The translations under genes were made by a program, and so were the position numbers. 64,000 bases of DNA, from contig JAGYJL010000005.1 in NCBI GenBank assembly GCA_018402015.1, positions 7,499 through 71,498 of the forward strand. The letters are read 5' to 3'. The notes under the pieces are model-generated. The model saw only the letters and a list, made by a program, of their open reading frames with translations. It was not told the DNA's origin and did not search any database. Numbering within the stretch: position 1 is the stretch's first letter; the number at the start of each line of letters is the position of its first letter. This DNA comes from Flavobacteriales bacterium. GTDB taxonomy: Bacteria > Bacteroidota > Bacteroidia > UBA10329. This document shows positions 1 to 64,000 of the stretch, piece after piece.

Positions 1-657
1 CAGCGCATCGTTTATTCTACAGAGTTCGTGTTCAAAGAGGGGATTTACCTCTCATTCCAGGATTTTAAGAACAATAATCCAGTTCCGATAACCTACATCA
101 TCAGCGATCTCGATATTCGTTCTGAGGATTATATCGATGAAGTGCTCAGTTACGACACTGTTCATTTTTACGATAATCTCCTAGAGGAGCGTAGGGTAGC
201 AACCGACAATATCTGGGGTTACTGCAAGCGGAACAGGATATTCGTAGCTTTTGGAGAAAAGCAGAGCTACAACAACCCCGAGTTCTTCGATTTTTACCCG
301 CTGCTTAATATTGGTGCAGTTTCTTATTTCTCTGCCACCGAAGCATATTACCGTACTATGAGCGTAGGGCCGCAAGTCGGAATTGGCTTTCGAGACCCTA
401 TGATGAATGACCAAATGACGGTTACCGAAACGGGCCAAGTTCAATTGTTGCTGGAATTCAGCTCTGGAAGATTATTGTTGGCAAATAGGGGAGAACTTCG
501 TTCTACGCCACCAGAATTGGTTTCCGACTTAATCAGATCCGATCCGGTTCTGCTGATGGAATTTCAGGCCCTTGCGGTACGTGATCAAAAGCTGAAAGGA
601 ATGTTCTACATCCGAAAATTCAACGAACGAAATCCGATCTATTTCCCAGTGAACTGA
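1..657 (+). CDS. Hypothetical protein, 5'-partial. The reading frame is open from window position 1; the first ATG in the ORF track is at 28.
   Basis: ORF 28..657 is listed in the track. The same frame has no stop back to position 1 (QRIVYSTEFVFKEG...). I recognise no motif. Confidence 0.4.
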   Translation, partial: QRIVYSTEFVFKEGIYLSFQDFKNNNPVPITYIISDLDIRSEDYIDEVLSYDTVHFYDNLLEERRVATDNIWGYCKRNRIFVAFGEKQSYNNPEFFDFYPLLNIGAVSYFSATEAYYRTMSVGPQVGIGFRDPMMNDQMTVTETGQVQLLLEFSSGRLLLANRGELRSTPPELVSDLIRSDPVLLMEFQALAVRDQKLKGMFYIRKFNERNPIYFPVN

Positions 658-682
658 ATAAAAATTGAAAAAATTACAACAG

Positions 683-710
683 ACCCTGTGAAAATCAGGG
701 GTATTGGTTT
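683..710 (+). terminator. Weak hairpin (ccctg-tgaaaat-caggg) followed by a T-rich tail, downstream of the first ORF and upstream of amt. It may be a terminator or an operator-like element.
   Basis: The inverted repeat ccctg/caggg at 684-700 is followed by gtattggtttg. Confidence 0.25.
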
Positions 711-752
711 GCAAAACTCACTTTCTTTGCGCTCAAGTTTAAAAATTGAGCC

Positions 753-2075
753 ATGGGAAAGAAAATGAGTAAAACATATGCCCAAGTAGCCTTATTTCTC
801 TTGTTAATTGTTGGTTTGTTTGCCGCTTTTTACCCGACCGTTCATCCTTCGGGAGGAGAATTTGATTCGGGCGATATCGCTTGGCTCATTTCAGCTTCAG
901 GATTAGTTCTCATCATGACTCCTGGCCTTTCCTATTTCTACGGTGGAATGGTATCTGCCAAGAACATAATCTCCACCATGCTTCAGAGCTTTGTAGCGCT
1001 TGGAGTAATTACTGTACTATGGTTTGTGGTGGGTTTCAGTCTCAGTTTTGGAGATAGTATTGGCGGATTTATTGGAGATCCGCGCACATTTTTCATGTTT
1101 GATAATGTAGGAACTGCAGCTCATTCCACCATCGCTACAGGAATTCCTTTTGTGCTTTTTGCAGCCTTTCAACTCAAGTTTGCCATTATCACACCAGCAC
1201 TTATAACTGGCGCTTTTGCCGAACGCATCAAGTTTTGGGGATACATGCTTTTTATGGTCTTGTTCTGTCTGTTCATTTACACACCGTTGGCTCACTGGAC
1301 CTGGCATCCAGAAGGATTCCTCTTTAAGTGGGGCGTGCTCGATTTTGCGGGAGGAACCGTGGTTCACATCTCGGCAGGGATGGCCGCTTTGGCAGGTGCC
1401 ATGTTCTTTGGAAGAAGGAAAGTGCACATGGACAAAGTGGAGAACACACCGGTCAATATTCCGTACGTGTTGCTCGGCACAGGATTACTTTGGTTCGGTT
1501 GGTTCGGTTTCAATGCTGGTTCAGCCTTGGCAGCTGATGAATTGGCGGTAAGTGCTTTCGTGAATACCAATCTAGCTTCTGCTGCGGCTATGCTGGCTTG
1601 GTTGGTTTACGATTCAGCCCGTGGAAGAAAACCATCTGCTTTGGGAGGAAGTATTGGAGCAGTGGTAGGTCTGGTTGCTATTACACCAGCCGCTGGATTT
1701 GTGAGTTTCGGGGCAAGTATTGCTATAGGCATCACCGCCAGCATCGTTTCAAATATTGCCGTCCACCTGAAGTCAAAATCGACCTTAGATGATACCTTAG
1801 ATGTGTTTCCATGCCATGGTCTGGGTGGAATTGTAGGTATGATACTAACAGGTGTTTTTGCCTTGGATGGCGGATTGATCACGGGTGAAACGACCTTGTT
1901 TCTGAATCACATGTTGGCGCTGGTAATCGTTTGTGTCTTCACCTTTGGAGGAAGTTATTTGCTTTATTTCATCACCAACACCATCATTCCGCTTCGTGTG
2001 AGTGAGGAGGCTGAGGAGATCGGTCTGGATCTTACACAACATGACGAGAAGTACATTCTCGCACGCGTTGATTAA
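753..2075 (+). CDS. amt: Ammonium transporter (Amt family)
   Basis: 440 aa. It is polytopic and hydrophobic. Amt signatures are present: DFAGGTVVHISAG, LGTGLLWFGWFGFNAGS and a C-terminal GLDLTQHDE. Confidence 0.9.
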   Translation: MGKKMSKTYAQVALFLLLIVGLFAAFYPTVHPSGGEFDSGDIAWLISASGLVLIMTPGLSYFYGGMVSAKNIISTMLQSFVALGVITVLWFVVGFSLSFGDSIGGFIGDPRTFFMFDNVGTAAHSTIATGIPFVLFAAFQLKFAIITPALITGAFAERIKFWGYMLFMVLFCLFIYTPLAHWTWHPEGFLFKWGVLDFAGGTVVHISAGMAALAGAMFFGRRKVHMDKVENTPVNIPYVLLGTGLLWFGWFGFNAGSALAADELAVSAFVNTNLASAAAMLAWLVYDSARGRKPSALGGSIGAVVGLVAITPAAGFVSFGASIAIGITASIVSNIAVHLKSKSTLDDTLDVFPCHGLGGIVGMILTGVFALDGGLITGETTLFLNHMLALVIVCVFTFGGSYLLYFITNTIIPLRVSEEAEEIGLDLTQHDEKYILARVD

Positions 2076-2800
2076 TCTTCTACTTCATAAAGTAAGCGCA
2101 TAGTAATGCTGGCGGTCTTCTTTTTATCTGCAGTATTGAACGCGCCACCCCAACTGTAATCTTCGTTAGAGTTCTGCCCCGTAATTTGGAAGACTCCCAT
2201 GCTGGCAGATTCAAGATCTCCCAATTCACTTCCCGAATTTGCAGCAATGGTTTCCGCTCTTAGTCGAGCATCTTCCGTAGCCTTGCGGATCATCTCGATC
2301 TTCAGGTCGGCCATTTTCGTGTAGTAGTAGCGCGGAGCCTCAGAATAGAACTGAACGCCTTTGTTCATCAGTTCAGTAATTGAACGGGATAATTCTTCAA
2401 CCCGAGAAACTTCGTGCGATTCGATTTCCACCGACTGCGTCAATTGGTACCCCACAAACCTTGCTCCTATATAGTTCCCGTTCTGATATTGAGGTTCTGA
2501 CTGTTCCAATGTGCTGACTGCCTTAAATACCACTTGATCTTCTTTTAATCCTTTGGATAGTAAGTACGCTTTAATGATAGATTTGTCTTGTTCCAATGCA
2601 GCGTAAGCAGCTTTAAGATCGTTGTTTTCACGTACGAATCGCCCTTCCCAAACGATCAGATCGGATTCGAAATCTTCAGAGCCAAGCCCAGTGACGCTGA
2701 TGGTCCCGTTGGTTTCGGCACGTTCTACATAAGCGGTTCCTAAAAAATAGGCAGCTGCCACAATGGCAACGGAGAACAGAATGGCGTTTGTCGTTTTCAT
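2072..2800 (-). CDS. SIMPL domain (DUF541) periplasmic protein. The likely true start is MKTTNAILF, because the track ORF extends to 2830.
   Basis: The signal-anchor ILFSVAIVAAAYF, the overall 240-aa architecture and the C-terminal MRLLYEVED are typical of SIMPL / 26 kDa periplasmic immunogenic protein family members. Confidence 0.7.
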   Translation of the reverse strand: MKTTNAILFSVAIVAAAYFLGTAYVERAETNGTISVTGLGSEDFESDLIVWEGRFVRENNDLKAAYAALEQDKSIIKAYLLSKGLKEDQVVFKAVSTLEQSEPQYQNGNYIGARFVGYQLTQSVEIESHEVSRVEELSRSITELMNKGVQFYSEAPRYYYTKMADLKIEMIRKATEDARLRAETIAANSGSELGDLESASMGVFQITGQNSNEDYSWGGAFNTADKKKTASITMRLLYEVED

Positions 2801-3103
2801 GGTATCAAAGCTAATTATTGCTAAAAGCAATTATGAACAGAACATTGCCTAGGCCAATTAAAAAAATGTTAATCACTGTTTTGTTAATTACCGCGCGCTC
2901 ACGCGAAAGAAATTCGGGGCATTTCTATTGATTCAAATTTCAACCAGATAAGCAACTAGCGTAACCTTTCCTCTGGTCTTCTAAAGGCAGGTATTTGTAA
3001 ATCAGGCCTGCCTATTCCGTTTTCAGAGCAAACCGTAGGTCCTTATGGAATTCTCAAAATCGCTGCATCCAAAGGGAAAGTTTAACCTAAAAATTCTACA
3101 ATC

Positions 3104-4392
3104 ATGAAAACCCTAGCAGTTATTGTCATTACCGTTTCCACAACCCTTTTCGTTACGCTGTATTCCGCATTTCCTGAAAGATTTTCATTGCGGGAAACGA
3201 AACCCGAAAAAGGTTGTGTATTCAACTCCATGATGGGAATTGAAAGCACAGCAGATTATGCCAAGTACAAGACTCCCGATAAAGTGATGAGTTCTCTGGA
3301 GCACGGACTTGGATGGATTGCCGCTGCTCAGCACAAAGATGGCGGTTGGGGAGCTGGAAGTCACTACGAACAGCGTCAGATGAATCCGCATGCAGTGGCC
3401 TGATCCTGCTACAACTTCCCATGGTCGGTATGGCGTTGCTTCGAAACAGTAACACGACAGAAAAGGAATACAGCGCAACTCAGCAAAGCAGTCGGTACAT
3501 CTCTGACACAAGTGGAGACATCAAACCCGAATTCTCTCAATATCACAGAGTTGCAGAACACGCAGATTCAGACAAACTAGGGCAGAACATCGATGTGGTT
3601 CTCGCTTCTCAGTTCTTGACTAATTTGTTGGAGAAACTTCCAAAGAATCATCAGCTACGTGAGAGAATCAATAAAGCATTGAATGTTTGTGTAGTGAAAA
3701 TTCAGAAAGGACAAATGGCCGATGAGCACGCAAGGCGCAGGTTGGGCCGGTGTGTTGCAATCCTCACTTACGAGTAATGCACTCAAGCTGCAGAATTCGC
3801 GGGGGCAGATGTGGACCTGAAAAAACTGGAGCAGGCTCGCGACTATCAGAAAAGCAACTTTGATACGGAAACGGGAAATGTGAACACGGACAAAGGTGCT
3901 GGAATTGTACTCTACTCCGTCTCAGGTTCTGCAAGAGCAGCAGCAAAGGAAGCGCGCCAGACCCGCGAGCGACTGCAAGAAGCGGAGGAACAAGGGTTGA
4001 TCGATGATGTGAAAGATGTTTCGGCAGATGTGCTGCGAAAAATCGGCTTTTCTGAAGATGAAGCGATCAAAGCCGAAACGAGTTACAAGGTTTACGAAAG
4101 TGCCAAGCAAACTGCGCAGCGACAAGATGTGATGAGCGGTTTTGGAAACAACGGAGGAGAGGAGTTCCTGAGTTTCCTTCAAACCGGAGAAGGACTCGTT
4201 ATCGCCAAAGACAATTCTTGGAAGAACTGGTATGATGATATCTCAGGAAAGATGCTCCGAATTCAGAATCAGGACGGAAGCTGGAATGGGCATCATTGCA
4301 TCACAAGTCCTGTATTCTGCACGGCAACTTGCCTGTTGATTCTTTCAATCGAAAATGATATTCAAAATCTTCAACAGATGGGAGGGAGTTGA
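3104..4392 (+). pseudogene. Prenyltransferase / squalene-cyclase-repeat (terpenoid cyclase-like) protein, disrupted. Three ORF pieces, 3104-3403, 3313-3777 and 3811-4392, are joined by a frameshift near 3400 and an in-frame TAA at 3775.
   Basis: QxxDGGWG-type repeats (QHKDGGWGAG, QNQDGSWNG) are split across pieces. Frames: 3104 is mod 2; 3313 and 3811 are both mod 1, separated only by the TAA at 3775-3777. Confidence 0.5.
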
Positions 4393-4415
4393 TCTGGAGA
4401 AGTATAAGTGGTGTT

Positions 4416-4468
4416 CCGACCTTACGCATTGATTTAGTTAGACCAATGCAGAAGGTCGGGCTTTTTTT
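4416..4468 (+). terminator. Rho-independent terminator after the prenyltransferase-repeat gene
   Basis: A 16-bp imperfect stem ccgaccttacgcattg / caatgcagaaggtcgg is followed by cttttttt. Confidence 0.6.
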
Positions 4469-4585
4469 GCACGCAGCTTAAGGTCTTTAACAGTTCGTTA
4501 ACATGTTGGTCCTGGCCATGTTGGTACTTTCGGAACGGTAATTGAATAAAACCGAAAATCAACAAATAATTAATCTTAAATCATC

Positions 4586-5032
4586 ATGAAAAAAGCAATG
4601 TTACTTATGGCGATGGTCGTTGGATCTTTCGCTTATGTTACGGCTCAGGTAGCTGGTCCGCAGATCGAATTTGAAAGAGTAGAGCACGATTATGGTTCTA
4701 TTGATCAGGGCGGAGATGGCGCAACCGAATTCGTATTCACCAACACAGGTACAGAGCCGTTGATCATTTCTAAGGCAAAAGGTTCTTGCGGATGCACGGT
4801 TCCTGAGTGGCCGAAAGAGCCGATCGCACCAGGCGCTAAGTCTTCTATTAAGGTCAAGTACGACACAAAGCGTGTTGGTCCTATCAGCAAGTCTGTTACT
4901 ATTACTTCAAACTCTGTGGATAACAGCACCGCATTGTTGAAGATCAAAGGAACAGTTAACGCAGTTGCTAGCGAAGAAGATGCTCTTCCAGAGAGTAAAA
5001 CGATAGAAGGAGCAACTCCTGTTTCTGAATAA
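4586..5032 (+). CDS. DUF1573 domain-containing secreted protein
   Basis: 148 aa. It has a signal peptide and the conserved core GxxxxFxFTNTGTEPLIISKAKGSCGCTVPEWPKEPIAPG that characterises Bacteroidetes DUF1573 proteins. Confidence 0.8.
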   Translation: MKKAMLLMAMVVGSFAYVTAQVAGPQIEFERVEHDYGSIDQGGDGATEFVFTNTGTEPLIISKAKGSCGCTVPEWPKEPIAPGAKSSIKVKYDTKRVGPISKSVTITSNSVDNSTALLKIKGTVNAVASEEDALPESKTIEGATPVSE

Positions 5033-5057
5033 GAAAAGACGTTTTTATTGAATGAAA

Positions 5058-5086
5058 AGTCCCGATTATTGTCGGGACTTTTTTTA
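5058..5086 (+). terminator. Rho-independent terminator after the DUF1573 gene
   Basis: A perfect 8-bp stem agtcccga / tcgggact with loop ttattg is followed by T7 at 5080-5086. Confidence 0.65.
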
Positions 5087-5132
5087 TGCTCAAGAATCGC
5101 TGATGCCAAGACTCTCACTCAAGGGTAATCAA

Positions 5133-6304
5133 ATGCCCGAATCGCCAATTCGTAAATTGGTTCCGTATGCAACCGCTGCTAAAGCAAGAGGTATTAAAGT
5201 ATACCATCTCAATATCGGTCAGCCAGATATAGAAACCCCAGAAGTGGCGCTGACCGCTATAAGGAACATCGATCGCAAGGTTATTGAATACAGTAATTCT
5301 GAGGGTTATGCCACTTATCGAAGTGGTTTGGCCAAGTATTACCAAAGTGTGGGTGTTGATGTAGCGGATACCGACATCATGGTTACCACAGGTGGCTCAG
5401 AAGCATTGATCTTCGGCTTTATGACCTGCATGGATCCGGGAGATGAGATCATTATTCCCGAACCATTCTACGCCAATTACAATGGTTTTGCTACCATGGC
5501 GGGCCTTAATGTAAAGCCCATCACTGCTAAAATTGAAGATGGTTTTGCGCTGCCACCTATCTCTGAGTTCGAGCGAAGAATTACCGAGAATACTCATTGC
5601 CATTCGTCACTTATCTGTAACCCTGGAAACCCTACAGGAACATTATACGGAAAGGAAAGCCTTGAAGCCTTGGCCAAGTTGGTCAAGAAATACGACCTTT
5701 TTCTGTTTGCCGATGAGGTTTACCGCGAATTCTGTTACGATAGTGCCATTCCTTTTTCGTGTATGAATTTGGAAGGAATTGAGAATAACGTGGTAATGGT
5801 AGATAGCGTGAGTAAACGCTACAGTATGTGTGGTGCAAGAGTTGGTGCTTTGGTTTCAGAAACAAGGAAATGATGACCAACGCTCAAGTTTGCACAAGCC
5901 AGATTGAGTCCACCAACACTTGGGCAGATTGCTGGCGAGGCCGCATTAAACACACCTCAAGAGTATTTTGATCGGGTGAAGGAAGAATACATGCAGCGCA
6001 GAAATGTGCTGATCGATGGATTGAATGCCATTGATGGTGTGACCAGTCCAAAACCCGCTGGCGCATTTTACGCCATGGCACAATTGCCTGTAGAGAGTGG
6101 CGATGATTTCTGCCAATGGATGTTAGAGAATTCAGCTTCGAAGGAGAAACAGTGATGATGGCTCCCGGAAGCGGTTTTTATTCAACTCGTGCATACGGAG
6201 AGAAGCAAGTTCGAATTGCTTATGTACTTAAAGAAGAAGACCTTAAGAGATCGGTTAAGATCATTGAAGAAGGTTTGAAAGTCTACCCAAGGAGAACCAA
6301 CTAA
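5133..6304 (+). pseudogene. PLP-dependent aminotransferase class I/II (AspC-like), disrupted. There are two in-frame TGA TGA stops at 5871-5876 with compensating indels, and a frameshift near 6125.
   Basis: Aminotransferase motifs are present: PESPIRKL..., FLFADEVYREF, SVSKRYSMCGARVGALVS, then LSPPTLGQIAGEAAL, then ETVMMAPGSGFY. A +1-frame reading NKEMMTNA restores the expected sequence between the pieces. The true start is taken as MPESPIRK because the first 27 codons of the track ORF overlap the upstream terminator hairpin. Confidence 0.55.
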
Positions 6305-6350
6305 GGATAAAGCAAATACTTCTTACGAAGTGATCTTGAATGCATCGAGG

Positions 6351-7520
6351 TCAGATTGCCAGGAACCAACGATTTCTTCGATGGATTTTTCCAGCAATGA
6401 TCTGCTTTCTTAGTTCTGAAGAACCGGCCAGTTTGTCGAAGAAATCAGATTGGAAGAACTTGTTTTTTTCCGGGTAGTTCTCATAGGTTGATATGAGCCA
6501 ATCCAAGTTCAATTGCTTTAGGTTTCTGAGGCTGTCCAACGGCAACGAGGACAGGTCTATACCATTGCATTTCATCCCTTCAAATTTGGGATTTACAGCA
6601 ACTCCTTTAATGTCTTTGGGAGTGAAAGTGGTGTTTCCTTCAGGCATTTCAGGATAACCGAACTGCTGGAAAGGCTTATCCGTTCCACGGCCTTCGCTTA
6701 CAACCGTTCCTTCAAAAAAGCACAGACTCGGGTATAGATAAATAGCCTGCTGGTTAGGTAGATTGGGAGATGGGGCGATAGGCAATTCGTACGCATCATT
6801 TCGATCATAATCCATCATTTCAATGACGCTGAGTTCGCACTTTACACCATTTTTCAGCCAACCTTCCTCATTCACCATTTTGGCATATTCTCCAACCGTC
6901 ATTCCATGAACCACTGGAACCTCGTGCAAGCCTACGAACGATGAGAAGTCCTTCTGAAGAACCGGACCATCCACGTAATGCCCGTTCGGATTAGGGCGGT
7001 CGAGCACGATCAGTTGGATGCTATTCTCTGCACAGGCTTCCATCATGTAACTCATAGTACTGATGTAGGTGTAGAACCGTGCGCCTACATCTTGAATGTC
7101 AAAGATCACAACATCAAGACCTTGCAGTTGCTTGGCCGATGGCTTGTAATTGCTTCCATAAAGAGACATGATAGGCAGCCCTGTTTTCGGGTCTTTGCTA
7201 TCAGAGATCTTTGCGCCCGCACTTGCATTACCACGAAATCCGTGCTCAGGAGCAAATACGCATTTCACGTTTACGCCTAAACTCAAAAGTGTATCCACTA
7301 AATGGATCTTACCGACCACCGAGGTTTGATTGGCAACAATACCTACTGCTTTTCCTTCTATTCGAGGCAGGTATAAGTCTGTTCGCTGTGCTCCTAAAAC
7401 AAGCTGCTTCTGAATTTCTTCGATTGCTATGCCATCATTTGCTGGTGGTGGAGCAGGCACGGGTTGTCCGCAAGCAGAAAGCCACAGAACGGTAATGAGA
7501 TATTTGATAGTTTTAGCCAT
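6351..7520 (-). CDS. DUF1343 family exo-β-N-acetylmuramidase (NamZ/YbbC-like) lipoprotein
   Basis: Family-typical motifs: GIVANQTSV, VFAPEHGFRGN, DVVIFDIQDVGARFYTYISTM and RPNPNGHYVDGP. A lipoprotein-like N-terminus, MAKTIKYLITVLWLSACG, makes 7520 the likely start rather than 7556. Confidence 0.8.
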   Translation of the reverse strand: MAKTIKYLITVLWLSACGQPVPAPPPANDGIAIEEIQKQLVLGAQRTDLYLPRIEGKAVGIVANQTSVVGKIHLVDTLLSLGVNVKCVFAPEHGFRGNASAGAKISDSKDPKTGLPIMSLYGSNYKPSAKQLQGLDVVIFDIQDVGARFYTYISTMSYMMEACAENSIQLIVLDRPNPNGHYVDGPVLQKDFSSFVGLHEVPVVHGMTVGEYAKMVNEEGWLKNGVKCELSVIEMMDYDRNDAYELPIAPSPNLPNQQAIYLYPSLCFFEGTVVSEGRGTDKPFQQFGYPEMPEGNTTFTPKDIKGVAVNPKFEGMKCNGIDLSSLPLDSLRNLKQLNLDWLISTYENYPEKNKFFQSDFFDKLAGSSELRKQIIAGKIHRRNRWFLAI

Positions 7521-7556
7521 TATCCTTCGAGCACAAATCTCTTTCAAGGCAAGCAA

Positions 7557-8797
7557 TTGAACACACCTTTTTTTATTGCAAAACGCCTCATCCGAACAGA
7601 TGGGCGTGCCGAAAGTAGCAATATTTCAGGCACGCGGCCGATCGTGAGGATTGCCATTGCTGGCATTGCACTGGGATTAGCGGTTATGATCGTTTCCATG
7701 GCCATTGTTACGGGTTTTCAGAAAGAGATCACGGATAAAGTGGTCAATTTTGGTGCCGACATCATCATTACCGATTATTCCAATCTCAATGCCATAGAGC
7801 CACAGCCGGTTTCCAAAGAGCAGGACTTTTATCCAAGCCTAACGGAAATTGATGGCATACGACACATTCAGGTGTTTGCTACCAAAGCAGGTATTGTTAA
7901 AACAGACGAGGAAATTGAAGGGGTAGTTGTAAAAGGTGTTGGTAGCGATTTCGATTGGAGTTTTTTTCAGCGACACCTGATAGATGGGCAGGTTTTTGAA
8001 ACAACAGATAGTTCGCGCAGCAAGAATATTCTCATTTCAGAAAGTATCTCTAAGAAGTTGAAACTGAATGTTGGCGATAGAATGGAAGTGTTTTTCATTC
8101 AGGAAGAACGGCAGCGTGCGCGTGTATTTGATGTAACAGGAATCTATAAAACAGGCTTGGCGGAGTATGACGAACGATATGTAATTACTGATATTACACA
8201 TATTCAACGGCTCAATGGTTGGAGTTCGGATCAAGTTGCGGGCTTCGAAGTTTTCGTAGACGATTTTGGAGATTTGGATGAGTTGGAAGATGTGGTTTAC
8301 CACAGTATTGGTAATGACCTTTATTCGGCAACGGTAAAAGATCTGCAACCACAGATATTCGATTGGCTCGATCTTCAGGATATGAACGTAAGGGTTATCA
8401 TCATTCTGATGCTCGTAGTAGCAGGCTTCACACATGATTTCTGCTTTGCTCATCTGGTCATTGAGCGCGTTTATAATGATTCAGAACTCTGAAATCGCTT
8501 GGAATGAACGATGGAAACATACGTAACATCTTCATCTATCAAGCACTGTATCTAACGGGTGTTGGTCTGTTCTGGGGTAATCTGGTCGGAATTCTACTAT
8601 GCCTTATTCAAGATCGATTCGGCCTCGTCACTTTGGATGAAGCCAGCTATTACGTAAAAGTTGTTCCCATCAATTTAGACATCGCACACATTCTTCTGCT
8701 CAACACGGGTACGCTGTTCTTCTGCTTTCTAATGTTGCTTTTGCCTTCTATGGTGGTTTCCCGAATTCAGCCGCTCAAGGCCATTCGTTTCAACTAG
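7557..8797 (+). pseudogene. LolC/LolE-type FtsX-family ABC permease (lipoprotein release), disrupted by several frame changes around 8430-8500. The likely start is TTG at 7557.
   Basis: The N-terminal piece 7464..8492 carries FFIAKRLIRTDG, TGFQKEITDKV and DGQVFETTDSS. The C-terminal piece 8504..8797 carries GMNDGNIRNIFIYQALYLTGVG. The expected MISALL and VIERV segments appear in two different frames between the pieces. There is no ATG after the upstream gene; an in-frame TTG lies at 7557. Confidence 0.5.
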
Positions 8798-9600
8798 GCG
8801 TTCTGCCCGAACCAACGGTCAAGTAGATCGCGGAGCCGCTTTGGCGAAACCTCGTATTCCAATTCGCCTTCGTGCGTCACAGAAATATTCCCTGTTTGTT
8901 CCGAGACTACGATGGCTATGGCATCTGTGGTTTCCGATAATCCAACAGCAGCTCGGTGGCGCATGCCCAAATGAGCAGGAAACTCATCATCATCTGTTAC
9001 CGGAAGCACGCATCGCGCAGCTTTTATTCGATTGCCAGAAATGATCACGGCTCCATCGTGCAGCGGACTGTTCTTGTAGAAGATGGATTCAAGTATCTTG
9101 GCAGAAACCTCCGCATCAACCTTTTCGCCCGTATTGAGATAGAACTGCAGATTGCTTTCTCGACTGATGACAATAATGGCACCCGTTGCTTCCTGCGCCA
9201 TGTTCAAACATGCAGACACGATTGCGCTAATGTTCAACGTTTCAGCTGTACTGAAAGTCCGTTTCAGGTTCAGCCATTTTAGCGGTGAACTTTTTCCACT
9301 CATGAATCCGGTGGTTCCGATCAGTAGCAGAAAACGCCTCACTTCCTGCTGAAAAACAACGATCAACGCCAGAACTCCCACGCCAATGAACTGTCCGAGT
9401 ATCGAACCTAGTAATTGCATGTTAAGCGCTCTTACCAGCAACCAAAGCAAGTAAAGAGAAAGAATTCCTAGAAAGATATTGATGGCTGCTGTGCCACGAA
9501 CCAGATTGTAAAGTTGATAAAGCAATATGGCCACAATGAGGATGTCTAAGGCATCCAACCAGCGGAAGGTGATAAAACCTAAAACTACATCTGCCAACAT
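8794..9600 (-). CDS. cdaA: Diadenylate cyclase CdaA (c-di-AMP synthase, DisA_N domain)
   Basis: Three N-terminal transmembrane helices are followed by the DAC domain, with DGAVIISGNRIKAARCVLPV and GMRHRAAVGLSETTDA. Confidence 0.85.
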   Translation of the reverse strand: MLADVVLGFITFRWLDALDILIVAILLYQLYNLVRGTAAINIFLGILSLYLLWLLVRALNMQLLGSILGQFIGVGVLALIVVFQQEVRRFLLLIGTTGFMSGKSSPLKWLNLKRTFSTAETLNISAIVSACLNMAQEATGAIIVISRESNLQFYLNTGEKVDAEVSAKILESIFYKNSPLHDGAVIISGNRIKAARCVLPVTDDDEFPAHLGMRHRAAVGLSETTDAIAIVVSEQTGNISVTHEGELEYEVSPKRLRDLLDRWFGQNA

Positions 9601-9711
9601 GGGTATGCTTTCTGCTAAAACGCGAATTGCCCAAAATTAGCGTAATCAGCGGGACTCCTGTCAAAAGTCAGTTGACGACCGAGGCATTCAGTTTACTTCG
9701 TAGCACAGGAA

Positions 9712-10530
9712 ATGGAAGAAGACAACTTCGAATTATTTGATCCAAAAAAGGCGCAGAAGTTGGCTCAGGTCGTGCTTCCAATTGCTGAAACGTACCATCG
9801 GGCTAAATGGCTGGGGTTGGAGAACATACCAGATGAGGTCTTCTTGGGAGTTGGTAATCACACCGGCATGCACTTTATGCCAGAATCGGTGTTGTGGGTT
9901 GCAAAATATCAGGTCAAAGAAAGGCCTGTTGCTATGCTTACGCTGATTCATCATATGACGCATCGTATCGCCAAATTGCTCAACTTCCCTGTAAATGAGT
10001 TGGGACTGTTGGAAGCGAACCGTCAGAGTGCCTTGGATGCGCTTAAAGCCGGATATGCTGTAACCGTTTATCCGGGTGGTGATAGGGATGTTGCTAGGCC
10101 TTTTTCAGATAGGAACAATATCAATTTCTTCGATCATTTAGGTTACGTGAAGACCGCGCTGAAGGCTCAGGTTCCTATTCTTCCTATTGTTGGCTGTGGA
10201 GGTGGAGAAACACTTTTTGTGCTCAATTCTGGCGAAAAGTTTGCCGAATTCACCGGACTCAAGAAGTTCGCTAAGGTGCACACATGGCCGTTGTACTGGT
10301 CGTTTCCATTCGGGTTTCATTGGGGGCATTTTCCGCATTTTGAATTGCCGCTTCCCTCGCAAATGACCATGAGTGTGCTACAGCCGTATTACCTGAATGA
10401 TCACTCTCCTGAGGATGCCGAAAATCCGGAAGTGGTGAGTGCGATTAACGAGGAGATCATTTACCGGATGCAAAAGGAATTGGACCGGATCTCGAAAGGA
10501 AGACTACCCGTTATTGGGAAGTTGTTCTGA
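9712..10530 (+). CDS. Lysophospholipid/glycerol-3-phosphate acyltransferase-family protein (PlsC-like)
   Basis: 272 aa with GNHTGMHF and VYPGGDRD motifs. Family assignment is moderate and the substrate is unknown. Confidence 0.55.
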   Translation: MEEDNFELFDPKKAQKLAQVVLPIAETYHRAKWLGLENIPDEVFLGVGNHTGMHFMPESVLWVAKYQVKERPVAMLTLIHHMTHRIAKLLNFPVNELGLLEANRQSALDALKAGYAVTVYPGGDRDVARPFSDRNNINFFDHLGYVKTALKAQVPILPIVGCGGGETLFVLNSGEKFAEFTGLKKFAKVHTWPLYWSFPFGFHWGHFPHFELPLPSQMTMSVLQPYYLNDHSPEDAENPEVVSAINEEIIYRMQKELDRISKGRLPVIGKLF

Positions 10531-11308
10531 AAAAAGCAGCGAATTTCTTGGGTGTATCCGTATTGATGAAGTCAATACCCATGGCACGGAAAGTTTCCCA
10601 CGCGCTCGGGTGATCGGGAGATGCCCAAAGACGGAGTTTCTTGCCTTCAGCATGCACCTTTGAAATAAGTTTTCTGAGTTTCAACTGTTCGTCCTCGGGC
10701 ATTTCTCCTTTACCGTTCCACGAAAGATGGTTCTTGTAATGATCGCTGATTACGGGCATCACATCAGCAGAAATCTGCTTGCCAAAATCGCTGGGTCGTC
10801 CATCCAAAAAGGCCAGTTTCGGTTCGGCATTCAGAACCGCATCTGTGGGTCTTCCTCCCGAAAGGAAAACCGTGACGGCTCCCTGTTTCAGTTCACCATT
10901 TTCCACGGTGGTCAGCATGGATCGATACTTTTCCAATAGTTGTATCAGTCGATCGAATGTTTCTTTGCCGTGTCCCTTAAAATCGATCATCAGGTAAAAC
11001 GGCCCATCATAATTCGGATAAACCTTGCCGCCATTTTTCTGAACGTGCTCAAAAAGAGGTTTCAGGTACAGATTCTCTAGCGAACGTTTCTTATTTCTAC
11101 CCAACGGCCGAACGTGCGCCACATACAGGTCGCCTTTCATGAAATGCACATCTGCTTCTAAGGAAATCAGCTTGGCATCCAACGCTTCAAAAAGCGCAGG
11201 TTTGTTCAGGTAATCGTTGTGTGCGTGACCGGGAATGACCGTTTGGGCAAATGAAGGGAAAACGAAAAAGGAGAAAACGAAAAAGGAGATTGCGGCTAAG
11301 CGTTTCAT
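10511..11308 (-). CDS. Secreted PI-PLC-X / glycerophosphodiester phosphodiesterase-like protein
   Basis: The signal peptide MKRLAAISFFVFSFFVFPSFA is followed by HAHNDY near the mature N-terminus, the catalytic-His motif of the PLC-X/GDPD superfamily. Confidence 0.55.
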   Translation of the reverse strand: MKRLAAISFFVFSFFVFPSFAQTVIPGHAHNDYLNKPALFEALDAKLISLEADVHFMKGDLYVAHVRPLGRNKKRSLENLYLKPLFEHVQKNGGKVYPNYDGPFYLMIDFKGHGKETFDRLIQLLEKYRSMLTTVENGELKQGAVTVFLSGGRPTDAVLNAEPKLAFLDGRPSDFGKQISADVMPVISDHYKNHLSWNGKGEMPEDEQLKLRKLISKVHAEGKKLRLWASPDHPSAWETFRAMGIDFINTDTPKKFAAFFRTTSQ

Positions 11309-12000
11309 TTCTTGGTGGCGGTTAGTGAATAAACCAATGGAAGTTTATTTCCGTGTTTCTCAATGATGAATTTTCGGTCGGCCAATTGCTTCATTCCCGA
11401 AAAACAGTTGTAGGGCGAATAATCGAATTCGTCAAAGCTTTTCAGAATCAGGCCATTGTTCTCCAGTGCGTGGAACACTTCTGCTAACCCATGGTTCCAA
11501 CTAATCTCTGTTTTCTCAAATTCAGCATCGGTAGCAGCATACGTGCCGGTGGTTGTTTCAATGATCGGTTCGTCTTTGAAATAGCGGTATTCGATTTTCA
11601 AACGCATCATCAAAACATCCACACCACAGGGTGAAATTCCACGAAAACGAGTTTGCCGCCAGGTTTCAGATGATACGAAATGGTTTCGGCCCACTTGTTC
11701 AAATCAGGCAGCCAGCCAATGGTTCCGTAGGAGGTGAAAACGATGTCGGAATTGCTTTTCAATTTGCCGTTCAGTTCAACACGTACGTATCCTCGCCACA
11801 AATTCAGCATTCAAAGCCAACTCCTCATTCAGTTTCTGTGCTTGCCGCGGTAAGCGAAGATTCAGCGCCAACCACATCAGCACTCATTCGTGCTAACGAA
11901 GCGTATCCCTGACCGAAATGGCATTGCAGATGGAGAATGGATTTTTCCTTGCACATCTCAAGCAACGCCAATTCAATTCATTCAAGCTATGATTTACCCG
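11305..12000 (-). pseudogene. Class I SAM-dependent methyltransferase, disrupted. Pieces 11305-11694 and 11610-11810 lie in different frames, and a degraded motif-I region sits further upstream.
   Basis: Pieces ...LKPGGKLVFVEFHP... and ...KIEYRYF...LILKSFDEF.... The minus-strand translation near 11850-11900 gives CHFGQGYASLARMSADVVGAESS, a frameshifted GxGxG motif-I region. Confidence 0.4.
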
Positions 12001-12129
12001 CTTTCCAAGCTTCTACATCATAGAATTCTGAAGCTAAATGCGCTGAAACGCGTTTGTTTCAGAAAAAATCTCGGTTTGTTGATTATTCCCATCATTTCAC
12101 CTAATTCCACTGCTTCTTTTACGTCATAA

Positions 12130-12930
12130 GACCCGCAAAATATCAACTCCATTTTGGCAGTTGGCAGTTCACTTCAATCGTTCCTTAAGGTCTGCTCGGG
12201 CGTTTCACCATACTTTAAACGAATCATGCTTTGAAACACCAGCAAAGGGCTTTCCGAAAATGGCAAATCAGAAAGGTGTTCCGCCATCTCATAGTTCTGA
12301 TCCCAAAAGTTTTTCAAAGCCGAAACCGGGGTCAATGATCGCATCATTCACGCCTTGATTTACCAAATCAGGAACGCGTTGCGCGAAGAAGGAAAGCACT
12401 GAGCATGATTGGTCTTTGCTCTAAATTCTTCTGCATGGTTTGGGGCGTACCTTTCATGTGCATGCAGATGTAAAGCAAGAATTTGTAACAACAACGGGTA
12501 ATTCCTTATCCAAATTTCCACCAGAAATATCGTTGATGATGTGCGCGCCAACTTCCATCGCCTTTTAGACGGCAGAACGGAAGATCTGGCCAGAGATAAG
12601 CGCTTCGGAAAACGAGTGACGATTGCCCTACAAGCGATGGAATCATCCGGTTTTAGCTCTTCTTCTTTAAATGTCTTCTGCTCCAAGGTCGACTGCTGTA
12701 AGCACCCAAGGTCGAATATCCTGCACCTTCGTTCAGCATTTGTTCAGCGTATTTCAAGCAGCATCCACGGAATTAAACTTTCCGCCATCAGAAAAACTGT
12801 CAGGCGTTGAGTTCCAGAATACCCATTACAATTGGGTGGTCTATGGTAACCAACAGCCCTCTGCAATTCAGGGTTTACTCTTGCTCAAAGGTTATTTTTA
12901 CCACTCATCCAAGAGCCGAAGTTAAGGGTT
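12130..12930 (-). pseudogene. folP: Dihydropteroate synthase (folP) remnant, heavily frame-disrupted
   Basis: Minus-strand translation gives VNDAIIDPGFGF (DHPS DPGxGFxK motif) around 12290-12330 and HLSDLPFSESPLLVFQSMIRL (PLLVGxSRKSxI region) around 12200-12250, in different frames. No ORF longer than 110 aa exists here. Boundaries are approximate. Confidence 0.45.
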
Positions 12931-12938
12931 CAGTACCG

Positions 12939-13491
12939 ATGTCAGATACCAACGCACAATACGATAAGGCGCTTGCCGAATACCGCAGCGAAATTTTCGT
13001 TGGCAAGATGAAAGACTATGGCGCTTCGTGGCGCATTTTCCGTCCGTCATCAATTACCGATCGAAACTATTCATAAGGCCAATCGCATTCACCCAGTTTG
13101 GAAGAAAAGGCGTGAGCAAGTAAGGAGGGCATCTATCCTGAATACATCGGTCAGTTAATTATTCCATCGTAGTCGTATTCAGTTGGAGCATGGACATGCA
13201 GATGAACCCGATCTGAATTTGGAAAGAGCCATTGCATGGTACGATCAGTACGCTGCAGAAGCTAAATCATTGATGGAAAAGAAGAATCATGACTATGGCG
13301 AAGCTTGGCGCGATATGCGCGTAAAGTCGCTGACAGATCTAATTCTTGTTAAAATTCTTCGCATTAAAGAGATGGAAGATAACCAAGGACAGAGCGAACT
13401 TTCCGAAGGAATTGATGCTAATCTGTACGATATGATCAATTACTCGATTTTTGCGTTGATTAAACTTGGTGAGACCAAGGCATCGGTATGA
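12939..13491 (+). pseudogene. DUF1599 domain protein (two internal repeats), disrupted between the repeats
   Basis: First repeat: MSDTNAQYDKALAEYRSEIFVGKMKDYGASWRIFRPSSITD, then a stop. Second repeat in ORF 13183..13491: AIAWYDQY...DYGEAWRDMRVKSLTDLILVKILRIKEME...INYSIFALIKL. In my recollection of Flavobacteriia synteny this family sits next to folP. Confidence 0.5.
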
Positions 13492-13541
13492 CCTTGTCAG
13501 TTCTTACCGAAGATTAAATTTGCTATTCAAACCCACTTAAA

Positions 13542-14831
13542 ATGAAATTGATAACCGATATCTCACGCTATTTTGTTGGAGTGCTTTTTATCTTTTCTGG
13601 AATTGTAAAGGCCAACGATCCGCTAGGATTCAGCTACAAATTGGAGGAGTATTTTGAGGAATTTGCCAAGTTGGGCGAGTACTGGGGTTTTCTGGAAACG
13701 TTCTTTCATTTCTGCCACGATTATGCTTTGCCTCAGGCCATTTTCATCGTTATTCTAGAAGTGGTTTTAGGTGTGGCTATTCTGGTTCGTTTTAGAACAA
13801 GACTAACAGCCACACTTCTTTTGTTGCTCATTGCATTCTTTACAGCTCTCACCTTTGCATCGGCCTATTTCGGTATTGTAAAAACCTGTGGATGTTTTGG
13901 CGATGCTATTCCACTTACTGCTTGGGAGAGCTTTTACAAGGACGTGATCCTGTCGGTTTTCATCCTCATCATTTTTGTTCGTCAGAAGAAGATCAGTATC
14001 TCCGAAACAGGCATGAACGATTTCGTGCTAGCTGGAGTTGGTTCTCTTGTAATGCTGAAGCTTTCTTACGACCTCGAATGGTTTTTCCCTTTCTGGTTTG
14101 TGGTTTCCACTTTCACGGCATTCTTTCTTATCCGTCTGGTTGAGCACAGAAAAGCGCCTTTTTTCATTACCATGCTGGCTACGGTTGCTATGAGTTTCTT
14201 CACTTTTTACACCTACAGTTATCTACCGGTCAAAGATTTCCGTGCGTACGCTGCAGGTAAGAGTATTGCTGAACAAATGGAAGGCGTTCCGGATAAATTG
14301 AAGTACTACTACATATTGAAGGACAAGGAAACAGGTAAGGAACAAGAGTTCGAAAAATTCCCTGAAAACTATCAGGAGAAGTACGAGTATGTAGATTCTC
14401 GAACAGAAGTAATTGAAAAAGGAGTTGAACCGAAGATCATGGATTTCTCTATCATGTCTGCAGAAGGAGAAGACCTTACCGAGGACTTTCTGATGAGCGA
14501 GAGTTTTACTTTCCTCGTTATCTCAAATGACCTTACAAAAGCTATGGAGCAGCCACAACAGCGAATTAATGATCTGGCCAAATCGCTGCAGGATAAAGGC
14601 TACCGAGTGGTTGGACTTACTGCCAGCACGCCACTTGTTGCTGTTGATTTTGCTCAACGTAATGGCAATCCTTTCAACTATTTGTTCTGCGATCAGATCG
14701 TACTGAAAACCATCATCCGTTCAAATCCAGGATTGATGTTGATCAAAGACGGAAAGGTTTACGGAAAATGGCATTACAACGACCTTCCTGAATTACAGGT
14801 GTTGGAATTGGAATACCTGAACAGAGATTAA
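13542..14831 (+). CDS. DoxX-family membrane protein with a C-terminal thioredoxin-like/BT_3928-type domain
   Basis: The N-terminal ~200 aa carry 4-5 TM helices (FVGVLFIFSGIVKANDP...), typical of DoxX. The C-terminal soluble domain has a TlpA-like layout. Confidence 0.55.
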   Translation: MKLITDISRYFVGVLFIFSGIVKANDPLGFSYKLEEYFEEFAKLGEYWGFLETFFHFCHDYALPQAIFIVILEVVLGVAILVRFRTRLTATLLLLLIAFFTALTFASAYFGIVKTCGCFGDAIPLTAWESFYKDVILSVFILIIFVRQKKISISETGMNDFVLAGVGSLVMLKLSYDLEWFFPFWFVVSTFTAFFLIRLVEHRKAPFFITMLATVAMSFFTFYTYSYLPVKDFRAYAAGKSIAEQMEGVPDKLKYYYILKDKETGKEQEFEKFPENYQEKYEYVDSRTEVIEKGVEPKIMDFSIMSAEGEDLTEDFLMSESFTFLVISNDLTKAMEQPQQRINDLAKSLQDKGYRVVGLTASTPLVAVDFAQRNGNPFNYLFCDQIVLKTIIRSNPGLMLIKDGKVYGKWHYNDLPELQVLELEYLNRD

Positions 14832-15908
14832 TTGGTCTCTTACGTCATACGGAAACTGCTCTACAGCTTTTCGGTGCTGTTCGGTATCGTTACCGTTGTA
14901 TTTCTTCTTTTCACAGCGCTTCCTGGCGATCCTGCCAGATTGATGCTCGGTCAACGGGCCGATCAATCGGAGGTGGAAATGATACGCAAGGATCTGGGGT
15001 TGGATCTACCACTTATTACACAGTATCTAGTTTATCTCAACGACCTGTCGCCACTTTCATTTTACAATCATCTCGATGAAAATAGTCCGTACTATTTTGA
15101 ATCTACCGAGCACGAACGATCGAAAGTGATCTTGAGTGGTGATAATGCCAATTTTGTTCTCAAAGCACCTTATCTCAGAAGGTCGTATCAATCGCAACAG
15201 ACCGTTACGGCCATTGTAATGGAAGCGTTACCAGGAACAGCGGTGCTGGCGGTAACAGCCATTACCATTGCAACAGTTCTCGGCATTCTGTTCGGAATAA
15301 TCGGAGCACTTTTTAAAGGACAATGGCCCGATAAATTGCTAATGATCTTCTCCATTTTTGGAATGAGTCTACCATCATTTGTAGCCGCCATTCTCATTAT
15401 GTGGGTTTTTGCGTATTTACTTGGTAGTATCACTGGCCTGGAAGTAACCGGAAGTCTGTATGTGATAGATGAATTTGAGGGCAGAAAAATCGTACTTAAG
15501 AATCTGATTCTGCCGGCCATCACATTGGGTGTTCGACCATTGGCTGTTTTCATGCAATTGACCCGTAACTCCATGCTCGAAGTACTTTCTATGGATTATG
15601 TGCGCACCGCAACGGCAAAAGGTCTTTCCTTCAGAACAGTGGTGATGAAACATGCTCTTCGTAATGCGTTGAATCCAGTGATCACAGCTATTTCAGGTTG
15701 GTTGGCTTCTTTGTTGGCCGGAGCCGTGTTCGTAGAGATCGTTTTCGGATGGAAAGGCCTTGGTCTGATCATGCTTAACGCACTGAATACCTACGATCTA
15801 CCGGTTGTAATGGGCTGCATCATTCTGGTTGCGGTGATCTTTGTGGTCATTAACATGTTGGTTGATGTGCTCTATGGTATATTTGACCCGCGCGTTAGCA
15901 TGTCGTAA
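14832..15908 (+). CDS. ABC transporter permease (Dpp/Opp-type, BPD_transp_1)
   Basis: Six TM helices and an N-terminus FTALPGDPARLMLGQRADQSEVEMIRKDLGLD typical of DppB/OppB permeases. The start abuts the DoxX stop. Confidence 0.8.
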   Translation: MVSYVIRKLLYSFSVLFGIVTVVFLLFTALPGDPARLMLGQRADQSEVEMIRKDLGLDLPLITQYLVYLNDLSPLSFYNHLDENSPYYFESTEHERSKVILSGDNANFVLKAPYLRRSYQSQQTVTAIVMEALPGTAVLAVTAITIATVLGILFGIIGALFKGQWPDKLLMIFSIFGMSLPSFVAAILIMWVFAYLLGSITGLEVTGSLYVIDEFEGRKIVLKNLILPAITLGVRPLAVFMQLTRNSMLEVLSMDYVRTATAKGLSFRTVVMKHALRNALNPVITAISGWLASLLAGAVFVEIVFGWKGLGLIMLNALNTYDLPVVMGCIILVAVIFVVINMLVDVLYGIFDPRVSMS

Positions 15909-15984
15909 AACGAAAAATGAAAAAGGGAAGAATGTGTCTGGGTGCCCGTTTTTCTTTTTCTCATTTTTCCTGTAAACTGTTTGA

Positions 15985-16731
15985 ATGAGAGATAAGATCG
16001 TTGCCGGAAATTGGAAAATGAACCTCACCAAAAATGAGGGTCTGTTGTTGATAGAAGGCGTTGTGAATGGAGTTGTAAATTCAGATGTGAAGGTTATTCT
16101 GGCTCCTCCGTTTCCGTTTATTTCTGACGCGGTTTTGGGTCTTTCATCCAGCAAGATCAAGGTAGCAGCTCAAAACTGCCATCAAGAAGAGAGTGGCGCA
16201 TTTACTGGCGAAGTCTCTGCGGCAATGCTGCGTTCTTTCGGTGCGGAATATTGCATTGTCGGTCACTCGGAGAGACGAGAATATTTGAAAGAAGATGACC
16301 AGCTCATCAACCGCAAGATACAGCGCTTGATTTCACATGGAATCATACCAATATTCTGTTGTGGAGAATTATTGGAGGAGCGTGAGTCTGATCGTCAATT
16401 TGAGATTGTAAGTGATCAGATTCAATCTGCGTTACAAGGCTTCAATAAAGATGAGTTGAAGAATATTATCATTGCCTATGAACCCGTATGGGCAATTGGT
16501 ACCGGAAAAACGGCCACACCTCAACAGGCACAGGAAATGCATGCATTCATCCGCGAAAAACTGTCTGAGGTTCTGTCTGAAAATGCGGAGGAAGTTTCCA
16601 TCCTTTATGGTGGAAGCGTAAAACCGGAAAACGCCCGAGAACTCTTCGCTCAAAAAGACATTGATGGCGGCCTTATTGGTGGCGCATCGCTCAATGCACC
16701 CGATTTCTTAGCAATCATACAATCTTTCTAA
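15985..16731 (+). CDS. tpiA: Triosephosphate isomerase
   Basis: IVAGNWKMN, CIVGHSERR, AYEPVWAIGTGKTAT and GGSVKPENA. Confidence 0.95.
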   Translation: MRDKIVAGNWKMNLTKNEGLLLIEGVVNGVVNSDVKVILAPPFPFISDAVLGLSSSKIKVAAQNCHQEESGAFTGEVSAAMLRSFGAEYCIVGHSERREYLKEDDQLINRKIQRLISHGIIPIFCCGELLEERESDRQFEIVSDQIQSALQGFNKDELKNIIIAYEPVWAIGTGKTATPQQAQEMHAFIREKLSEVLSENAEEVSILYGGSVKPENARELFAQKDIDGGLIGGASLNAPDFLAIIQSF

Positions 16732-16732
16732 T

Positions 16733-17566
16733 ATGGCACACGCAGTGCTTACAATCACGGTCAGTCCTACAGACTTAGGACGCGACCTACTCATTTCCGA
16801 ACTGGCAGATATTGGATTTGAAGGTTTTCTTGAAACAGATGAAGGCGTAGACGCTTACATCGAAGAAGCTGAACTTGATATCAACGAGGCTGAGGAGGTT
16901 TTTGCGCGACTTCGTACAGCAGAATTCGAGGTTTCATACACCAGTTCAGTTGCCGAGGATAAGAACTGGAATGAAGAATGGGAAAAGAATTTCGATCCTG
17001 TAGAGATAAAAGACCTGTGCCGGATCCGTGCTCCATTTCACGAATCGAAAAGCGGTTTCAAGGAAGAGATCATCATTATGCCTAAAATGTCGTTCGGCAC
17101 CGGCCATCATGCTACTACTTCCATGATGGCGGAATACCTCATGACCACCAAAGTGGAAGGACCGCTTTTGGATATGGGGTCTGGAACAGCTGTGCTGGCC
17201 ATTCTTGCCCGCAAGCTTGGTGTAGAGGATATTGACGCCATAGATATTGACGATTGGGCATTTGAGAATGCTCCCGAGAATTGTGCACTCAATAACATGG
17301 ATGATATCATTATCCTTCAGGGAGATGCCAGTCTGCTTGGCAATAAACAATACAATACGGTTCTCGCCAATATCAACAGAAATGTGCTGTTGGAGGATAT
17401 TCCGGTTTACGCCAGCATCCTTAACCAGAACGGCCAACTTTTTGTAAGTGGATTTTATACCGAAGACCTTAACATGATACGTGATGTAGCTCAAAAAGCA
17501 GGTCTTATCTTTAACGGAAATCTGACAAAAGACAATTGGGTCTCGGCCCGATTCATCAAACAATAA
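16733..17566 (+). CDS. prmA: Ribosomal protein L11 methyltransferase
   Basis: FGTGHHATT and LDMGSGTAVLAILARKLG. It starts 1 nt after the tpiA stop. Confidence 0.9.
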   Translation: MAHAVLTITVSPTDLGRDLLISELADIGFEGFLETDEGVDAYIEEAELDINEAEEVFARLRTAEFEVSYTSSVAEDKNWNEEWEKNFDPVEIKDLCRIRAPFHESKSGFKEEIIIMPKMSFGTGHHATTSMMAEYLMTTKVEGPLLDMGSGTAVLAILARKLGVEDIDAIDIDDWAFENAPENCALNNMDDIIILQGDASLLGNKQYNTVLANINRNVLLEDIPVYASILNQNGQLFVSGFYTEDLNMIRDVAQKAGLIFNGNLTKDNWVSARFIKQ

Positions 17567-17567
17567 C

Positions 17568-20500
17568 ATGAAGAAATTCCTCTTTCTACTAGCAGTAATA
17601 GTTACAGCCTCTGCTGGTATTTCATCGGCACAACAGCTTAAGTCGTTTACCCACGATAACGAGAAGTACATTCAAGAACTTCAGGATTTCTTCGCACAAG
17701 GCGATCCCAAAGCAGCTAAGAAGTTGATTGAGGAAACGTTTCTGCCCGTTTGGAACAGCGGACATTACAGCACGCAGCAGAAAGAGCGTGTTTATACCAT
17801 GTCCGACCTGATGTTGAAAGAGAAGAAAAAAGCGGTCGATTTCGAGAACTACCTGTACGCCCTCATGAGCTTTGCAAAAAGTATGAAGCCTGCATCCGAT
17901 TTCGATGCATTTCATGACGGTATGGAACAGACCATTCAGAAACTTTCCAGAAAGGGATTTACCAGTTATCTGGAAGTGTGTAGAGGCCTTTTTACCGAGT
18001 ACATTCTATTTGAATCGCCTGCAGTAAAATGGGTGGCAAAGTTCGATGCGTATAAGATCCAGTTCGATTCTTTACCGAAGATCGTTTTCGGAAAACTTGA
18101 CCTCAAAGCCTATTCAAAGCGCGATAGTTCGGTCATTTATGGAACCGAAGGTGTTTATTATCCAACCATTACCAAATGGGTCGGAAAAGGTGGAAAGATC
18201 GATTGGAGACGAGCAGGTTTCGACCCGAATAAGACCTACGCGGAGATTGACAATTATGTATTGAATACAACCAAATCTCAGTACGAAATAGACTCCGTAA
18301 CATTCCATCATCCCGATTATCTCGACCGTCCGCATATCGGAAAACTGACCGAGAAAATTCTTGCCGATGTGGATACTTCAGATGCTTCCTATCCTCGTTT
18401 CGACTCATACGATAAACGCATCGTTATTGAGAACATGTACAAGGACATCGATTATTCTGGTGGCTTCTCTCAGCACGGAGTCAAGTTTATCGGTTCAGGT
18501 GATGATGAGCAGAATGCTACGCTCATCTTCCGTAAGATGAACCACATCACCAAAGAGAACGAACCATTTATGGAAGCGCGCTCCAAGTCATTCGTTATTA
18601 GGCCAGAGAAGATCCTTTCCAAGAAATCGGAGATAGCTATGTACTATGAGGGAGATTCGATCTATCATCCCGGTCTACGTTTGAATTATAACGTTGAGAA
18701 TCATGAAGTAACGCTTAGTAAGGAAAGTGAAGGCTCGGGTCGGAGCCCGTTTTTCGATAGCTACCACAAGGTAGATATGCACGTAGATGAGATAAAGTGG
18801 AACATGGTTCAGGATTGGATGGATCTGGCCAACACCACTGGTGGCGCAGAAAGTAGTGCGCTGTTCGAGTCTGAGACCTATTACGATGAGTACCGCTACG
18901 ACCGCATTCGTGGCACTGCAGACACACATCCATTGTGGAAGATCCGGAACTACGCCAAGGAGATTGGAATGGAAGAGCTGACCGTAGAGCAAGTTGCACG
19001 CTTGTTCAAGGCGGATATAAGTGAGACCAAAGTGTTCCTAATGAACCTGTCCAACTCGGGTTTCATGACCTATAATTACGATAAGGAAATAGTGGTGATC
19101 AAACCGAGATTGCATCATTATGTGCTCTCTCGATCGCGGAAAACCGATTATGACATTCTTCAGTTCGAATCGACCATTGAAGGGTTGCCGAACGCGAAGC
19201 TCAATCTGTTGAATTGGGATATGGACCTCAATGGGGTAGGCAGAGTTTTCCTTTCAGATTCTCAGAACGTGGTCGTTTTCCCTTACGAACAAGAATTGAC
19301 GCTTAAAAAGAACCGTGATTTCTCGTTTGATGGAAAGGTTATCGGTGGTCGTTTAGACTTCTTTGGTCATGACTTTTACTTCAGCTACGATGATTTTAAG
19401 ATCAATCTTAATAAAGTCGATTCAATTCGTTTGAAAGTGCCAGATGGCGAGCCGGACGAAAATGGAAGGCAGAAACTGCGCGCTGTAAAAACCGTGCTTC
19501 GCGATCTGAAAGGAGAGCTCTTGGTGGATAGACCTGATAATAAATCAGGTCTCGTGGATCATCCGCGCTACCCGGTGTTCAATAGTACAGACGATTCGTT
19601 CGTATACTATGACAAACGCTCCATTCAGGATGGTGCGTACAAGAAGGAATCGTTCTACATGCACCTCAAACCATTCAGTATCGATAGTTTGGAGAACTTC
19701 ACCAAAGAAGGTCTGGCCTTTGGTGGAACCTTTGTCTCGGCAGGTATTTTCCCGGACTTTGAGGAAACCCTCACACTACAGCCCGACTTCTCGCTCGGTT
19801 TTGTTCGAGAAACACCACCCGAAGGTCTAGACATGTATGGAGGCAAAGGAAACTACAAGGCTACCATTAAACTCAGTCATGACGGTTTGCGTGGAGACGG
19901 TGATCTGGAGTATTTGACCTCGGTTTCCAAGTCAGATGATTTCATATTTTACCCCGATTCGGTGAACGGAGTTGCACAGGATTTTACCATAACCAAGCAG
20001 AAAAGCCCAACTGCTTATCCGCCAGTGGTGGGTAAAGATGTTCGGGTGCATTGGATGCCTAAGTTGGATCACTTCTATTCGTACAAGATCGATAACGCCT
20101 TTGATATGTACGAAGGCGAAGTGGCACATCATGGAGGCTTGGATCTCTCACCAAAAGGTTTGGATGGTTTCGGAAATCTCGATTTTGCGGATAGCTACAT
20201 GCGGTCTAACAGATTCAACTTCGATTACCGCGATTTCCATGCCGACACGGCCGATTTCAAGTTGAAAGGAAAGTCAGAGACATCCTACGCGTTTAAGACA
20301 AGTAACGTGCAAATGGATGTCAACCTCGATGATAGGAAGGGTAAGTTCAAATCCAATACGGGGGGCGATTACGTAGATTTTCCGGTTAACCAATACATCT
20401 GTTATATCGATGAGTTCGTTTGGAACATTGATGCTAAGGATATTGATGTCGTTTCCGATGGAGAAGGCTCGCGTTACGTAAGTACAAACCCAAAGCAAGA

Positions 20501-21986
20501 TTCGTTGGAATGGCGGTCGCCACTTACCAAGTTCGACCTTGACAATTTCATCATTTCCGCCAAAAAGGTCGATCACATAGATGTGGCCGATGCGATCATT
20601 TATCCAGATAGCGGGAATGTTACCGTTAGAGAACAAGCAGCCATGGATCCGCTCGAGAATTCTCGGGTTGTGGCCAACCGTATCACCAAGTTCCACACAT
20701 TCTATGAGTCAGCCGTCAATGTGCTTGGTAAGTGGAAATATACAGGCACTGGTAAGTACGATTATGAGGATGTAACGGGAGCCAAGCAGTTGATCGATTT
20801 CTCAACCATTGGCGTGGATTCTGCAGGACAGACCTTTGCAACTGGTGTGATTACGGAAGAAGCATCGTTTACCCTCAGTCCTAATTTCGATTATAAAGGA
20901 AAGGCGAAACTTTTTGCCAGCAAGGAGTTCTTGACCTATGAAGGAAGTACTCGTATCAAACACGATTGTCCCGGGCTTGCAAGAGATTGGCTGGCCTTTG
21001 ATGCCGATATAGACCCGAATAGCATCTACATTCCTATTCCTGCCGATCCTAAAGACGCAACTGGAAAGGCCATGTCATCGGGTGTTGTTATCAGTAAGGA
21101 TACCACAAAGGTTTATCCGACATTCCTGTCTAAGAAGTTACAGGCCAACGATATAGATATCGTAGCTGCAGAGGGCTATCTGCACTTCGATAATGAGAGT
21201 CAGGAGTACCGCATATCCAATAAGGACAAACTGCAAGGTGCCGTGGTTGGTGGTAACTACGTTAGTTTGAGTAACGAGTGTATTGCTCGCGGGCAAGGCA
21301 AGTTGAACATGGGAATGGATTTCGGTCAGGTTGAGCTTACTCCTTTAGGAACGGTCGAACACAACATGAATAACGACTCCACCAAATTCAAGTTATTCCT
21401 CGGTTTAGATTTCTTCTTCAATGATGAATGTCTAAGAATTATGGCCGATCGATTGACCAATCATTTTCCGCCATTGGACCCCGTGTTCTATGGTACAGAG
21501 TATGAAAAGGCGCTGATCGAACTCGTTGGTAAGGAAGAAACAACCAAGCTCATTCAGGAATTGAACCTATATGGATCTTTCAAGAAACTGCCTAAGGAGT
21601 TGCAGAAGACCATGTTCCTTACCGATGCTGAGTTGACCTGGGATGCTGAATCAGGTTCGTACCGATACAAAGGATTCATTGGAATTTCGTCTGTTGGTAA
21701 GTACCAAGTAAACAAAATGGTATTCGGGTTGATAGAGTTGAAGAAGAAACGAAATGGCGATGAGCTTTCTGTCTATTTCGAACCGAGCGATGATAGTTGG
21801 TTCTACTTTAACTATAAACGAGGCATGCTCGGAGCGGTTGCATCGCACGATGATTTCAATGCGCAGATACGTGACACCAAAGACGACAAACGAACTCAAA
21901 AAGGAGAGAAAGGCAAGCCTAATCTCACCTATGTTCTTTCAACAGCTATACAAAGAAGAAATTTTGTTCGTTCGTTTGAAGAATGA
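17568..21986 (+). CDS. Giant secreted hypothetical protein (1472 aa) that is co-operonic with tpiA-prmA. It may be a TamB/AsmA-like envelope protein, but I recognise no diagnostic motif.
   Basis: The signal peptide is MKKFLFLLAVIVTASAGISSAQQ. The frame is continuous for 4.4 kb. There is a 1-nt gap to prmA. Confidence 0.55.
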   Translation: MKKFLFLLAVIVTASAGISSAQQLKSFTHDNEKYIQELQDFFAQGDPKAAKKLIEETFLPVWNSGHYSTQQKERVYTMSDLMLKEKKKAVDFENYLYALMSFAKSMKPASDFDAFHDGMEQTIQKLSRKGFTSYLEVCRGLFTEYILFESPAVKWVAKFDAYKIQFDSLPKIVFGKLDLKAYSKRDSSVIYGTEGVYYPTITKWVGKGGKIDWRRAGFDPNKTYAEIDNYVLNTTKSQYEIDSVTFHHPDYLDRPHIGKLTEKILADVDTSDASYPRFDSYDKRIVIENMYKDIDYSGGFSQHGVKFIGSGDDEQNATLIFRKMNHITKENEPFMEARSKSFVIRPEKILSKKSEIAMYYEGDSIYHPGLRLNYNVENHEVTLSKESEGSGRSPFFDSYHKVDMHVDEIKWNMVQDWMDLANTTGGAESSALFESETYYDEYRYDRIRGTADTHPLWKIRNYAKEIGMEELTVEQVARLFKADISETKVFLMNLSNSGFMTYNYDKEIVVIKPRLHHYVLSRSRKTDYDILQFESTIEGLPNAKLNLLNWDMDLNGVGRVFLSDSQNVVVFPYEQELTLKKNRDFSFDGKVIGGRLDFFGHDFYFSYDDFKINLNKVDSIRLKVPDGEPDENGRQKLRAVKTVLRDLKGELLVDRPDNKSGLVDHPRYPVFNSTDDSFVYYDKRSIQDGAYKKESFYMHLKPFSIDSLENFTKEGLAFGGTFVSAGIFPDFEETLTLQPDFSLGFVRETPPEGLDMYGGKGNYKATIKLSHDGLRGDGDLEYLTSVSKSDDFIFYPDSVNGVAQDFTITKQKSPTAYPPVVGKDVRVHWMPKLDHFYSYKIDNAFDMYEGEVAHHGGLDLSPKGLDGFGNLDFADSYMRSNRFNFDYRDFHADTADFKLKGKSETSYAFKTSNVQMDVNLDDRKGKFKSNTGGDYVDFPVNQYICYIDEFVWNIDAKDIDVVSDGEGSRYVSTNPKQDSLEWRSPLTKFDLDNFIISAKKVDHIDVADAIIYPDSGNVTVREQAAMDPLENSRVVANRITKFHTFYESAVNVLGKWKYTGTGKYDYEDVTGAKQLIDFSTIGVDSAGQTFATGVITEEASFTLSPNFDYKGKAKLFASKEFLTYEGSTRIKHDCPGLARDWLAFDADIDPNSIYIPIPADPKDATGKAMSSGVVISKDTTKVYPTFLSKKLQANDIDIVAAEGYLHFDNESQEYRISNKDKLQGAVVGGNYVSLSNECIARGQGKLNMGMDFGQVELTPLGTVEHNMNNDSTKFKLFLGLDFFFNDECLRIMADRLTNHFPPLDPVFYGTEYEKALIELVGKEETTKLIQELNLYGSFKKLPKELQKTMFLTDAELTWDAESGSYRYKGFIGISSVGKYQVNKMVFGLIELKKKRNGDELSVYFEPSDDSWFYFNYKRGMLGAVASHDDFNAQIRDTKDDKRTQKGEKGKPNLTYVLSTAIQRRNFVRSFEE

Positions 21987-22000
21987 TCTGATTATATTTG
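21971..22000 (+). promoter_or_regulatory. Putative Bacteroidetes σA promoter for tRNA-Arg, with -33 TTTG and -7 TATATTTG
   Basis: TATATTTG at 21993-22000 matches the TAnnTTTG -7 consensus, and TTTG lies about 20 bp upstream. The tRNA starts at 22019. Confidence 0.35.
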
Positions 22001-22018
22001 CAGCCCCAAAAAAGGGAT

Positions 22019-22092
22019 GGCTATGTAGCTCAACTGGATAGAGCACCTCACTACGGATGAGGAGGTTCGGGGTTCGAATCCCTGCATGGTCA
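22019..22092 (+). tRNA. tRNA-Arg (anticodon ACG), 74 nt, with no encoded CCA
   Basis: Manual fold: acceptor GGCTATG/CATGGTC with two G·U pairs, D-arm GCTC-AACTGGATA-GAGC, anticodon stem CCTCA/TGAGG with loop CTACGGA giving ACG, variable loop AGGTT, and T-arm CGGGG-TTCGAAT-CCCTG. Confidence 0.85.
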
Positions 22093-22104
22093 CAGCAAAA
22101 GGAA

Positions 22105-22126
22105 GGAGGCAGCAGCCTCCTTTTTT
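22105..22126 (+). terminator. Rho-independent terminator after tRNA-Arg
   Basis: ggaggc-agca-gcctcc followed by T6. Confidence 0.55.
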
Positions 22127-22147
22127 ATTGCCCTGCTTTAGCCATAG

Positions 22148-22324
22148 CGGAAGTTTACCATCGGGCTTTTCGGTAGCCGAATCATCATGGAGAAATTGAA
22201 CTATGTCCATCAGGATCCGGTCGAATCGCATCTTGTGCAATTTCCTGAACAGTATATTTACAGTAGCGCAGTGAACTATGCCGATGGCATCGGTCTGCTG
22301 GAAGTTGAACGCATTGGATATTGA
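22148..22324 (+). mobile_element. 3' remnant (~58 codons) of an IS200/IS605-family (COG1943, REP-associated tyrosine transposase-like) transposase gene. The N-terminal catalytic part is absent.
   Basis: The open frame RKFTIGLFGSRIIMEKLNYVHQDPVESHLVQFPEQYIYSSAVNYADGIGLLEVERIGY* resembles the C-termini of Bacteroidetes COG1943 transposases (...IHxNPVRAGLVxxPEDYxYSSAxxY...GLLEVE...). Only 55 nt separate the upstream in-frame stop (22145-22147) from the tRNA. Confidence 0.5.
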
Positions 22325-22507
22325 AATGAGAGCTATGGATGCTTTAGGAATGATGAATGCTTCGGAGATCAGTCAAATCCCGATAGCTATCGGGATGATC
22401 GTACCAAGTTCCACACAAGACATCCTGTGGAAGTCTTGCGTGATCGGGTGTTCTTTGTGCAATGACCTAAGATTGCTGCAAACAGCACGACTGCTTAAGA
22501 CACGGGA

Positions 22508-24016
22508 ATGAGAGCCGTGAGAACCATAGCGGGATCAATTATTGCCTTGCTGATATTTACGAAATGTCAGGTTCAGGCGCAGCCTATCCGGTTTTCGGAA
22601 CATTACGACCTGAACAATGGAGCCGGAGGCTTCTTGTCCGGGATCCATCTGGGAAATGATACGCTGCTTGTGGTCGGCTATAGTCTCAACCTGTCAACCA
22701 ACAGTGGGTACGATGAGGGGCATCATATAGTGATCGGATCGGAAGGCGAACTTATACATGAACACCAGTTGAGTGCACAACAGATAAGTTACAAGACCAA
22801 CAACATCATCCGTTCATCCTATTCAGATGCCATATTTTCGGCAGGATCTCATTGCGATTACAATGTGCCAAGCCCCGGCTACTGCGACTTCTACTTCGCT
22901 CGACTGGATGAGACAGGCGACACCCTTTTCACCAAGGTGCTCGCAAGGCCCGATACGAGCGACCTACTTTTGAGCATGGTGGAGACCCGCCCCAACAAGA
23001 TAATGCTCATCGGTTGGACCTACGATGACACCACCGATACCAATGCGGACATACTGCTCATTACCGTAGACACCCTTGGCAACGAGGTGAACAGGGTTGT
23101 TTATGGGGGGGGTGGTACGGATTATATCCATTCGGGTATCGTTATAAATGAAGATGGCGAGGTGTTGATGACGGGATATACGGCAAGTTTTGCCGGGTCG
23201 GATAATGACACCTGGTTGATCAAGACCGACAGCATTGGAAATGTTATCTGGCATCAGACCTATAATCATCTTTCTTCTTCTGGTGGTGACGCGGCATCAA
23301 GTGTAAGCAGGTCAAATGATGGAAACTTTTTTTTGGCAGGAGGAGCTGAGAATTCTTCAAGTGGAAATTCCGATGGTGTTCTTATGAAGATAACACCGGA
23401 TGGAGATCCGGTTTGGACAAAAAAGTACATCCCCAACAGTGGGTCGCAGAGTTTTTGGTCTGTCCAAGTTCTTCCCAACGGGGATATTGTGGCTGTCGGT
23501 CAAACAACTAATACTGATGACGGCAGTCAGGCCGGATGGTTGGTGAAAACCGATGCCAATGGTGACACCCTTTGGACACGCACGTACAACCCTTCTGATG
23601 CCACAGACCTGCTACGCAATATGTTGGTTATGCCCAACGGGGATATTGTGATGGTCGGTTTTGGCCGCGGAGAGAACTCCACCACACAGGATGGCTGGAT
23701 ATTGCGGGTAGATAGCATGGGGTGCTTGGTGGAGGGATGCTTTTCCGTAGGGATTGACGATAGAACGATTGACGATGAACGATTTGCGATTTTTCCAAAT
23801 CCTGCGGAGAACATTTTGAACATCGTTTCAGAACAAGCAATGGAAGAGGTCAGATTGTATGATATGCAAGGCCGCACGGTAAGTTCATTCATTTTGTTGC
23901 GTCAGCAAACCTTGGAGCTTGACGTTTCCGGGCTGAACGCAGGTCTGTTCATTCTGGAGGTGCTTGACACAGAGGGCATCCGCAATGTGAGAAAGGTTAT
24001 TGTTGAAAGGCCATGA
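22508..24016 (+). CDS. Secreted β-propeller-repeat protein with a T9SS type-A C-terminal sorting domain
   Basis: The signal peptide is MRAVRTIAGSIIALLIFTKCQVQA. Repeated DGWLVKTDxxGDTLWT / NGDIVxVG motifs are present. The C-terminus (FAIFPNPAENILNIV...LYDMQGRTVSS...LDVSGLNAGLFILEV) is a Por-secretion CTD. An internal G8 tract lies at 23105-23112. Confidence 0.75.
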   Translation: MRAVRTIAGSIIALLIFTKCQVQAQPIRFSEHYDLNNGAGGFLSGIHLGNDTLLVVGYSLNLSTNSGYDEGHHIVIGSEGELIHEHQLSAQQISYKTNNIIRSSYSDAIFSAGSHCDYNVPSPGYCDFYFARLDETGDTLFTKVLARPDTSDLLLSMVETRPNKIMLIGWTYDDTTDTNADILLITVDTLGNEVNRVVYGGGGTDYIHSGIVINEDGEVLMTGYTASFAGSDNDTWLIKTDSIGNVIWHQTYNHLSSSGGDAASSVSRSNDGNFFLAGGAENSSSGNSDGVLMKITPDGDPVWTKKYIPNSGSQSFWSVQVLPNGDIVAVGQTTNTDDGSQAGWLVKTDANGDTLWTRTYNPSDATDLLRNMLVMPNGDIVMVGFGRGENSTTQDGWILRVDSMGCLVEGCFSVGIDDRTIDDERFAIFPNPAENILNIVSEQAMEEVRLYDMQGRTVSSFILLRQQTLELDVSGLNAGLFILEVLDTEGIRNVRKVIVERP

Positions 24017-24143
24017 GGATTCTGCTGTCAATACAGGTGCACTTATCATTACGCTTGAGGGCGACAGCCAAGACCTTGATAGTGAGACGCTGATGGTGCA
24101 GTAACCCCAACAAGGTCGTGTACCTATTGTAAAAACAACAGAA

Positions 24144-24180
24144 AGCGGAGTTAGGCCCTATGCCTAACTCCGCTTTCTGT
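24144..24180. terminator. Bidirectional hairpin terminator between the convergent 22508..24016 and 24198..25163 genes
   Basis: A perfect 13-bp stem agcggagttaggc / gcctaactccgct with loop cctat. Confidence 0.55.
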
Positions 24181-24197
24181 ATTACAGACACGTGGTC

Positions 24198-25163
24198 TTA
24201 CGCGGGGGTGATCACCTCCATGTTGTAGCTTCCAGCTATGGCCGGGTCGGTGTTGGTCACGTTGAAGAAACTGCTTGTGGGGTTGCTGAAATCGCTGGCC
24301 TTTCCTTCAATTACAGCTCCGGGGGCAAGCGTAAGCCCATCCACCCCGCAGGCCAAGTTGGCGTCTGTGCTCTCGCAGAAGGTCAATGGCACCGTTCCAG
24401 TGTTGGTAATGATGATGGTGGCATTGGCCGCCATTCCCTGTAGAATATTGACCGTGGATAATGGTTCCACCGTACCGCTGTATTCCTCTTCGATAGGCGG
24501 TTTGCTGGCGTGCTGTTGCAGCAGGCTCACTTCAAAGTAGTTGAAAATGGTGTCGGGCGTCAGTCCGAACTTGTCCATGAGCGAACCGAGGTTACGATAC
24601 ATCATTACAGCAATGTCTTTTCGGGCGGCCTCCAGGTCGGTGCTGGCCTGTGCGCTGGTCTGTTCGCGTGCCTGCTGGGCATCGCGTGCGGCCTTGATGG
24701 TGGTGTAGAACCCATCCACCGTACCTTTGAGTGCGGCCAGTGGGGCATAAGAACCTAACGAGTCGCCAAGGGTCTTAACAGCGGCAATGCGCTCATCCTT
24801 TGTGCCTTGCTGTAGCGGTTCGCGGCCGCTTGGCAGCAAGGTGGTATGTTCTACCGTTCCTTTATCGTACTGCACCATAATGTTGGTGTCCCACTGCCGG
24901 GCCAATGTGGCCGAAAGACTGTCTAGCATGGCATCTACCGTTTGCGTAGCGCCTTTGTAAAAGGCCTGTTCGCTTTTCCAGTTGCTATACCGTTGCAAAT
25001 AAAGATCGTGCACCGGAGTGGTGCGGTTAAGTAAGATGAGAATGTCGGGGTCGGCCTGTTGCGCCAGCAGTTTGGCGTAGTGGTCGTTGGTCACTGTCAG
25101 CATCAGTCGGTAAGAACCAACCGTTGCATTGTCGAACTGATTTTCAAGATAATGCCATTCCAT
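24198..25163 (-). CDS. Hypothetical cytoplasmic protein (321 aa) with no recognisable domain. Its composition is atypical, about 56% GC in a sampled 100 nt against about 42% for housekeeping genes here.
   Basis: Long clean ORF with no signal peptide. GC enrichment is judged by eye from a manual count of 100 nt. It lies inside the tRNA-flanked islet. Confidence 0.55.
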   Translation of the reverse strand: MEWHYLENQFDNATVGSYRLMLTVTNDHYAKLLAQQADPDILILLNRTTPVHDLYLQRYSNWKSEQAFYKGATQTVDAMLDSLSATLARQWDTNIMVQYDKGTVEHTTLLPSGREPLQQGTKDERIAAVKTLGDSLGSYAPLAALKGTVDGFYTTIKAARDAQQAREQTSAQASTDLEAARKDIAVMMYRNLGSLMDKFGLTPDTIFNYFEVSLLQQHASKPPIEEEYSGTVEPLSTVNILQGMAANATIIITNTGTVPLTFCESTDANLACGVDGLTLAPGAVIEGKASDFSNPTSSFFNVTNTDPAIAGSYNMEVITPA

Positions 25164-25295
25164 GATCGGTATTTTTAAAGGTTATACCAGCATTAACTGA
25201 GGCCACGATTGGTTTATTTTTTGGCATATTCTGCTTTAACATTTCTTCACAATTGTGCACTACAACCGTGGCGCATGGATGCCCGACAACGGAAT

Positions 25296-25589
25296 GGCAC
25301 GCCACAGTTGTTCGGTGCGATCGGCAGCGTAGAGAATGCCACGCCACAGTTGTTCGGTGCGATCGGGAGCGTAGGGAACGGCACGCTACAGATGTTCGGT
25401 CTGATCGGGAGCGTACCGAATGCCACGCCACAGATGTTCGGTGCGATCGGGAGCGTAGGGAATGGCACGGCACAACTGTTTGGTACGATCAGGAGCGTAC
25501 CGAATGGCACGCCACAGTTGTTCGGTGCGATCGGGAGCGTAGAGAATGGCACGGCACAACTGTTTGGTGCGATCGGGAGCGTACAGAAT
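25296..25589. repeat. Tandem minisatellite: 7 copies of a 42-bp unit (consensus ggcacgccacagttgttcggtgcgatcgggagcgtagagaat), plus a degenerate 8th copy upstream at about 25263-25295
   Basis: Units start at 25296, 25338, 25380, 25422, 25464, 25506 and 25548, with 3-8 substitutions per unit. The period is 3×14, and 4 of 6 frames are open across the array (track ORFs 25209-25607+, 25253-25603+, 25247-25624- and 25144-25473-). Confidence 0.9.
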
Positions 25590-25647
25590 CCGACTACACT
25601 TAGTTGAAATTGCTTCACCACCAACTGTGCAGAAGTGGCGGTGCGGT

Positions 25648-25693
25648 GGTTCGGGGTTCGAATCCCTGCATGGTCACAGCAAAAGGAAGGAGG
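25648..25693 (+). repeat. Direct repeat of the 3' ~30 nt of tRNA-Arg plus its downstream terminator stem (att-like duplication); identical to 22064-22109
   Basis: ggttcggggttcgaatccctgcatggtcacagcaaaaggaaggagg occurs at both places. Upstream of the copy the sequence (ggcggtgcggt) diverges from the tRNA body. Confidence 0.8.
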
Positions 25694-25710
25694 TTTAGCC
25701 TCCTTTTTTT
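25689..25710 (+). terminator. Hairpin plus T-tract following the partial tRNA copy
   Basis: ggagg-tttag-cctcc followed by T7. Confidence 0.5.
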
Positions 25711-25743
25711 ATTCCCACCAATCAAATAACCACTTTATTACAT

Positions 25744-26298
25744 TTGCACGAACAATACGTCTCAGTGCAAAAAGCAATCATTCGCATAGGTGTTTTCTCA
25801 GTACTTGTCAGTTTTATGGCTGCTTGTTCATCCAATAAGAACTTGGTGTCGGTATTGGTAGAAGACAAGGCTGGCAATGTAGAGTTGATCTACACCAAAG
25901 CACAGGCCCCGGAAAATCTGGTAAAAGAGATACGTTATTACCCAAATGGCGACACGCTAAGTGTTACTCCAATGCTGAAAGGCGCAGTTAATGGAGTGGT
26001 GAGCAATTATCATAAGAACAACAGACTCAAAGAGCAGATCAGTTTTGTTAATGGTAAGCAGAATGGTGCGTTCAGAAGGTTCGATGCAGAAGGCGTTCTT
26101 GTGTTTGAAGGAAGCTTGGTAGATGGTAAGAAGACTGGCGTTTGGACCACTTGGTATGATGAGGTTCAGATGGAAGAACAGAGAAACTATACTGACGATG
26201 TGCCAGACGGAAAATGGACCTATTGGTACATAGATGGAAGCCCCAAAAGAGAAGAGGTGTACAAAGCTGGCAAGCTCATTGCAGAGAAAGACTTTTAA
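25744..26298 (+). CDS. MORN-variant repeat (YwqK-like 'antitoxin' family) lipoprotein
   Basis: A lipoprotein-type N-terminus (SVLVSFMAACSS) is followed by repeated GxxxxYYxNGxxK / GKxxGxWTxWYxxG units typical of the MORN-variant/YwqK family. Confidence 0.65.
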   Translation: MHEQYVSVQKAIIRIGVFSVLVSFMAACSSNKNLVSVLVEDKAGNVELIYTKAQAPENLVKEIRYYPNGDTLSVTPMLKGAVNGVVSNYHKNNRLKEQISFVNGKQNGAFRRFDAEGVLVFEGSLVDGKKTGVWTTWYDEVQMEEQRNYTDDVPDGKWTYWYIDGSPKREEVYKAGKLIAEKDF

Positions 26299-26312
26299 TC
26301 GACCCCATAGTG

Positions 26313-27086
26313 ATGAGATTTTTACTTCCCCTAATATTACTACTGCCACTTGGCACACTTGCACAGGAAACTGTTAAGGAATTTTACGAATCGCGCAGAC
26401 TCAAATCGGTTGCAACCGTTGAAAATGGTCTGAAAAACGGAGTTTATACCGAGTGGCACGAGAACGGCCAGAAGAAAAGCGAAGGCGTTTATAAAGACGG
26501 GAAGAAAGAAGGCAAGTGGCAGGAATGGTATCAGAATGGAAAACTGTGGAACTTAATGCATTTCGAAAATGACATACCGAACGGTCGTTATGTAGATTAC
26601 GATATGAATGGTGCCCAGGTTGAGGAAGGAAATATGCTGAATGGTGTTCCGAATGGCCCTTTTTACACATGGTATAATGATGGCACGGCTAGGAGTGAAG
26701 GTGTTCTAAAGAACGGAATGAAAGTGGAGGTCTGGACCACGTACTACGAGAATGGTGTCAAGAAAGATCAGGGAGAATACAAGATGAACCGCAGGGTAGG
26801 AACTTGGGAAGAATGGCACGAGAACGCTAAAATGAAATCTCGTGGAACCTACTTTGCCGGACTAAAACACGGTAATTGGACCTATTGGTTCAGTAATGGA
26901 AGAAAAGAGAAGGAAGGAGAGTACTTTGAAGATCGCCTAAAAGGCATTTGGAGCCATTGGCACGAGAACGGACAACTGGAAAGTAAAGGCAATTATTTCG
27001 GAGAACAAAAGGTCGGAAATTGGAAGTATTGGAACGCTGATGGCGAGTTGGTGAATCAAGAAACCTTCCCTGTTCCGGAGCAATAG
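26313..27086 (+). CDS. MORN-variant repeat (YwqK-like) secreted protein, paralogous to the preceding gene
   Basis: The signal peptide is MRFLLPLILLLPLGTLA. There are 8 or more repeats of the form NGxKxxEGxYKDGKKEGKWxEWYxNG. The track ORF begins at 26214, but the likely start is the signal-peptide Met at 26313. Confidence 0.65.
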   Translation: MRFLLPLILLLPLGTLAQETVKEFYESRRLKSVATVENGLKNGVYTEWHENGQKKSEGVYKDGKKEGKWQEWYQNGKLWNLMHFENDIPNGRYVDYDMNGAQVEEGNMLNGVPNGPFYTWYNDGTARSEGVLKNGMKVEVWTTYYENGVKKDQGEYKMNRRVGTWEEWHENAKMKSRGTYFAGLKHGNWTYWFSNGRKEKEGEYFEDRLKGIWSHWHENGQLESKGNYFGEQKVGNWKYWNADGELVNQETFPVPEQ

Positions 27087-27166
27087 ATTCCTTCGCTCAG
27101 GCCAACTTGCTTGACTTCAGTATTTTTCACTTTCTTTAGTGCTTGCAAATCAAAGCGAACTAATCT

Positions 27167-30100
27167 GTGAAAAGACTTTTACTCCTCCTCATTACCATAT
27201 TCACTTTCGGGATTCAACAAAGCTCTGCTACCCATATAGTAGGTGGCGAATTGGTATACACATATCTTGGTGCCAGCCAGTACGCTGTTACTCTTGTTGT
27301 TTATAGAGACTGCCTTGGCGGTCAGGCTGCATTCGACAATCCTGCCAATGTGGGTATTTTCGGTGCCAACGGAAATCTGGTTCAGAATCTTAACTTCTCG
27401 TTGGATTCTGTGGTCACCATACAATCCAGCATCAATTCCAGTTGCGTAGTTGCTCCAAACAATGTTTGTACAGAAGCAGGTTACTATACGGAGATAGTTA
27501 CCCTTCCTCCAGTAATTGGCGGTTACACTATTGCGTATCAACGTTGCTGTAGAAATGCCGTAGTTCAGAATATTACCGATCCAGGAGATGTAGGTGCTAC
27601 CTACGTGGCAACTATTCCGGGTAGTGAGTCGCAGCCTGCAAACTCAAGCCCGTTCTGGTCTCAATTACCACCGCTTTACGTGTGTGTCAATCTTCCTTTT
27701 CAGTTCAATCATTCTGCTTTTGATCAAGATGGCGATTCGTTGGTTTACTCCCTTTGCACACCATACGAAGGAGCAAGTTCTGGTGCACCGCAACCCGATC
27801 CTCCAGCTGCCCCACCTTACACTCAAATAACTTGGGAACCACCGTACTCTCTTACCGATATGATGGGCGGACCAGTACCATTGACCATCAACTCAGTTAC
27901 TGGTCAGATCAACGCAACGGCAGATGCTGTAGGAACTTATGTGATCGGTCTTTGTGTACGTGAGTACCGAAATGGTGTTCTCTTAGGGGAGACCAGAAGA
28001 GGGATTCAGGTGAATGTGGTTAATTGCCAAGCACCGGTTGCGATTCCTGATGACGTGAATGAAATAAGTCCCAACTCCTTCATTAACTGTACAGAGTTCG
28101 TAGAATTCAATGCGTTCAATTCTGCTGGATTTGATATCTGGTGGGATTTTGGTGACCCTACCACTACAGCGGATCAAGCAACTACGCAATCTACATCTTG
28201 GACCTATCCTGGACCCGGAACTTATGACCTGACTCTGGTTGTTTATAATCCGATCAATCCTAACGACCCATTATGTACCGATACCGTTGTGCAGCAGGTA
28301 GTAGTTCAGGATACGGTCATTCCAGACGCAGGACCCGATCAGGCAACTTGCCCTGGAATACCTGTTCAGTTAGGTACGGCTCCAATACCGGGTTGGACAT
28401 ACCAATGGAGTCCTTCAACAGGTCTTGATAATCCAAATATTGCTCAACCAACAGCTACCATAACGGGGCCTATCACGTACACGCTTACCGCTTCAGATGC
28501 GGTTGGTTGTACTGGTTCTGATGAAGTGAATATCACGCTTCTGTCAAATGCAAATGCAGACGCTGGCCCGGATGTACAGGTCTGTTCTGGAGATTCCGTT
28601 CAGTTGAATGCTACTGGTGGTGTTGACTACCTATGGATTCCGAATCTGTTCATCGATAACGTCAACATCTCCAACCCGAACGTTTACCCTATTACTACAC
28701 AACCATACATTGTTGCAGTTACCAATTCTGATGGGTGTATCGGAATTGATACGGTAATTGTTGAGGTTCTTTCACCACAACTTACCGTTTCTGCAGACGA
28801 GACCATTTGTTTTGGCGATACCACGCAATTGTCTGCAAGTGGTGCCAATACTTACATATGGTCGCCCAACACCGATATCTCAAATATTAATGTTGCAGAC
28901 CCATTGGTTTGGCCAACTGTAACCACCACGTATTTGGTAGATGCTGTGGATGCCAATGGTTGCGAATTGCAAGGTCCTGTTGTCGTCACGGTTCAAGCTT
29001 TACCTGTAGCTGATGCTGGCCCGGATGCATCTGTTTGTGATGGAGAATCCATCCAATTGAGCGCTTCAGGTGGTACGAACTACACTTGGACTCCAAGTGG
29101 AACACTTAGTAACCCATCCGTTGCTAACCCTATTGCAACACCTACTGCCAATACGGTCTACACCGTCACAGTTTCAGATCAGTTAGGATGCGAGAATGTT
29201 GATTCGGTTGCAATAACGGTTGATCCACTGCCAGTGGCTGATGCAGGTGCGGACGGAATCGTTTGTAATGGAATTGGAGTTCAATTGAATGCTTCTGGTG
29301 GTTCTACCTATTCTTGGTCTCCTGTTATTGGTCTTTCCGATGCTAGTATTTCCAATCCCATTGCGTTGCCAGCTGTTCCTACATCGTACGTTGTCACGGT
29401 AACAGATGCAAACTCATGTACTGCTTCGGATACTGTTTTTGTCGACATTTTTACTGTGGATGCAATTGGAGATACGATTATCTGTATTGACGATGCGGCA
29501 CAATTGGGTGTACTGGGAGGTACAAGCTGGACATGGTCACCAGCCACTGGGCTTTCCGATTCGAATGCGCAATTCCCAACTGCGAATCCAACTACAACAA
29601 CGGTTTACACCGTTCTTGCCGATGATGGAACAGGCTGTCTTGCAACAGATTCTGTTGTGGTTGTGGTCAATCCACTTCCAACGGCCTTTGCTGGTTTTGA
29701 TCAAGGAGTTTGTGCGGGAAGTACAGCTCAGTTGAATGCAACTGGAGGTGTTAGTTACCAATGGACGCCTGCGGCTGGTTTGAGCAATCCGAACATCTCG
29801 AGTCCAGTTGTCACTTTCAGTTCAGATACAGTTACATATGTCGTAATAGTAGCGGATGCCATCGGATGTGTTAATTCAGATACAGTAACGGTTTGGCAAG
29901 AGCCTTTGCCTGATGCGATTGCTGGTCCAGATACAACGATATGTTTCGGGCAGAGCGTTCAACTGTTCTCAGGTGGAGGTGAAACCTACATCTGGGATCC
30001 TACAACAGGATTGAACAATCCGAACATTCAGAATCCAGTTGCATCTCCCGCAACCACTACTACTTACACGGTAACTGTTGGACAAACAACGGGCAATCTC

Positions 30101-32056
30101 GTGTTCAACGGAGATTTCTCACTAGGTAACGTTGGCTTCGGAAGCGATTACACTTATGCCACTAACCTGATTCCTGAGGCCTTATACAGTGTTGTTACAG
30201 ATGCAGGTGATGTGCATCCAGCGTTTGTCGGTACAGGACACACAGGTAATGCTCCTGTAGATAGCTTCTTAGTGGTAAATGGTGCTGGCACGCCAAATCA
30301 GAACGTCTGGTGTCAAACGGTATCCGTATCTCCAAATACGGATTATTACTTCGGGGCATGGGTAAGTACTGTTGTGGCCAGCAGTCCTGCAATTCTTCAG
30401 TTCTCCATTAATGGTCAGGTTTTAGGAACTCCGTTCAATGCACCTTTTAATACCAATAACTGGTCTCAGTTCTTTGAAGTTTGGAATTCAGGAACAGCTA
30501 CCACAGCTACCATCTGCGTGGTCAATCAGAACACTAATACTGGAGGAAACGATTTTGCCATTGATGACATTACGTTCAGCACCTTCTGTACCAATACCGC
30601 AGAAGTTACTGTAACCGTCAACCCGCTTCCTGTTGCCGATGCTGGTGAGGATCAATCTATTTGTATAGGTGATGTAACACAATTGGAAGGTGCTGGTGGG
30701 GTAACATATCAATGGGTTCCTCCGATAGGGTTGACAAACCCAGCTGATCCGAATACAGATGCATCCCCAGTTATCACGACCACCTACACACTTATTGTGG
30801 AGGACAATATTGGTTGTTCAGCTACGGATCAAATGACCTTAACTGTCAATCCATTGCCTGCTGCAAACGCTGGTCCGAATCAAGAACTTTGTATCGGAGA
30901 AAGCGTGGTGCTCCAAGGTTCTGGGGGTATAGATTACGTTTGGACGCCAGGAACCTACTTGGATGATGCTACTGCTCAGCTTCCTATTTCTACGCCCGAT
31001 CAGACCATTACCTACACTGTTACTGTAACAGATCTTAATGCTTGTGTCAATAGTGATGTGGTAACAGTTACCGTTAATCCGTTGCCTGTTGTAGACGCAG
31101 GATTAGATAGTATGATCTGCGCTAACGGAAGTTTAGTGCTTCAAGGATCTGGTGCAGCTACATATATATGGAGTCCGTTAGTAGGTCTAAGTGATCCCCA
31201 AAGTGCCACCCCAACTGCATCACCTCTGGAACCAACAACTTACTTCGTAACCGGAACAGACGTAAATGGTTGTGTGAATTCAGATTCCGTCAACATCACC
31301 ATTTTCGGTGTAACAGCAGGTCCGGATAGCGTTATATGTTTGAATGATAGCGTTCAAGCTTTTGTGAGTGGCGGCTCAACCTTTAGCTGGAGTCCTTCTG
31401 AAGGTGTAAGCGATACGGCTTCAGCATCGCCATTCCTTATTCCGTCTGTTGGTACAGATTATACGGTAACGGTGATAAGTGAGTATGGATGTGAGGCTTC
31501 TGCTGATGTTAGTATTGGTATTCTTACACTGCCTGTTTCTGCTTTTACTGCAGATTTTGAACCGAGTTGTGATGGCATCTACGCGGATTTCAATAATGAC
31601 TCTGAAAATTCGGAGACCTACTACTGGAGCTTTGGAGACGGAACTACTTCAACCGAGTTTGAGCCAACCCACACCTACGAGCCAGGACAGGGAAATGTCG
31701 TTACCCTCATTACTTACAATAATGACAGTCTTTGTGTCGATTCATTCACCGTAGATTATACCGGTCAATGGTTCGGAAACGACTCTATTGATATCAATTA
31801 CAGTAATGTATTTACTCCAAATTTCGATGGTATCAATGATTGCTTCCGACCAGGTTTTGATGGACGATTCAGCGATTGTTACCAGTTGCAGGTATTTAAC
31901 CGTTGGGGAGCGTTGATCTACGAATCTACTGGTGGGCAGAACCATTGTTGGGATGGCTACACCAAAGGAGGAAAGCGTTGTGATGAAGGAACGTACTATT
32001 ACATCGTATCTTTAAAGGGATACGAGAATCATGGATACGTCACACTTATTTATTAG
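27167..32056 (+). CDS. Giant cell-surface protein (1629 aa) with an N-terminal conserved domain, about 16 Ig-like ~80-aa repeats, one inserted non-repeat β-sandwich-like domain, and a T9SS type-B (CHU_C, gliding-motility-associated) C-terminal domain
   Basis: The signal peptide is MKRLLLLLITIFTFGIQQSSA. Repeats follow DAGPDxxxCxGxxVQLxAxGGxxYxWxPxxGLSxxxxxNPxAxPxxTTxYxVTVTD.NGC. The C-terminus (VFTPNFDGINDCF...VFNRWGALIYES...CWDG...GTYYYIVSL) is the CHU_C signature. Confidence 0.85.
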   Translation: MKRLLLLLITIFTFGIQQSSATHIVGGELVYTYLGASQYAVTLVVYRDCLGGQAAFDNPANVGIFGANGNLVQNLNFSLDSVVTIQSSINSSCVVAPNNVCTEAGYYTEIVTLPPVIGGYTIAYQRCCRNAVVQNITDPGDVGATYVATIPGSESQPANSSPFWSQLPPLYVCVNLPFQFNHSAFDQDGDSLVYSLCTPYEGASSGAPQPDPPAAPPYTQITWEPPYSLTDMMGGPVPLTINSVTGQINATADAVGTYVIGLCVREYRNGVLLGETRRGIQVNVVNCQAPVAIPDDVNEISPNSFINCTEFVEFNAFNSAGFDIWWDFGDPTTTADQATTQSTSWTYPGPGTYDLTLVVYNPINPNDPLCTDTVVQQVVVQDTVIPDAGPDQATCPGIPVQLGTAPIPGWTYQWSPSTGLDNPNIAQPTATITGPITYTLTASDAVGCTGSDEVNITLLSNANADAGPDVQVCSGDSVQLNATGGVDYLWIPNLFIDNVNISNPNVYPITTQPYIVAVTNSDGCIGIDTVIVEVLSPQLTVSADETICFGDTTQLSASGANTYIWSPNTDISNINVADPLVWPTVTTTYLVDAVDANGCELQGPVVVTVQALPVADAGPDASVCDGESIQLSASGGTNYTWTPSGTLSNPSVANPIATPTANTVYTVTVSDQLGCENVDSVAITVDPLPVADAGADGIVCNGIGVQLNASGGSTYSWSPVIGLSDASISNPIALPAVPTSYVVTVTDANSCTASDTVFVDIFTVDAIGDTIICIDDAAQLGVLGGTSWTWSPATGLSDSNAQFPTANPTTTTVYTVLADDGTGCLATDSVVVVVNPLPTAFAGFDQGVCAGSTAQLNATGGVSYQWTPAAGLSNPNISSPVVTFSSDTVTYVVIVADAIGCVNSDTVTVWQEPLPDAIAGPDTTICFGQSVQLFSGGGETYIWDPTTGLNNPNIQNPVASPATTTTYTVTVGQTTGNLVFNGDFSLGNVGFGSDYTYATNLIPEALYSVVTDAGDVHPAFVGTGHTGNAPVDSFLVVNGAGTPNQNVWCQTVSVSPNTDYYFGAWVSTVVASSPAILQFSINGQVLGTPFNAPFNTNNWSQFFEVWNSGTATTATICVVNQNTNTGGNDFAIDDITFSTFCTNTAEVTVTVNPLPVADAGEDQSICIGDVTQLEGAGGVTYQWVPPIGLTNPADPNTDASPVITTTYTLIVEDNIGCSATDQMTLTVNPLPAANAGPNQELCIGESVVLQGSGGIDYVWTPGTYLDDATAQLPISTPDQTITYTVTVTDLNACVNSDVVTVTVNPLPVVDAGLDSMICANGSLVLQGSGAATYIWSPLVGLSDPQSATPTASPLEPTTYFVTGTDVNGCVNSDSVNITIFGVTAGPDSVICLNDSVQAFVSGGSTFSWSPSEGVSDTASASPFLIPSVGTDYTVTVISEYGCEASADVSIGILTLPVSAFTADFEPSCDGIYADFNNDSENSETYYWSFGDGTTSTEFEPTHTYEPGQGNVVTLITYNNDSLCVDSFTVDYTGQWFGNDSIDINYSNVFTPNFDGINDCFRPGFDGRFSDCYQLQVFNRWGALIYESTGGQNHCWDGYTKGGKRCDEGTYYYIVSLKGYENHGYVTLIY

Positions 32057-32066
32057 ACATACAGAT

Positions 32067-35000
32067 ATGAAAGAAAAGAGCCCGTTCAGATCGGTGCTCT
32101 TTGTTCTTTTTCTTGCTTTTGCTTTTTCGTCCAGCGCGGAGAATAAGCCTAAGTTCATTGAGAACAAAGGGCAGTTTCCAACTCAAGTGGAGTTTAAGTT
32201 ACGCGTGGCAAATGCAGATGTCTATTTCGAGCGAGATAGGCTGACCTTCAACTTTTTCAATTCAGAGCTTATTCATCAGCACGAAGAGGTTCATAAACAT
32301 AGTTCCGCCACGGGACATGCGTATGCCGTGTTTTTCGAAGGAGCTAATCCAGATGCTCAGGTGGTTTCTAGCGGGCTAACTTACCCTGATAAGATTAACT
32401 ACATCAGAAAGGATAAATCTGTAGCCGGAGTTCAATCTTTTGACCAATTAGTTTATGATGAATTGTACGAGGGGATTGATTTGCTTTACTACGGCAAGAA
32501 TGGCGACCTGAAGTATGATGTGCGTATTGATGCGGGAGCAGATGTTAGTGCACTGCAGATGAGGTATGAAGGCGTTAATCAAATCAAACTTCAGACTGGA
32601 AAGCTCATTGTTTCCAACACCTTCAATACTATTACGGAATACATCCCTTTGGCGTATCAGATTGCAAACGGGGCACAAGTAAAAGTAGATTGTGAGTATA
32701 AGCTCGAAGGGCAAACAGTAAGTTTTGAATTTCCTGATGGTTATGATGAAACCAAAGAGTTAATCATCGATCCGACACTTATCTTTTCATCGTACACAGG
32801 GTCAACGGCAAATAATTTTGGGTTTACCGCCACCTATGACGAGGATGGAGCACTTTACGGAGGAGGAATTGCGTTTGCTGAAATAGGAAATTCGTACCCA
32901 ACAACAACGGGGGCTTATTCTTTAATCAACTCAGGTCTTGTTGATATGGCAATCTCGAAGTTTGTTCCTGATGGAACATCGCTTGAGTATTCAACATACA
33001 TTGGAGGCGCAAGCTGCGAAGCTCCGCATAGTATGATTGTAAATAACCAAGGTCAGCTAGTAATTTTAGGTAGTACCAGCTCTTTGGATTTTCCTACCTC
33101 TGTTTCTGCGTTCGATAGCGATTTTAATGGCGGAACAGCAGTAAACTACACGGCTAACGGAACCAATTTTGAGAACGGTTCGGACATAGTTGTTGCAGTA
33201 TTAAGTGCTGATGGAACGACCTTAGTAGGCTCTACTTATTTAGGAGGTTCGCTCAATGATGGCTTGAATGAAGACGCTACGCTCAGCTATAATTACGGTG
33301 ATATCTTCCGTGGTGAAGTAATTGTTGATTCTCAAGACAATATCTACATCGCATCGAGTACGGTTTCATCAGATTTCCCAGTAACCTCTGGTGCAATTGA
33401 CCAAACCTTGGGAGGAACTCAAGATGCGTGTCTGGCCAAGTTCAATGCAGATGTTTCTGTACTAGAATGGTGCACATACGTTGGTGGTTCATCTGCTGAT
33501 GCGGGGTATTCCATGAAGATCAATTCCAATAATGAGATCTATCTGGCTGGTGGTACAACCAGTTTGGACCTTTTGGTAGATGCAGGAGCCCTCTTCAATA
33601 CCTATGAGGGAGGTACTGCAGATGGATTTGTTTATCGTTTTTCAAACGATGGGAATACACTTATCAGCAGTACCTACATCGGTACATCGGGTTATGATCA
33701 GAGCTATTTCGTGGAGGTAGATGATGACGATGATATTTACGTTTATGGTCAATCAACAGGAGCTTACCCCGTAACAAGCGGTACATATTCCAATACAAAT
33801 GGAAAACAGTTCATTCAGAAGATAACGCCAGATCTAACTACTTCAATCTATTCAACGGTTTTTGGAAGTGGAGCCTCCGCAATTAATATTTCGCCAACGG
33901 CCTTTTTGGTAGATATATGCGAGCGTGTGTTTGTATCTGGTTGGGGTGGTGGCACCAATAATAGTTGGAACACTGCTACGGGAAATACAGTTGGCTTGCC
34001 GGTTACCACCGATGGCGTGCAACAGACAACCGATGGCAGCGATTTCTACTTCATGGTTTTAGAGGCAGACGCTACGGCATTACTCTATGGTTCTTATTTC
34101 GGTGGAAACGGAATTCAGGAACACGTAGATGGCGGAACAAGTCGATTCAACGAGAATGGCGTCATTCATCAAGCGGCTTGCGCGGGTTGTGGAGGAAGTG
34201 ATGCTTTTCCAACAACACCGGGAGCGGTTTCCAACATCAACGGAAACAGCTGTAATCTAGGAGTAGTAAAACTCGATCTGGAGATAACTGCTGTTCAGGT
34301 AGAGATTTCTGGAAACGGAACAGAACAGGGTTGCGTGCCTTTTGCCGTGCAGTTCGAATCCGATCTCGTCAATGCCAGTAGCTTCATTTGGTATTTCGGA
34401 GATGGAGATACGTCTTCTGTAGCGAATCCGGGGCATATTTACACTGATCCGGGAGTTTACGAGGTTATGTTGATCGGTACAGATACATCATTCTGTACTG
34501 GCGAAGCTTTCACTGATACTGCTTTCGTAACAATAACGGTCAGTCTGCTTACCGATGCTGCAGAAGCGGGTATTGGCGGCAACCTTTGTCCTGGCGAATC
34601 GGTACAATTAGGAGACAGCGCCATTCCAGGATATTCCTACAGTTGGAGCCCATCAACTGGCCTGTCCGATCCAACCTCAGCACAACCCGTTGCAGCCCCT
34701 GATGAAGACACTCAGTACTACCTTACTATAACGAATGCGGATAATTGTGAAGACGTTGATTCTGTTCTTGTTACGGTTTTTAGCATTGCGGCTTTCCCAG
34801 ATACCACAATATGCGCCAACGATAGTGTTCAGGTGCAGGTTTTAGGAGGTTCCACTTTCTCATGGAGTCCAGTAGATGGAGTTAGTGACCCAACCATTTC
34901 GAATCCATACATAACAGCGGGATTCGCCAATCTATACACGGTAACAGCTTCTGATGGAACTTGTCAGGATACGGCCAATATCATTTTAGGCTTTCAGCCA

Positions 35001-35528
35001 GCGCCAACGGTGGCCTTTGATGTGGAAATAAGCCAGAGTTGTTTGGGCGATTCGGTTCGTTTTATCAATCTATCCGAAGGTGCCGATAGCTACAGTTGGA
35101 ATATTGGCGGAATGGAATCCTCGGAATTTGAACCCGTCATGTTGTTCGAACCAGGTGATGGTCCGTTAGTAACGCTAACTGCTTTCAACAATGCTGGAGA
35201 GTGTTCAGATTCAACCAGCATTGATTACATGAACGGTTGGTATAACGAAGATTCTGTGCTGGTATCCTACCCCAATGTTATTACACCGAATGGCGATGGA
35301 GTCAATGATTGCTTTCAGCCTGATTTTCATGGAGACCTAGATGAATGTTTTACGCTGAAAGTTTTTAGCCGCTGGGGAAGATTGCTCTATGATTCTGAAA
35401 AGATGGGAGGTACTTGTTGGGATGGAACGCAGCGAACCGATGATCTTGTATCCGAAGGCACGTATTATTACATAGCTACCGTTCGTGGCATAGATCATGC
35501 AGGGTTTCTCACGGTAATTTACGAATGA
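32067..35528 (+). CDS. Giant cell-surface protein (~1150 aa) with SBBP-type β-propeller repeats, Ig-like/PKD repeats and a T9SS type-B (CHU_C) C-terminal domain
   Basis: The signal peptide is MKEKSPFRSVLFVLFLAFAFSSSA. The N-terminal FIENKGQF...YFERDRLTFNF domain and repeated YxTYxGGS...D / DxxGNIYxxGxTxSxDFP units are β-propeller-like. The C-terminus is YPNVITPNGDGVNDCF...VFSRWGRLLYDS...CWDG...GTYYYIATV. The track ORF starts at 32031 and overlaps the previous gene; the signal-peptide Met at 32067 is more plausible. Confidence 0.8.
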   Translation: MKEKSPFRSVLFVLFLAFAFSSSAENKPKFIENKGQFPTQVEFKLRVANADVYFERDRLTFNFFNSELIHQHEEVHKHSSATGHAYAVFFEGANPDAQVVSSGLTYPDKINYIRKDKSVAGVQSFDQLVYDELYEGIDLLYYGKNGDLKYDVRIDAGADVSALQMRYEGVNQIKLQTGKLIVSNTFNTITEYIPLAYQIANGAQVKVDCEYKLEGQTVSFEFPDGYDETKELIIDPTLIFSSYTGSTANNFGFTATYDEDGALYGGGIAFAEIGNSYPTTTGAYSLINSGLVDMAISKFVPDGTSLEYSTYIGGASCEAPHSMIVNNQGQLVILGSTSSLDFPTSVSAFDSDFNGGTAVNYTANGTNFENGSDIVVAVLSADGTTLVGSTYLGGSLNDGLNEDATLSYNYGDIFRGEVIVDSQDNIYIASSTVSSDFPVTSGAIDQTLGGTQDACLAKFNADVSVLEWCTYVGGSSADAGYSMKINSNNEIYLAGGTTSLDLLVDAGALFNTYEGGTADGFVYRFSNDGNTLISSTYIGTSGYDQSYFVEVDDDDDIYVYGQSTGAYPVTSGTYSNTNGKQFIQKITPDLTTSIYSTVFGSGASAINISPTAFLVDICERVFVSGWGGGTNNSWNTATGNTVGLPVTTDGVQQTTDGSDFYFMVLEADATALLYGSYFGGNGIQEHVDGGTSRFNENGVIHQAACAGCGGSDAFPTTPGAVSNINGNSCNLGVVKLDLEITAVQVEISGNGTEQGCVPFAVQFESDLVNASSFIWYFGDGDTSSVANPGHIYTDPGVYEVMLIGTDTSFCTGEAFTDTAFVTITVSLLTDAAEAGIGGNLCPGESVQLGDSAIPGYSYSWSPSTGLSDPTSAQPVAAPDEDTQYYLTITNADNCEDVDSVLVTVFSIAAFPDTTICANDSVQVQVLGGSTFSWSPVDGVSDPTISNPYITAGFANLYTVTASDGTCQDTANIILGFQPAPTVAFDVEISQSCLGDSVRFINLSEGADSYSWNIGGMESSEFEPVMLFEPGDGPLVTLTAFNNAGECSDSTSIDYMNGWYNEDSVLVSYPNVITPNGDGVNDCFQPDFHGDLDECFTLKVFSRWGRLLYDSEKMGGTCWDGTQRTDDLVSEGTYYYIATVRGIDHAGFLTVIYE

Positions 35529-36247
35529 GATATCTGTTAATTTTCTTCCTTTCTGTGCTTGGAGTCAATGTCTTAGCACAATCCAGCAATTCGCTCGACC
35601 ATATAATGGGCAAGGTGAGTTTTGCCGAAGATGATCGATTCAGTCTGATACCAACCTCCATAGCCAATAAAGAAGGAATGTATATGCGCACAGAGGCATT
35701 GGCGGCATTTCAGAAAATGAGAAAAGCTGCAGCCGAAGATGGAATTACGCTTCGAATCATGTCTGCTGCGCGATCATTCGACCATCAAAAAAGAATTTGG
35801 GAAGGTAAATGGAACGGAACGAGATTGGTTGAAGGGAAGAATATGAAAACCACTTTCTCAGATCCTACAGAACGCGCTCGTTACATCATGAAATACAGTT
35901 CAATGCCGGGTACTTCAAGACACCATTGGGGAACAGATATCGACATCAATTCTTTTAATCCCGAATACTTTGATTCTGGAAAAGGAGCAAAGGAGTACCA
36001 ATGGTTGGTTGATAACGCTCACAAGTTCGGTTTTTGCCAAACTTATACCGAAAAAGGCAAGGAGCGCCCAGATGGTTACGAAGAAGAAAAGTGGCATTGG
36101 ACATATCTTCCTATTGCCGAACCGTTGTTGATGTTTTTCAGGAAGAATGTTACAGCTGAGGACATACAAGGCTTTGATGGAGCTGGTAGCGTTCCGTTTG
36201 ACGAAGTGAAGAAGTACGTTTTCGGTATATCCAAGGAATGCCAATAA
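35525..36247 (+). CDS. M15-family D-Ala-D-Ala carboxypeptidase (VanY-like, M15B/C) with a signal peptide
   Basis: SAARSFDHQ and SRHHWGTDIDIN (zinc-binding HxxxxxxD...H arrangement of peptidase M15). Its start overlaps the stop of the preceding giant gene (ATGA). Confidence 0.8.
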   Translation: MRYLLIFFLSVLGVNVLAQSSNSLDHIMGKVSFAEDDRFSLIPTSIANKEGMYMRTEALAAFQKMRKAAAEDGITLRIMSAARSFDHQKRIWEGKWNGTRLVEGKNMKTTFSDPTERARYIMKYSSMPGTSRHHWGTDIDINSFNPEYFDSGKGAKEYQWLVDNAHKFGFCQTYTEKGKERPDGYEEEKWHWTYLPIAEPLLMFFRKNVTAEDIQGFDGAGSVPFDEVKKYVFGISKECQ

Positions 36248-36328
36248 CTGGCGTAAATCGTTAGTAACTGCTTGAATAATTCAGGTTTCCGAATTGTAGA
36301 CACCTTTTTGAAAGGATAACTTTGCCTT

Positions 36329-37873
36329 TTGAAAATCCAGTTGATGCAGCAAACAATCCTGATCCTTGATTTCGGTTCGCAATACACACAATTGATTGCC
36401 CGTAGGGTACGCGAACTGAATGTTTATTGTGAAATCCACCCATTCAATAAGATTCCGGAACTGACCGGAGACATAAAAGGTGTGATCCTTTCCGGAAGTC
36501 CATCCTCCGTGCGGCAAGAAGGCGCGCCCACGCCCGATCTTTCAAATATCCGAGGCAAGTTGCCATTATTGGGTGTCTGTTATGGAGCACAGTACTTATC
36601 ATTTGCCAATGGCGGAAACGTGGAAGCTTCCGATTCGAGAGAATATGGTCGTTCCAACCTTTCGTTCTCAGATGGTTCTAACGAATTGATGAGAGGAGTT
36701 CCTGAAACATCTCAAGTTTGGATGTCTCATGGAGATACCATTACAGCTTTGCCAACCGGAGCTAAGATCATTGGAAGCACCAAGGACGTGCAGGTGGCAG
36801 CTTTCTGTTTCGAAGGCGAGAAAACATACGGTATTCAGTTTCACCCCGAAGTAACCCACTCGATTGATGGGTTAACGCTACTACGCAACTTTGTGGTCGG
36901 CATTTGCGGTTGTGATCAATCTCACACGGCCGATTCGTTCATAGATAGCACTGTTTCTCAGCTCAAAGCACAGCTCGGAAACGATAAGGTGGTACTAGGT
37001 CTTTCGGGTGGAGTTGACAGCAGCGTTGCCGCCATGCTTCTTTCTAAGGCAATTGGCAATAACCTGTATTGCATTTTTGTGGATAATGGCCTGTTGCGCA
37101 AGAATGAGTTTGAAACAGTTCTACAAACGTATCAAGGACTTGGTTTGAATGTAAAAGGCGTAGATTCCAAAGCCGAATTTCTTGGCGATCTTGCTGGTGT
37201 TTCAGACCCAGAGACCAAACGAAAGATCATCGGTCGCGTTTTCATTGAAGTGTTCGACAAAGAAGCGCACCTCATAGAAGATGTGAAGTGGTTGGCGCAA
37301 GGAACGATCTACCCAGATGTAATCGAGTCTGTTTCGGTAAATGGTCCATCCGCAACAATCAAGTCGCACCACAATGTGGGCGGGTTGCCAGAAAGGATGA
37401 AATTGAAGGTTGTTGAACCTTTGAAAACCTTGTTCAAAGATGAGGTACGAGAGGTTGGAAAACATCTTGGCTTGCCTGAGCGCTTGTTGGGGCGTCATCC
37501 ATTCCCTGGCCCAGGTTTAGCCATTAGGATATTAGGCGATATCACACCAGAGAAAGTCAGAATTCTTCAAGAGGTCGATTCCATTTTTATAAATGGATTG
37601 CTGGAACATGATCTTTACGATGAGGTTTGGCAGGCCGGAGCCATTTTCTTACCCGTTAATTCTGTTGGAGTAATGGGCGATGAACGTACCTACGAGAATG
37701 CTGTCTGTCTTCGCGCTGTTACTTCTCGTGATGGAATGACTGCCGATTGGTGTCATCTTCCTTACGAGTTCTTGGCCAAGATATCCAACGAGATCATCAA
37801 TAAGGTAAGAGGCATCAACAGAGTGGTTTATGACATATCTTCAAAGCCACCTGCAACAATAGAATGGGAATAA
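36329..37873 (+). CDS. guaA: GMP synthase (glutamine-hydrolysing). The true start may be the second Met, at 36344.
   Basis: [42 protein letters not shown] and the C-terminal IEWE. Confidence 0.95.
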
Positions 37874-37892
37874 TGCTTGTTTAGCATTCTGC

Positions 37893-39551
37893 ATGCTTCG
37901 CTTTTCTGTCATATCGGTCTTGGTCTTTTACCTGATGTCATTTTCGGCCTCGGGACAGGATTTTCAAGTTCAAAAAAGCGATAGCATTGCCAAAATTGAA
38001 GGGGAAGTTTACTCTATTCACGTAGTGGATTCTAAGCAGACCTTATTCTCAATTGCCAAGGCTTACGAGGTTAAATTGAGTCGGATCGCATTTGATAATC
38101 CGGGTGTTTTGGACGGATTGAAGCTTGGACAGGCGTTAAAGATCCTTAAAAGTGCTCAGGGCGAAACACGAGAATCGGAACAGCCAAAAGATGCCTTGGA
38201 GTTGGACGGAGAATACGTCTTGTATACGGTTCCAAAACAGCAAACGCTGTATTCAATTTCCAAGGAATACAACACAACTGTGAGCGCCATTTTAGATGCG
38301 AATCCAGAATTGTCCGAAGGACTGAAGGTTGGTTCTACTATACGCGTTCCGGTTCCAAAAATGTTGGGCGAATCGCACACGGCCAAAGTTGAAATGGTCG
38401 GTCTACCTGACATTGTTAAGCGACAGGTAATCAGTTCGTCCAAAGAGTTTGAGACGAGAACTCCTTCCAAGGGTTCGATTGCTTTGCTTCTCCCGCTTTA
38501 CTTGAACCAGAACGACACAATTCAAGCCCGTAAATTAGAGGAAGAGCCGGAGTCGGTGTACGAACGGTCTGAAATAGGATTGGCGTTTTACGAAGGGTTT
38601 TTGCTGGCACTTGATTCCTTGAAAAAGCTTGGTCATGATGTGAATTTGAAAGTCATCGATACCGAAAATAGACCTTGGAAAGTGCAACAATTGATAACGC
38701 AAGGAGCGCTGAAAGATATCGACCTTATTGTTGGCCCATTGTATGGAAAGGTTTTTAGCCAAGTACAGAAGTACGCACAAATGAATTGTATACCCTTGGT
38801 TTCGCCAACGCTTAAGGGGAACGATATTGTTGAGAACAATGATTACGTGCTGAAACTCATTCCTTCTGAAGAGACCATGGTATATGCATTGGGAGAATAT
38901 GTTTCTCAGTCGGATTCAACCAACAACATGGTTCTGCATTACGGTGCTGCTGATGAAAAAAGTATGCTTTCTCGATTTCGACAAGGTTTGGAAGCGAATG
39001 GAATGAAGCCGGCTAATTTTCCGGTGGCCAATATGTACAAATCTGGAAAAGACTCGGTTAGAAACGCACTTAGTTTAACATCGAGGAACAATCTCATCAT
39101 TTTAAGCAATAACGAAGCGCGGTTAGCAAGTCTGCTACGTAATATGTCCAATTGGACAGAAGAGGCATACATTGTGGGATACGCGCCCAACGCTTGGCAG
39201 ATGTTCAAGAATGTTGAAATGGATTATTTCGACCATTTCCGCATCCATGTTCCAACACCATTTTTTGTCAATTATGAAGATTTGGATGTTCAGTTCTTTG
39301 TACAGAAATTCAGAAACACCTTCCAAGCAGATCCTACCACATTTGCTTTTCGAGGATACGATCTTGCTATGCACCTCATCCCTAATCTCAGTGGAATTAT
39401 TGATCAAGGGCCAAGTTATCTTGAATCCGTTCAGGAGAAAGGGCTTCAAAGTGATTTCAACTGGCATAGAGTAGCTAATGGTGGCTTGGAAAATGCAGCA
39501 CCCAGAATTGTGGATTATACTGGATATCAACTTAAAATTGCCACAGATTGA
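37893..39551 (+). CDS. Secreted protein with two LysM peptidoglycan-binding domains and a periplasmic-binding-protein-like domain
   Basis: Two LysM units (YSIHVVDSKQTLFSIAKAYEVKLSRIAFDNP; YTVPKQQTLYSISKEYNTTVSAILDANP) are followed by a type-I PBP-like region. Confidence 0.7.
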   Translation: MLRFSVISVLVFYLMSFSASGQDFQVQKSDSIAKIEGEVYSIHVVDSKQTLFSIAKAYEVKLSRIAFDNPGVLDGLKLGQALKILKSAQGETRESEQPKDALELDGEYVLYTVPKQQTLYSISKEYNTTVSAILDANPELSEGLKVGSTIRVPVPKMLGESHTAKVEMVGLPDIVKRQVISSSKEFETRTPSKGSIALLLPLYLNQNDTIQARKLEEEPESVYERSEIGLAFYEGFLLALDSLKKLGHDVNLKVIDTENRPWKVQQLITQGALKDIDLIVGPLYGKVFSQVQKYAQMNCIPLVSPTLKGNDIVENNDYVLKLIPSEETMVYALGEYVSQSDSTNNMVLHYGAADEKSMLSRFRQGLEANGMKPANFPVANMYKSGKDSVRNALSLTSRNNLIILSNNEARLASLLRNMSNWTEEAYIVGYAPNAWQMFKNVEMDYFDHFRIHVPTPFFVNYEDLDVQFFVQKFRNTFQADPTTFAFRGYDLAMHLIPNLSGIIDQGPSYLESVQEKGLQSDFNWHRVANGGLENAAPRIVDYTGYQLKIATD

Positions 39552-40444
39552 GCTTAACGAAGGAAGAAATAGCAGCTTGGTTCCGGCAACTGCAGTTGCA
39601 TATATGTAGTGAGTTGGAGGCTGAGGATGGTAAAGCCAAGTTTAAAGAAGATAGCTGGGAACGTCCGGGTGGAGGTGGAGGTCATACGCGTGTAGTTCAG
39701 CACGGAAACGTATTTGAGAAAGGTGGCGTTAATTTTTCTGCCGTTCATGGACAATTGGCAGATAATATCGTTAAAGCTTTAGGTCTTGATGACAACCAAT
39801 TTTTCGCAACAGGAGTTTCAATCGTCATTCATCCCATCAATCCATTCGTTCCCATCATTCATATGAACGTTCGGTACTTTGAGTTGGGAGATGGAACCTA
39901 TTGGTTTGGTGGAGGAATAGATCTAACTCCGCATTACATCCAAGAACAGGACGCTCGTTTTTTTCACCAAGCACTGAAAAATACCTGCGATCGATTTGAT
40001 GCATCTTATTATCCCGAGTTCAAAAAATGGGCAGATGATTATTTCTTCATCAAACACAGAAATGAGACCCGAGGTATTGGTGGCATATTTTTCGACCGAT
40101 TGAAAGAAGACGAATTGCATACCAAACAACAACGTTGGGAATTTGTAAAAGCAGTTGGAGAAACATTTGCGCCAACATACAGGGCTCTTGTTGCCAAGAA
40201 TAAGTCTGCTAATTATTCTGATGAAAACCTCCGTTGGAGAAACGTGCGTAGGGGAAGATATGTGGAGTTCAATCTTGTTTATGATAAAGGAACCAAGTTC
40301 GGGCTAGAGACAGATGGTAGGATAGAATCCATTTTGATGAGTCTTCCCGAAACGGCTTCATGGGTGTATAATCATCAAGCAGAAATGGATAGCTTGGAGC
40401 ATGCAACGCAACAGCTTCTTGTTAAAGACCTTAATTGGGCCTGA
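39548..40444 (+). CDS. hemF: Oxygen-dependent coproporphyrinogen III oxidase
   Basis: WERPGGGGG, RRGRYVEFNLVYDKGTKFGL and the overall 298-aa HemF layout. Its start overlaps the LysM gene stop. Confidence 0.9.
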   Translation: MSLTKEEIAAWFRQLQLHICSELEAEDGKAKFKEDSWERPGGGGGHTRVVQHGNVFEKGGVNFSAVHGQLADNIVKALGLDDNQFFATGVSIVIHPINPFVPIIHMNVRYFELGDGTYWFGGGIDLTPHYIQEQDARFFHQALKNTCDRFDASYYPEFKKWADDYFFIKHRNETRGIGGIFFDRLKEDELHTKQQRWEFVKAVGETFAPTYRALVAKNKSANYSDENLRWRNVRRGRYVEFNLVYDKGTKFGLETDGRIESILMSLPETASWVYNHQAEMDSLEHATQQLLVKDLNWA

Positions 40445-40571
40445 TCTTTCGGTTTACTGAACTCAATTTGGTTATTTTTGGTTAGTTAAGGCTGAAAGTC
40501 AATTACAGCGTTAATAATAGGCAACCATAAACAGGCTCAGGCGTTCTTGGAATGAACGTCTTAATTGCTGT

Positions 40572-43500
40572 TTGATTAACATGAAAAACCCCATTTTCCG
40601 CGCCCTGATCGCGGCATTACTTTTCTTCGCAGCTATGCCACAAAAGGCGGAAGCATCTCATGCGTTGGGGGCAGAGATCACTTACGAGTGTCTAGGTGGG
40701 GATCAATACCGAATTAGGTTGGTTTTTTATCGCGATTGTGGTGGTATTTCAGCTCCAACAGCTCCATCTATTTCAATCACTTCATCGTGTGGCAATCAAA
40801 CTTTAGGAATGACCTTGCTGCCGCCCGAAGATCCTTTTCCGCCCTTCGATCAGTATTTGGTGCCTTATGAACTTCCCGTTTATTGCGCTCCATCAAACTG
40901 CGGAAATGGAAACAATCCTGGAATCCAGCAATATATTTATGAGGCCACGGCAACTCTCCCACCATGCGCTAACTGGACCTTTAGCTATGATCTATGCTGC
41001 AGATCGGCCTCCATTAACACGATCAGTGCCCCTGGAAGCCAAGACATATATGTGAGCGCTTTTCTGAACAATGCGGCAGCACCATGCAACAATTCGCCAC
41101 AGTTTGATGTGCCAGCTAGAGGATTCCTTTGTTTGAATGAGGACAATACCATTTTGGCCACAGCTTACGATGTAGATGGCGATCTGCTTGTTTATAGCCT
41201 GTACACACCTTGGCATAATCCGGGGCAGAGCGTAAATTACACAGGTGGTTTCAATCCGAACAACCCATTGAGCAACAACTATTACAACTTCAATAATGGT
41301 GTAATAACTACTCAGCCAACTGCCAATGGTCAGATAACGGTTATCGGGGTAATGGTAGAGGAGTACCGAAATGGTGTCCTGATCGGGCGTATTGTTCGAG
41401 ACATGCAGGTGCGAGTGATCAATAATTGCCCGCAGAATCCTGGAAACGATTTCGATATTGATCAGGATGGCGTTTTTGATGAGGATACCATTGTGCTTTG
41501 CGCTGACAATGCAGTTCAGTTGGATGTTTTTTTGAATAACACGCTTCCAGGACTCAACTATACGTTGGTTGCAAATAATGTGGATGATTTCCCAGGAGCT
41601 ACGTTTGTTAATGTGCCAAATGGCTCTGCTCCGGGCGGAATTATGGGTCAGTTTGTTTGGACTCCGGGTCAGGCCGATATCGGCACAAATCAAGTGCTTG
41701 TTTTTACGGCATTTGACGATAACTGCCCCGTGGTAGGTTTTGCCAATTTTACCTATGAGTTCATAATAACAGGGCTAGAATTAGAAGTGGATATTGATAC
41801 AGTAGCCATTTCGTGTACCGACTCGGTTCAAATGAATACTATCGTTTCTAATGGAACCGCACCATACACTTTTCTGTGGAACAACGGCAGTACGGAGTCT
41901 AGTATTTGGGTAACCGCTGGAGAGTATATTGTAACGGTTACCGATGCGGAAGGTTGTATTGGAGACGATACTATTAATGTATTCTACATTGATGATCCAG
42001 TTGCACTTTTCGATCCAGCAAATGGTTGCGTTGATTCTTCAATAACGTTTGTAGATCAATCTTTCAGTAACTATCCAGTTGGATTTCCCCCTATAAACAT
42101 TGTAGATTGGTCATGGGACTTTGGAGACGGATCCACGGCAACAGGTGTTGCAAACCCAAGCCATTCATACACGGCAAGCGGTGAATATACGGTAAGCCTT
42201 ATTGCCACCAACGACCTTGGTTGTGTAGACACTGTGGAAAATATTGTCTGGGCCAATCCGCCCCCGCTGGTTGATTTCAGTTTCAATAATGTTTGTACAG
42301 ACACCCTTTTCACATTTACAGATGCCTCGGTAATCGATACTGGGATAATAGTAGGTTGGGGTTGGGATTTTGGTGATGGAAGCCCACCTGTTCAGGCACA
42401 GAACGCTACTCATCAATATGCAGCTTTCGGTAATTACAACGTTACGTTGGTGGCGGTTTCAGACAGCGGTTGTCCATCTTTCTTGACCCAGCAGGTCTAT
42501 TCATCGCCAGTTCCTGTAGCCGATTTCTCGCCTACAGATGTCTGTAATGGCAATGTTTCAAGTTTCATGGATCTGACCACTGTTGATGCGGGTTCTGTCT
42601 CACAATGGTCATGGGATTTCGGTGACGGAGGAAGCTCAATACTTCAAAATCCTGTGTACACTTATCAGGACACGGGAGTATTCAGCGTAACATTGATAGC
42701 AACTACCGATTCGGTTTGCCGTGACACCATTACGCAAACAGTAACAGTTCACCCAGCTCCAGTTGTTGGTTTCTTTACCGATACGGTCTGTGCTCAGTTG
42801 CCAATGACCTTTACTGATACGTCTTCAACACCTTCAGGAACCATCGTTTCTTGGTCATGGTATTTTGGAAATGGAGGTATTTCAAGTAACCAGAATACCT
42901 CCAACGTTTATGCTTTGGGCGGACAGTACATAGCATCGCTGGCCGTTGAAACAGACCTTGGTTGTATCGACACGATGTCTCAGACCGTGATCGTTTACCC
43001 CAAACCGAATGCAGCGTTCTTGACCCTCGCAGCCTGTTTGAACGATACGAACAATTTCACAGATCAATCAACGGTAGCCACTGGTTCTCAAATAGTAAGC
43101 TGGAATTGGGATTATGGTGATAACTCCGGTTTTTCCACCGATCAGAATCCTTCGTATGTATTCGGAAATAGCGGCATTTACAATGTTGAGTTAATTACAG
43201 AAACAGATAATGGTTGTTTAGACACCGTAGTAAATCCAACACAAGTATTTGACCTACCTGTGGCTGACTTTACTTTCTCTAACGAATGCTTGTATGACGC
43301 AGCCGTTTTTCAGAATACTTCTAGCATTCCTTCAGGATCTATTACCACATACTTATGGGATTTTGGAGATGGAGATGTTGCCAACGTTCAGCAACCGGTA
43401 GGGCAGTTGTACGATACGGCCGGATTGTATGACGTTCAACTCATTACTGTTTCAAACAACGGTTGTTTGGACACAATTCTCCAAACGATAGAAATGTATC

Positions 43501-44822
43501 CTGTGCCAACAGCTATGTTCACATACGATTCTGTGTGCTATCCGTTTGCAACATCATTCACCGACCTGTCTTCTGTTGGCGGAGCATACAATGTCATTGA
43601 TTGGACATGGAAATTCGGAGATGGAATTATCAATAGTGGAACTCAAAATCCAACTCACGCCTATACTGAATGGGGAGATTATTCGGTACAACTTACTGTA
43701 GAGACAGATGCAGGTTGTGTTGCCGATATTACGCTAGGTCCGGCAAGAGTATATCCGAAGCCAGAGGCAGATTTCAGCGATGATATTGCCAATTGCCTTA
43801 ACGATACAACGTTGTTCGAAGATTTATCTTCTGTAGAAAACTACCCGTTTGACGAGTTGGTGGCGTGGAATTGGAATTTCGCAGATGGAACCTCTAGCCC
43901 AGTACAAGACACGATTCATGTTTACGCGGCTCATGGTTTTTATGGTGTCGAATTGGCTGTTACAACCAATAATGGTTGTCAGGACACACTTGTACAGCCA
44001 GTGGAAATTTATCCGCTGCCGCAAGTAGCGTTTACAGTAGATACGAATTTGGGTTGTCAACCATTCAGAGCATGGTTTACGGATCTTACCACTATTCCAG
44101 ATCCATACTTACTTACTTCTTGGGAGTGGAATTTTGGAGATGGTCCTGGAACTGTTTCAACCAGAAATCCGGAGCACACTTATTGGGATGAGGATCTGGG
44201 CGATTTTGATACCGGCATCTATTCTGTTTCGTTGGAAGTTACTTCTGCCAATGGCTGTATTTCAGATACAACGTATGTTGACTACATGATAGAGTATCCA
44301 AAGCCTGATGCACTTTTCTCGGTTGATCCAGAGCGAACGGATATCATCTTCCCAAAATTCAGAATAACCGATCTTGCTTCTCCTAATGTGGTCAATTGGA
44401 GCTATCAGTGGGGCGATGGGGCTACAGCCAACATTCCTAATCCTGTTCACGAATATTCTGATACTGGATATTACAACATCACACAGATCGTGGCCACGGA
44501 GTTTGGTTGTTTGGATACCGCTGATGTAACGGTACGTGTCGATCCGGAATTCAGATTCTACATTCCATCCGCCTTTACGCCAGATGCCGATGGAGTTAAC
44601 GAAGAATTCTTTGGTTCAGGAATCGGAATAGTAGAGTACAATATGCAGATATGGGATAGGTGGGGAGAGCTGATATTTGAATCGAATGATGCGGATTACC
44701 ATTGGGATGGTTCTTACAGAGGCGCACAGGTTCAGAAAGGAGTTTATATCTATCAATTTGACCTGTTAGACATCAAAGGAGAGCCTCATAAGTACAGAGG
44801 TCATGTAACCTTATTCAGGTAG
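40572..44822 (+). CDS. Giant cell-surface protein (1416 aa). Its N-terminal domain is paralogous to that of 27167..32056. It has about 12 PKD-type repeats (WDFGDGS...) and a T9SS type-B (CHU_C) C-terminal domain.
   Basis: The N-terminal ASHALGAEITYECLGGDQYRIRLVFYRDCGG ... DVDGDLLVYSLYTPW ... EEYRNGVLIGRIVRDMQVRVINNC aligns with the first giant protein. Repeated WxWDFGDGxxS..NPxHxY PKD motifs follow. The C-terminus is FYIPSAFTPDADGVNEEF...IWDRWGELIFES...HWDG...GVYIYQFDL. Confidence 0.85.
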   Translation: MINMKNPIFRALIAALLFFAAMPQKAEASHALGAEITYECLGGDQYRIRLVFYRDCGGISAPTAPSISITSSCGNQTLGMTLLPPEDPFPPFDQYLVPYELPVYCAPSNCGNGNNPGIQQYIYEATATLPPCANWTFSYDLCCRSASINTISAPGSQDIYVSAFLNNAAAPCNNSPQFDVPARGFLCLNEDNTILATAYDVDGDLLVYSLYTPWHNPGQSVNYTGGFNPNNPLSNNYYNFNNGVITTQPTANGQITVIGVMVEEYRNGVLIGRIVRDMQVRVINNCPQNPGNDFDIDQDGVFDEDTIVLCADNAVQLDVFLNNTLPGLNYTLVANNVDDFPGATFVNVPNGSAPGGIMGQFVWTPGQADIGTNQVLVFTAFDDNCPVVGFANFTYEFIITGLELEVDIDTVAISCTDSVQMNTIVSNGTAPYTFLWNNGSTESSIWVTAGEYIVTVTDAEGCIGDDTINVFYIDDPVALFDPANGCVDSSITFVDQSFSNYPVGFPPINIVDWSWDFGDGSTATGVANPSHSYTASGEYTVSLIATNDLGCVDTVENIVWANPPPLVDFSFNNVCTDTLFTFTDASVIDTGIIVGWGWDFGDGSPPVQAQNATHQYAAFGNYNVTLVAVSDSGCPSFLTQQVYSSPVPVADFSPTDVCNGNVSSFMDLTTVDAGSVSQWSWDFGDGGSSILQNPVYTYQDTGVFSVTLIATTDSVCRDTITQTVTVHPAPVVGFFTDTVCAQLPMTFTDTSSTPSGTIVSWSWYFGNGGISSNQNTSNVYALGGQYIASLAVETDLGCIDTMSQTVIVYPKPNAAFLTLAACLNDTNNFTDQSTVATGSQIVSWNWDYGDNSGFSTDQNPSYVFGNSGIYNVELITETDNGCLDTVVNPTQVFDLPVADFTFSNECLYDAAVFQNTSSIPSGSITTYLWDFGDGDVANVQQPVGQLYDTAGLYDVQLITVSNNGCLDTILQTIEMYPVPTAMFTYDSVCYPFATSFTDLSSVGGAYNVIDWTWKFGDGIINSGTQNPTHAYTEWGDYSVQLTVETDAGCVADITLGPARVYPKPEADFSDDIANCLNDTTLFEDLSSVENYPFDELVAWNWNFADGTSSPVQDTIHVYAAHGFYGVELAVTTNNGCQDTLVQPVEIYPLPQVAFTVDTNLGCQPFRAWFTDLTTIPDPYLLTSWEWNFGDGPGTVSTRNPEHTYWDEDLGDFDTGIYSVSLEVTSANGCISDTTYVDYMIEYPKPDALFSVDPERTDIIFPKFRITDLASPNVVNWSYQWGDGATANIPNPVHEYSDTGYYNITQIVATEFGCLDTADVTVRVDPEFRFYIPSAFTPDADGVNEEFFGSGIGIVEYNMQIWDRWGELIFESNDADYHWDGSYRGAQVQKGVYIYQFDLLDIKGEPHKYRGHVTLFR

Positions 44823-44848
44823 TGGAGTAGAGGCCGCAGGATTAAATA

Positions 44849-47800
44849 ATGATTACACGTACAGTCACACTTCTTCTTCTTGTCATTTGCGCACTGAATT
44901 CGGCTTATGCTCAATATCAGTTGAACGGTTCTGCCAGTCAAATATCTTGTAACTGTTACGAGCTTACTCCAGATGTATCGAATGTTGGTGGCTCTGTGTG
45001 GAATGTGAACCAGATTGACCTCAATAACCCATTCGACTTTAATTTTGAAGTTTGGTTAGGTTGTGATGATTGGGGCGCTGATGGAATCGGATTTGTTTTA
45101 CAACCGCTCAATGTCAATCAAGGTGGAATTTCGAGTTCGTTAGGTTACGGTGGAGTTTCGCCTTCCATAGCTATCGAGATCGATACATGGCCTAATGACG
45201 TTACCATGAGCGATCCACCACAGGATCACATCGCCATAATGCAAAATGGCACTACCAATCATGCTACTGCAGGTAATCTCGCGGGTCCGGTAACTGCCAG
45301 TGCCAGTCAAACCAATATTGAAGATTGTGCTTGGCACGATGTGAGAATTGTTTGGAGTCCGACCTTGAATTCCTTGACCGTTTACTTTGATGGAGTTTTT
45401 AGAACCAGTTACACCGGAAACATCATCGCTAACATTTTCGGAGGTAATTCGATGGTTTATTGGGGCTGGACAGGAGGAACGGGCGGTGCCAGTTCGGATC
45501 AACGATTCTGTAATACCATCGACCCCGATTTTGATGTGGTGAGCAACACAACCTGTGTTGGTTCATCTATCCAGTTTGAGGATGTTTCTATCACATCGGC
45601 TGGAAATATTTCCAATTATAGCTGGAACTTTGATGACGGATCAACAGGTTCCGGTGCGCCCATTTCTCACGTTTTTAACAATCCTGGAACATACGATGTT
45701 GAATTGACCATCACTTCTGAAGGATGCAGTGACGTAACTACTATTCCGGTTACCATCGATCCTTCGCCTGTGGTAAACTTAGGTCCTGATATTACGCTCT
45801 GTGCTGGCGCTACTGCACAGTTGAATAGCCCGAATACGCTTGGAAGTGGTACATATAGTTGGTCACCGATCACAGCACTTAGTAATGGAACTGCTCCAAG
45901 TCCAACTACATCCGCTTCAAACAATATTACTTACACGCTCACTTTTACGTCCAATACGGGTTGTTCTGATTCGGACGATATTGCTGTGACCGTTAGTAAT
46001 GGACCTACCGCCAATGCTGGGCCAGATGCCACTATTTGTGAGGGAGAACAGGTTCAGCTGCAAGCCAGTGGAGGTACATCCTACAGTTGGTCTCCAACTG
46101 CAACGTTAGATAATTCGTCAATTGCTGCACCTACAGCATCACCTTTAGCCAATACAACTTATACGGTTACTGTTTCGGACGCCAGCAACTGCACAGCCAC
46201 AGACGATGTAACCATTACGGTTGTGCAAGCGCCAAGTTTGGATGCTGGCCAAGATCAGAATGTCTGTGAGGGAGATATGGTGCAATTGAATGCAATTGGA
46301 ACAGGAACTTTCGCATGGTCTCCGTCTACTGGACTAAGTAGTGTTTCTATTGCTGATCCAACAGCTTCACCATCGAGTACCATTACCTATACCGTTACCC
46401 TAACGGATGCAAATAACTGTACAGCAACCGATGATGTACTCATCAGTGTTGACCCGATTCCAGTGGCGGATTTTACGGATCCAACGCCTGTCTGTAACGG
46501 AAATGCTGTCCAGTTTTCAGATAATTCAACTGGTACAATTGCCAATTACGTTTGGGAGTTTGGAGATGGGCAGTTTGGTCAAGGTGCCAACCCAACGCAC
46601 GTTTACCCCGATCTTGGAACCTATCAGGTTACACTTACTGTGGTCAGTGCCAACGGATGTACATCTACAGCCAATGGAATCGCGCAAGTAGTTGATGGAC
46701 CAGTACCAGATTTTGCAATAGATAATGGCCCCGATCTATGCGTAAATGAGTTGCTGGAAATTTCAGACAATAGCTACGGACCAATTGCTACATATGCGTG
46801 GGATTTCGGAAACGGGACCACCTCATCCGATCCTGCTCCTGTATTCCAGTATGCTGCGCCAGGTTCGTATACTGTTGAGTTGACTTTGATAGCACCTGAT
46901 CAATGTGCCAATACGCAAACCGTTGCTGTACAGGTTTATCCACTTCCAGTAGCCGATTTCAACTTTGGAACCGCTTGTGTTTTTGAGCTGATTTCCTTTT
47001 CAGATCAATCATCGGTAAGCGCAGGTTCCATTGTTGGTTGGGAATGGTCGTTCGGAGATGGAACTGCTGTAACATATGGAGCCAATCCTACGCATTCTTT
47101 CAGTGCAGAGAGTTCTTACACGGTTACTATGATTGCGCAAACAGCGGCCGGATGTAGAGATACAATACAAGATGTGGTATCGGTCAATCCAACACCTGTG
47201 GTATCTATTTCAGGAGTTAATGGCTGCGTTGGTTCCGACATCAGCTTTGTTAATAATACAACTCCTAACAACAATACAATTGTTCAGTGGAATTGGTCTT
47301 TTGGCGATGGACAAACGAGCACAATTCTAGCGCCTGCCCATGCTTATTCCAATCTTGGCGAGTACACCGTTGAGTTGGAAGCAACTTCAGATCGTGGTTG
47401 CGTTGGATCTGGCTCTACAACAATCGATGTTCATCCCTATCCTGAATCGGGTTTCAATTTTTCCAGTTATGAAGGATGTGCTCCGTTGGACGTGACCTTT
47501 GTTGATGAGTCAACCATCAATTCCAATTATTCCATAGGAAGTTATGAGTGGATATTTGGGGATGGTTCCTCTTCTTCCGCAACTGATCCTGCACACACGT
47601 ATAATTCATCGGGCAATTTTGATGTGACCTTGATAACTACTACCCAAGGAACTGGCTGTTCCGATACGCTTACGTTAACGCAGTTGATCTCGGTCTATCT
47701 TACTCCAGAAGCATCCTTCTTCTACAGCCCTACGGATGCAACCATGTTGGATCCGCGCATTCGTTTCACCAATACATCAGTTAATGCGGCCGATTATATC

Positions 47801-48217
47801 TGGGATTTTGGAGATGGTAATTCGTCAGAACTTGCTAATCCGGTCAATTACTATCCAGAAGAAGGTGATTACACCGTTACGCTGGTAGCTAACAATGGAA
47901 TCTGCACATCTAGAACGGTTCAGGAAATACATATCGATCCGGAAACATTCATTTACATACCAAATGCATTCACGCCAAATGGAGATGGCTTAAACGATGT
48001 GTTTATCCCGCAAGGAATTGGTATCGAGCGTTTCAACATGACCATTTATGATCGATGGGGAAAAGAACTGTACTACACCAATACCATTACTGAACCTTGG
48101 AGAGGTTGGTACAATGGACTTGAATTGCCCAACGACAGTTACGTTTATAGGATTGAGATTCTGGATGTGAATGAAGAGGTCAGAGTCTTCCGCGGAAGCG
48201 TTAACCTGGTTCGCTGA
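44849..48217 (+). CDS. Giant cell-surface protein (1122 aa) with an N-terminal L-type (legume-like) lectin domain, Ig-like and PKD repeats, and a T9SS type-B (CHU_C) C-terminal domain
   Basis: The N-terminal GADGIGFVLQP and SIAIEIDTWPNDV...DHIAIMQNGTTNH resemble legume-lectin signatures. Later come DAGPD.. / WEFGDGQ.. repeats. The C-terminus is FIYIPNAFTPNGDGLNDVF...IYDRWGKELYYT...GSVNLVR. Confidence 0.8.
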   Translation: MITRTVTLLLLVICALNSAYAQYQLNGSASQISCNCYELTPDVSNVGGSVWNVNQIDLNNPFDFNFEVWLGCDDWGADGIGFVLQPLNVNQGGISSSLGYGGVSPSIAIEIDTWPNDVTMSDPPQDHIAIMQNGTTNHATAGNLAGPVTASASQTNIEDCAWHDVRIVWSPTLNSLTVYFDGVFRTSYTGNIIANIFGGNSMVYWGWTGGTGGASSDQRFCNTIDPDFDVVSNTTCVGSSIQFEDVSITSAGNISNYSWNFDDGSTGSGAPISHVFNNPGTYDVELTITSEGCSDVTTIPVTIDPSPVVNLGPDITLCAGATAQLNSPNTLGSGTYSWSPITALSNGTAPSPTTSASNNITYTLTFTSNTGCSDSDDIAVTVSNGPTANAGPDATICEGEQVQLQASGGTSYSWSPTATLDNSSIAAPTASPLANTTYTVTVSDASNCTATDDVTITVVQAPSLDAGQDQNVCEGDMVQLNAIGTGTFAWSPSTGLSSVSIADPTASPSSTITYTVTLTDANNCTATDDVLISVDPIPVADFTDPTPVCNGNAVQFSDNSTGTIANYVWEFGDGQFGQGANPTHVYPDLGTYQVTLTVVSANGCTSTANGIAQVVDGPVPDFAIDNGPDLCVNELLEISDNSYGPIATYAWDFGNGTTSSDPAPVFQYAAPGSYTVELTLIAPDQCANTQTVAVQVYPLPVADFNFGTACVFELISFSDQSSVSAGSIVGWEWSFGDGTAVTYGANPTHSFSAESSYTVTMIAQTAAGCRDTIQDVVSVNPTPVVSISGVNGCVGSDISFVNNTTPNNNTIVQWNWSFGDGQTSTILAPAHAYSNLGEYTVELEATSDRGCVGSGSTTIDVHPYPESGFNFSSYEGCAPLDVTFVDESTINSNYSIGSYEWIFGDGSSSSATDPAHTYNSSGNFDVTLITTTQGTGCSDTLTLTQLISVYLTPEASFFYSPTDATMLDPRIRFTNTSVNAADYIWDFGDGNSSELANPVNYYPEEGDYTVTLVANNGICTSRTVQEIHIDPETFIYIPNAFTPNGDGLNDVFIPQGIGIERFNMTIYDRWGKELYYTNTITEPWRGWYNGLELPNDSYVYRIEILDVNEEVRVFRGSVNLVR

Positions 48218-48868
48218 TCAGCGGAAATCAACCACATCGTAGCCATCAGCTTCAAACTGCTTCAGCGTTAAGTTGAAAACGGTATCAGACAACCCAGAGT
48301 TTGTTTTCATTTCTTTTACCTCCAGCAGATAGTTGGTTCCATCTTTGCCGAAAGTTTTTGAATAAACGATGTGATTTGTCTTCTTATCAATTCCTAATCG
48401 TACACGAGAATACGGCTTCTTGCCTGGGTCTTCTGGAAAAAGATCGACCGTGTTTACGGCTTTGCCACCTATCGTTTCTTCCGCAAAGAACTTGGATTTG
48501 TAGCCTTTATCATATTGGTTGAATATGTTGGATGGGTCGAGGTCTGTTTCTTCCTTGAACTCCTCAATAGACTTGATATGTACCTCCATATCTTCCTTCA
48601 TCACATACCAAACAACTTTTCCATCGCTATAGATATCCTGTCCCATCAATTCCAAGTGGAACTTGTTGCCCATAAGAGTAAGCTTTCCAGATCGGGTGTC
48701 GTTAATTCCAGCTTCCGCGTTCTCTAGCGTGTAACTGAACGTTACTGAAATATCCTTATATGCTTGGTTCGTCTTTCCAACCTGCTCAAGAATGGCAGCC
48801 GCCTTTTCGTCAGATTGCGCCAATAACGACAAAGGAAAAAGGAGAAGCGTAAATATGTTTTTGATCAT
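48218..48868 (-). CDS. LolA-like outer-membrane lipoprotein carrier family protein
   Basis: 216 aa with the signal peptide MIKNIFTLLLFPLSLLA and a LolA-like β-barrel length. It sits immediately downstream of ftsK, the conserved ftsK-lolA arrangement. Confidence 0.65.
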   Translation of the reverse strand: MIKNIFTLLLFPLSLLAQSDEKAAAILEQVGKTNQAYKDISVTFSYTLENAEAGINDTRSGKLTLMGNKFHLELMGQDIYSDGKVVWYVMKEDMEVHIKSIEEFKEETDLDPSNIFNQYDKGYKSKFFAEETIGGKAVNTVDLFPEDPGKKPYSRVRLGIDKKTNHIVYSKTFGKDGTNYLLEVKEMKTNSGLSDTVFNLTLKQFEADGYDVVDFR

Positions 48869-48871
48869 TTC

Positions 48872-51298
48872 TTAATATGTGTCATTGTTGCTTTGCAACT
48901 TCTGTTCCAAACTCATTTCATCTTGAATAAGAACCTGTCTGGCCTTACTTCCTTCGAATGGTCCGATTATTCCAGCAGCTTCCAATTGATCTACAATTCT
49001 TCCAGCCCTGTTGTAGCCAAGCTTCAGTCTACGCTGTAAAAGTGAGGCAGAGCCTTGCTGATGTTGGACAACTATTCGTGCAGCCTCATCAAATAGGGCA
49101 TCTCGATCGCCAATGTCAATTCCACCGCCATCGCCACCACCACTTTCATCAATATACTCTGGCAATTCAAATGCCGATGGGTAAGCCTGCTGACCACCGA
49201 TCCAATCGCAAACTTTTTCTACTTCTGGAGTGTCGATAAAGGCGCACTGAATACGGATCATATCATTACCTGTGCTAAGAAGCATATCACCACGACCGAT
49301 CAACTGATCGGCACCACCTGCATCGAGAATGGTTCTAGAGTCGATCTTAGAAGTTACGCGAAAGGCGATTCGTGCCGGGAAATTCGCTTTGATGGTACCC
49401 GTAATGATATTGACAGATGGGCGCTGCGTGGCAATGATCAAGTGGATTCCAATAGCCCGTGCCAATTGAGCCAATCGAGCAATTGGTGTTTCCACTTCCT
49501 TTCCTGCGGTCATTATCAGATCGGCAAACTCATCCACTACCAGTACTATGTAAGGAAGGAATTTGTGCCCCTCTTTTGGATTGAGTTTTCGGGCAATGAA
49601 TTTGGCGTTGTACTCCTTGAGGTTCCTACACTGAGCATTTTTCAGCATCTCATACCTATTGTCCATTTCTAAACACAAGGAGTTCAGTGTAGTGACAACT
49701 TTCTGCGTGTCGGTAATGATCGCCTCTTCTGTATCGGGAAGTTTGGCCAAAAAGTGCCGTTCTATTTTATTGAACAGCGTTAACTCAACCTTTTTAGGGT
49801 CAACCAGCACAAATTTTACCTGCGCAGGATGTTTCTTGTAAAGTATGGAGGCTAGAATACAGTTCAATCCCACCGATTTACCTTGCCCAGTAGCACCTGC
49901 CATAAGCAAGTGAGGCATCTTGGTAAGGTCTGTAACGTAGGTTTCGTTGCTAATGGTCTTACCGAGCGCAATAGGCAGGTCCATTTTTGAGTGCTGGAAT
50001 TTTTCTGAACTCAGAGCAGCTTTCATAGAAACCGTGTCCGGGTTTTGATTCGGCACTTCAATACCAATTGTTCCTTTTCCAGGAATAGGAGCGATAATTC
50101 TGATTCCTAGTGCCGAAAGGCTCAAAGCAATATCGTCTTCAAGATTTTTGATCTTCGAAATTCGAATTCCAGGTGCGGGAACTATCTCGTAAAGTGTAAC
50201 GGTAGGGCCGATGGTGGCCTTGATCCGATCGATCTCAATATTGTAATTCTTCAGCGTGGAAACGATGCGATTCTTGTTCGTCTCCAATTCTTCTTGGTCT
50301 ACAGAAATCTCACCTTTTCCATACGATTCCAAGAGATCCAATCCAGGTTTTTTGTAATGACTTAGATCCAATGTTGGGTCGTATTCGCCCATTCCTTCGC
50401 CATCTTCTTCTTCAACGGTCTCTTCCGATACAACCGTCTGTTCTACTTCGAACATGACGTCAGAATTTTCAACCTCAGGTTCACTTCGAATTGGGGTTGG
50501 AGATGCAGCGGTTTCCTTTACAGATGGTTCAAGTTCTAATGGGGTTTCGAATTCTTGCTCATCGGGTTCTTCTTCAACCAATTTTTCAGCAACTGCCGTT
50601 GTTAGATTCAGTTCGTTGGTCTTTACAGTAACATCAGCAATAGCCTCAAATTCTTGCTCAGCTTCGGGTTCTTTCGATTCTTTTGGTTTTCCTGCCAACA
50701 TTGATTTGATGCCATCAATCGAGAAATTGAAAACAATTGCCAAATACACAATTGAAACGAAGACCAATAGCAACGCAATACCCGCAGAGCCGATAAGACT
50801 CGCTGTCCACCGGTTAAGTTGATAACCTAATGATCCTGACAGGATTGAATTTTCTTCGAATAGGTATCCCATAGTAAGAGGAAGAAAATAGAGGAAGAAC
50901 AGTGTGTGCTTAAGCGACCTGCCAATAGGCAATAAGGTTTTTCGGAATAGAATTTTGAACCCGATCAGAATCAGAATAAACGGAAATAAGAATGCTGCAA
51001 GCCCGAACCAATTGTAGATGAACAGTTCGCCAAGGAAAGCTCCAAGTTTGCCCATCCAATTACTAACCTGTTCGTCTGGATCTGCAAGCGTGTCAACAAA
51101 ATCCTGCAGCTGACTCTGATCGGTGAACCCATCGATCATGTAAGACACAAATGAAAGTGTTAGAAACGCGGAGATTACCAGAAAGAAGATTCCAGTTACC
51201 GTCCTTGTCCGAGCATCGCCAAGAAATTCAAGAAGACCGTTCTTCTTGGACTTGGAAGTGTTCTTTTTTGAGGTTGATTTTTCCTGTTTTTCAGCCAT
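48872..51298 (-). CDS. ftsK: DNA translocase FtsK/SpoIIIE
   Basis: N-terminal TM segments, an acidic linker, the motor domain (LLMAGATGQGKSVGLNCIL, VLVVDEFADL, IIATQRPSVNIITG) and the C-terminal γ domain. Confidence 0.9.
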   Translation of the reverse strand: MAEKQEKSTSKKNTSKSKKNGLLEFLGDARTRTVTGIFFLVISAFLTLSFVSYMIDGFTDQSQLQDFVDTLADPDEQVSNWMGKLGAFLGELFIYNWFGLAAFLFPFILILIGFKILFRKTLLPIGRSLKHTLFFLYFLPLTMGYLFEENSILSGSLGYQLNRWTASLIGSAGIALLLVFVSIVYLAIVFNFSIDGIKSMLAGKPKESKEPEAEQEFEAIADVTVKTNELNLTTAVAEKLVEEEPDEQEFETPLELEPSVKETAASPTPIRSEPEVENSDVMFEVEQTVVSEETVEEEDGEGMGEYDPTLDLSHYKKPGLDLLESYGKGEISVDQEELETNKNRIVSTLKNYNIEIDRIKATIGPTVTLYEIVPAPGIRISKIKNLEDDIALSLSALGIRIIAPIPGKGTIGIEVPNQNPDTVSMKAALSSEKFQHSKMDLPIALGKTISNETYVTDLTKMPHLLMAGATGQGKSVGLNCILASILYKKHPAQVKFVLVDPKKVELTLFNKIERHFLAKLPDTEEAIITDTQKVVTTLNSLCLEMDNRYEMLKNAQCRNLKEYNAKFIARKLNPKEGHKFLPYIVLVVDEFADLIMTAGKEVETPIARLAQLARAIGIHLIIATQRPSVNIITGTIKANFPARIAFRVTSKIDSRTILDAGGADQLIGRGDMLLSTGNDMIRIQCAFIDTPEVEKVCDWIGGQQAYPSAFELPEYIDESGGGDGGGIDIGDRDALFDEAARIVVQHQQGSASLLQRRLKLGYNRAGRIVDQLEAAGIIGPFEGSKARQVLIQDEMSLEQKLQSNNDTY

Positions 51299-51389
51299 TC
51301 CGCCCTACGTTCCCAAATGTAAGAAAAACCCGAACAAGCGTACAGCACGGGCCTTTAACAGAACGCTGAGAAAAGAAAGATATTCTGAA

Positions 51390-52130
51390 TCAGAAACTTT
51401 GGAAAATATCGGCCATTTCTTCAACTGTTATCGGCTGATATTCAGTGGTGATAATAAAGTCTTCTGTAGGATACTCTTCCGCCACAACAGCCGTGGCAAC
51501 CATATGCATGTCAATATTGAACTTATTGACCGTGGCTTCCATCAGTACACCGCTTATTTCATGAAACGGAGTACACCAGTTAGGCTCTTTTATGCCTATT
51601 TCATCTGTATAGAAGATGCTGAAGTCCTTCTCAGGGTCGCCACCAAACGTTACAAACGCATGTTTGCAGTTGTATCCGGCAATCATTTTGGTGCTGTCTG
51701 ATGGAGTGATGGTCATGCCGTCAGGCTTCTTGCCGTATTCCTCCATAATCTCTACGCTGTCCATTTCCAGCCCAGAATACTTATTGGCAATTCTTACTAA
51801 GTGGGTGACCTTCTTTTCCTTATTGTTGGCCAACAGCGAAGTGCTGAACACCGCCATAGATGTTTTCAGTTCGTTCTTGGTGTTGTTATCCTTGAATTTG
51901 AAACTCATCTCCGTAGGAAACATAGAAGTGAAGATGTTGTCGTCCTTGAACTGAGGATAGGTCAGTTTGTATACGATCTTACCCTCTTTGATAATGCTTT
52001 GTTCGGAGGTTTCTTCCGCTCCGTCTCCACAGCCCATCAAGTTCACAATGGTCACTGTGCCAATGGCAAGCAAACCAATTCTTTTCCACAATGCTTTCAA
52101 ATGACTCTTTCTTTTGAAGTTAGAGCCCAA
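51390..52130 (-). CDS. Hypothetical lipoprotein
   Basis: Lipoprotein signal ...LLAIGTVTIVNLMGCGDG. No recognised domain. Confidence 0.45.
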   Translation of the reverse strand: MGSNFKRKSHLKALWKRIGLLAIGTVTIVNLMGCGDGAEETSEQSIIKEGKIVYKLTYPQFKDDNIFTSMFPTEMSFKFKDNNTKNELKTSMAVFSTSLLANNKEKKVTHLVRIANKYSGLEMDSVEIMEEYGKKPDGMTITPSDSTKMIAGYNCKHAFVTFGGDPEKDFSIFYTDEIGIKEPNWCTPFHEISGVLMEATVNKFNIDMHMVATAVVAEEYPTEDFIITTEYQPITVEEMADIFQSF

Positions 52131-52252
52131 GTTCCTGGTTGTCTTGTCGACACGCTAAAGTAAGCACAATTATGCATTTCCAAGTTTCACTTATTAAAAA
52201 ATACGTGAATCGCGTAACGCTATATTTGGCTTTAGGGTTACAGTAAATAAGC

Positions 52253-53641
52253 TCAGTATCCCAATATTTTCAACATTACTTCGTGGCCCTGTTCTTCTGC
52301 GAACAACTCCGATTTTAAAACGCCATTCTCATCTTTTCTTACCAGAATCTGCTTTGGTGATGGTATGAGACAATGCTGAATTCCGCCATATCCGCCAAGC
52401 GCATTCTGGTATGCTCCGGTATTGAAGAATCCGATATACTGCTGTCTTGTAGTGCTGTATTTTGGTAGGTAGATGTTGTTTACGTGCGCTTCTACGTTGT
52501 AATAATCCTGATTATCGCAGGTGAGTCCACCGAGATTGACGCGCTCATACGGATCATTCCAATTGTTTATGGCCAGAAGGATGAAGCGCTTATTGATTGC
52601 CCACGTATCTGGCAATGTGGTGATGAATGAACTATCGATCATATTCCACCATTCCACATCGTTCTGTTTTTTCTGATCGATAATGGAATAGATAGTGGCG
52701 CCACTTTCGGCAACGGTATAACTACCAAACTCGGTTAGGATGTTTGGTTCAGGTACACCTTCTTTCTGGCAGTATTCTTTAATGTGCCTTACGATCTCTT
52801 GCGTAAGGTATTGATAATCGAACTCGTCTGCTAACGATTGTTTGGTCGGAAATCCGCCACCAATATTCAAGCTGTCCAGAGTAGGGCATACCTTCTTCAG
52901 ATCGCAGTAAACCTGAAGGCACTTGCTCAATTCATTCCAATAATAAAGGCTGTCTTCAATTCCATTATCAATGAAAAGATGGAGCATTTTTAGATTGAAA
53001 ATATCGGAATCAGCAATTTCTTTCTCGTAGAAGGATTGGATGTTCCTGTGCCGGATCCCTAATCTAGCAGTGTAATATTCCGATTGAGGCTCTTCTCCTG
53101 TTGCAATACGAATACCAATATTGCATGGTTTTGTTACCATGCTAGAAAGCAATTTCAGTTCCTTTTGGTTGTCTAATACCGGAACGCTATTGAATCCGTC
53201 ATTGATAAGATCAGCGATCAACTTCGCGTACAACTCGCGCTTGTAGCCATTGTGCACCAACATGGTGTTTTTGGTGATCTTACCTTGTTCGAATAACCTA
53301 CGGATGATGTGAATATCGTACGCAGAAGAAGTTTCGAGTTCCACGTTGTTCTTCAACACCTCATCAAGAACAAATGCAAAATGAGAACTTTTGGTACAGT
53401 AGCAGTAGGTGTAGGTGCCTTGATAACCTATCTCTACCATGGCCTGCCCAAAGTGGTAACGGGCCTTTTGGATCTGATTACTGATACTTGGAAGATAGTT
53501 GAGTTTCAGCGGAGTTCCGTACTGTTCTATCAGTTCCATTAGTTCAATCCCGTGAAAAAAGAGGCAGTCGTTTCTAACCTCAAATCCGTCCTGCGGAAAA
53601 TCGACCGATTGATCGATGAATTCTCTATAAGTATTTGCCAT
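52253..53641 (-). CDS. speA: Arginine decarboxylase (biosynthetic, SpeA-type, about 460-aa Bacteroidetes form)
   Basis: The N-terminal MANTYREFIDQ...FFHGIELMELIEQYGTPL and overall length match Bacteroidetes SpeA-type arginine decarboxylases. Confidence 0.8.
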   Translation of the reverse strand: MANTYREFIDQSVDFPQDGFEVRNDCLFFHGIELMELIEQYGTPLKLNYLPSISNQIQKARYHFGQAMVEIGYQGTYTYCYCTKSSHFAFVLDEVLKNNVELETSSAYDIHIIRRLFEQGKITKNTMLVHNGYKRELYAKLIADLINDGFNSVPVLDNQKELKLLSSMVTKPCNIGIRIATGEEPQSEYYTARLGIRHRNIQSFYEKEIADSDIFNLKMLHLFIDNGIEDSLYYWNELSKCLQVYCDLKKVCPTLDSLNIGGGFPTKQSLADEFDYQYLTQEIVRHIKEYCQKEGVPEPNILTEFGSYTVAESGATIYSIIDQKKQNDVEWWNMIDSSFITTLPDTWAINKRFILLAINNWNDPYERVNLGGLTCDNQDYYNVEAHVNNIYLPKYSTTRQQYIGFFNTGAYQNALGGYGGIQHCLIPSPKQILVRKDENGVLKSELFAEEQGHEVMLKILGY

Positions 53642-53643
53642 TT

Positions 53644-54582
53644 CTAGTTTTTCGGTAGAAATATCTCCGCCATCATGCAGCGTGCGCTACCACCACCTAA
53701 AGTTTCTATTGTGTTTAAAGAACTATGTACAATACGATTGCTCTCTGATATTGTTCGCCTTTGCTCTTCTGTTAGGCTATTGTATGCTTGAGTAGACATG
53801 ACCATTATGCGTTCTCCTACATTATTTACAAGCTGAAGCATGTTTCCCGCAAAGCTCGATTTTTGCGCTTCGCTGATGTAGAGAATCTGCTTTCCACTTT
53901 TTTCCAATGAGGAAACTACCTCGGCACGTTCGGTGGCATTCTTGATGCTATCAGCACAAAGAATCGCTATTTCCTGGCCAACGCTCATCATTACGTTGGT
54001 ATGGTAGATCGGCTGTAATTCTCCATTCACATCTTGCATTGCTCGGAAACTCACCACTTCGTAACCCAACTGTTTGGCCCAATCGTTCAGCAGAATTTCG
54101 TTTGTTCGTTGAGATATGCCAGCATAGGCGATCAGGTTTTCTCTGTCCAGAACCAAACTACCTGTTCCTTCTAGAAAAAGACCATCAAATTCGCAGCCGG
54201 AATAATCCAATGTTTCGGTAATGCTGAAACCTTTCTCTTTCAGTTTCTCCGGTATGTCTTCGCGTCTTTCCGATCTTCGGTTTTCTGCGGCCATCGGATA
54301 CAGAACAACCATTCCTGTTTCGTGAAAGGAGATCCAATTGTTAGGGAAAATACTATCTGGGGTCAGTGGTTCAAGCGTGTCGTCAATAACCGTTACGTCA
54401 ACTCCCGCATCGCGCAGTTTGGTTGCAAATGCGTCAAACTCTTTAACTGCCTCCAATTGTGCAGTTTCACTGTTTAAACCATCTACCTGTTTTTGGTAGT
54501 GGTTGTCTATTGCGGTTTCAGTATTCATGGCAAACGCCACGGGCCGGATCATAAGTATGTGGGAAGTGTTCTGCGCTGGCAT
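53644..54582 (-). CDS. Pentein/amidinotransferase-superfamily hydrolase (arginine-deiminase-related / CtlX-DDAH-like). The likely start is MPAQNTSHIL.
   Basis: About 310 aa with a C-terminal ...TLGGGSARCMMAEIF catalytic-Cys motif typical of guanidino-group-modifying enzymes. Confidence 0.55.
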   Translation of the reverse strand: MPAQNTSHILMIRPVAFAMNTETAIDNHYQKQVDGLNSETAQLEAVKEFDAFATKLRDAGVDVTVIDDTLEPLTPDSIFPNNWISFHETGMVVLYPMAAENRRSERREDIPEKLKEKGFSITETLDYSGCEFDGLFLEGTGSLVLDRENLIAYAGISQRTNEILLNDWAKQLGYEVVSFRAMQDVNGELQPIYHTNVMMSVGQEIAILCADSIKNATERAEVVSSLEKSGKQILYISEAQKSSFAGNMLQLVNNVGERIMVMSTQAYNSLTEEQRRTISESNRIVHSSLNTIETLGGGSARCMMAEIFLPKN

Positions 54583-54584
54583 CT

Positions 54585-56057
54585 TCAAATATCTTCTCGT
54601 TGCAATGGCATGCTCATACAATGTGTTCCGCCTCTGGCTCTTGATAGTTCAGCAGACGGCAAAGTAATGAGCGTGTCGCCAGTTATCAGATCTTCCAGTT
54701 TAGCGCCCGCATCCATTTGGGCATTGAAATCTTCTGCCTTTATGATCTTGAAACCTCGATCTTGAAGCGTTTTGTTCGTATGTACGTTTCTGTCATAACC
54801 GATTATCACGCCTTCTCTGATTGCTAGGAAATTACAGCTATCTGTCCATTGTTCTCGCTCAGTGAACGGAAATTTGGCTCCACCATTAGGGATGATATTC
54901 ACTTTTTCACAACCGAAATCAACGGTGCTTACTTCGCGGAGCAGATCATCCAGAAAATCGAATTCCTTCACGGTTACTTTAAAGCCATCTGCTTTTTTCT
55001 CGCGGATGAACTGCGTAACGTAAACCTGTTCTTCTGGCGTTTCCATTTCATCATCCAACATTCTTCTGAAGTCGATCTCTTCCTTGGATAAGGTTATAGC
55101 ATCCTTGGTAAAGGGCGCATACACCACCCAAGAATCGCGCTTTATCATTGTAAAAATGGTGTCGATATGCATGTAAGCACGTTCTGCAGGAATGTTCACC
55201 ACCGATACTTTATCTACCAGGTCTCTTTGAAAAAGCTGAGTGGTAAGCTGATGAATAGCATTCTGCGTGGTTCGGGCGCTCAACCCTACCAAAAGATGAC
55301 GAGGGCTGATCATCATTACATCGCCACCTTCAATACTCACCTCCTGTGTTTCTTTTTCCAGCGAATCGGTTAGGAAGTAATACTCGTTGTCTTCCAATTC
55401 AATAACCCGGTCAGAGAACTGGTACTTTTCCCAATTTGCTTCATCTCCAAATAGATGGAAGTAAGCAATGTATTTGATGAGCAAAGCTTCTCTTGTTCGG
55501 CCTTTTTCCGCTGCTTTTATTAGCAAAAGGTGGTCGTTGATCACAATTCCTATATCTCGGGTAAAGATGAAGTTCGGAATAGGAGCAAAGAGGTAGTCTT
55601 CTTCTCCTTCATAGATCCAAACGCCAGATATCAGTGTTCGTGTCAACGTTTCTGCGTCCATTTTCATGAGCAACATCTGCGTTTCAAAGTCGCACTTTTC
55701 CATAGCGCACACAGCCGATACCAGAAGTTGTTTGGCCAGATCATTGCTTAAAACCTGCATCAGCAAATGTTCAGCATCGAGCACCTTATCCGATTTCAGA
55801 TACCCTTTTTTGGTTGGTTTAAAAAAATCAGAGTCGCTCTTGTCTCTGTTTCTTACCACATCAGGATCAAGGAACCACAGGAGCACACACAGGTATTGGT
55901 TGTATTCCTTACGCATCTTATCCAAGTAAACGATGTCATCGTACAATAGATCTTCCATCATTCTTGGGGCAATTTTTCCAATACCCGCATCCGGACTGTG
56001 AATGATCAACCTTTTTAAGGTTCCTACTTCTGACGATACTTTGATGTTCTTGCTCAT
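54585..56057 (-). CDS. Arginine deiminase-family (amidinotransferase-fold) protein, 490 aa
   Basis: The N-terminal SEVGTLKRLIIHSPD resembles the ADI N-terminus. The C-terminal RARGGTHCMSMPL is a catalytic Cys motif. Confidence 0.6.
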   Translation of the reverse strand: MSKNIKVSSEVGTLKRLIIHSPDAGIGKIAPRMMEDLLYDDIVYLDKMRKEYNQYLCVLLWFLDPDVVRNRDKSDSDFFKPTKKGYLKSDKVLDAEHLLMQVLSNDLAKQLLVSAVCAMEKCDFETQMLLMKMDAETLTRTLISGVWIYEGEEDYLFAPIPNFIFTRDIGIVINDHLLLIKAAEKGRTREALLIKYIAYFHLFGDEANWEKYQFSDRVIELEDNEYYFLTDSLEKETQEVSIEGGDVMMISPRHLLVGLSARTTQNAIHQLTTQLFQRDLVDKVSVVNIPAERAYMHIDTIFTMIKRDSWVVYAPFTKDAITLSKEEIDFRRMLDDEMETPEEQVYVTQFIREKKADGFKVTVKEFDFLDDLLREVSTVDFGCEKVNIIPNGGAKFPFTEREQWTDSCNFLAIREGVIIGYDRNVHTNKTLQDRGFKIIKAEDFNAQMDAGAKLEDLITGDTLITLPSAELSRARGGTHCMSMPLQREDI

Positions 56058-56127
56058 GAACTGAGATTTGGGGCGAAGTTAGTAAGTTGCCTTTCTTTCG
56101 CATCTACTCACATCAATCTCGAAACGA

Positions 56128-56135
56128 TACTTTTG
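56128..56135 (+). promoter_or_regulatory. Putative -7 element (TACTTTTG) for argS in the divergent intergenic region
   Basis: Matches the Bacteroidetes TAnnTTTG consensus, 17 nt upstream of the argS ATG. Confidence 0.3.
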
Positions 56136-56151
56136 CAGCAAAATTCAACAG

Positions 56152-57930
56152 GTGTCAAACGTACTCGTATCAAGTGTTCAGCAGGTTCTAAAGGAACTCT
56201 ATGCTCAGGATCTTTCAGAAAGCCAGATTCAACTTCAGAAAACCCGAAAGGATTTTGATGGAGATGTGACCTTAGTGGTGTTTCCGCTTCTGCGTGTTTC
56301 CAAAGTTTCTCCCGAGCAAACGGGGCAACAGATAGGAGAGGCATTGGTCAATGCGGTCGACTATGTAGAAAGCTTCAACGTGGTCAAAGGATTTCTCAAC
56401 CTTTCCTTTACAGCCGGTTATTGGGTATCCCGATTAGCAGAAATTGCACAGACTGATAATTACGGACAGCGACCAAAAGGAGGTCATAGCCGTAATGTTA
56501 TGGTCGAATACTCTTCGCCAAACACCAACAAACCACTGCATTTGGGGCACATCCGAAACAACCTTTTGGGCTATTCTGTTTCTGAGATACTCAAGGCCAA
56601 CGGGCACGAAGTGAAGAAAGTACAGGTTATTAACGACCGTGGAATTCACATCTGCAAAAGCATGCTCGCTTGGCAGAAATATGGCGAAAACGAAACGCCA
56701 CAATCCTCCGGGTTGAAAGGCGATAAGTTGGTTGGTAAGTATTATGTAGAATTCGATAAGCGCTACAAAGCAGAGATTGCCGCATTGATCGCATCTGGAA
56801 AAACCGAAGAAGAAGCAAAGGCTGAAGCTCCGATTATCATAGAAGCGCGAGAAATGCTTCAGAAGTGGGAAGCGGAAGATCCTGAAGTCCGTGAACTTTG
56901 GGCCAAAATGAACGGCTGGGTTTATAATGGATTTGATACAACTTACAAGCGCCTAGGTGTAGATTTCGATAAACTCTATTACGAAAGCAATACCTATTTA
57001 ATAGGTAAGGAATTGGTGGAAAGTGGAGTAGAGGAAGGTGTTTTTCAGAAGCGCGAGGATGGATCTATTTGGTGTGACCTGACAGAGGATGGGATGGACC
57101 AAAAACTTCTGCTTCGCTCGGATGGTACGGCAGTTTACATGACACAGGATCTTGGAACCGCCAAACTGCGATATGAAGACTGGCCAGCGCTCAATCAGCT
57201 TATTTATACCGTTGGAAACGAACAAGATTACCACTTTAAAGTACTGTTCCTGCTCCTTGGTAAGCTCGGATTTGAATGGGCCAGTAATTGTTATCATCTT
57301 TCTTACGGAATGGTAGACCTGCCTTCGGGCAAGATGAAATCTCGTGAAGGAACTGTGGTAGATGCGGACGATCTAATGGATGAAATGTTTGAAACGGCTA
57401 AAGCTCAATCTGCGGAAAAAGGAAAATTGGATGGGCTAACAGAGGAGGAGGCCGATTCTCTGTTTGAAATGCTGGGCATGGGCGCATTGAAGTATTTTAT
57501 GCTGAAAGTCGATCCGAAGAAACGAATGCTCTTCAATCCTGCAGAAAGCATTGATATGCAAGGAAACACGGGGCCATTCATTCAATACACACATGCACGG
57601 ATAAAATCGGTACTCAGAAAGGTTGAAAACACAGTCAAAGAAGTTCCAGCAGTAACAGGCATCAACGTTAATGAACGTACGTTGATACAATTGTTGAACC
57701 AATATCCAGAGATAATTCAATTGGCTGGGGAAGAGTACAGTCCGGCCGTAATTGCCAATTATGTATATGAGCTTGCCAAGGAGTACAACACCTTCTATCA
57801 TGAATGTCCGATTCTTATAGAAGCGGATGAGAATGTGAAACAATTGAGATTGGTTATCTCGCAAATGACGGCCAACGTCATAGCCTCTGGAATGAAACTT
57901 TTAGGAGTTCAAGTTCCAGACAGAATGTAA
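56152..57930 (+). CDS. argS: Arginyl-tRNA synthetase
   Basis: SPNTNKPLHLGHIRNN (HIGH region), KMKSREG (KMSKS-like) and 592 aa. Confidence 0.95.
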   Translation: MSNVLVSSVQQVLKELYAQDLSESQIQLQKTRKDFDGDVTLVVFPLLRVSKVSPEQTGQQIGEALVNAVDYVESFNVVKGFLNLSFTAGYWVSRLAEIAQTDNYGQRPKGGHSRNVMVEYSSPNTNKPLHLGHIRNNLLGYSVSEILKANGHEVKKVQVINDRGIHICKSMLAWQKYGENETPQSSGLKGDKLVGKYYVEFDKRYKAEIAALIASGKTEEEAKAEAPIIIEAREMLQKWEAEDPEVRELWAKMNGWVYNGFDTTYKRLGVDFDKLYYESNTYLIGKELVESGVEEGVFQKREDGSIWCDLTEDGMDQKLLLRSDGTAVYMTQDLGTAKLRYEDWPALNQLIYTVGNEQDYHFKVLFLLLGKLGFEWASNCYHLSYGMVDLPSGKMKSREGTVVDADDLMDEMFETAKAQSAEKGKLDGLTEEEADSLFEMLGMGALKYFMLKVDPKKRMLFNPAESIDMQGNTGPFIQYTHARIKSVLRKVENTVKEVPAVTGINVNERTLIQLLNQYPEIIQLAGEEYSPAVIANYVYELAKEYNTFYHECPILIEADENVKQLRLVISQMTANVIASGMKLLGVQVPDRM

Positions 57931-57984
57931 ATTGATAAACGTGCGTGGTAACATTACCTTTGCACGCCTAAATGTAGAGAGCAC

Positions 57985-59322
57985 ATGTTCGAGAATTTAA
58001 CGGAGAAATTTGAAAGCGCGTTTAAAACGCTGAAAGGAGAAGGTAAGATCACGGAGATAAACGTGGCCGAAACCATGAAAGAGGTAAGACGTGCCTTGCT
58101 CGATGCTGACGTTAATTTCAAAATAGCTAAAGAGTTTACCGAAAGAGTAAAGGAAAAAGCGCTAGGGCAGGATGTGCTTACTGCTGTAAAGCCAGGCCAG
58201 TTAATGGTGAAGATCACCAAAGATGAACTTACCGCGCTTATGGGAGGTGCAACCGTTGATATCAACCTAGATGCAAAACCAGCGGTAATTCTGATTGCAG
58301 GACTACAAGGTTCGGGTAAAACAACATTTACAGGTAAACTGGCCAATTACCTCAAATCCAAAAAACAGAAAAACCCATTGTTGGTGGCCTGTGATGTGTA
58401 TAGACCAGCTGCGATCGATCAGCTTAAGGTTTTAGGAGAACAGGTTGGCGCGCATGTTTACACAGAAGAAGGGAACAAGAATCCAGTAGAGATCGCTCAG
58501 AATGCGATCAGTTATGCCAAGGCCAATGGCTACAACGTTGTAGTTGTGGATACTGCTGGTCGATTGGCGGTTGATGAGGAAATGATGAACGAGATCGATC
58601 GCGTTCATAAGGCCATCAAACCTCAGGAGACCCTTTTTGTGGTCGATTCTATGACAGGTCAAGACGCAGTGAATACGGCTAAGGCCTTCAATGATCGTTT
58701 GAATTTCGATGGTGTTGTACTTACCAAGTTAGATGGTGACACCAGAGGTGGTGCTGCCTTATCTATTCGTTCCGTTGTCAATAAGCCGATCAAGTTTGTT
58801 GGTATTGGAGAAAAGTTGGATGCGTTGGACGTATTCCATCCGGATCGAATGGCAGATAGGATTCTTGGCATGGGCGATGTGGTTTCGCTTGTTGAACGTG
58901 CTCAAGAGCAGTTTGATGAGGAAAAAGCGCGGAAGCTTCAGAAGAAGATAGCCAAGAACACATTCGATTTCAATGACTTTCTCGATCAGATCAACCAGAT
59001 CAAGAAGATGGGTAACATCAAAGATCTTATGGGTATGATACCAGGAATGGGAAAGGCACTTAAAGATGTTGATATTGACGATGATGCTTTCAAGCAGGTA
59101 GAGGCCATTATTGGTTCCATGACACCCTTAGAAAGATCTAATCCGCAATTGATCAATGGATCAAGAAGAAAACGAATTGCCGATGGTAGTGGTTCTACTA
59201 TTCAGGATGTGAACAGATTGCTTAAGCAATTTGAAGAAAGCCGTAAGATGATGCGCATGTTCTCCAATAAAGGAGCAATGAAAAACATGATGCGTAATAA
59301 TCCGCTTGCGCGAAAGGGATAA
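57985..59322 (+). CDS. ffh: Signal recognition particle protein Ffh
   Basis: GLQGSGKTTF, DTAGRL, TKLDGDTRGGAALS and the C-terminal M-domain. Confidence 0.95.
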   Translation: MFENLTEKFESAFKTLKGEGKITEINVAETMKEVRRALLDADVNFKIAKEFTERVKEKALGQDVLTAVKPGQLMVKITKDELTALMGGATVDINLDAKPAVILIAGLQGSGKTTFTGKLANYLKSKKQKNPLLVACDVYRPAAIDQLKVLGEQVGAHVYTEEGNKNPVEIAQNAISYAKANGYNVVVVDTAGRLAVDEEMMNEIDRVHKAIKPQETLFVVDSMTGQDAVNTAKAFNDRLNFDGVVLTKLDGDTRGGAALSIRSVVNKPIKFVGIGEKLDALDVFHPDRMADRILGMGDVVSLVERAQEQFDEEKARKLQKKIAKNTFDFNDFLDQINQIKKMGNIKDLMGMIPGMGKALKDVDIDDDAFKQVEAIIGSMTPLERSNPQLINGSRRKRIADGSGSTIQDVNRLLKQFEESRKMMRMFSNKGAMKNMMRNNPLARKG

Positions 59323-59463
59323 ACTCCTGGTGTTAAGAATTTCAGAAAGAATTGTTCATCGGTCGATCATAGACGGATTGTCTTTGCATTGACTATTGTT
59401 ACGATTTTCGCGTGAAACACGTAGGAAATGTAAATTGAATGTTATATACTTGTTTGTGCACAA

Positions 59464-60360
59464 ATGGCAATGTTACTGGACGGAAAGAAAATATCGGACG
59501 AAGTTAAAGCTGAGTTAGCTGTAGAGGTTAATAAGCTTATCTCATCTGGATTGCGTGCTCCACACTTGGCCGCCATTCTGGTTGGTAATGATGGTGCCAG
59601 TGAAACGTATGTTTCCAGTAAGGTGAAAGCGTGCGAGCAGATCGGCTTTGGGTCAACGTTGGTCAGGTTACCGGCAGATGTTTCAGAGGAGCGGCTGTTG
59701 GCAGAGATTGATGCCATCAATAACAATGATGAAATCGATGGACTGATAGTTCAATTGCCACTTCCTAAGCACATCAATGAGCAAAAGGTTACCGATCATG
59801 TGGTTCCGGAAAAAGACGTTGATGGTTTTCATCCCGTCAATGTTGGTAAGCTTGTTCTTGGACTTCCAACTTTTGTATCTGCTACTCCCAAAGGAATTAT
59901 GGAGCTGCTAAAGCGCTACAATATTGAAACCAGTGGTAAGCACTGCGTGGTTTTGGGTAGAAGCAATATCGTTGGTACACCAATGGCAAATCTGCTGAGT
60001 AGAAATAGCAATCCTGGTAATTGTACTGTTACCCTTTGTCATAGCCGAACAAAGAATTTGGCGGAGTTTACACGCTCTGCCGATATTCTTGTAGCTGCTT
60101 TGGGCAAAGCCGAATTTGTAACAGCCGACATGGTCAAAGACGGGGTGGTTGTGATTGACGTGGGCATTACCAGAGTAGACGATGTCAACAATCCTCGAGG
60201 TTATGTGTTGAAAGGAGATGTTGCGTTTGATGAGGTTGAACCGAAGTCATCCTTCATTACTCCGGTACCAGGCGGTGTTGGTAGAATGACCATTGCAGCT
60301 TTATTGCAGAATACATTACAAGCAAGACTAAATAGTTTACAAACCCAGTTAATTTCATAA
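59464..60360 (+). CDS. folD: Bifunctional methylenetetrahydrofolate dehydrogenase/cyclohydrolase
   Basis: [44 protein letters not shown] and [10 protein letters not shown]. Confidence 0.95.
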
Positions 60361-60362
60361 TC

Positions 60363-60893
60363 ATGTCAGTTAAAGTCAAACTCAAAAACAGAGAAGACAA
60401 GTATGTAATACTTGACGAAAAGACGCATGAGGATATCCAAAATGATCCTTATTTAACATCCATCAAATTCTTGGACAATCTTCGCGCGCACTCAAATGGT
60501 TACGGTGTTTTCCAACGTTGTATTACAACGAAGAAAGGACCTGTTTATGAAACAATCTATCTGCACAAGCACATTGCAGAAAAGTTCGTTGAGAAACCTA
60601 AAAGCGATAGAAAGTTGTTTGTTCGTTTCATAGACGGTGACGTCCTTAATGTTCAATTGGAGAACCTGGAATGGGTTACCATGAACACGCTAAGACGTCA
60701 GATGAAGAATTTCAAGAGTAAGACCGGTTACAGAGGTGTTACGAAAGAAAAGAATCGCTTCCGTGCAGTTATCTATCATGAGCGTAAAGCACACAATCTT
60801 GGGTTTTTCGACACTGCCGAAGAAGCCGCTATTGCTTACAATAAGAAATCAAGAGAACTGTTCGGAGAAACAGGTAGCTTGAATAAAGTTTAA
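60363..60893 (+). CDS. HNH_3-like (catalytic residues degenerate) plus AP2 DNA-binding domain protein, the architecture of homing-endonuclease/phage-associated AP2 proteins
   Basis: NGYGVFQRCITTKKGPVYETIYLHKHIAE...VRFIDGDVLNVQLENLEWVT follows the HNH_3 layout, but with F in place of the canonical His and LNVQ for NN. The C-terminal YRGVTKEKNRFRAVIYHERKAHNLGFFDTAEEAAIAYNKKSRELFGE is a clear AP2 domain. It starts 3 nt after folD. Confidence 0.7.
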   Translation: MSVKVKLKNREDKYVILDEKTHEDIQNDPYLTSIKFLDNLRAHSNGYGVFQRCITTKKGPVYETIYLHKHIAEKFVEKPKSDRKLFVRFIDGDVLNVQLENLEWVTMNTLRRQMKNFKSKTGYRGVTKEKNRFRAVIYHERKAHNLGFFDTAEEAAIAYNKKSRELFGETGSLNKV

Positions 60894-60914
60894 GACTAGT
60901 TTTACTAAAGTGAA

Positions 60915-60946
60915 AGCGTCTGGTTAAATGACCAGACGCTTTTTTT
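60915..60946. terminator. Bidirectional rho-independent terminator between the AP2 gene and the convergent GHKL-like gene
   Basis: A perfect 10-bp stem agcgtctggt / accagacgct with loop taaatg, followed by T6. Confidence 0.6.
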
Positions 60947-61574
60947 ATGCCGTTTCAGTAGCTACGGTTACCTGCATGCTGAGGAAACTTACTTCATTAT
61001 CAATAGGATCGATCTGATGTTTGATCTGATTTCCACTTCGCTTATAGATGTCCATTAAACCAAGTCCTGCACCACCCTTTTCAGAGTATTCCGACTTGCC
61101 GAGTTTGTCGCTGTAGATCTCGCGCATTTCGCTGTGGTCCCAGCTATTGATCTCCTTGATTTTCGACTCGAAATCTGGAATCTTCTCATTAGCGATCCTA
61201 TTTCCGGTAACTATGAAAAAATCTTCTTCATGCCGTCCGAGTAGCAGGATGCTCGCAACTTCAGCCCTCGCCTCATTTCCCGATGCAGAATGATTGACAA
61301 CGTTCTGTAGACATTCTACCAATATGTTGAAAACTCGTTTTCGAAGCTTTTTCTCCTCGCCACTCTGAGCAAGTTTCAGTTCGGTAAGTGAAAGGAGTTG
61401 TTGAACCGTCTCTTCGCTGATGTGGTCTCTGTATGCAAGCAGCAGCTCGTTTTCAGACATCATCCGATCAATATCAAAATACTGGTCTACGCGGCTCAAC
61501 TTGGATTTTTGGTTTGGTTGAAGAACTCTACGCACTGAATGATTAAAAGTTATACTCAAACTCAAATTTTTCAC
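60945..61574 (-). CDS. GHKL-type ATPase-fold protein resembling SiaB-family partner-switch kinases. No partner gene is present.
   Basis: EKGGAGLGLMDIY (G2-box-like) in the C-terminal half and an α-helical N-terminal half. No SiaC/DUF1987 or PP2C gene lies adjacent. Confidence 0.45.
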   Translation of the reverse strand: MKNLSLSITFNHSVRRVLQPNQKSKLSRVDQYFDIDRMMSENELLLAYRDHISEETVQQLLSLTELKLAQSGEEKKLRKRVFNILVECLQNVVNHSASGNEARAEVASILLLGRHEEDFFIVTGNRIANEKIPDFESKIKEINSWDHSEMREIYSDKLGKSEYSEKGGAGLGLMDIYKRSGNQIKHQIDPIDNEVSFLSMQVTVATETA

Positions 61575-61600
61575 ATCGCCTTAATGGATACTTTAGCAGA

Positions 61601-62248
61601 ATGAAAGTTCTTGAACTTGACGAAGCCACCTCAAAGCTCTTAGAGCAGGGTAGGGTGCTGCCTGTAATGGAAGAGTTCTACACTGTTCAAGGAGAAGGAT
61701 TTCATACCGGAAAGGCAGCATACTTCATTCGAATCGGAGGTTGTGATGTGGGATGTCATTGGTGTGATGTGAAAGAAAGTTGGGATGCATCTGTTCACCC
61801 ACTGGTAGAGGTGGATTCTGTTGTGAAAAACGCTGCGGATCAACCTGCGAAAACGGTTGTAATAACAGGCGGAGAGCCAATGATCTTCAACTTGGATTAT
61901 CTGACGGAGAAACTTCGTGATGCTGGATTAAAGGTGCATATTGAAACATCTGGCGCACATCCTTTCTCTGGAGCGTTTGATTGGGTCTGCCTTTCACCCA
62001 AAAAGACAGCTCCCCCTAAAGAAGAATATTATAATCAGGCACATGAATTGAAGGTAATTGTTCATAATCGGCACGATTTTGACTGGGCAAATCAACACGC
62101 AGACAAAGTTTCGAGCAATTGCCAGCTCTATTTACAGCCCGAATGGAGTAAGCGCGAAGAAATGATGCCGGCCATTATCGACTACGTAATGAGCAATCCG
62201 AAGTGGAACATCTCGTTGCAGAGTCATAAATACATGAACATTCCTTAG
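61601..62248 (+). CDS. queE: 7-carboxy-7-deazaguanine synthase (radical SAM)
   Basis: FYTVQGEGFHTGKAAYFIRIGGCDVGCHWCDVKESW (the Cx3Cx2C-like cluster binding motif of QueE), 215 aa. Confidence 0.85.
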   Translation: MKVLELDEATSKLLEQGRVLPVMEEFYTVQGEGFHTGKAAYFIRIGGCDVGCHWCDVKESWDASVHPLVEVDSVVKNAADQPAKTVVITGGEPMIFNLDYLTEKLRDAGLKVHIETSGAHPFSGAFDWVCLSPKKTAPPKEEYYNQAHELKVIVHNRHDFDWANQHADKVSSNCQLYLQPEWSKREEMMPAIIDYVMSNPKWNISLQSHKYMNIP

Positions 62249-64000
62249 TGAGAAGAATAGCAGTCATACTACTCGGTTCGTTACTCATGTTCGCCAGTCC
62301 AGCGCTGGCGCAGCGAGAGTACTCAACCAATTCGAAAAAGGCGATCAAACTCTTTGAAGAAGCCTTGAAGTATTACAGCGCCAAGCGCAATTCAGAAGCC
62401 TTGGATATTCTTCAGAAGGCTATTAAGGCCGATGATCAGTTTGTGGAGGCCTACGCAGTTTCTGGCGATTGTTACTCGGATATAGGCGATCTGAAAAATG
62501 CCATCGCATCCTACCAAAAGGTTGTGGATATAAGTCCTGATTTCATGGCAACTTCCTATAAGCAGTTGGCCGATGTGCAGTTCAGGACAGGCGACTATAA
62601 AGCTGCGCTGGGCAATTATCAGATCTTCATGACCAAAAAAAGGGTCAATCCGAAGATAAGAGAAGAGGCTGAGCGTTATTTGAAGAATGCCGAATTCGGT
62701 GCTGTAATGAAGGAAAGACCAGTGCCATTCGACCCTAAGAATCTAGGTCCATCTGTGAATACAGATCAGTACGAATATTTTCCTGTTTTAACTGCAGACG
62801 AGCAGACCCTGGTCTTTACCAGAAATCAGCGTCAAAGTGCTGGCATGGATTACCAAGAGGATTTCTACATCAGTTTCTCTGATGGTGGAGATTGGACACA
62901 GGCTGTAAACCTTGGTAAACCGATCAATACAGACGACAACGAAGGTGCGCAGACAATTACTGCCGATGGCAAACAGCTTTTTTTCATTGGTTGTAATCGG
63001 AAGACCGGTTTAGGCAGCTGCGATATCTATCGCTCCTTGCGCAATGGTAAAAATTGGGGAAATCCAGAGAACCTTGGAAGCCCAGTCAATTCATCCAAAT
63101 GGGAAAGCCAGCCAAGTATTTCTGCTGATGGCAAAACGCTTTACTTCGTGAGTAACAGATCAGGTGGTTTGGGCGGCATGGATATTTGGGTCACGCAGCT
63201 TGCTCCCAATGGAGAATGGACCATCCCACGAAATCTTGGCGAGCCGATCAACACACCATTTTCAGAGGAAACCCCATTCATCCATCCTGATGGAAAAACC
63301 TTGTATTTCACTTCCAATGGACACGTTGGAATGGGAGAAAAAGACATCTACGTTACTAGAATGGACTCGGTTGGGGTTTGGAGTACACCACAGAACTTGG
63401 GCTATCCGATCAATACTTGGAATGATGAGCAAGGTCTTTTTGTTGCGGCAAGTGGCGAGAATGCCTACTTCAGTTCAGATAGGGAAGGAGGCTTGGGAAA
63501 ACTCGATCTATATTCATTTAAACTTTACGATGAGGTTAGGCCGACCCGTGTTACGTATGTAAAAGGAAAGGTTGTAGATAAAGTGACAGGTAAACCGCTG
63601 GCAGCCAAATTCGAACTAATCGATATTGAAACTTCCGAAGTTGTGATCGAATCTGGTTCAGACCCGATCAACGGAAGTTTTCTGGTTACCCTGCCAGTAG
63701 ATCACTCATACGCTCTCAACGTTTCAAAAGACCAATATCTATTCTATTCCGAACATTTTTCGCTACCGAAGGAACACGATATCTCCAAGCCATACAGAAT
63801 GGATGTGCCACTACAACCGATCAAATACGGAGAAAAGGTTGTATTGAAGAACATTTTCTTCGAAACCGCTTCGTACGACTTGCTCCCAGAGTCTCAAGTA
63901 GAATTGAATAAACTGGTTGCTTTCATGGTCAACAATCCGACCATAAACATTGAGATCGGAGGGCATACCGATAATGTAGGAAAGCCAGAGGACAATCAAT
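62249..64000 (+). CDS. OmpA-family protein with N-terminal TPR and TolB-like (PD40) β-propeller repeats, 3'-partial. It runs off the window end and is not in the supplied ORF track.
   Basis: My own translation from a GTG at 62249 (VRRIAVILLGSLLMFASPALAQ...) is stop-free to 63999. It shows TPR-like helices, repeated DGKxLYFxSNR...GGxDIY PD40 units, and the start of an OmpA_C domain (NIFFETASYDLLPESQVELNKLVAFM...GGHTDNVG). Confidence 0.7.

What the first reader, a model, noticed from the sequence alone, without database searches (positions are those of the whole stretch)
3104..13491. Six frame-disrupted conserved genes are confined to a 10 kb stretch while flanking genes are intact
Within 3.1-13.5 kb, six genes need frameshifts or stops to be read: a prenyltransferase-repeat protein, an aminotransferase, LolE/FtsX, a SAM methyltransferase, folP and DUF1599. 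Some need several per gene. Examples are a compensating +1/-1 pair around TGA TGA at 5871-5876, three frames within 80 bp at 8430-8500, and folP motifs in different frames. Genes interleaved with them are intact: amt, SIMPL, DUF1573, NamZ, cdaA, the acyltransferase and GDPD. Genes between 13.5 and 64 kb also appear intact, including ORFs of 4.4-4.9 kb. This means either a localised low-quality assembly patch or a genuine hot-spot of gene decay that hits normally essential functions (folP, lolE).
Basis: seen in the sequence. Interest (0 to 1): 0.55.

Follow-up and report, generated by a model that had tools for sequence, protein, structure and literature searches.

The report
Local indel errors in an assembly
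The broken genes are real in this sequence, but they come from about 57 tiny insertions and deletions packed into four short patches that no other assembly of the same species shares, so this is almost certainly an unpolished low-quality stretch of a hybrid long-read/short-read assembly and not gene decay.

Summary
Flanking genes are intact.

The damage is not spread over 10 kb. Compared with contigs of the same species from at least 8 other metagenomes (93-98% identity, all genes intact), the window has 57 private indel events of 1-6 nt, and 52 are not multiples of 3. All lie in four patches:
- 3397-3790
- 5591-6390
- 8431-8480
- 11594-13180 (40 events)

There are none in the 6.95 kb between the patches, none in 13181-19580, and none in 1-2818. 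Patch edges fall inside genes. Substitutions in folP and the methyltransferase remain third-position biased, and gap events equal or outnumber the excess substitutions.

Three short contigs from run SRR14300309 match the window perfectly over 4.7 kb. The only exceptions are three differences at 3724-3785, where that contig has the intact allele. That run belongs to the Lake Shunet project, which built genomes with metaFlye, Pilon, quickmerge and Unicycler from roughly Q11 Nanopore reads plus Illumina reads.

Verdict: residual long-read consensus error in a hybrid assembly, not a biological feature. Low interest.

The parts
3397..3790 (.). Error patch A. It holds 6 private indel events (net -10 nt), including -2 at 3397, +1 at 3418, -5 near 3467, -1 at 3572, -2 at 3724 and -1 at 3783, plus short out-of-register runs.
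   Evidence: Multiple alignment with conspecific contigs. L091, from the same sample as two 100%-identical contigs, differs from the window only at 3724, 3770 and 3783-5.
3104..4392 (+). Gene for a 432-aa protein with a weak alpha/alpha-toroid (squalene-hopene-cyclase-like) match. It is broken by patch A.
   Evidence: It is split into three ORFs. It is intact at 432 aa in L084, L085, L086, L089 and L090. The intact homologue hits Pfam SQHop_cyclase_C at E=2.9e-4, below the curated cut-off. Length difference to L084 is -10 nt.
5591..6390 (.). Error patch B. It holds 7 private indel events: +1 and +5 at 5597-5610 (net +6, in frame), -1 at 5857, -2 at 5880-5883, -1 at 6127, +1 at 6336 and +1 at 6386.
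5052..6304 (+). Class I/II aminotransferase gene, broken by patch B. A short out-of-frame stretch at 5857-5883 contains TGA TGA, and the C-terminal ~60 codons are shifted after 6127.
   Evidence: Pfam Aminotran_1_2 matches two ORF pieces. The gene is intact at 416 aa in relatives and conspecifics. Frame-corrected translation is 99.0% identical to L084.
6301..7556 (-). NamZ gene. Its last ~27 codons are replaced by the +1 at 6386.
   Evidence: The window C-terminus reads ...IIAGKIHRRNRWFLAI*, against ...IIAGKSIEEIVGSWQSDLDAFRSLRKKYLLYP* in the conspecific. The window ORF is 401 aa against 417 aa.
8431..8480 (.). Error patch C. It holds +1 at 8431, -1 at 8454 and +2 at 8476, all within 50 nt.
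7686..8797 (+). LolE/FtsX-type permease gene, broken by patch C. The last ~100 codons are in another frame.
   Evidence: MacB_PCD and FtsX domains fall on separate ORFs. The gene is intact at 369 aa (431 aa stop-to-stop) in all relatives.
11594..13180 (.). Error patch D. It holds 40 private indel events (net -20 nt) of 1-6 nt, about one per 40 nt. Its edges lie inside the methyltransferase and DUF1599 genes.
   Evidence: The 3' 290 nt of the methyltransferase (11305-11593) and the 3' 310 nt of DUF1599 (13181-13491) have no indels.
11305..12095 (-). SAM-dependent methyltransferase gene. Its N-terminal two thirds are riddled with indels.
   Evidence: The gene is intact at 263 aa in L082 and L084, with Methyltransf_25/11/12 hits. 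In the window only fragments are left.
12092..12908 (-). folP (dihydropteroate synthase) gene, with roughly 20-35 indel events depending on alignment scoring. It is the most damaged gene.
   Evidence: Alignment. The intact 278-aa conspecific protein hits Pterin_bind at E=1e-77. tblastn matches fall in three frames. Length difference to L084 is -20 nt.
12939..13491 (+). DUF1599 gene. Its first half is broken (8 events between 12985 and 13176) and its second half is clean.
   Evidence: The gene is intact at 183 aa with two DUF1599 repeats in L084.

Best explanation
The frame disruptions are consensus errors of the assembly, not mutations of the organism. The window most likely comes from a hybrid Nanopore-plus-Illumina metagenome-assembled genome. 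Most of the contig has short-read accuracy. Four stretches (about 390, 800, 50 and 1590 nt) were filled from low-depth, noisy long reads and were never corrected, for example as long-read bridges between short-read contigs or as places that short-read polishing did not reach. Those stretches keep the typical long-read error profile of many 1-6 nt deletions and insertions with few substitutions. That profile shreds whichever genes lie under them and leaves everything else intact.

Shown: the indels are private to this assembly, patchy, indel-dominated, and contradicted by an independent contig of the same strain. Inferred: the technical route, meaning which assembler step left them.
For: 1. Private to this assembly. 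Conspecific contigs from at least 8 other runs or assemblies (SRR23031620, SRR24948432, SRR23967296, ERZ28593999, SRR12180203, ERR4869777, JGI 3300043376, ERZ21966605) carry all the genes intact. Species-level relatives do too.

2. Same-strain test. Three Logan contigs of run SRR14300309 are identical to the window: L001 at 1761/1761 nt, L102 at 1270/1270 nt, and L091 at 1673/1676 positions. L091's only differences are a 2-nt gap, one substitution and a 1-nt gap at 3724-3785, where L091 has the intact reading frame.

3. Patchiness. There are 57 private indel events, 52 of them not multiples of 3. All lie in four patches, with zero in the 6953 nt between them, zero in 13181-19580 and zero gaps in 1-2818. 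Patch edges fall inside genes, so a dead gene would be half riddled and half pristine.

4. Error spectrum. In 12150-12599 there are 9 indels but a normal substitution rate. Many apparent substitution runs are out-of-register stretches between paired indels. With gap-friendly scoring, folP and methyltransferase substitutions stay third-position biased ([6,15,33] and [8,10,33]) alongside 35 and 26 gap events. Events are 33 deletions and 24 insertions, and only 12 of the 33 single-base events lie in runs of 3 or more.

5. Provenance. SRR14300309 belongs to PRJNA721826 (Lake Shunet). The authors assembled Nanopore reads of mean quality ~10.6-11.6 with metaFlye, polished with Pilon, merged with MEGAHIT contigs using quickmerge, and reassembled with Unicycler. 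They themselves note that long-read assemblies carry numerous indel errors that break ORFs (PMC8382752).
Against: - No reads were available, so coverage and read support at the patches were not seen directly.
- It is not proven that the window was assembled from the Lake Shunet data. Only an identical strain is shown to be present in one of its runs.
- For patches B, C and D no same-strain independent contig was found. No exact GDPD product is on record, and the closest folP proteins differ by strain.
- folP and the methyltransferase show a modest excess of first- and second-position substitutions. Relaxed selection would also produce that, although long-read errors and misalignment next to indels explain it too.
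- Patch A's errors at 3724-3785 lie inside the span of short-read contig L091, so polishing should in principle have been able to fix them.
Confidence: 0.9

Rival explanations
1. Genuine strain-specific gene decay. This strain has really lost the 432-aa gene, the aminotransferase, NamZ's tail, lolE, the methyltransferase, folP and DUF1599, perhaps tolerated through second copies or folate salvage.
For: The genes cannot be translated as written. folP and the methyltransferase show about twice the usual rate of private changes at otherwise invariant sites, spread evenly over codon positions in the MAFFT alignment. Deletions slightly outnumber insertions at 33:24, as in bacterial pseudogenes.
Against: - The same-strain contig L091 has the intact allele, while 4.7 kb of same-strain sequence shows no other difference.
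- Decay should affect a dead gene along its whole length. The last 290 nt of the methyltransferase, the last 310 nt of DUF1599, most of lolE and most of the aminotransferase are untouched.
- Three events within 50 nt in lolE, and pairs within 25-60 nt elsewhere, do not look like independent neutral mutations.
- Gap events equal or exceed the excess substitutions. From general knowledge, natural decay gives several substitutions per indel.
- Frame-corrected proteins are still 92-99% identical to conspecifics.
- No paralogue lies in the window.
Confidence: 0.05
2. A consensus that mixes co-occurring strains. Several strains 93-98% identical coexist, and the assembler or polisher stitched their reads into a mosaic with spurious indels where they differ most. 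This is still an artefact, but it arises from strain heterogeneity and not from low depth.
For: - Many strain variants of this species exist in public data.
- The window's folP shares some variants with P0003/P0004 and others with P0002.
- Patch A lies next to a strain-variable island at 2819-3061, where many short-read contigs end.
Against: - Collapsing strains that differ almost only by substitutions should give substitutions, not 57 small indels. Conspecific contigs differ from each other with essentially no indels in these genes.
- Outside the patches the window matches one strain perfectly.
Confidence: 0.04
3. Recoding, meaning programmed ribosomal frameshifting or stop read-through that still yields full-length proteins.
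For: Some indels come as compensating pairs that restore the frame: -1/-2 at 5857/5883, +1/-1 at 8431/8454, and -2/-1 at 3724/3783.
Against: - No orthologue or conspecific shares any of the shifts.
- There are up to 20-35 shifts in one 817-nt gene.
- The net shifts per gene are not multiples of 3.
Confidence: 0.01

Closest known systems
Residual indel errors in long-read or hybrid (Nanopore plus Illumina) assemblies that fragment genes into apparent pseudogenes
   Same: - Small, non-triplet insertions and deletions with few substitutions.
- Genes split into adjacent ORFs that match one intact orthologue.
- Sharp transitions between accurate and inaccurate stretches.

The problem is described by the authors of the project that holds the identical strain (PMC8382752) and is the subject of correction tools such as Kastor (PMC12007338).
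   Different: Here the errors are confined to ~2.8 kb in four patches of an otherwise clean contig of at least 64 kb, not scattered genome-wide. Only about a third of the single-base events lie in homopolymers of 3 or more.
Pseudogene accumulation in bacteria undergoing genome reduction (for example Mycobacterium leprae or recent host-restricted symbionts; from general knowledge)
   Same: Several neighbouring conserved genes carry frameshifts and stops. There is a slight excess of deletions.
   Different: Real decay is shared by all sequences of the strain, affects dead genes along their whole length, and comes with many more substitutions than indels. None of these holds here.
Programmed frameshifts (prfB, dnaX, IS element transposases; from general knowledge)
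   Same: A gene must be read in two frames.
   Different: Programmed sites are single, conserved among orthologues and have slippery motifs. Here the shifts are many, private and lack a common motif.

Membership tests
Assembly/consensus indel artefact (uncorrected long-read sequence in a hybrid assembly) | The differences are absent from independent assemblies of the same strain or species | tested here: met
   All conspecific contigs have intact genes. The same-sample contig L091 carries the intact allele at 3724-3785 while being otherwise identical.
Assembly/consensus indel artefact (uncorrected long-read sequence in a hybrid assembly) | The error spectrum is dominated by small indels, not substitutions | tested here: met
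   There are 57 indel events of 1-6 nt. Bins 12150-12599 hold 9 indels with a normal substitution rate. Substitutions stay third-position biased.
Assembly/consensus indel artefact (uncorrected long-read sequence in a hybrid assembly) | Errors occur in blocks whose limits ignore gene boundaries | tested here: met
   There are four patches. Patch edges lie inside the methyltransferase, DUF1599, lolE and aminotransferase genes. P(no event between the patches | uniform placement) = 2e-31.
Assembly/consensus indel artefact (uncorrected long-read sequence in a hybrid assembly) | Reads show low depth or disagree with the consensus at the affected positions | not testable with these tools
   No read data are accessible. 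The only link is that the identical strain occurs in run SRR14300309 of a Nanopore plus Illumina hybrid-assembly project.
Genuine bacterial pseudogenes (gene decay) | Disruptions are fixed in the strain, meaning present in every independent sequence of it | tested here: not met
   L091, from a sample holding the 100%-identical strain, lacks the two indels and the substitution of patch A that it overlaps. Patches B-D could not be tested with same-strain sequence.
Genuine bacterial pseudogenes (gene decay) | Relaxed selection along the whole dead gene: substitutions lose their third-position bias and greatly outnumber indels | tested here: not met
   The third-position bias is kept. Gap events equal or exceed the excess substitutions. 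Large parts of the broken genes are pristine. A modest first/second-position excess in folP and the methyltransferase is the only supporting sign.
Genuine bacterial pseudogenes (gene decay) | Loss of an essential function is compensated by a second copy or a salvage route | tested here: inconclusive
   No second folP or lolE lies in the 64 kb window. The rest of the genome is not available.
Programmed frameshift / recoding | The frameshift site is conserved in orthologues | tested here: not met
   None of the shifts occurs in 4-7 species-level relatives or in the conspecific contigs.

The most novel reading that the evidence does not exclude
The indels are real. One strain suffered bursts of clustered small insertions and deletions, for example from error-prone repair synthesis around DNA breaks. 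These inactivated seven neighbouring genes, including folP and lolE. The intact alleles seen in the same lake sample would then belong to a sister subpopulation identical elsewhere.
Probability: 0.03. Interest if true: 0.6.

Novelty: not a real feature. Interest (0 to 1): 0.05.

Why it matters
As biology it does not matter. There is no evidence that this organism has lost folP, lolE or the other genes.

Its practical value is as a quality flag:
- Annotation of this contig will report 7 false pseudogenes.
- Completeness and metabolic reconstructions (folate synthesis, lipoprotein export) for this genome would be wrong.
- The stretch 3.1-13.5 kb should be re-polished or masked before any comparative use.

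Had it been real, a strain-specific burst of clustered indels that destroys essential genes would have been an unusual mutational event.

Tried and rejected
1. Exact-product look-ups for amt (753-2075), GDPD (10511-11308), the 240-aa protein at 35525-36247 and the MORN protein at 26214-27086 found nothing on record. As a result, no same-strain contig was obtained next to patch D, and none covered 20-47 kb.

2. A homologue search with the conspecific folP found intact proteins of several strains (P0001-P0004, P0024). None was the window's own strain variant.

3. Two scans of JGI metagenome contigs used patterns that accept both the broken and the intact allele of patch C and of 5857-5883. Both returned nothing. 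They did not even return the JGI contig known, so the negatives are uninformative.

4. I first read the 41% tblastn identity of folP, and the doubled rate of private changes at invariant sites, as possible real decay. Inspection of the alignments showed that most of this comes from out-of-register stretches between indels.

5. A possible further frameshift at the overlapping MORN ORFs (25744-27086) was rejected, because each ORF has its own signal peptide.

6. The ORF-poor stretch 62248-64000 has no tRNA or Rfam match and was not pursued.

7. A duplicated, decaying second copy of the region was considered. It was rejected because synteny continues without a break past 13.2 kb, and the clean stretches are identical to the same-strain contigs.
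Full report
**What is in the sequence.** ORF listing and three-frame translation show that six conserved genes between 3.1 and 13.5 kb are split over two or three frames.

Pfam places the two halves of an aminotransferase on ORFs 5052-5873 and 5904-6155. It places the MacB_PCD and FtsX domains of a LolE-type permease on 7464-8492 and 8504-8797. Methyltransferase and DUF1599 fragments fall on small ORFs, and folP leaves nothing recognisable.

The interleaved genes DUF1573, cdaA, an acyltransferase and a GDPD-like gene are intact, as are amt and SIMPL to the left and everything to the right.

**Orthologous loci.** A scan of species-representative genomes with CdaA returned syntenic loci from uncultured Flavobacteriales (L002-L010; CdaA 78-90% identical).

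In L003 and L005 the same gene order runs from DUF1573 to beyond the MauE-like gene. Every gene that is broken in the window is one intact ORF there, and more relatives give the same result.

At DNA level the broken genes are as similar to the relatives (73-81%) as the intact ones (75-79%). However, they carry 9-24 gap openings per gene, against 0-2 in the next two genes.

Gene-by-gene alignments list window-private 1-6 nt indels in the five broken genes that have orthologues in these loci. None appears in the MauE and cdaA controls.

**Conspecific contigs.** Exact-product look-ups with CdaA, DUF1573 and SIMPL retrieved contigs of the same species (93-98% nt identity) from many independent metagenomes.

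All of them encode the genes intact: 432 aa, 416 aa (aminotransferase), 417 aa (NamZ), 369 aa (LolE), 263 aa (methyltransferase), 278 aa (folP, Pterin_bind E=1e-77) and 183 aa (DUF1599).

I aligned the window (3000-19700) with twelve of these contigs. Counting only states seen in no other sequence gives 57 private indel events: 33 deletions and 24 insertions. Sizes are 1 nt (33 events), 2 nt (14), 3 nt (4), 4 nt (1), 5 nt (4) and 6 nt (1). Fifty-two are not multiples of three.

One event lies at 3094, in the intergenic stretch just upstream of the first patch. The other 56 fall in four patches:
- **A**, 3397-3790: 6 events
- **B**, 5591-6390: 7 events
- **C**, 8431-8480: 3 events
- **D**, 11594-13180: 40 events

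There are no events in 3791-5590, 6391-8430 or 8481-11593, none in 13181-19580, and no gaps at all against L095 over 1-2818.

Under uniform placement the empty inter-patch stretches have probability 2e-31. Mapped onto L084, the affected genes differ in length by -10, +2, +2, +2, -1, -20 and +1 nt. The unaffected ones differ by 0.

**Real decay or error?** Four lines of evidence bear on this.

1. *Patch edges ignore genes.* The methyltransferase is riddled in its first two thirds but clean in its last 290 nt. DUF1599 is riddled in its first half and clean in its last 310 nt. lolE has three events within 50 nt and none elsewhere. A gene that has died decays along its whole length.

2. *The spectrum is indel-dominated.* Bins 12150-12599 hold 9 indels at a normal substitution rate. 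The bins with many apparent substitutions are stretches thrown out of register between neighbouring indels, as the alignments show. With gap-friendly scoring, substitutions against L084 remain third-position biased in folP ([6,15,33]) and the methyltransferase ([8,10,33]). That matches intact neighbours, alongside 35 and 26 gap events. From general knowledge, natural decay yields several substitutions per indel. Long-read consensus errors show the reverse.

3. *Frame-corrected translations stay close to conspecifics.* They are still 92-99% identical to the conspecific proteins.

4. *The same-strain test, the most direct.* Three short contigs assembled independently (Logan) from run SRR14300309 match the window at 1761/1761 nt (13488-15248), 1270/1270 nt (47734-49003) and 1673/1676 positions (3679-5351). 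The only differences in the third are a 2-nt gap at 3724, a substitution at 3770 and a 1-nt gap at 3783-5. That is exactly the part of patch A it overlaps, and there it carries the intact frame. Three changes within 60 nt against none in 4.6 kb cannot be ordinary divergence.

**Provenance.** SRR14300309 is listed in the data statement of a study of Lake Shunet (PRJNA721826). That study assembled Nanopore reads (mean quality about 10.6-11.6) with metaFlye and polished them with Pilon using Illumina reads. It then merged them with MEGAHIT contigs using quickmerge, polished again, and reassembled bins with Unicycler. The authors state that long-read assemblies contain numerous indel errors that break ORFs (PMC8382752).

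I infer, but cannot prove, that the window comes from such a hybrid assembly. On that reading the four patches are stretches taken from low-depth long-read consensus (bridges or splice segments) that short-read polishing did not repair. This would explain the sharp edges, the sizes (50 nt to 1.6 kb) and the perfect sequence elsewhere.

One loose end remains. The errors at 3724-3785 lie within the span of short-read contig L091, so they were in principle correctable.

**Rivals.**
- *Genuine strain-specific decay* is supported only by a modest excess of first- and second-position changes in folP and the methyltransferase. The same-strain contig, the within-gene patchiness and the spectrum all contradict it.
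- *A mosaic consensus of co-occurring strains* is a variant of the artefact reading. It fits the strain diversity seen. It does not explain why strains that differ almost only by substitutions would yield 57 indels.
- *Programmed frameshifting* is excluded by the lack of conservation and the sheer number of shifts.

**Rest of the window.** Between 19.6 and 64 kb there are unbroken ORFs of up to 1629 aa, several of them PKD/CHU_C type IX secretion cargo proteins. The only suspicious ORF overlap (MORN proteins, 25744-27086) is two genes, each with its own signal peptide. The only RNA gene is a tRNA-Arg at 22019-22093. No conspecific contig was obtained for 20-47 kb, so intactness there rests on ORF continuity alone.

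**Verdict.** The feature is a sequence-quality artefact and not a biological one. Confidence is about 0.9 and interest is low.

Noticed in passing
window 2819-3061: This 243-nt linker between SIMPL and the 432-aa gene occurs in no conspecific contig. Other strains carry 1.6 to ~5 kb here, either a 357-aa gene or sigma-70/FecR/TonB-receptor-like genes, and many short-read contigs end at this point. It is either a strain-variable island in its shortest form or a chimeric join of the assembly. The error patches start just to its right.
   Followed up: partly
These change its last ~27 residues and shorten the ORF from 417 to 401 aa.
   Followed up: yes
window 5594-5610: There is a private 6-nt in-frame insertion (+1 and +5) in the aminotransferase, with a local rise in private substitutions. 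It may be another small error block or a real two-codon insertion.
   Followed up: no
window 27167-48217: This is a run of very large secreted proteins with PKD repeats and C-terminal CHU_C type IX secretion signals (1629, 1165, 1416 and 1122 aa). One has an N-terminal L-type lectin domain and one a DUF7948 domain.
   Followed up: no
window 17568-21986: This 1472-aa ORF has no Pfam match at E<=1e-4. It is conserved in the conspecific contig L082.
   Followed up: no
window 62248-64000: This stretch has few ORFs of any length (the longest is 132 aa, with no Pfam hit) and no tRNA or Rfam match. It was not compared with relatives.
   Followed up: no
window 12092-12908 (folP) compared with P0002-P0004: After frame correction, the window's folP shares variant residues with strains P0003/P0004 in its middle part and with P0002 near its C-terminus. 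This suggests recombination among strains or a mixed consensus.
   Followed up: no

Follow-up and report, generated by a model that had tools for sequence, protein, structure and literature searches.

The 3′ halves of tRNA genes are classical integrase targets, and the 64-kb stretch of DNA analysed here (the window) contains an intact tRNA-Arg(ACG) whose 3′ end is repeated beyond a short islet. This arrangement raises the question of whether the islet is a decayed integrative element or an insertion hotspot, as a preliminary description proposed, and whether its contents, namely a transposase fragment, two protein genes and a tandem repeat array (Table 1), form a random assortment or belong together.

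Table 1 Features of the islet and its boundaries in the window.
Feature	Position	Strand	Basis or remark
tRNA-Arg(ACG), intact, insertion target	22019..22093	+	ARAGORN; Rfam tRNA 63.4 bits
Left direct-repeat copy (attL-like): tRNA 3′ part and terminator hairpin	22058..22133	+	Exact core 22064-22109
RAYT/IS200-like (Y1) transposase, C-terminal remnant, truncated on tRNA side	22148..22324	+	Frame-3 translation ...MEKLNYVHQDPVESHLVQFPEQYIYSSAVNYADGIGLLEVERIGY (stop)
Hairpin element, 32 nt, 10-bp stem CAAGACATCC/GGAAGTCTTG	22409..22440	+	68 bp upstream of T9SS gene
T9SS type A cargo protein, 502 aa, beta-propeller and Por_Secre_tail	22508..24016	+	PF18962 E = 8e-12; NCBIfam delta-60 repeat, TIGR04183
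Perfect hairpin, 19-bp stem, between two convergent genes (bidirectional terminator)	24138..24180	.	Repeat search; conserved with changed stem bases in L060
321-aa acidic protein: N-terminal long-helix bundle and C-terminal jelly-roll/cupin-like beta-sandwich	24198..25163	-	Large unannotated family
AT-richer spacer, 41% GC, likely promoter of 321-aa gene	25164..25291	-	Conserved blocks GTTAAA, ACAATA, TAACCTTTAAA (alignments)
Palindrome CACAATTGTG in spacer	25248-25257		
Non-coding tandem array, 42 bp x 7.1	25292..25589	-	TRF, 84% matches
Block ATTTCAACTAAGTGTAGTCGG (gene orientation), directly distal to array	25590..25610	-	Conserved in L005, partly in L008
Right direct-repeat copy (attR-like): displaced tRNA 3′ part and terminator	25642..25716	+	Exact core 25648-25693; runs on into ancestral downstream DNA

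An islet inserted at tRNA-Arg(ACG)

ARAGORN and Rfam agree on the tRNA already recognised at the left end of the islet, which is the sole tRNA in the window and was found by alignment to be colinear with the tRNA of locus L014 and of other relatives. The repeat of its 3′ end and terminator, earlier put at 46 nt, recurs exactly over that length (shuffles predict 0 matches) and is in fact wider: it spans 52 nt with 2 mismatches from 22058/25642, is interrupted by a hairpin loop that differs between the copies (CAGCAG versus TTTAG), and then resumes with the 3′ terminator arm, the T-run and ATT.CC (22114-22133 ~ 25697-25716), for a full length of ~76 bp per copy. The preliminary description had asked whether tRNA-Arg directly precedes the YwqK-like genes elsewhere; it does so in L014, where two MORN/YwqK-like genes (homologues of MORN184 and MORN290) and then a CHU_C giant protein follow the tRNA, and the other 7 of 8 relatives have unrelated DNA at this point, including one with a flank protein 95% identical. 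Three contigs terminate at the tRNA. The right tRNA fragment is colinear with the downstream DNA of the empty L014 site in a three-way alignment (blastn match L014 11660-11770), and the GC content of the islet is 50.5%, against 44.2 ± 1.0% in other 3.5-kb windows (z = 6.6). The exact repeat, the empty site, the variable DNA among relatives, the outlier composition and a RAYT-like tail truncated beside the tRNA copy together show that the DNA from ~22134 to 25641 has been inserted at the 3′ half of tRNA-Arg(ACG), between the direct copies. The ancestral arrangement, with MORN genes directly after the tRNA, survives in L014, and the tRNA site acts as a hotspot or synteny break.

As previously noted, no integrase or integrase fragment is present in the islet: it holds just three ORFs (RAYT-like tail, T9SS gene and 321-aa gene), none of them large enough to encode one, and no integrase was seen downstream of the tRNA in relatives. 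Decay is plausible, as there is no integrase and the truncation of the RAYT-like gene coincides exactly with the tRNA-side boundary. We infer that the islet would have arrived by recombination of the tRNA 3′ end with a circular element bearing its copy (a Campbell-type event, normally integrase-mediated), and that its tRNA-proximal part would have been lost later, given the same two observations. Counted against this account are the missing integrase, the failure to find the element in intact form, and an identity block that passes from the tRNA into the terminator, whereas a minimal att core would not usually do so.

The direct repeat might instead stem from a RecA homologous single crossover of a circle carrying a copy of the tRNA-Arg 3′ end, or from local duplication followed by insertion, in which case there would never have been a strict integrative element. 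Such an origin, which we hold to be improbable, would suit a T-stem pair specific to the host lineage and common to both copies (C...G, where L014 has T...A in the three-way alignment), as well as the reach of the repeat into the terminator, the missing integrase and a comparable 62-bp direct repeat around a small HicAB cassette in L002. However, within the tRNA, at 22058-22064/25642-25648, identity falls abruptly from 100% to about 50%, as is typical of att junctions, and the site is filled by different DNA in seven relatives. The islet itself is an ordinary one beside a tRNA, without an integrase. What the proposal of a decayed integrative element or hotspot had right is the insertion beside the tRNA, the variability of the site and the plausibility of decay; the cargo is, however, not a random assortment.

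Composition and history of the cargo

The RAYT-like fragment, 58 aa at 22148-22321, matches NCBIfam REP_Tyr_transpos only over the last 27 positions of the profile (120-146 of 146; E = 0.01, below cut-off) and has no Pfam match; the HUH motif and the catalytic Tyr domain (PF01797) are absent, and the last 46-58 aa remain. Judged by these comparisons, it is a remnant and not a functional IS200/IS605 or RAYT member. A near-identical tail lies beside a homologue of the 321-aa gene in L060, with a similar tail in L024, so that the transposase remnant reported at the left end is real, if weakly matched, but is not debris of the islet end: the RAYT-like gene is the next neighbour of the array and 321-aa gene in the closest relatives, and is an ancestral neighbour of the 321-aa gene.

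The 502-aa protein had been described as a T9SS type A beta-propeller protein, and both its Por_Secre_tail sorting domain and its beta-propeller repeats were recovered, the sorting domain with scores that pass curated cut-offs (PF18962, 45.7 bits versus 27; TIGR04183, 36.1 versus 23). L060 lacks a T9SS gene at the matching position, where the terminator of the 321-aa gene homologue is directly followed by the RAYT-like tail; the T9SS gene thus probably came in later, as a secondary insertion that separated the 321-aa gene from the RAYT-like gene. The 32-nt hairpin upstream of the T9SS gene has two copies in L002, identical save for the loop, which lie upstream of the L002 T9SS gene and flank the HicAB cassette.

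The 321-aa protein, earlier called domain-less, indeed has no match in Pfam, NCBIfam, PHROG, PADLOC or PDB sequences, and it belongs to a family with 1,511 representatives at 50% clustering that is absent from IMG/VR. Family proteins are ~230-330 aa long, combine a long-helix bundle with a variable beta domain, and are acidic (pI 4.4-4.9, net charge -12 to -25); neither a ToxN-like or other nuclease-like fold nor a winged-helix, HTH or clear RHH fold was found for the protein, and a partner NTPase lies near the family gene in one locus only. The gene has a GC content of 54.2%, against 44.3 ± 1.6% (z = 6.1), and a GC3 of 0.65, against 0.36-0.55 in every other ORF; its reported excess of 14 points is accordingly genuine in direction but amounts to about 10 points above background when properly computed. 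As homologues also exceed their own flanks by 3-9 GC points in 11 of 12 other loci, the excess travels with the gene family and is at best weak evidence for recent import. The strong bias towards C-ending codons suggests that the product may be highly expressed.

The array and the gene form a conserved pair

The 42-bp unit of the array occurs nowhere else in the window. Across ~30 independent loci, a non-coding array with a period of 41-42 bp lies 70-320 bp upstream of the family gene, and these other pairs are found without a tRNA. Among the 25 loci having at least 200 bp of upstream DNA, the best upstream self-match falls at a shift of 41/42 or 82-84 in 22, while L041 and L052 give a weak signal only at 83-84. 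Arrays of this period in the 551 kb examined number 33 upstream of family genes and 4 elsewhere. The pairing persists to 26-30% protein identity and is also seen in a high-GC locus without a nearby T9SS gene. Copy number ranges from 2 to 12, and it is the period that is kept, not the unit sequence: the proteins of L040 and L043 are 83% identical and their promoter region is conserved, yet their arrays are unrelated, and no motif is common to 21 independent arrays. The core cargo of the islet is thus a self-contained two-part module, array plus acidic-protein gene, that is widespread and undescribed. The module is often situated in variable regions, for example beside HicAB in L002.

The preliminary description took the array for a minisatellite (VNTR), a reading under which it would be neutral and its proximity to the 321-aa gene accidental. 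A minisatellite-like array is present, and higher-order periods of 84 and 126 bp within arrays imply expansion by unequal crossing-over, with copy number differing among related loci (6.7 in L042, 5.0 in L044). Nevertheless, the arrays are not visibly hypervariable, being 100% identical between independent samples, and chance placement is contradicted by the conserved upstream period and by the near absence of such arrays elsewhere in the 551 kb; as some 30 loci keep both period and position, even where protein identity is down to 26%, we find the neutral explanation very hard to credit. The array is not a CRISPR array either, as its units run head to tail with no spacers. Orphan arrays in L040 and L017 sit between convergent genes, upstream of no promoter.

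Does the array act as DNA or RNA?

The arrays are non-coding, several having stops in all six frames. Comparison with Rfam 15 gave no match to the array, with thresholds of E <= 1 for the window region and E <= 0.5 for 14 other loci, and folding z-scores were mixed. Many units hold a short inverted repeat; across units, stem positions comprised 28 G.T, 20 A.C and 33 other mismatches with only 4 compensated pairs, and no strand-biased wobble pattern was found in the stems. Complementarity of the array to the start region was no better than chance for 18 of 21 loci and marginal in the window, L042 and L049. A sense-strand hairpin with a T-run occurs in the array-gene spacer of 1 of 21 loci, and the spacer in the window has no terminator. 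Most loci have a terminator 10-95 bp upstream of the array, at only 10-35 bp in several, so that an array promoter would have little space. Between array and gene lie promoter boxes or conserved blocks. The ATG is preceded at 67 nt by a canonical Bacteroidetes -7 box (TAnnTTTG) in both L040 and L043, and at 75 nt by a box with one mismatch in L008.

If the array were transcribed and cut into 41-42-nt units acting with or against the protein, the geometry of an RNA-protein complex could dictate unit length. This would fit the layout of the module, with a tandem array of 2-12 copies, conserved in length but not in sequence, upstream of a single protein gene, and also the inverted repeats and the frequent placement in variable regions. 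Type III toxin-antitoxin families have repeats of 31-62 nt in 1.9-5.6 copies, and a palindromic terminator between repeats and toxin gene is a criterion for them (PMC3401426). The module has the tandem repeats upstream of a protein gene, but such a terminator is found in 1 of 21 loci only and no ToxN/CptN/TenpN-type endoribonuclease is encoded. The distances of 10-35 bp from upstream terminator to array are too short for a promoter, the protein is strongly acidic, the stems show no strand-biased wobble and almost no compensatory substitution, unrelated arrays stand beside 83%-identical proteins, and neither Rfam nor PADLOC gives a match. A repeat-RNA/protein system is, on this evidence, unlikely.

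The array might also be the binding site of the encoded protein and serve the replication, partition or autoregulation of a small mobile module, as iterons do with Rep. F sopC, which consists of 12 x 43 bp bound by SopB, is the closest parallel in unit length. We consider such a function quite doubtful: the acidic protein has no recognisable DNA-binding fold, a partner NTPase was seen in one locus only, array sequence is swapped between 83%-identical proteins, the 21 arrays have no motif in common, and the family does not occur in IMG/VR.

We tentatively favour a reading in which the array would act as DNA and not RNA. A length of 41-42 bp corresponds to 3.9-4.0 turns of B-DNA, and the array would be a phased architectural or regulatory element, with about four helical turns per unit, just upstream of the promoter of the gene; periodicity and copy number would matter rather than unit sequence. 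Against this reading stands the lack of a common motif, and to our knowledge a sequence-free, period-fixed cis element has no established bacterial precedent. The orphan arrays, and canonical promoter boxes in three loci only, also sit uneasily with it.

A wider proposal, to which we would give somewhat less than even odds, is that array and acidic protein are two parts of an undescribed system in which the 41-42-bp length stays fixed, being kept up or restored irrespective of unit sequence, implying a molecular ruler. Such a system would extend over >1,500 protein clusters, from Bacteroidota and apparently from one further lineage or more. If this is true, the ruler could be a protein or complex reading four helical turns of DNA, or a new repeat-RNA/protein assembly resembling type III toxin-antitoxin only in layout, and the tRNA-bounded islet would be one case of the module having moved horizontally. 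For the whole explanation preferred here, comprising insertion, integrative arrival, the array/gene module and a phased-DNA mechanism, we estimate a probability of roughly 0.5.

Comparison with known systems

An intact tRNA at one end, a direct repeat of its 3′ part at the opposite end, a relative whose site is empty, atypical composition and a site that varies among relatives are what the islet shares with tRNA-targeted genomic islands of the tyrosine-integrase type. Unlike them, it lacks an integrase, measures only 3.6 kb, has a repeat that takes in the tRNA terminator, and owes part of its compositional signal to the cargo gene family itself.

Like REPtrons, in which RAYT genes accompany REP arrays (BIMEs), the module adjoins a RAYT-like (Y1) gene in the window, L060 and L024, and its array units hold short palindromes. 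The RAYT gene is, however, decayed in these three loci and absent from most other module loci, and the units are arranged head-to-tail instead of alternating and are not dispersed elsewhere in the window. Plasmid centromeres and iterons (F sopC, parC, rep iterons) share with the module phased tandem direct repeats beside a gene, a unit of about 4 helical turns in the case of sopC, and dyad-symmetric cores in many units; the module, in contrast, has no recognisable DNA-binding fold, partition ATPase or Rep, its loci are chromosomal, and array sequence is unmatched to the protein.

Type III loci (ToxIN, CptIN, TenpIN; Blower et al. 2012, PMC3401426) differ from the module in their intervening terminator and in their protein, that of the module being acidic, twice as long and of an unrelated fold (helix bundle plus jelly roll); the module also shows no sign of RNA structure, reaches up to 12 copies, and keeps a period of 41-42 against 31-62, which is far tighter. 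What the two have in common is a non-coding tandem array directly upstream of one gene, with units of about 40 nt whose length is specific to the family and whose sequence is free.

An insertion at tRNA-Arg(ACG)

The last 30 nt of tRNA-Arg(ACG) together with the following 16 nt (22064–22109) are duplicated exactly at 25648–25693, with a chance expectation of none. The repeat is wider than the 46 nt of the preliminary description: it comprises 52 nt with two mismatches, a differing loop (CAGCAG versus TTTAG), the 3′ terminator arm, a T-run and ATT.CC, and each copy of ~76 bp holds the 3′ part of the tRNA and the entire terminator. The earlier statement that no integrase is present also held, as no ORF inside the islet is able to encode one.

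Features of the islet in window coordinates
Feature	Position	Strand	Remark
tRNA-Arg(ACG)	22019–22093	+	sole tRNA of the window
RAYT/IS200-like protein tail	22148–22321		58 aa
T9SS type A β-propeller gene	22508–24016		502 aa
Terminator	24138–24180		perfect 19-bp stem, between convergent genes
321-aa gene	24198–25163	−	
AT-richer spacer			128 bp, between 321-aa gene and array
Tandem array	25292–25589		42 bp × 7.1

The search for relatives covered one genome per species, used the C-terminal portion of the left-flank protein as query and gave 12 related loci, in 11 of which tRNA-Arg(ACG) lies directly 3′ of the left-flank gene. L014, a Flavobacteriales MAG whose flank is 84% identical, has homologs of both MORN (YwqK-like) genes and of the CHU_C giant protein immediately after the tRNA, the arrangement that the preliminary description had proposed to look for. 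In a three-way alignment, the left copy of the repeat is the continuation of the tRNA and the right copy runs on into ancestral downstream DNA (CACTTTATTACATTTGCA...); the 3.6 kb are therefore extra DNA. Both window copies have in common a compensated, lineage-specific T-stem pair (C...G, versus T...A in L014), and identity falls abruptly from 100% to ~50% at 22058–22064, the pattern expected of a recombination junction.

Seven other relatives, one with 95% flank identity, carry unrelated genes 3′ of the tRNA, none with a homolog anywhere in the window, and three related contigs terminate at the tRNA. No integrase was found among the scanned downstream genes of relatives. The tRNA-Arg(ACG) site is a hotspot or synteny break, and the initial reading of the islet as an insertion at a hotspot is borne out by L014, which lacks it, by the alignment and by the unrelated DNA in the seven relatives. 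By itself, such a tRNA islet is routine; what gives it value is the cargo, a member of a family of >1,500 clusters without annotation in any library tested.

A recurring array–gene module

The cargo had been described as an unrelated GC-rich gene and a VNTR. This was wrong, as array and gene form a recurring module. In each of the first three long contigs examined, a relative of the 321-aa gene is preceded by a 42-bp-period tandem array (reported as 126 bp in L005), with differing unit sequences and no tRNA nearby. A metagenome scan added 33 loci. In loci with ≥200 bp of DNA ahead of the gene, the best self-match fell at a shift of 41/42 or 82–84 in 22/25 loci, with a weak signal at 83–84 in two more, and the pairing extends to relatives at 26–43% identity (L054, L056, L058 and L061), including L054, a GC-rich locus without T9SS genes in the vicinity. 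Over the 551 kb examined, TRF found 33 arrays of 41–42-bp period upstream of family genes and 4 elsewhere. The cargo is a self-contained array–gene module of ~1.5 kb that, as far as the libraries and literature searched can tell, is undescribed; nothing relevant was found in the literature on 41/42-bp bacterial arrays. At the contig end of L059, a second array (1535–1733, 84-bp period) follows the family gene, which suggests tandem modules, and L058 has a gene for a ParA-family ATPase running divergently from the module.

Close relatives of the 321-aa protein number 28, none named and none with Pfam domains. When 1.84 billion representatives were searched with a profile, 1,511 members of the family were recovered at E ≤ 1e-3, and 589 at the stricter E ≤ 1e-30; the family size of >1,500 refers to clusters at 50% identity. 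The family is unmatched in Pfam, NCBIfam, PADLOC, PHROGs and PDB sequences. A phage origin was rejected on the lack of a PHROGs match, on IMG/VR, in which no locus of the family was found, and on BFVD, which gave nothing beyond small jelly-roll domain matches. Among family proteins, P0037 has its helical domain duplicated in tandem, and P0142 has a jelly-roll domain inserted inside the helix bundle. Just downstream of the family gene in L049 is a near-threshold match to Acido-Lenti-1 RNA (1706–1751, +; 35.2 bits versus a gathering score of 37, E = 2e-4), which hints that this locus may derive from Acidobacteria or Lentisphaerae and that the family may thus reach beyond Bacteroidota.

The GC excess is a property of this family. 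The islet is an outlier, as had been suspected, at 50.5% GC versus 44.2 ± 1.0% in other 3.5-kb windows, and its tetranucleotide distance falls at the upper extreme of the values for the window; GC is 54.2% in the 321-aa gene, an excess of ~10 points and not the 14 first estimated, and 58.7% in the array. The gene is the sole ORF in the window with such codon usage (GC3 0.65, 72% C at two-fold pyrimidine-ending codons). Its homologs are likewise GC-richer than their own flanks, by 3–9 points in 11/12 other loci, which makes the GC and codon signal in the window a trait of the family. This trait could come from high expression or chronic mobility, and gives no date for the insertion.

Neighboring genes

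In L060, whose protein is 82% identical, the same RAYT-like tail as in the window (FPEQYIYSSAVNYADGMGLLEVERIGY*) comes right after the terminator of the gene, with no T9SS gene between, and L024 has a decayed RAYT-like ORF at the corresponding relative position. The ancestral block of this clade was thus array, gene and, on the other strand, a RAYT-like gene; either the window T9SS gene is a secondary insertion or L060 has lost its copy. The window RAYT-like gene is cut at its tRNA-side edge, which fits a deletion there that would have cut this gene and removed an integrase. A word-indexed search for homologs of the RAYT remnant found nothing. All-against-all BLAST of flanking ORFs revealed no conserved neighbors, bar distant T9SS β-propeller relatives (21–26% identity, 4–5 loci), which we judged non-specific, the genomes being T9SS-rich.

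The 19-bp-stem terminator is conserved in L060 (~1130–1170) with bases changed on both arms (AGTTAGGC/GCCTAACT versus AGTTCGGC/GCCGAACT). A 32-nt hairpin, TTCCACACAAGACATCC-NNNN-GAAGTCTTGCG, occurs at 22409–22440 in the window and at 13085–13116 and 13964–13995 in L002, and is kept although the module proteins of the two genomes share only 68% identity. In both it lies upstream of a T9SS gene that converges on the module. The L002 hairpin belongs to a 62-bp direct repeat on either side of a HicAB cassette, an arrangement that resembles the tRNA-end duplication of the window. The window also contains 15-bp tandem repeats of 2.3 copies at 23752–23784, within the T9SS gene and directly ahead of its sorting domain, and of 2.5 copies at 11254–11289.

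Nature of the array

Units are homogenized inside each array (74–98%), often with 84- or 126-bp higher-order periods, and likeness between arrays is detectable only among nearest relatives: the window unit matches those of L005 and L024 at 25–27 of 42 positions (null, 18 ± 1.4). A shared motif suspected by eye, ACAAnTG, was not borne out, as no 7-mer with ≤2 free positions occurred in ≥8 of 21 independent arrays. L040 and L043 have proteins 83% identical and promoter-proximal DNA 78% identical, yet unrelated arrays; array sequence is therefore replaceable. L040 carries the L043-type array as two orphan arrays in the same orientation (5151–5493 and 7209–7715, 78% identical to that of L043), which flank a T9SS FG-GAP β-propeller gene and look like either one array split by that gene's insertion or landing sites. 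In four cases, arrays from independent samples were 100% identical; the arrays are thus not visibly hypervariable. A 21-nt block directly distal to the window array (25590–25610; ATTTCAACTAAGTGTAGTCGG in gene orientation) has diverged less than the arrays themselves: L005 retains ~20 of 22 positions and L008 a part of it. The block may serve the module as a boundary or as a regulatory element. In L017, a MAG labelled Chryseobacterium gleum, a 42-bp × 2.2 array (17576–17666) lies between two convergent genes ~6 kb downstream of tRNA-Arg, with no family gene detected at the locus.

A coding repeat was ruled out by 41-bp periods in five loci and by stops in all six frames in the arrays of L035, L038, L039, L049 and L056. 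The results also speak against a structured or processed RNA: no Rfam family matches the arrays, RNAfold of unit dimers against shuffles gave mixed z-scores with no consistent extra stability, and the best hairpins of 21 arrays, taken together, had 81 disrupted or wobble pairs (28 G·T, 20 A·C and 33 other mismatches) versus 4 compensated pairs, without strand bias. Antisense control of the start codon was rejected: the window has a 9-nt match (GAATGGCAC), but in nearly all loci arrays are no more complementary to the translation start than expected by chance.

Intrinsic terminators typically lie 10–95 bp upstream of the array, with typically none between array and gene, the reverse of the type III toxin–antitoxin layout (PMC3401426). 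Canonical Bacteroidetes promoter boxes occur between array and gene in L040, L043 and L008, and conserved blocks in the window clade; neither search nor inspection by eye found a sigma-54 or canonical promoter inside array units. A period of 41–42 bp corresponds to four turns of B-DNA. Phasing with the palindrome at 25248–25257 was rejected, as its distance to the array motif, 55 bp, is not a whole number of turns. Because the RNA tests were negative, and given the terminator placement, the promoter boxes or blocks and the acidic protein, we favor a reading in which the array would be a DNA-level element just upstream of the gene's own putative promoter; the existence of orphan arrays speaks against it.

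The tRNA-Arg(ACG) locus and the 42-bp arrays are both systematically under-assembled: assemblies of relatives break exactly at the tRNA (L012, L015, L019), and short-read contigs at the array edge (L001, L003, L004, L055). Gene callers run through arrays and fuse their translation to the family gene (L058 125–967 (−) and 971–2404 (+); L029 220–1497), and the N-terminus of P0073 (477 aa) consists of spurious 14-aa repeats; such spurious ORFs, gene fusions and assembly breaks are a practical warning. Over phylum-level divergence the array keeps its period but undergoes complete turnover of its sequence. More than once, a conserved array next to a single gene has been the sign of new biology; CRISPR, type III toxin–antitoxin RNAs and plasmid centromeres are examples.

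Follow-up and report, generated by a model that had tools for sequence, protein, structure and literature searches.

In type III toxin-antitoxin systems a run of short direct repeats lies upstream of the toxin gene, as in ToxI, which consists of 5.5 repeats of 36 nt upstream of toxN. The repeats are transcribed and processed to unit-length RNAs that bind the toxin (ToxN, AbiQ, CptN or TenpN), a small basic endoribonuclease, and a Rho-independent terminator lies between the repeats and the toxin gene. Iterons, commonly found upstream of rep genes, have a period of ~22 bp, and sopC of the F plasmid comprises 12 repeats of 43 bp. In the DNA analyzed here, a stretch of 64,000 nucleotides from a Flavobacteriales bacterium (GCA_018402015.1, JAGYJL010000005.1:7499-71498; hereafter the window), an array of 42-bp repeats lies directly upstream of a gene for a 321-aa protein, referred to below as the target. 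The array belongs to the gene unit and is a conserved partner of the gene family, in which its period is conserved and its sequence is not. Along the minus strand the unit runs from the array of seven 42-bp repeats (25589 to 25292) through a 128-bp spacer, which contains an A-rich element of the TAAAA type, and the ORF to a hairpin terminator. These features and the gene that faces them are as follows:

22508-24016, plus strand: T9SS-secreted beta-propeller-like protein, 502 aa (Por_Secre_tail, E 7.9e-12; TIGR04183 and delta-60 repeat matches)
24138-24180, minus strand: intrinsic terminator of the target gene, an inverted repeat with a 19-bp perfect stem and a 5-nt loop, followed by TGTTTTT
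24198-25163, minus strand: target ORF, 321 aa, ATG to stop, pI 4.66
25164-25291, minus strand: 128-bp spacer from the array to the start codon, with a TTTAAAA motif and an array-like element
25292-25589, no strand assigned: tandem array, 42 bp x 7.1 copies (TRF; 84% matches, GC 58.7%)

The ORF had been delimited correctly in a preliminary description of the locus, and we agree with that description that the product has no signal peptide, as the N-terminus (MEWHYLENQFDN...), read directly from the translation, has no hydrophobic signal-like stretch. Its GC content had been given as 56% against a background of 42%; the values are 54.2% for the ORF (55/43/65% at the three codon positions, GC3 64.6%) and 44.6% for the window, so that the gap was overstated, although the ORF is indeed an outlier, with the highest GC of all 966-bp stretches of the window (z = 4.5). 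It is convergent, as described, with the T9SS-cargo gene, which has a GC content of 48.7%. The strong hairpin that the two genes were said to share is present; its description as bidirectional was not upheld, because the T-run (TGTTTTTACA) lies beside it on the minus strand only, making it the terminator of the target gene and not demonstrably that of both. The terminator scan likewise called the minus strand only and did not call the hairpin as a terminator for the T9SS gene. The target is a stand-alone gene with its own terminator, and in its product neither of the features of T9SS cargo, an N-terminal signal peptide and a Por_Secre_tail sorting domain, was found. In the spacer the TTTAAAA motif begins 15 nt ahead of the target ATG (about 25173-25178), and the array-like element, CCACGGTTGTAG, which emerged from an alignment of close relatives, lies ~95 nt upstream.

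The target protein matched no Pfam, NCBIfam or PHROG family at cut-off and had no match in PADLOC and no sequence match in the PDB, so the earlier statement that it has no recognizable motif and no assignable function holds. The helical N-terminal half and β-rich C-terminal segment that had been anticipated agree with the AlphaFold2 model (mean pLDDT 87 at full length and 93.5 for the N-domain alone), and the C-terminal peptide quoted in support is present. The model predicts a helical N-domain at approximately residues 1-216, in which two helices of ~60 residues each (39-98 and 140-198) would be joined by a conserved tip, LLPxGRxPFQxGT, followed by a jelly-roll/Ig-like β-sandwich at residues 224-319. 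The Foldseek search proposed in the preliminary description gave an answer for one of these domains: only the C-terminal ~100 residues superpose on known structures (target-normalised TM 0.5-0.7, sequence identity 9-21%), and the matches are small jelly-roll/Ig-like domains, among them Ena subunits, PirA and cupins. For the N-domain alone there was no match in the PDB, the best E value being 0.14 with generic coiled-coil proteins, and against ClyA and XaxB the Foldseek probabilities were only 0.12-0.18. A CAMP-factor/ClyA-like helical pore former was considered and rejected, the Pfam domain CAMP_factor being detected in a single one of 149 family members (E 2e-5) and not in the window protein.

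A word-indexed search identified 28 relatives of the target protein, and an exhaustive HMMER search at least 829 cluster representatives at E <= 1e-3, 634 of them at E <= 1e-10, family size being counted here in clusters at 50% identity. Most members have 315-330 aa, and none of the relatives found carries an informative name. Our genome search located homologs only in Bacteroidota and Ignavibacteria MAGs, five of which have two divergent copies each; the range of the family as seen here comprises these two groups and one contig of ~64% GC that has no taxonomic placement. An origin in phages or plasmids was considered and rejected, since no relatives were found in viral contigs or in phage or plasmid records (IMG/VR, INPHARED, PLSDB), the core of the repeat unit was absent from viral contigs, and tblastn against 72,556 plasmid records gave zero family matches. 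Across the 33 homologous loci and the window no operon partner is conserved and no gene family recurs beside the unit. A housekeeping family conserved in syntenic position in relatives, which the preliminary description had named as the finding that would contradict it, was not found. The target represents a large, unannotated and undescribed protein family, and the predicted fold of its N-domain is novel.

The N-domain is the constant part of the family. Of the 149 aligned members, 118 have a further 80-130 aa after it, a part that corresponds to the β-sandwich in the window protein, and a few members have recognizable C-terminal PKD, DUF5001, Big_1 or CarboxypepD_reg domains. In 22 members the tail is short, and those of them with a complete N-domain are acid-rich (~24% Asp+Glu). 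In one member the N-domain is duplicated in tandem, and in another, to judge from its sequence, a β-rich segment resembling the window C-domain appears to be inserted at the tip of the hairpin. A search with the C-domain alone returned nothing usable, and a conserved pair of cysteines, considered as a sign of export, was found in 39 of the 118 C-domains only. Near-invariant residues in the family are mostly hydrophobic or structural, there are no catalytic-looking residues among the invariant positions, and the family is acidic (median pI 5.06, against 4.66 for the window protein). We infer that the target product is a non-enzymatic scaffold or binding protein.

The array is the sole long-period tandem repeat of the window and ends 128 bp upstream of the target ATG. 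When the 33 homologous loci and the window, 34 in total, were surveyed with TRF, an array with a period of 41-44 bp was found in 30, ending 44-399 bp before the start codon and comprising 1.9-8.5 copies; one other locus (L005) has a 126-bp (3 x 42) array upstream, which brings the total to 31 of 34. Autocorrelation of the upstream 650 bp gave peaks at 41/42 bp or multiples thereof in all loci other than L018 and L022, in which the family gene has no array, the signal being weak in L012. Outside the upstream zones there are four such arrays in ~800 kb (three of them in family loci, the fourth in unrelated control loci that total 208 kb), which corresponds to an upstream enrichment of ~360-fold over background, a figure to be read with the fact that some loci are close relatives and the counts not fully independent. 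A solo 42-bp array unaccompanied by a family gene is present in L049. Two of the recovered contigs (L004 and L020) start inside an array, and assemblies tend to break at arrays. Arrays accompany proteins of as little as about 28-30% identity, and as the short-tailed member in L009 also has one, the association is with the N-domain. The 42-bp repeat had been treated earlier as an object separate from the gene, a view that does not survive its presence with the gene in 31 of the 34 homologous loci; the suggestion that homologs elsewhere might co-occur with such a repeat was borne out for the ~42-bp period by the same count.

The sequence of the arrays is as variable as their period is constant. 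No k-mer or motif is common to the arrays beyond related loci, so that no common host factor can be named, and the unit sequences differ even between paralogs of the same MAG (L014/L016, L024/L031, L033/L034 and L027/L035). Higher-order periods of 84 and 126 bp are found in the arrays, and in an alignment of the window units CAACTG cores alternate with cores of the reverse complement, CAGTTG. One array-like element is retained beside the gene in the spacer of the window, L002 and L007, and in L013 a single unit of the L016 type stands between that locus's own array and its gene. As read from these sequences, the L013 unit and the spacer elements suggest a turnover of the array around a retained proximal site. 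Closer to the gene, a YTAAAW motif is present at -15 to -19 of the ATG in about 22 of 36 loci; it resembles the TAAAA ribosome-binding motif reported for Flavobacterium.

Several readings of the array were examined and set aside. It is not coding, there being stops in all six frames in several arrays and a 41-bp period in four, and such ORFs as run across the array in the window are artefacts, the repeat being poor in stops. The arrays have no strand skew, and we saw no strand-specific RNA structure in them and no match to an Rfam family. They are modestly self-complementary, to the same degree on either strand (mean z -1.0 and -0.8; p about 0.01-0.03), which is what DNA dyads would give. About a third of the loci have clear palindromes, for instance GATCGTAGATCTACGATC in L002 and TCTGCACGTGCAGA in L026; the window unit has no dyad symmetry (z +0.24 and +1.43). 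An inverted repeat and the occurrence of TGCCATTC, the complement of GAATGGCA (codons 2 and 3 and the first two bases of codon 4), prompted the idea that the units pair with the translation-initiation region. This idea was rejected: cognate pairing reached -17.2 kcal/mol vs -16.3 kcal/mol for non-cognate pairing (p = 0.14), the cognate ranks were evenly spread, and the opposite strand paired equally well. Nor are the arrays intrinsically curved: in a wedge model with Bolshoy/Trifonov parameters their curvature did not exceed that of repeats built from shuffled units (mean z -0.09), and for the window a straight array was predicted. That each unit acts as a promoter was likewise discarded, TAnnTTTG boxes being almost absent. 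In most loci neither the array nor the spacer nor the preceding 300 bp contains this canonical Bacteroidetes box, and the array could therefore be transcribed; an intrinsic terminator between array and gene was found in none of 30 loci. Membership in a defence system was rejected for want of a PADLOC match, the literature on 42-bp repeats or on type III toxin-antitoxin systems in Bacteroidetes yielded nothing relevant, and the gene-plus-repeat unit had no match in the databases and literature searched.

In the window the unit lies in an insertion next to a tRNA gene, which is marked by the following features:

22019-22093, plus strand: tRNA-Arg(ACG), the integration target (ARAGORN; Rfam tRNA, 63.4 bits)
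22064-22109, no strand assigned: left copy of a direct repeat, 46 bp exact, formed by the tRNA 3' end and the start of the tRNA terminator
22148-22324, plus strand: possible C-terminal remnant of a REP-associated tyrosine transposase-like protein (...MEKLNYVHQDPVESHLVQFPEQYIYSS...), from translation, tentative
25648-25693, no strand assigned: right copy of the direct repeat, 46 bp exact, a tRNA-Arg 3' fragment lacking the 5' half

Imperfect similarity between the two copies extends over 22058-22133 on the left and 25642-25716 on the right, where it includes the terminator hairpin; the loops of the two terminators differ, and the right copy is not called as a tRNA by ARAGORN. The bracketed segment (22094-25641; 3,548 bp, ~3.55 kb) has a GC content of 50.5% vs 44.3% elsewhere (z = 6.5) and contains the target gene, the T9SS-cargo gene, the transposase-like remnant and the 42-bp array. 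The remnant, which is tRNA-proximal in the insertion and has no intact start, matched the NCBIfam model REP_Tyr_transpos only weakly, at positions 120-146 of its 146 and with an E value of 0.01, which is far below the cut-off, and no integrase or recombinase is present among the ORFs in 22094-25641. With a length of 3.55 kb, no recombinase and only a weak transposase-like remnant, the segment looks like a decayed or trans-mobilised islet.

An orthologue of the upstream 1472-aa gene is carried by 15 metagenome loci, in 13 of which the same tRNA-Arg follows directly after it. Two of the loci, L050 and L047, represent the empty site, as their tRNA-Arg is followed directly by MORN genes, those that lie 3' of the right repeat in the window, and the flank beyond the right repeat aligns with the sequence directly after the intact tRNA in both. 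At the same tRNA-Arg L044 has ~6 kb of other cargo and L043, the only locus with a recombinase there, a large serine recombinase. The evidence supports acquisition of the target gene as part of one 3.55-kb insertion at the 3' end of tRNA-Arg(ACG). It had been described as the only obviously acquired cargo of the window; that it was acquired is borne out by the tRNA repeat and the empty site, whereas "only" is not, since the whole of 22094-25641 is one insertion. A close relative, L002, is collinear with positions 28400-40438 of the window (GuaA is ~90% identical over a 523-residue translated match) and has an array, a homolog, a T9SS gene and HicAB between VanY and GuaA, an interval of just ~80 bp in the window. 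As the homolog is at a different position in L002, the unit occupies different accessory sites in related genomes. Adjacency to a tRNA, the other association suggested for homologs, did not extend beyond the window: at the other homolog loci there is no tRNA within ~3.8 kb of the gene, and in three (L008, the nearest at ~3.8 kb, L011 and L034) a tRNA lies 3.8-9.6 kb away.

The composition of the target is shared by its family. At 29 of the 31 loci compared, the homolog has a higher GC3 than the genes beside it (mean difference +9.5 points; Wilcoxon p = 1.6e-7), and the GC3 of the homologs correlates with that of the host (r = 0.81) in surroundings that range from about 30% to 64% GC; GC1 is likewise above that of the neighbors, and GC2 is not. 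Because the excess is family-wide and tracks the host, the high GC is no sign of a GC-rich donor. High GC3 is instead intrinsic to the family, and the foreign composition advanced in the preliminary description loses its force as an argument for acquisition. Possible causes of the GC3 excess are high expression and a recombination-associated GC bias; codons ending in C and codons ending in G are both enriched in the homologs, a pattern that does not point cleanly to translational selection. Island callers that rely on composition will mark genes of this family as foreign whether they are or not.

Different explanations of the unit can be weighed against these data. In one, the target would be an ordinary orphan gene that came recently from a donor of higher GC, and the 42-bp repeat an unrelated and incidental neighbor; this would have accounted for the highest GC in the window and for an insertion with att-like repeats whose site is empty in relatives. 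We consider this explanation very unlikely, as it is largely refuted for both the composition, by a GC3 excess that follows the host in genomes of ~30% to 64% GC, and the repeat, which accompanies the gene far too regularly to be incidental. The array might also be neutral and satellite-like, hitch-hiking with the gene and homogenised by unequal crossing-over, while the gene, which would have a conventional promoter within the spacer, simply encodes a structural protein that is well expressed. Higher-order periods of the kind found are typical of unequal exchange, and the range in copy number, the missing common motif, the solo array in L049 and the two loci with no array also fit. At 28-30% protein identity, however, such an array would be expected to have been lost or to have changed its period, yet 31 of 34 loci keep 41-44 bp in the same place, and this, together with the ~360-fold enrichment, makes a neutral array improbable in our view. 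Part of the conservation of the period may be due not to selection but to inheritance with concerted evolution.

We also think it unlikely that the unit is an RNA-repeat and protein pair akin to those of type III toxin-antitoxin or abortive infection systems, in which the array would be transcribed together with the gene and cut to 42-nt units that bind and neutralise the cognate protein. The protein is acidic and helical, twice the size of a ToxN-type toxin, matches nothing in PADLOC or Pfam and has no catalytic-looking invariant residues; the terminator expected between array and gene is missing from all 30 loci, strand-specific RNA structure and Rfam matches are lacking, and searches of phage and plasmid collections gave no member of the family. 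Such a pair would explain why the units are conserved in length, free in sequence and different between paralogs. Also in keeping with it would be the layout of 31 of the 34 loci, where the array immediately precedes a lone gene of the same strand, the cognate specificity of the units, the variable or island positions of the unit and the lack of a canonical promoter between array and gene in most loci. An integrated replicon or partition remnant, with the array as iterons or a sopC-like centromere and the ORF as a Rep or centromere-binding protein, is suggested by the 4-8 direct repeats beside a single gene and by the paralogue-specific units, and is in our opinion extremely improbable: the plasmid records and phages gave no match, all contexts are chromosomal, with unrelated neighbors and neither a partner NTPase nor other plasmid genes, and the protein is acidic, with a fold that is not winged-helix and no match in the PDB.

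The explanation that we tentatively prefer, and regard as quite possible, is that the array is cognate cis-regulatory DNA that drives the gene for a non-enzymatic binding or structural protein. The array would be a cognate cis-acting DNA element composed of repeated candidate protein-binding sites with the same facing: as 42 bp is about four helical turns, putative sites spaced at this interval would fall on one face of the helix. Occupation of these candidate sites would set the transcription of the adjacent family gene, the product of which, acidic and modeled as a helical stalk with a variable β-sandwich head, may have a binding or structural role and, to judge only from composition and layout, namely the GC3 excess, the YTAAAW motif and the stand-alone gene with a terminator of its own, is probably made at a high level. 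Dyads that are equal on both strands, alternating cores, the retained proximal elements and the YTAAAW motif favor, and do not prove, a protein-binding array that acts at the level of DNA. The product is acidic, and thus a poor candidate for the protein that binds the array. A further explanation, which we hold to be rather unlikely, is a new kind of two-part unit, widespread in Bacteroidota and Ignavibacteria, in which a protein of new helical fold and an array of fixed period and free sequence co-evolve and the protein, or a complex of which it is part, recognizes its own array or the transcript of that array. Such a unit would be a module for regulation, addiction or defence that is specific to itself and can change its place in the chromosome. 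Should gene and array be functionally associated, then at least 829 clusters of "hypothetical protein" share an unrecognised architecture of gene plus fixed-period array, which would be a new case beside the few repeat-plus-gene systems known (iterons, centromeres, type III antitoxins and CRISPR) and would provide a concrete and testable handle on a new protein fold.

The unit and its surroundings resemble several known systems in part. The islet shares with tRNA-linked genomic islands the direct repeat of a tRNA 3' end, a deviating GC content, an empty site and other cargo in relatives, but is only 3.55 kb in length and has no integrase or other recombinase. The likeness of the protein to Ena endospore-appendage subunits, PirA and DUF5001 concerns the C-domain only and implies no common function. 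With the iteron-controlled rep genes (pPS10 RepA, F RepE and P1 RepA) the unit has in common four to eight repeats in the same orientation beside one gene and a cognate specificity, whereas its repeats recur every 42 bp and not every ~22 bp, its context is chromosomal with no plasmid match, and its protein is acidic and has neither a winged-helix fold nor a match to a Rep family in Pfam or NCBIfam. A centromere of the F sopC type has a nearly equal period and may have a short dyad in each unit, as do about a third of the loci here, but no ParA/SopA-type NTPase or ParB/SopB-type partner is found near the family loci, the gene downstream of the array is a lone and unrelated one, and a chromosome can have several divergent copies. 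Like the type III systems ToxIN, CptIN and TenpIN, the unit has tandem repeats of fixed length directly upstream of one gene and in the same orientation, a repeat sequence specific to the locus, and mobile or accessory positions; it differs from them in having no terminator between array and gene (0 of 30 loci), in a 35-kDa acidic protein composed of helices and a β-sandwich that has no PADLOC, Pfam or NCBIfam match, and in an array that is known from DNA only. As the features of iterons, sopC and type III systems each fail in part, the unit stands outside the known families, and we have not filed it under any of them.

The 3' part of tRNA-Arg(ACG), with its terminator, is present twice in the window (22058-22133 and 25642-25716, at a spacing of 3,584 bp; the exact core of the duplication is 46 bp), and the two copies mark the limits of a 3.55-kb insertion in which no recombinase was found. 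The empty site, in which tRNA-Arg lacks the insertion, was seen in the related contigs L050 and L047. The features at this site, in the window and on the contigs of two relatives, were as follows.

Window 17568-21986, + strand: 1472-aa protein with a signal-peptide-like N-terminus
Window 22148-22324, + strand: short reading frame that closes with ...KLNYVHQDPVESHLVQFPEQYIYSSAVNYADGIGLLEV, in the part of the insertion nearest the tRNA
Window 25744-27086, + strand: two adjoining MORN-repeat proteins (184 and 290 aa), after the insertion
L043 11153-12811, - strand: large serine recombinase (Resolvase, Recombinase and Zn ribbon), at the same tRNA-Arg site
L044 11974-16234: cargo at the same tRNA-Arg site, comprising genes for MbnP, two MauG-like di-haem peroxidases and T9SS-tailed cupredoxin

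With different cargo among relatives, this site has the look of an integration hotspot. The short frame, which is probably what is left of a gene, has a weak likeness (E 0.01) to the C-terminal end of REP-associated tyrosine transposases. The 1472-aa protein, for which there was no Pfam match at E <= 0.001, adjoins tRNA-Arg in many metagenome contigs at 77-90% identity. Immediately past the right tRNA repeat there is a TAnnTTTG-type box (TACATTTG), which is kept in L047, and the reading frames of the two MORN-repeat proteins beyond it overlap as listed.

Gene content also varies between VanY and GuaA, where the related locus L002 has a 5.6-kb segment (9526-15128), terminated by 7-bp simple repeats, that is missing from the window (36247-36344). 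This segment carries an array, a homologue of the 321-aa protein, a T9SS SprB-like gene and HicAB. Conversely, a 1413-aa gene in the window (40581-44822) is absent from L002.

The window array (25292-25589) consists of two unit types, ...CCGAACAACTGTGGCG... and ...CCAAACAGTTGTGCCG..., the core of one being CAACTG and that of the other its reverse complement, CAGTTG; their alternation produces an 84-bp super-period, and unit positions 5-6 are hypervariable. Because the 42-bp repeat is poor in stop codons, several ORFs of 110-132 aa cross the array (25209-25624, both strands), one of them with predicted 14-aa repeats (TLPIAPNNCGVPFS). We rejected these ORFs as genes, since every frame is interrupted by stops in equivalent arrays of other loci, and consider them to be artefacts.

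Arrays were also found away from any identified family gene, at four loci.

L049 18555-18870: solo array of 7.5 42-bp units, flanked by an 81-aa Cys-rich ORF and the uvrA 3' end
L022 15042-15232: 42-bp array lying apart from the homologue identified there
L035 15640-15813: 42-bp array lying apart from the homologue identified there
L033 10519-10598: 42-bp array lying apart from the homologue identified there

With no family gene adjoining it, the L049 array indicates that this repeat type is able to exist without the gene, or to outlast it. Two of the three other arrays border contig ends, so a second paralogue may lie out of view beside them. At the homologous locus L013, a single unit of the L016 type (AAGGAGTTGCTTGGTGGCAAC, 21 nt identical; L016 region compared, 9535-9890) lies at ~790-840, between the gene and an array that itself differs from the L016 type. 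This sequence comparison suggests that arrays get replaced while the gene-proximal unit stays. L013 also has a Flavo-1 sRNA (Rfam RF01705, 50.3 bits; 9605-9689), ~8 kb from the homologue and probably unrelated to it.

The family proteins themselves vary in architecture. P0036 has a tandem pair of the helical N-domains followed by an acidic tail, and P0037 a longer and different C-terminal extension. In P0122 a beta-rich segment, judged from its sequence to resemble the C-terminal domain of the window protein, is inserted at the tip between the two long helices.

Follow-up and report, generated by a model that had tools for sequence, protein, structure and literature searches.

A 41–42-bp tandem array upstream of an uncharacterised gene family in Bacteroidota, Ignavibacteria and Verrucomicrobiota

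Comparison with described repeat systems

Type III toxin–antitoxins, centromeres and iterons are each self-contained machines. The sopC centromere of the F plasmid consists of 12 tandem 43-bp units, each of which carries an inverted repeat bound by SopB. Iterons are 17–22 bp long with a spacing of about 22 bp, follow a direct-repeat-plus-operator layout and are partnered by a basic winged-helix Rep protein; the tracts of contingency genes are built of units of 1–7 bp that change at high frequency. The ToxN-like endoribonucleases of type III toxin–antitoxins have about 170 aa. The repeat units of type III systems measure 31–62 nt, and one criterion for recognizing them is that a short palindromic terminator of transcription separates the repeats from the toxin gene (PMC3401426); published arrays hold 1.9–5.6 copies. 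Toxins other than RNases are also known to have RNA antitoxins, as in AvcD and AbiF–RCd22.

The locus described here, an array of 42-bp units upstream of a gene coding for 321 aa, was found in a 64-kb window, by which we mean the whole stretch of DNA that was analysed (64,000 nucleotides from a Flavobacteriales bacterium). A search of the literature on type III families and on 41/42-bp repeats returned nothing on such a module of array and gene. ToxIN, CptIN, TenpIN and AbiF/RCd22 resemble it in that an array of short units lies directly upstream of one gene, and type III loci share with it a family- or locus-specific unit sequence and the possibility of several copies per genome. The module differs from type III systems in its acidic helical-bundle/beta-sandwich protein of about 320 aa, which is not a ToxN-like endoribonuclease, in copy numbers of 4–10 as against 1.9–5.6, in the general lack of a terminator between the array and a gene that probably has its own promoter, in one case of an inverted array and in not having been found on plasmids or phages.

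The likeness to sopC lies in the head-to-tail arrangement, in the unit length (43 versus 41–42 bp) and in an inverted repeat that is the best-conserved part of the unit in about one-third of the arrays. However, no ParA/ParB-type genes lie nearby, the module is chromosomal and its gene product lacks a DNA-binding fold; no neighbour gene is conserved, whereas a plasmid centromere would adjoin genes for a partition ATPase and a centromere-binding protein, and 72,556 plasmid records gave 0 matches. As in iteron arrays, direct repeats precede a gene, a core-like palindrome adjoins the presumed promoter and the repeats of paralogues diverge. In contrast to iterons, the units measure 41–42 bp without a 21-bp half-period and the protein is not Rep-like, so that the locus does not qualify as an iteron origin. 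Contingency tracts also lie upstream of a gene and differ in copy number between related strains, but the module has 41–42-bp units, a period that is conserved across phyla and nine near-identical pairs of loci whose arrays agree with 0–1 mismatches. CRISPRs have repeats in the same length range, and some units of the module contain a palindrome; unlike CRISPR repeats, the units abut without spacers, and there are neither cas genes nor any other conserved neighbour, which excludes classification as a CRISPR.

The array and its gene in the window

In the window, TRF places the array at 25292–25589, with a period of 42, 7.1 copies, 84% matches, no indels and a score of 414, against 65 for the runner-up repeat of the 64 kb. 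Seven full 42-bp units in register (25292–25585; direct-repeat family D1) are followed by 4 bp, and the 42 bp that precede them (25250–25291) form one degenerate unit with only about 40% match to the consensus by hand count. The plus-strand consensus of the unit is GAATGGCACGCCACAGTTGTTCGGTGCGATCGGGAGCGTAGA. Each unit has a near-palindromic core, CACA-NN-TGT, in which the central dinucleotide varies (GT, GA or AC), and the same core occurs in the arrays of the closest homologues (L003, L006, L055 and L057). No curated Rfam covariance model matched inside the array, either at the gathering threshold or at E ≤ 10. The initial annotation, which had described an in-frame 42-bp minisatellite of about 7.5 copies some 100–430 bp upstream of the 321-aa gene, is thus borne out: counting the degenerate unit the array is of that size, and it lies 128–426 bp upstream of the ATG at 25163.

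The gene itself (24198–25163, minus strand), delimited as an open reading frame and characterized through its homologues and AF2 models, belongs to an uncharacterized family. There are 28 close homologues of the protein, and the family as a whole comprises at least 1522 representatives of 50%-identity clusters at E ≤ 1e-3. Residues 9–208 are predicted to fold into an elongated helical bundle, in which two helices run to about 60 residues each, and residues 224–319 to form an eight-strand beta-sandwich with two conserved Cys (AF2 models with pLDDT of 90.3 and 93.8). The computed pI is 4.66 for the window protein, in a range of 4.4–4.9, and about 4.05 for the C-terminal domain. The protein matched no Pfam, NCBIfam, PADLOC or PHROG family. 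Foldseek searches, run with the complete model and separately with that of the N-domain, returned only generic beta-sandwich or long helical-bundle matches (E ≥ 0.15 for the N-domain), among which there was no nuclease-like, ToxN-like or recognizable DNA-binding fold. The gene downstream of the array may encode a surface-type protein; inspection by eye showed no obvious signal peptide. The family is chromosomal, and no member was found in the phage, plasmid (72,556 records) and IMG/VR collections.

Between array and ATG lies a spacer and leader of 128 bp (25164–25291, minus strand). It contains a perfect palindrome, CACAATTGTG, at 25248–25257, which resembles the core of the units, a TGTTAAAG box at −78 (25234–25241) and, 10–19 nt ahead of the ATG, CTTTAAAAAT. 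Hand counts on the spacers show a TGTTAAA(A)TT box at −77/−78 in L002 and L006 also, and of 72 leaders about half have a TTAAAA/ACTAAAA motif near −17. From these sequence elements we infer a promoter within the window spacer.

Array–gene association and unit turnover

The initial annotation had linked the array to the 321-aa gene as an upstream element, and this link holds far beyond the window. Of 41 genome loci, 36 have a 41/42-bp tandem array (44 bp in one case) upstream of the homologue according to TRF, and so have 29 of the 32 metagenome loci with enough upstream sequence. This makes about 65 of 73 loci, which belong to Bacteroidota, Ignavibacteria and Verrucomicrobiota. The homologous arrays comprise 1.9–9.8 copies with an identity between repeats of 72–98% and lie 45–400 bp upstream of the gene; the period is 41 bp in thirteen distinct arrays. 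Even the degenerate arrays of L003, L010 and L041 keep their periodicity (at lags of 84, 84 and 42, respectively; TRF reports a period of 126 for L003) without indels, and none of 35 control regions reached a match of 0.6 at any lag. All-against-all clustering of the ORFs of the loci revealed no other conserved gene, and the module consists of the array and the gene alone, often in two copies per genome with unrelated arrays. The array is thus a conserved, if unexplained, part of the locus of this gene and not a random minisatellite.

What is conserved in the array is the period alone; the sequence of the unit changes from locus to locus and even from one paralogue to another within a genome. 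Between paralogues L012 and L014, homology is confined to the stretch from −85 to the stop codon; upstream of this their arrays are unrelated in sequence and share the 42-bp phase. L011 and L062 share 96% identity in their genes, and their homology is collinear over −82..+990 only; the array of L062 corresponds to the L011 type in reverse complement, as indicated by minus-strand blastn matches of 75–80% and by a unit scan. The best 20-nt window of this inverted match has 19 of 20 identities, and hand alignment of the consensus units gives a 21-nt core that is about 95% identical. In L087 and L088 the genes are 95% identical and the unit consensuses 63%, with 18 of 21 positions identical in the core (hand alignment). 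Related unit pairs are found 29 times in forward and 7 times in reverse orientation, and L011/L062 is the one clear case of orientation independence of the array.

The sequence turnover of the units is fast. A copy-number switch had been proposed for the array, and a fast one is not supported: in nine assembly pairs that come from different samples or records and have genes 99.3–100% identical, the upstream regions have 0–1 mismatches and no gaps and the copy number is unchanged, although these are short-read assemblies, in which heterogeneity within a population is invisible. In the slightly more diverged pairs L018/L046 and L087/L098, the copy number differs by one or two units and the unit sequence has changed also.

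Candidate functions of the array

Three readings of the array can be given little weight. One of them takes it for a coding sequence, the repeat peptide (NGTPQLFGAIGSVx)n or (PIAPNNCGVPF...)n of the initial annotation, including the possibility of a TigB-like RiPP precursor. The plus frame does read NGTPQLFGAIGSVE and variants, as had been noted, and it scores 31 bits (E = 1.9e-7) against the NCBIfam model RiPP_TigB, which is far under the family cut-off of 70 bits. Three frames are fully open across the array and two more contain a single stop, instead of four open frames; the minus-frame ORF (25247–25624) begins with TTG and not with an ATG at 25624; and the supposed series of synonymous triples (CAG TTG TTC to CAA CTG TTT) comes down to one variant haplotype, present in units 5 and 7. 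An open frame through a 42-nt unit is expected by chance in about half of the cases, (61/64)^14 = 0.51, and open frames through in-frame minisatellites are weak evidence of coding. Moreover, a search among 5.8 billion proteins found no homologue of the peptide, the period is 41 bp in thirteen distinct homologous arrays, and five arrays are interrupted by stops in every one of the six frames. Judged from these sequences the array does not code for protein, and the repeat peptide, already contradicted, has hardly any probability left. An equally slight chance attaches to the suggestion that repeated integration at a tRNA-Arg att site left the array behind as a scar. What speaks for it is the proximity, 52 bp, of a duplicate of the tRNA-Arg 3′ part with its downstream hairpin (25642–25716, plus strand), which the direct repeats D2 (52 nt, 96%) and D10 (20 nt, 85%) pair with 22058–22133, the tRNA-Arg gene being 22019–22093. 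This duplicate is the right boundary of a 3.58-kb islet and is separate from the array. The alleged resemblance of the units to a tRNA T-arm was not recovered, as a permissive Rfam scan matched only the separate 3′ fragment (25637–25675) and nothing tRNA-like inside the array. A tRNA adjoins the array in none of 39 other loci, the sole one found (in L036) being 6 kb away, and the array travels with the gene and not with the tRNA. The third reading is that of a neutral, functionless minisatellite (VNTR) which happens to adjoin the gene. The rate at which unit sequences evolve does equal or exceed the neutral one, and the copy number drifts, but the same 41–42-bp period stands in the same place across three phyla, held without a common unit sequence and, in degenerate arrays, without indels, and control regions show no comparable periodicity; we consider this reading very improbable.

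The explanation that we prefer, tentatively and with somewhat less than even confidence, is that the array is a cis-acting DNA element with a phase of four helical turns, located upstream of a promoter that belongs to the gene itself. The module would have two parts, a non-coding 41–42-bp array and, downstream of it, a single gene that encodes an acidic helical-bundle/beta-sandwich protein. The array would work as double-stranded DNA in which repeated sites, four helical turns apart, all lie on one face of the helix, and from its position just upstream of the promoter it would set the strength or the on/off state of gene expression. Different units would be amplified and homogenized in each lineage and the copy number would drift by one or two, the period remaining constant. 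In this explanation we infer three things: an action of the array at the DNA level, its control over the promoter and the nature of the factor bound to it. The twist of the 42-bp unit sums to 1433–1438 degrees, or about 4.0 turns, according to two dinucleotide twist tables. The strict repeat length together with the free sequence implies a physical constraint, either four turns of DNA or the size of a protein–nucleic acid unit. Phasing alone would also allow 21, 31–32 or 52–53 bp, and only 41–44 bp are seen; a more specific ruler is therefore implied. The gene probably has its own promoter between array and ATG, at positions suggested by consensus matches: TAnnTTTG boxes occur there at −67/−69 in L015 and L028 and, reading the leaders by eye, at about −35 to −60 in L022, L065, L072, L074 and L077. 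Upstream of the array, reading into it, there is only one such box among the scanned loci, and canonical Bacteroidetes or sigma-70 promoters in that position were not found in general. Where a unit has a long inverted repeat, no other part of it is better conserved. In 8 of 27 arrays the arms reach 6 bp or more, compared with about 10% of shuffles; a palindrome universal to the units was rejected at this frequency of about 30%. The intrinsic bending of the units does not exceed that of shuffled ones (z about 0), 41-bp units give no signal of twist compensation and a shift of 21 reveals no excess identity, as a 21-bp half-unit would. An invertible-segment architecture with flanking inverted unit copies was also considered and rejected, since the scores equal those of shuffled controls, the window included. 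Against the DNA element count the unbent units, the inverted repeats that only some arrays have, the other periods that phasing alone would allow, promoter positions that are consensus matches and the single clear case of an inverted array. In addition, the sole locus-specific protein is the acidic gene product, which appears from its models to have no recognizable DNA-binding fold, and a 45-nt block, conserved directly upstream of the arrays of Chthoniobacter paralogues L040 and L045, could be a promoter reading into the array.

This conserved block would suit the main rival of the DNA cis-element, an RNA repeat of the type III toxin–antitoxin kind, which we regard as possible but rather doubtful. 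Here the array RNA would be cut into 41–42-nt RNAs, each binding one molecule of the downstream protein and neutralizing or regulating it, and it would be the geometry of the RNA–protein complex that fixes the unit length. The layout, a tandem array and then a single stand-alone gene, is identical to that of type III loci; the unit falls inside the published range of 31–62 nt (PMC3401426), two copies with unrelated arrays are frequent in a genome, there is no conserved partner gene, and a strict length combined with a free sequence agrees with a structural constraint in an RNP. The non-RNase toxins AvcD and AbiF–RCd22 provide a precedent, and one subfamily (L011–L014, L018 and L046) has a hairpin between array and gene, without a T-run. 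On the other hand, hairpins with T-runs that could act as terminators occur in 3 of 36 spacers on the gene strand versus 2 of 36 on the other strand, with none in the window, and promoter-like boxes intervene between array and gene. Folding energies reveal neither a strand bias nor a structure common to the arrays: the gene strand is favoured in 14 of 32 arrays (unit trimers on both strands, mean z −0.75 and −1.1), the G–U asymmetry of 27 versus 16 within-array pair counts is not significant, and repeats within an array are only 72–98% identical. Near-identical genes do not go together with near-identical repeats of fixed orientation in L011/L062 and L087/L088, and in L062 the array is inverted beside a 96%-identical gene. 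The 321-aa protein has neither a ToxN/AbiQ/CptN/TenpN-type endoribonuclease fold nor another known toxin fold, its fold is also unlike HEPN, and PADLOC does not match it; because of the pI of 4.4–4.9 and the lack of a nuclease-like or ToxN-like fold match, it would be a poor RNA partner. The absence of the family from plasmid, phage and viral contig collections is a further point against the type III reading. Less probable still, and in our opinion unlikely, is an iteron- or centromere-like self-recognition, in which the gene product or its oligomer binds a core of about 20 bp in each unit and paralogues diversify their cores, thereby avoiding cross-talk. Each locus does have its own unit sequence, with the adjacent gene as the only locus-specific protein; the units of paralogues are unrelated; near-identical genes (L011/L062 and L087/L088) keep the core of about 20 nt as the rest of the unit changes; and the palindrome at 25248–25257, like the unit core, adjoins the presumed promoter. 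Against self-recognition stand the acidity of the protein, pronounced in its C-terminal domain, and its lack of a DNA-binding fold, the absence of a Rep, ParA or ParB partner gene, the fact that inverted partial units do not generally flank the arrays, and the chromosomal location of a family that is absent from the plasmid collection.

Beyond the phased DNA element and its rivals, array and protein together might represent a new two-component class, in which a repeated element with a fixed length of 41–42 nt or bp is specifically read by, or assembled with, an elongated helical-bundle protein; we hold this idea with low confidence. If true, such a class could be exemplified by a new module of defence or of the RNA-antitoxin kind, or by a protein assembly scaffolded on nucleic acid; the variable head of the protein would be Ig-like or jelly-roll. 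Bacteroidota, Ignavibacteria and Verrucomicrobiota would then have the system widely, with uncultured genomes as the only ones in which it has been seen so far. A family with at least 1522 cluster representatives is absent from Pfam, NCBIfam, PADLOC and PHROGs, and its obligatory non-coding partner is invisible to gene-centred annotation. A 41–42-bp array followed by a gene whose product has the N-terminal motif W-H-Y-x-x-N-Q-F provides a signature by which the module can be found and annotated.

At the other end of the gene, a perfect inverted repeat of 19 bp with a 5-nt loop (24138–24180; inverted pair I1 of the repeat search) separates the 321-aa gene from a convergent T9SS gene of 502 aa and is probably a terminator common to both.

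The array in the window

The array occupies positions 25292–25589 of the window, where Tandem Repeats Finder (TRF) reports a period of 42, 7.1 copies, 84% matches, no indels and a score of 414. It is the sole strong tandem repeat of the 64-kb window, the runner-up scoring 65. Written out in register, it contains seven full units (25292–25585), and the 42 bp preceding them are barely related (approximately 40% identity by hand count). The end of the array is separated by 128 bp from the start codon (ATG, 25163) of the 321-aa ORF on the minus strand (24198–25163). Both TRF and the register bear out the 42-bp array described in the initial annotation, and the + frame reading given there matches NGTPQLFGAIGSVE and variants. 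Three frames, rather than four of six, are completely open across the array, and the minus-frame ORF over it starts with TTG, not ATG. The reported synonymous triple exists, although as one variant haplotype common to units 5 and 7 and not as several differences. Such changes need no reading frame, since the central dinucleotide of a CACA-NN-TGTG core differs among the window units (GT, GA, AC). Hand comparison of consensus units indicates that this near-palindromic core and a GATCGC element are shared by the units of the window subfamily (loci L003, L006, L055 and L057; 63–72% protein identity).

The proposal that the array encodes a repeat peptide proved wrong: a search of 5.8 billion proteins yielded no homologue of the peptide, the period is 41 bp in thirteen distinct arrays of the family, and in five arrays every one of the six frames is interrupted by stops. 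The chance that one frame of a 42-nt unit is stop-free is about half. The + frame ORF 25209–25607 is an artefactual repeat peptide with xIGSVx motifs. A RiPP precursor TigB was rejected at 31 bits against the NCBIfam RiPP_TigB cut-off of 70; we take this match to stem from the IGSV motif inside a repeat, a case of a non-coding minisatellite passing for a repeat RiPP precursor. Nor is the array derived from the nearby tRNA fragment, as the suggestion of att-site scarring implied: at no other locus does a tRNA adjoin the array, and a permissive Rfam scan matched the window array to no known RNA family.

A family-wide locus with a conserved period

Close homologues of the 321-aa protein number 28, none of them named or assigned a Pfam domain; among 1.84 billion cluster representatives, a profile search found 1522 matches at E ≤ 1e-3, of which 577 reach E ≤ 1e-30. 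Homologue DNA was obtained by exact look-up and by scans of 185,579 species genomes (39 loci) and of JGI metagenomes (45 loci). All 39 genome-scan loci (L009–L047) come from metagenome-assembled genomes, and the scan of the 185,579 species representatives turned up no cultured isolate. The carriers belong to Flavobacteriales, Chitinophagales, Sphingobacteriales, Bacteroidales, Ignavibacteria and the verrucomicrobial Chthoniobacter group.

TRF analysis of the 1 kb upstream of each family gene detected a tandem array in 36 of 41 distinct genome loci, with a period of 41 or 42 (44 in one), 1.9–8.5 copies and an end approximately 45–400 bp before the ATG (700 bp in L035). The same periodicity persists in degenerate form in L003 (lag 84; also period 126 by TRF, that is, three diverged units), L010 (lag 84) and L041 (lag 42); L016 and L022 are the only loci among the 41 without upstream periodicity. 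None of 35 control regions from elsewhere in the loci reaches a match of 0.6 at any lag. The metagenomes replicate the result, with an array in 29 of the 32 loci having at least 350 bp upstream. Between most loci the units share no sequence relationship, and their GC content ranges between 26% and 74%; conservation concerns period and position. The window array exemplifies a two-part locus that is widespread and unannotated; the 41–42-bp period is its sole invariant non-coding property, and we found no description of the locus in Rfam, Pfam or PADLOC or in the literature open to search. It is this comparison across homologues that makes the array more interesting.

All-against-all clustering of ORFs within approximately 5 kb revealed no gene common to more than four loci, except the family gene and its antisense shadow ORF; this absence of widely shared neighbours rules out a part in a larger operon. 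No family member was found in 72,556 plasmids, in 50,697 phages or in IMG/VR, and carriage on known mobile elements was rejected on these grounds. The family gene of L010 (6001–6981) is broken into two ORFs, likely as a pseudogene, with the degenerate 84-bp (2 × 42) periodicity persisting upstream. Extra 42-bp arrays at contig ends, 5–6 kb from the family gene, in L022 (11042–11232, 4.5 copies) and L038 (11640–11813, 4.2 copies) may precede a further family member past the assembly break. Many short contigs with family genes stop approximately 50–190 bp upstream of the ATG; a break of the assembly at the array is the probable cause.

Little changes in the arrays over short evolutionary distances: in nine assembly pairs with genes 99.3–100% identical (from different samples or records, some of which may share source populations), the upstream regions show 0–1 mismatches and no gaps. 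At slightly greater distance, change in the arrays outpaces that of the gene. Between L018 and L046, whose genes start identically, the upstream regions show 27 mismatches and 82 gap columns, the length of two 41-bp units; L087 and L098 are one unit apart. Homology between related loci is sharply bounded, L011 and L062 (gene 96% identical) being collinear only from −82 to approximately 40 bp beyond the stop, and the paralogues L012 and L014 alignable only from −85 to the stop. The arrays of the latter two consist of unrelated units in the same 42-bp phase, and that of L060 mixes unit types. The L062 array is the reverse complement of the L011 unit; the two share a 21-nt core, CAAAACACCTGTyCCGTGCCA, approximately 95% identical in a hand alignment, the other unit half having diverged. 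Over all pairs, related units at ≥16/20 are co-oriented in 29 cases and reversed in seven; array inversion is therefore rare but tolerated.

The protein and the possible action of the array

AlphaFold2 models the 321-aa protein confidently, with a pLDDT of 90.3 for the whole and 93.8 for residues 1–215. Residues 9–208 form an elongated bundle with two dominant helices of approximately 60 residues, and residues 224–319 an eight-strand beta-sandwich with two conserved cysteines. Only this C-terminal domain draws Foldseek matches at E of about 1e-3 to 1e-4, to Ena pilins, PirA, cupins and small phage proteins; the N-terminal domain reaches E = 0.15 at best, with long helical bundles of a generic kind such as the trypanosome haptoglobin–haemoglobin receptor and the McpS sensor domain. 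Searches of Pfam, NCBIfam, PADLOC, PHROG and PDB profiles gave no match, and no signal peptide is obvious by eye. The C-terminal domain is replaceable, being missing in Chthoniobacter-type members and PKD-like in the family protein P0055, while a motif W-H-Y-x-x-N-Q-F-(D/E)-N-x-T begins a few residues from the Met in nearly all members. Family proteins are acidic throughout (computed pI 4.4–4.9; C-terminal pI about 4.05). The family protein does not look like a nuclease or nucleic-acid binder and looks more like a structural or surface-type protein.

Weighing the evidence for RNA against DNA, we tentatively rank first a phased cis-acting DNA array: the repeats would act as DNA sites phased on the helix, upstream of the family gene's own promoter. 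Forty-two base pairs correspond to 4.0 helical turns under two twist tables, array orientation can flip (L062), and long inverted repeats, where found, are the best-conserved part of the unit. Against this, no binder of the array came to light, phasing alone leaves the sole use of 41–42 bp unexplained, units are not unusually bent and palindromes are not universal among arrays. The promoter element proposed in the initial annotation comes nearest of its ideas to this evidence. The array is probably not a classical contingency tract, given its long units and its stability among the near-identical strains compared. The array is not a CRISPR, as it has no spacers.

The main rival, an RNA–protein pair like the type III toxin–antitoxins, appears unlikely. 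The layout of an array followed by a single gene is the same, the unit length falls within the published 31–62 nt (PMC3401426), genomes may hold several divergent copies, a 45-nt block is conserved just upstream of the differing L040 and L045 arrays, and in one subfamily a hairpin separates array and gene. However, the locus lacks a ToxN-like toxin and fixed cognate pairing, and the nature of the protein speaks against such a pair. Canonical terminators occur in only 3 of 36 spacers between array and ATG, folding shows neither strand bias nor general stability, G–U asymmetry is not significant, repeat identity is modest (72–98%) and the L062 array is inverted. Moreover, the interval from array to ATG contains Bacteroidetes-type −7 boxes (TAnnTTTG), at −67/−69 in L015 and L028 and, in leaders read by eye, at about −35 to −60 in L022, L065, L072, L074 and L077, with almost none reading into the array; the window subfamily has a TGTTAAA(A)TT box fixed at −77/−78. 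Still less probable is self-recognition, an iteron-like variant: iteron/rep units and sopC-type centromeres share tandem repeats and one cognate gene with our locus, as do type III systems, but it has neither Rep or Par genes nor a plasmid context. The locus fails the defining tests of all three systems. Some probability was assigned to none of the three explanations ranked here.

Flanking motifs and genomic surroundings

A palindrome with 10-bp arms, CAGACCGTAA-ATAGG-TTACGGTCTG, occurs in the array–gene interval of L013 (5895–5913), L018 (5912–5930) and L046 (2176–2194), approximately 20 nt ahead of a TTGGTTTG box, and could be an operator or terminator. An ACGT variant is present in L011, L012 and L014, and L026 (5356–5374) carries the reverse-complement form upstream of its array. 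In the Chthoniobacter paralogues L040 (5470–5515) and L045 (5510–5555), the nearly identical 45-nt block TGGC..TTTTTGCNCATTTCTCTGTCCGGANGGTGGATAAATA ends approximately 10–15 nt ahead of the arrays; a sigma-70 consensus scan called no promoter in it. Among 72 leaders, many Bacteroidota members have an ACTAAAA/TTAAAAC motif approximately 17 nt before the ATG (−18 to −11), in place of which Verrucomicrobiota and Ignavibacteria members have a GGAGG-type Shine–Dalgarno sequence a few nucleotides nearer the ATG.

In the window, tRNA-Arg(ACG) lies at 22019–22093. Its 3′ part (approximately the last 36 nt) and a downstream hairpin (22058–22133) are duplicated at 25642–25716, 52 bp from the array, with 52 nt at 96% and then 20 nt at 85% identity. 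The two copies enclose a 3.58-kb islet. It carries a 45-aa remnant, from the C-terminus, of a REP-associated (Y1/IS200-like) tyrosine transposase (22187–22324; weak NCBIfam match), a 502-aa T9SS-sorted beta-propeller protein (22508–24016), the 321-aa gene and the array. No integrase gene is present within the islet, and it looks like a decayed or trans-mobilised integrative islet. The window belongs to a Bacteroidota genome, to judge by the proteins with T9SS tails, the MORN-variant lipoproteins and the 1629-aa adhesin-like protein that it encodes. L051 (protein 67% identical) holds array, gene, an approximately 504-aa T9SS protein and an intact Y1_Tnp gene (region 9085–9639) in the same block, without a tRNA. 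At 11 of approximately 40 Bacteroidota loci (the window, L002, L003, L006, L014, L018, L023, L035, L037, L051 and L053), the gene next downstream of the family gene encodes a protein with a C-terminal T9SS sorting domain; some of these neighbours are convergent and some co-directional with the family gene. Their proteins have no mutual homology beyond the sorting tail, and the frequency of such neighbours looks, by impression, above chance expectation.
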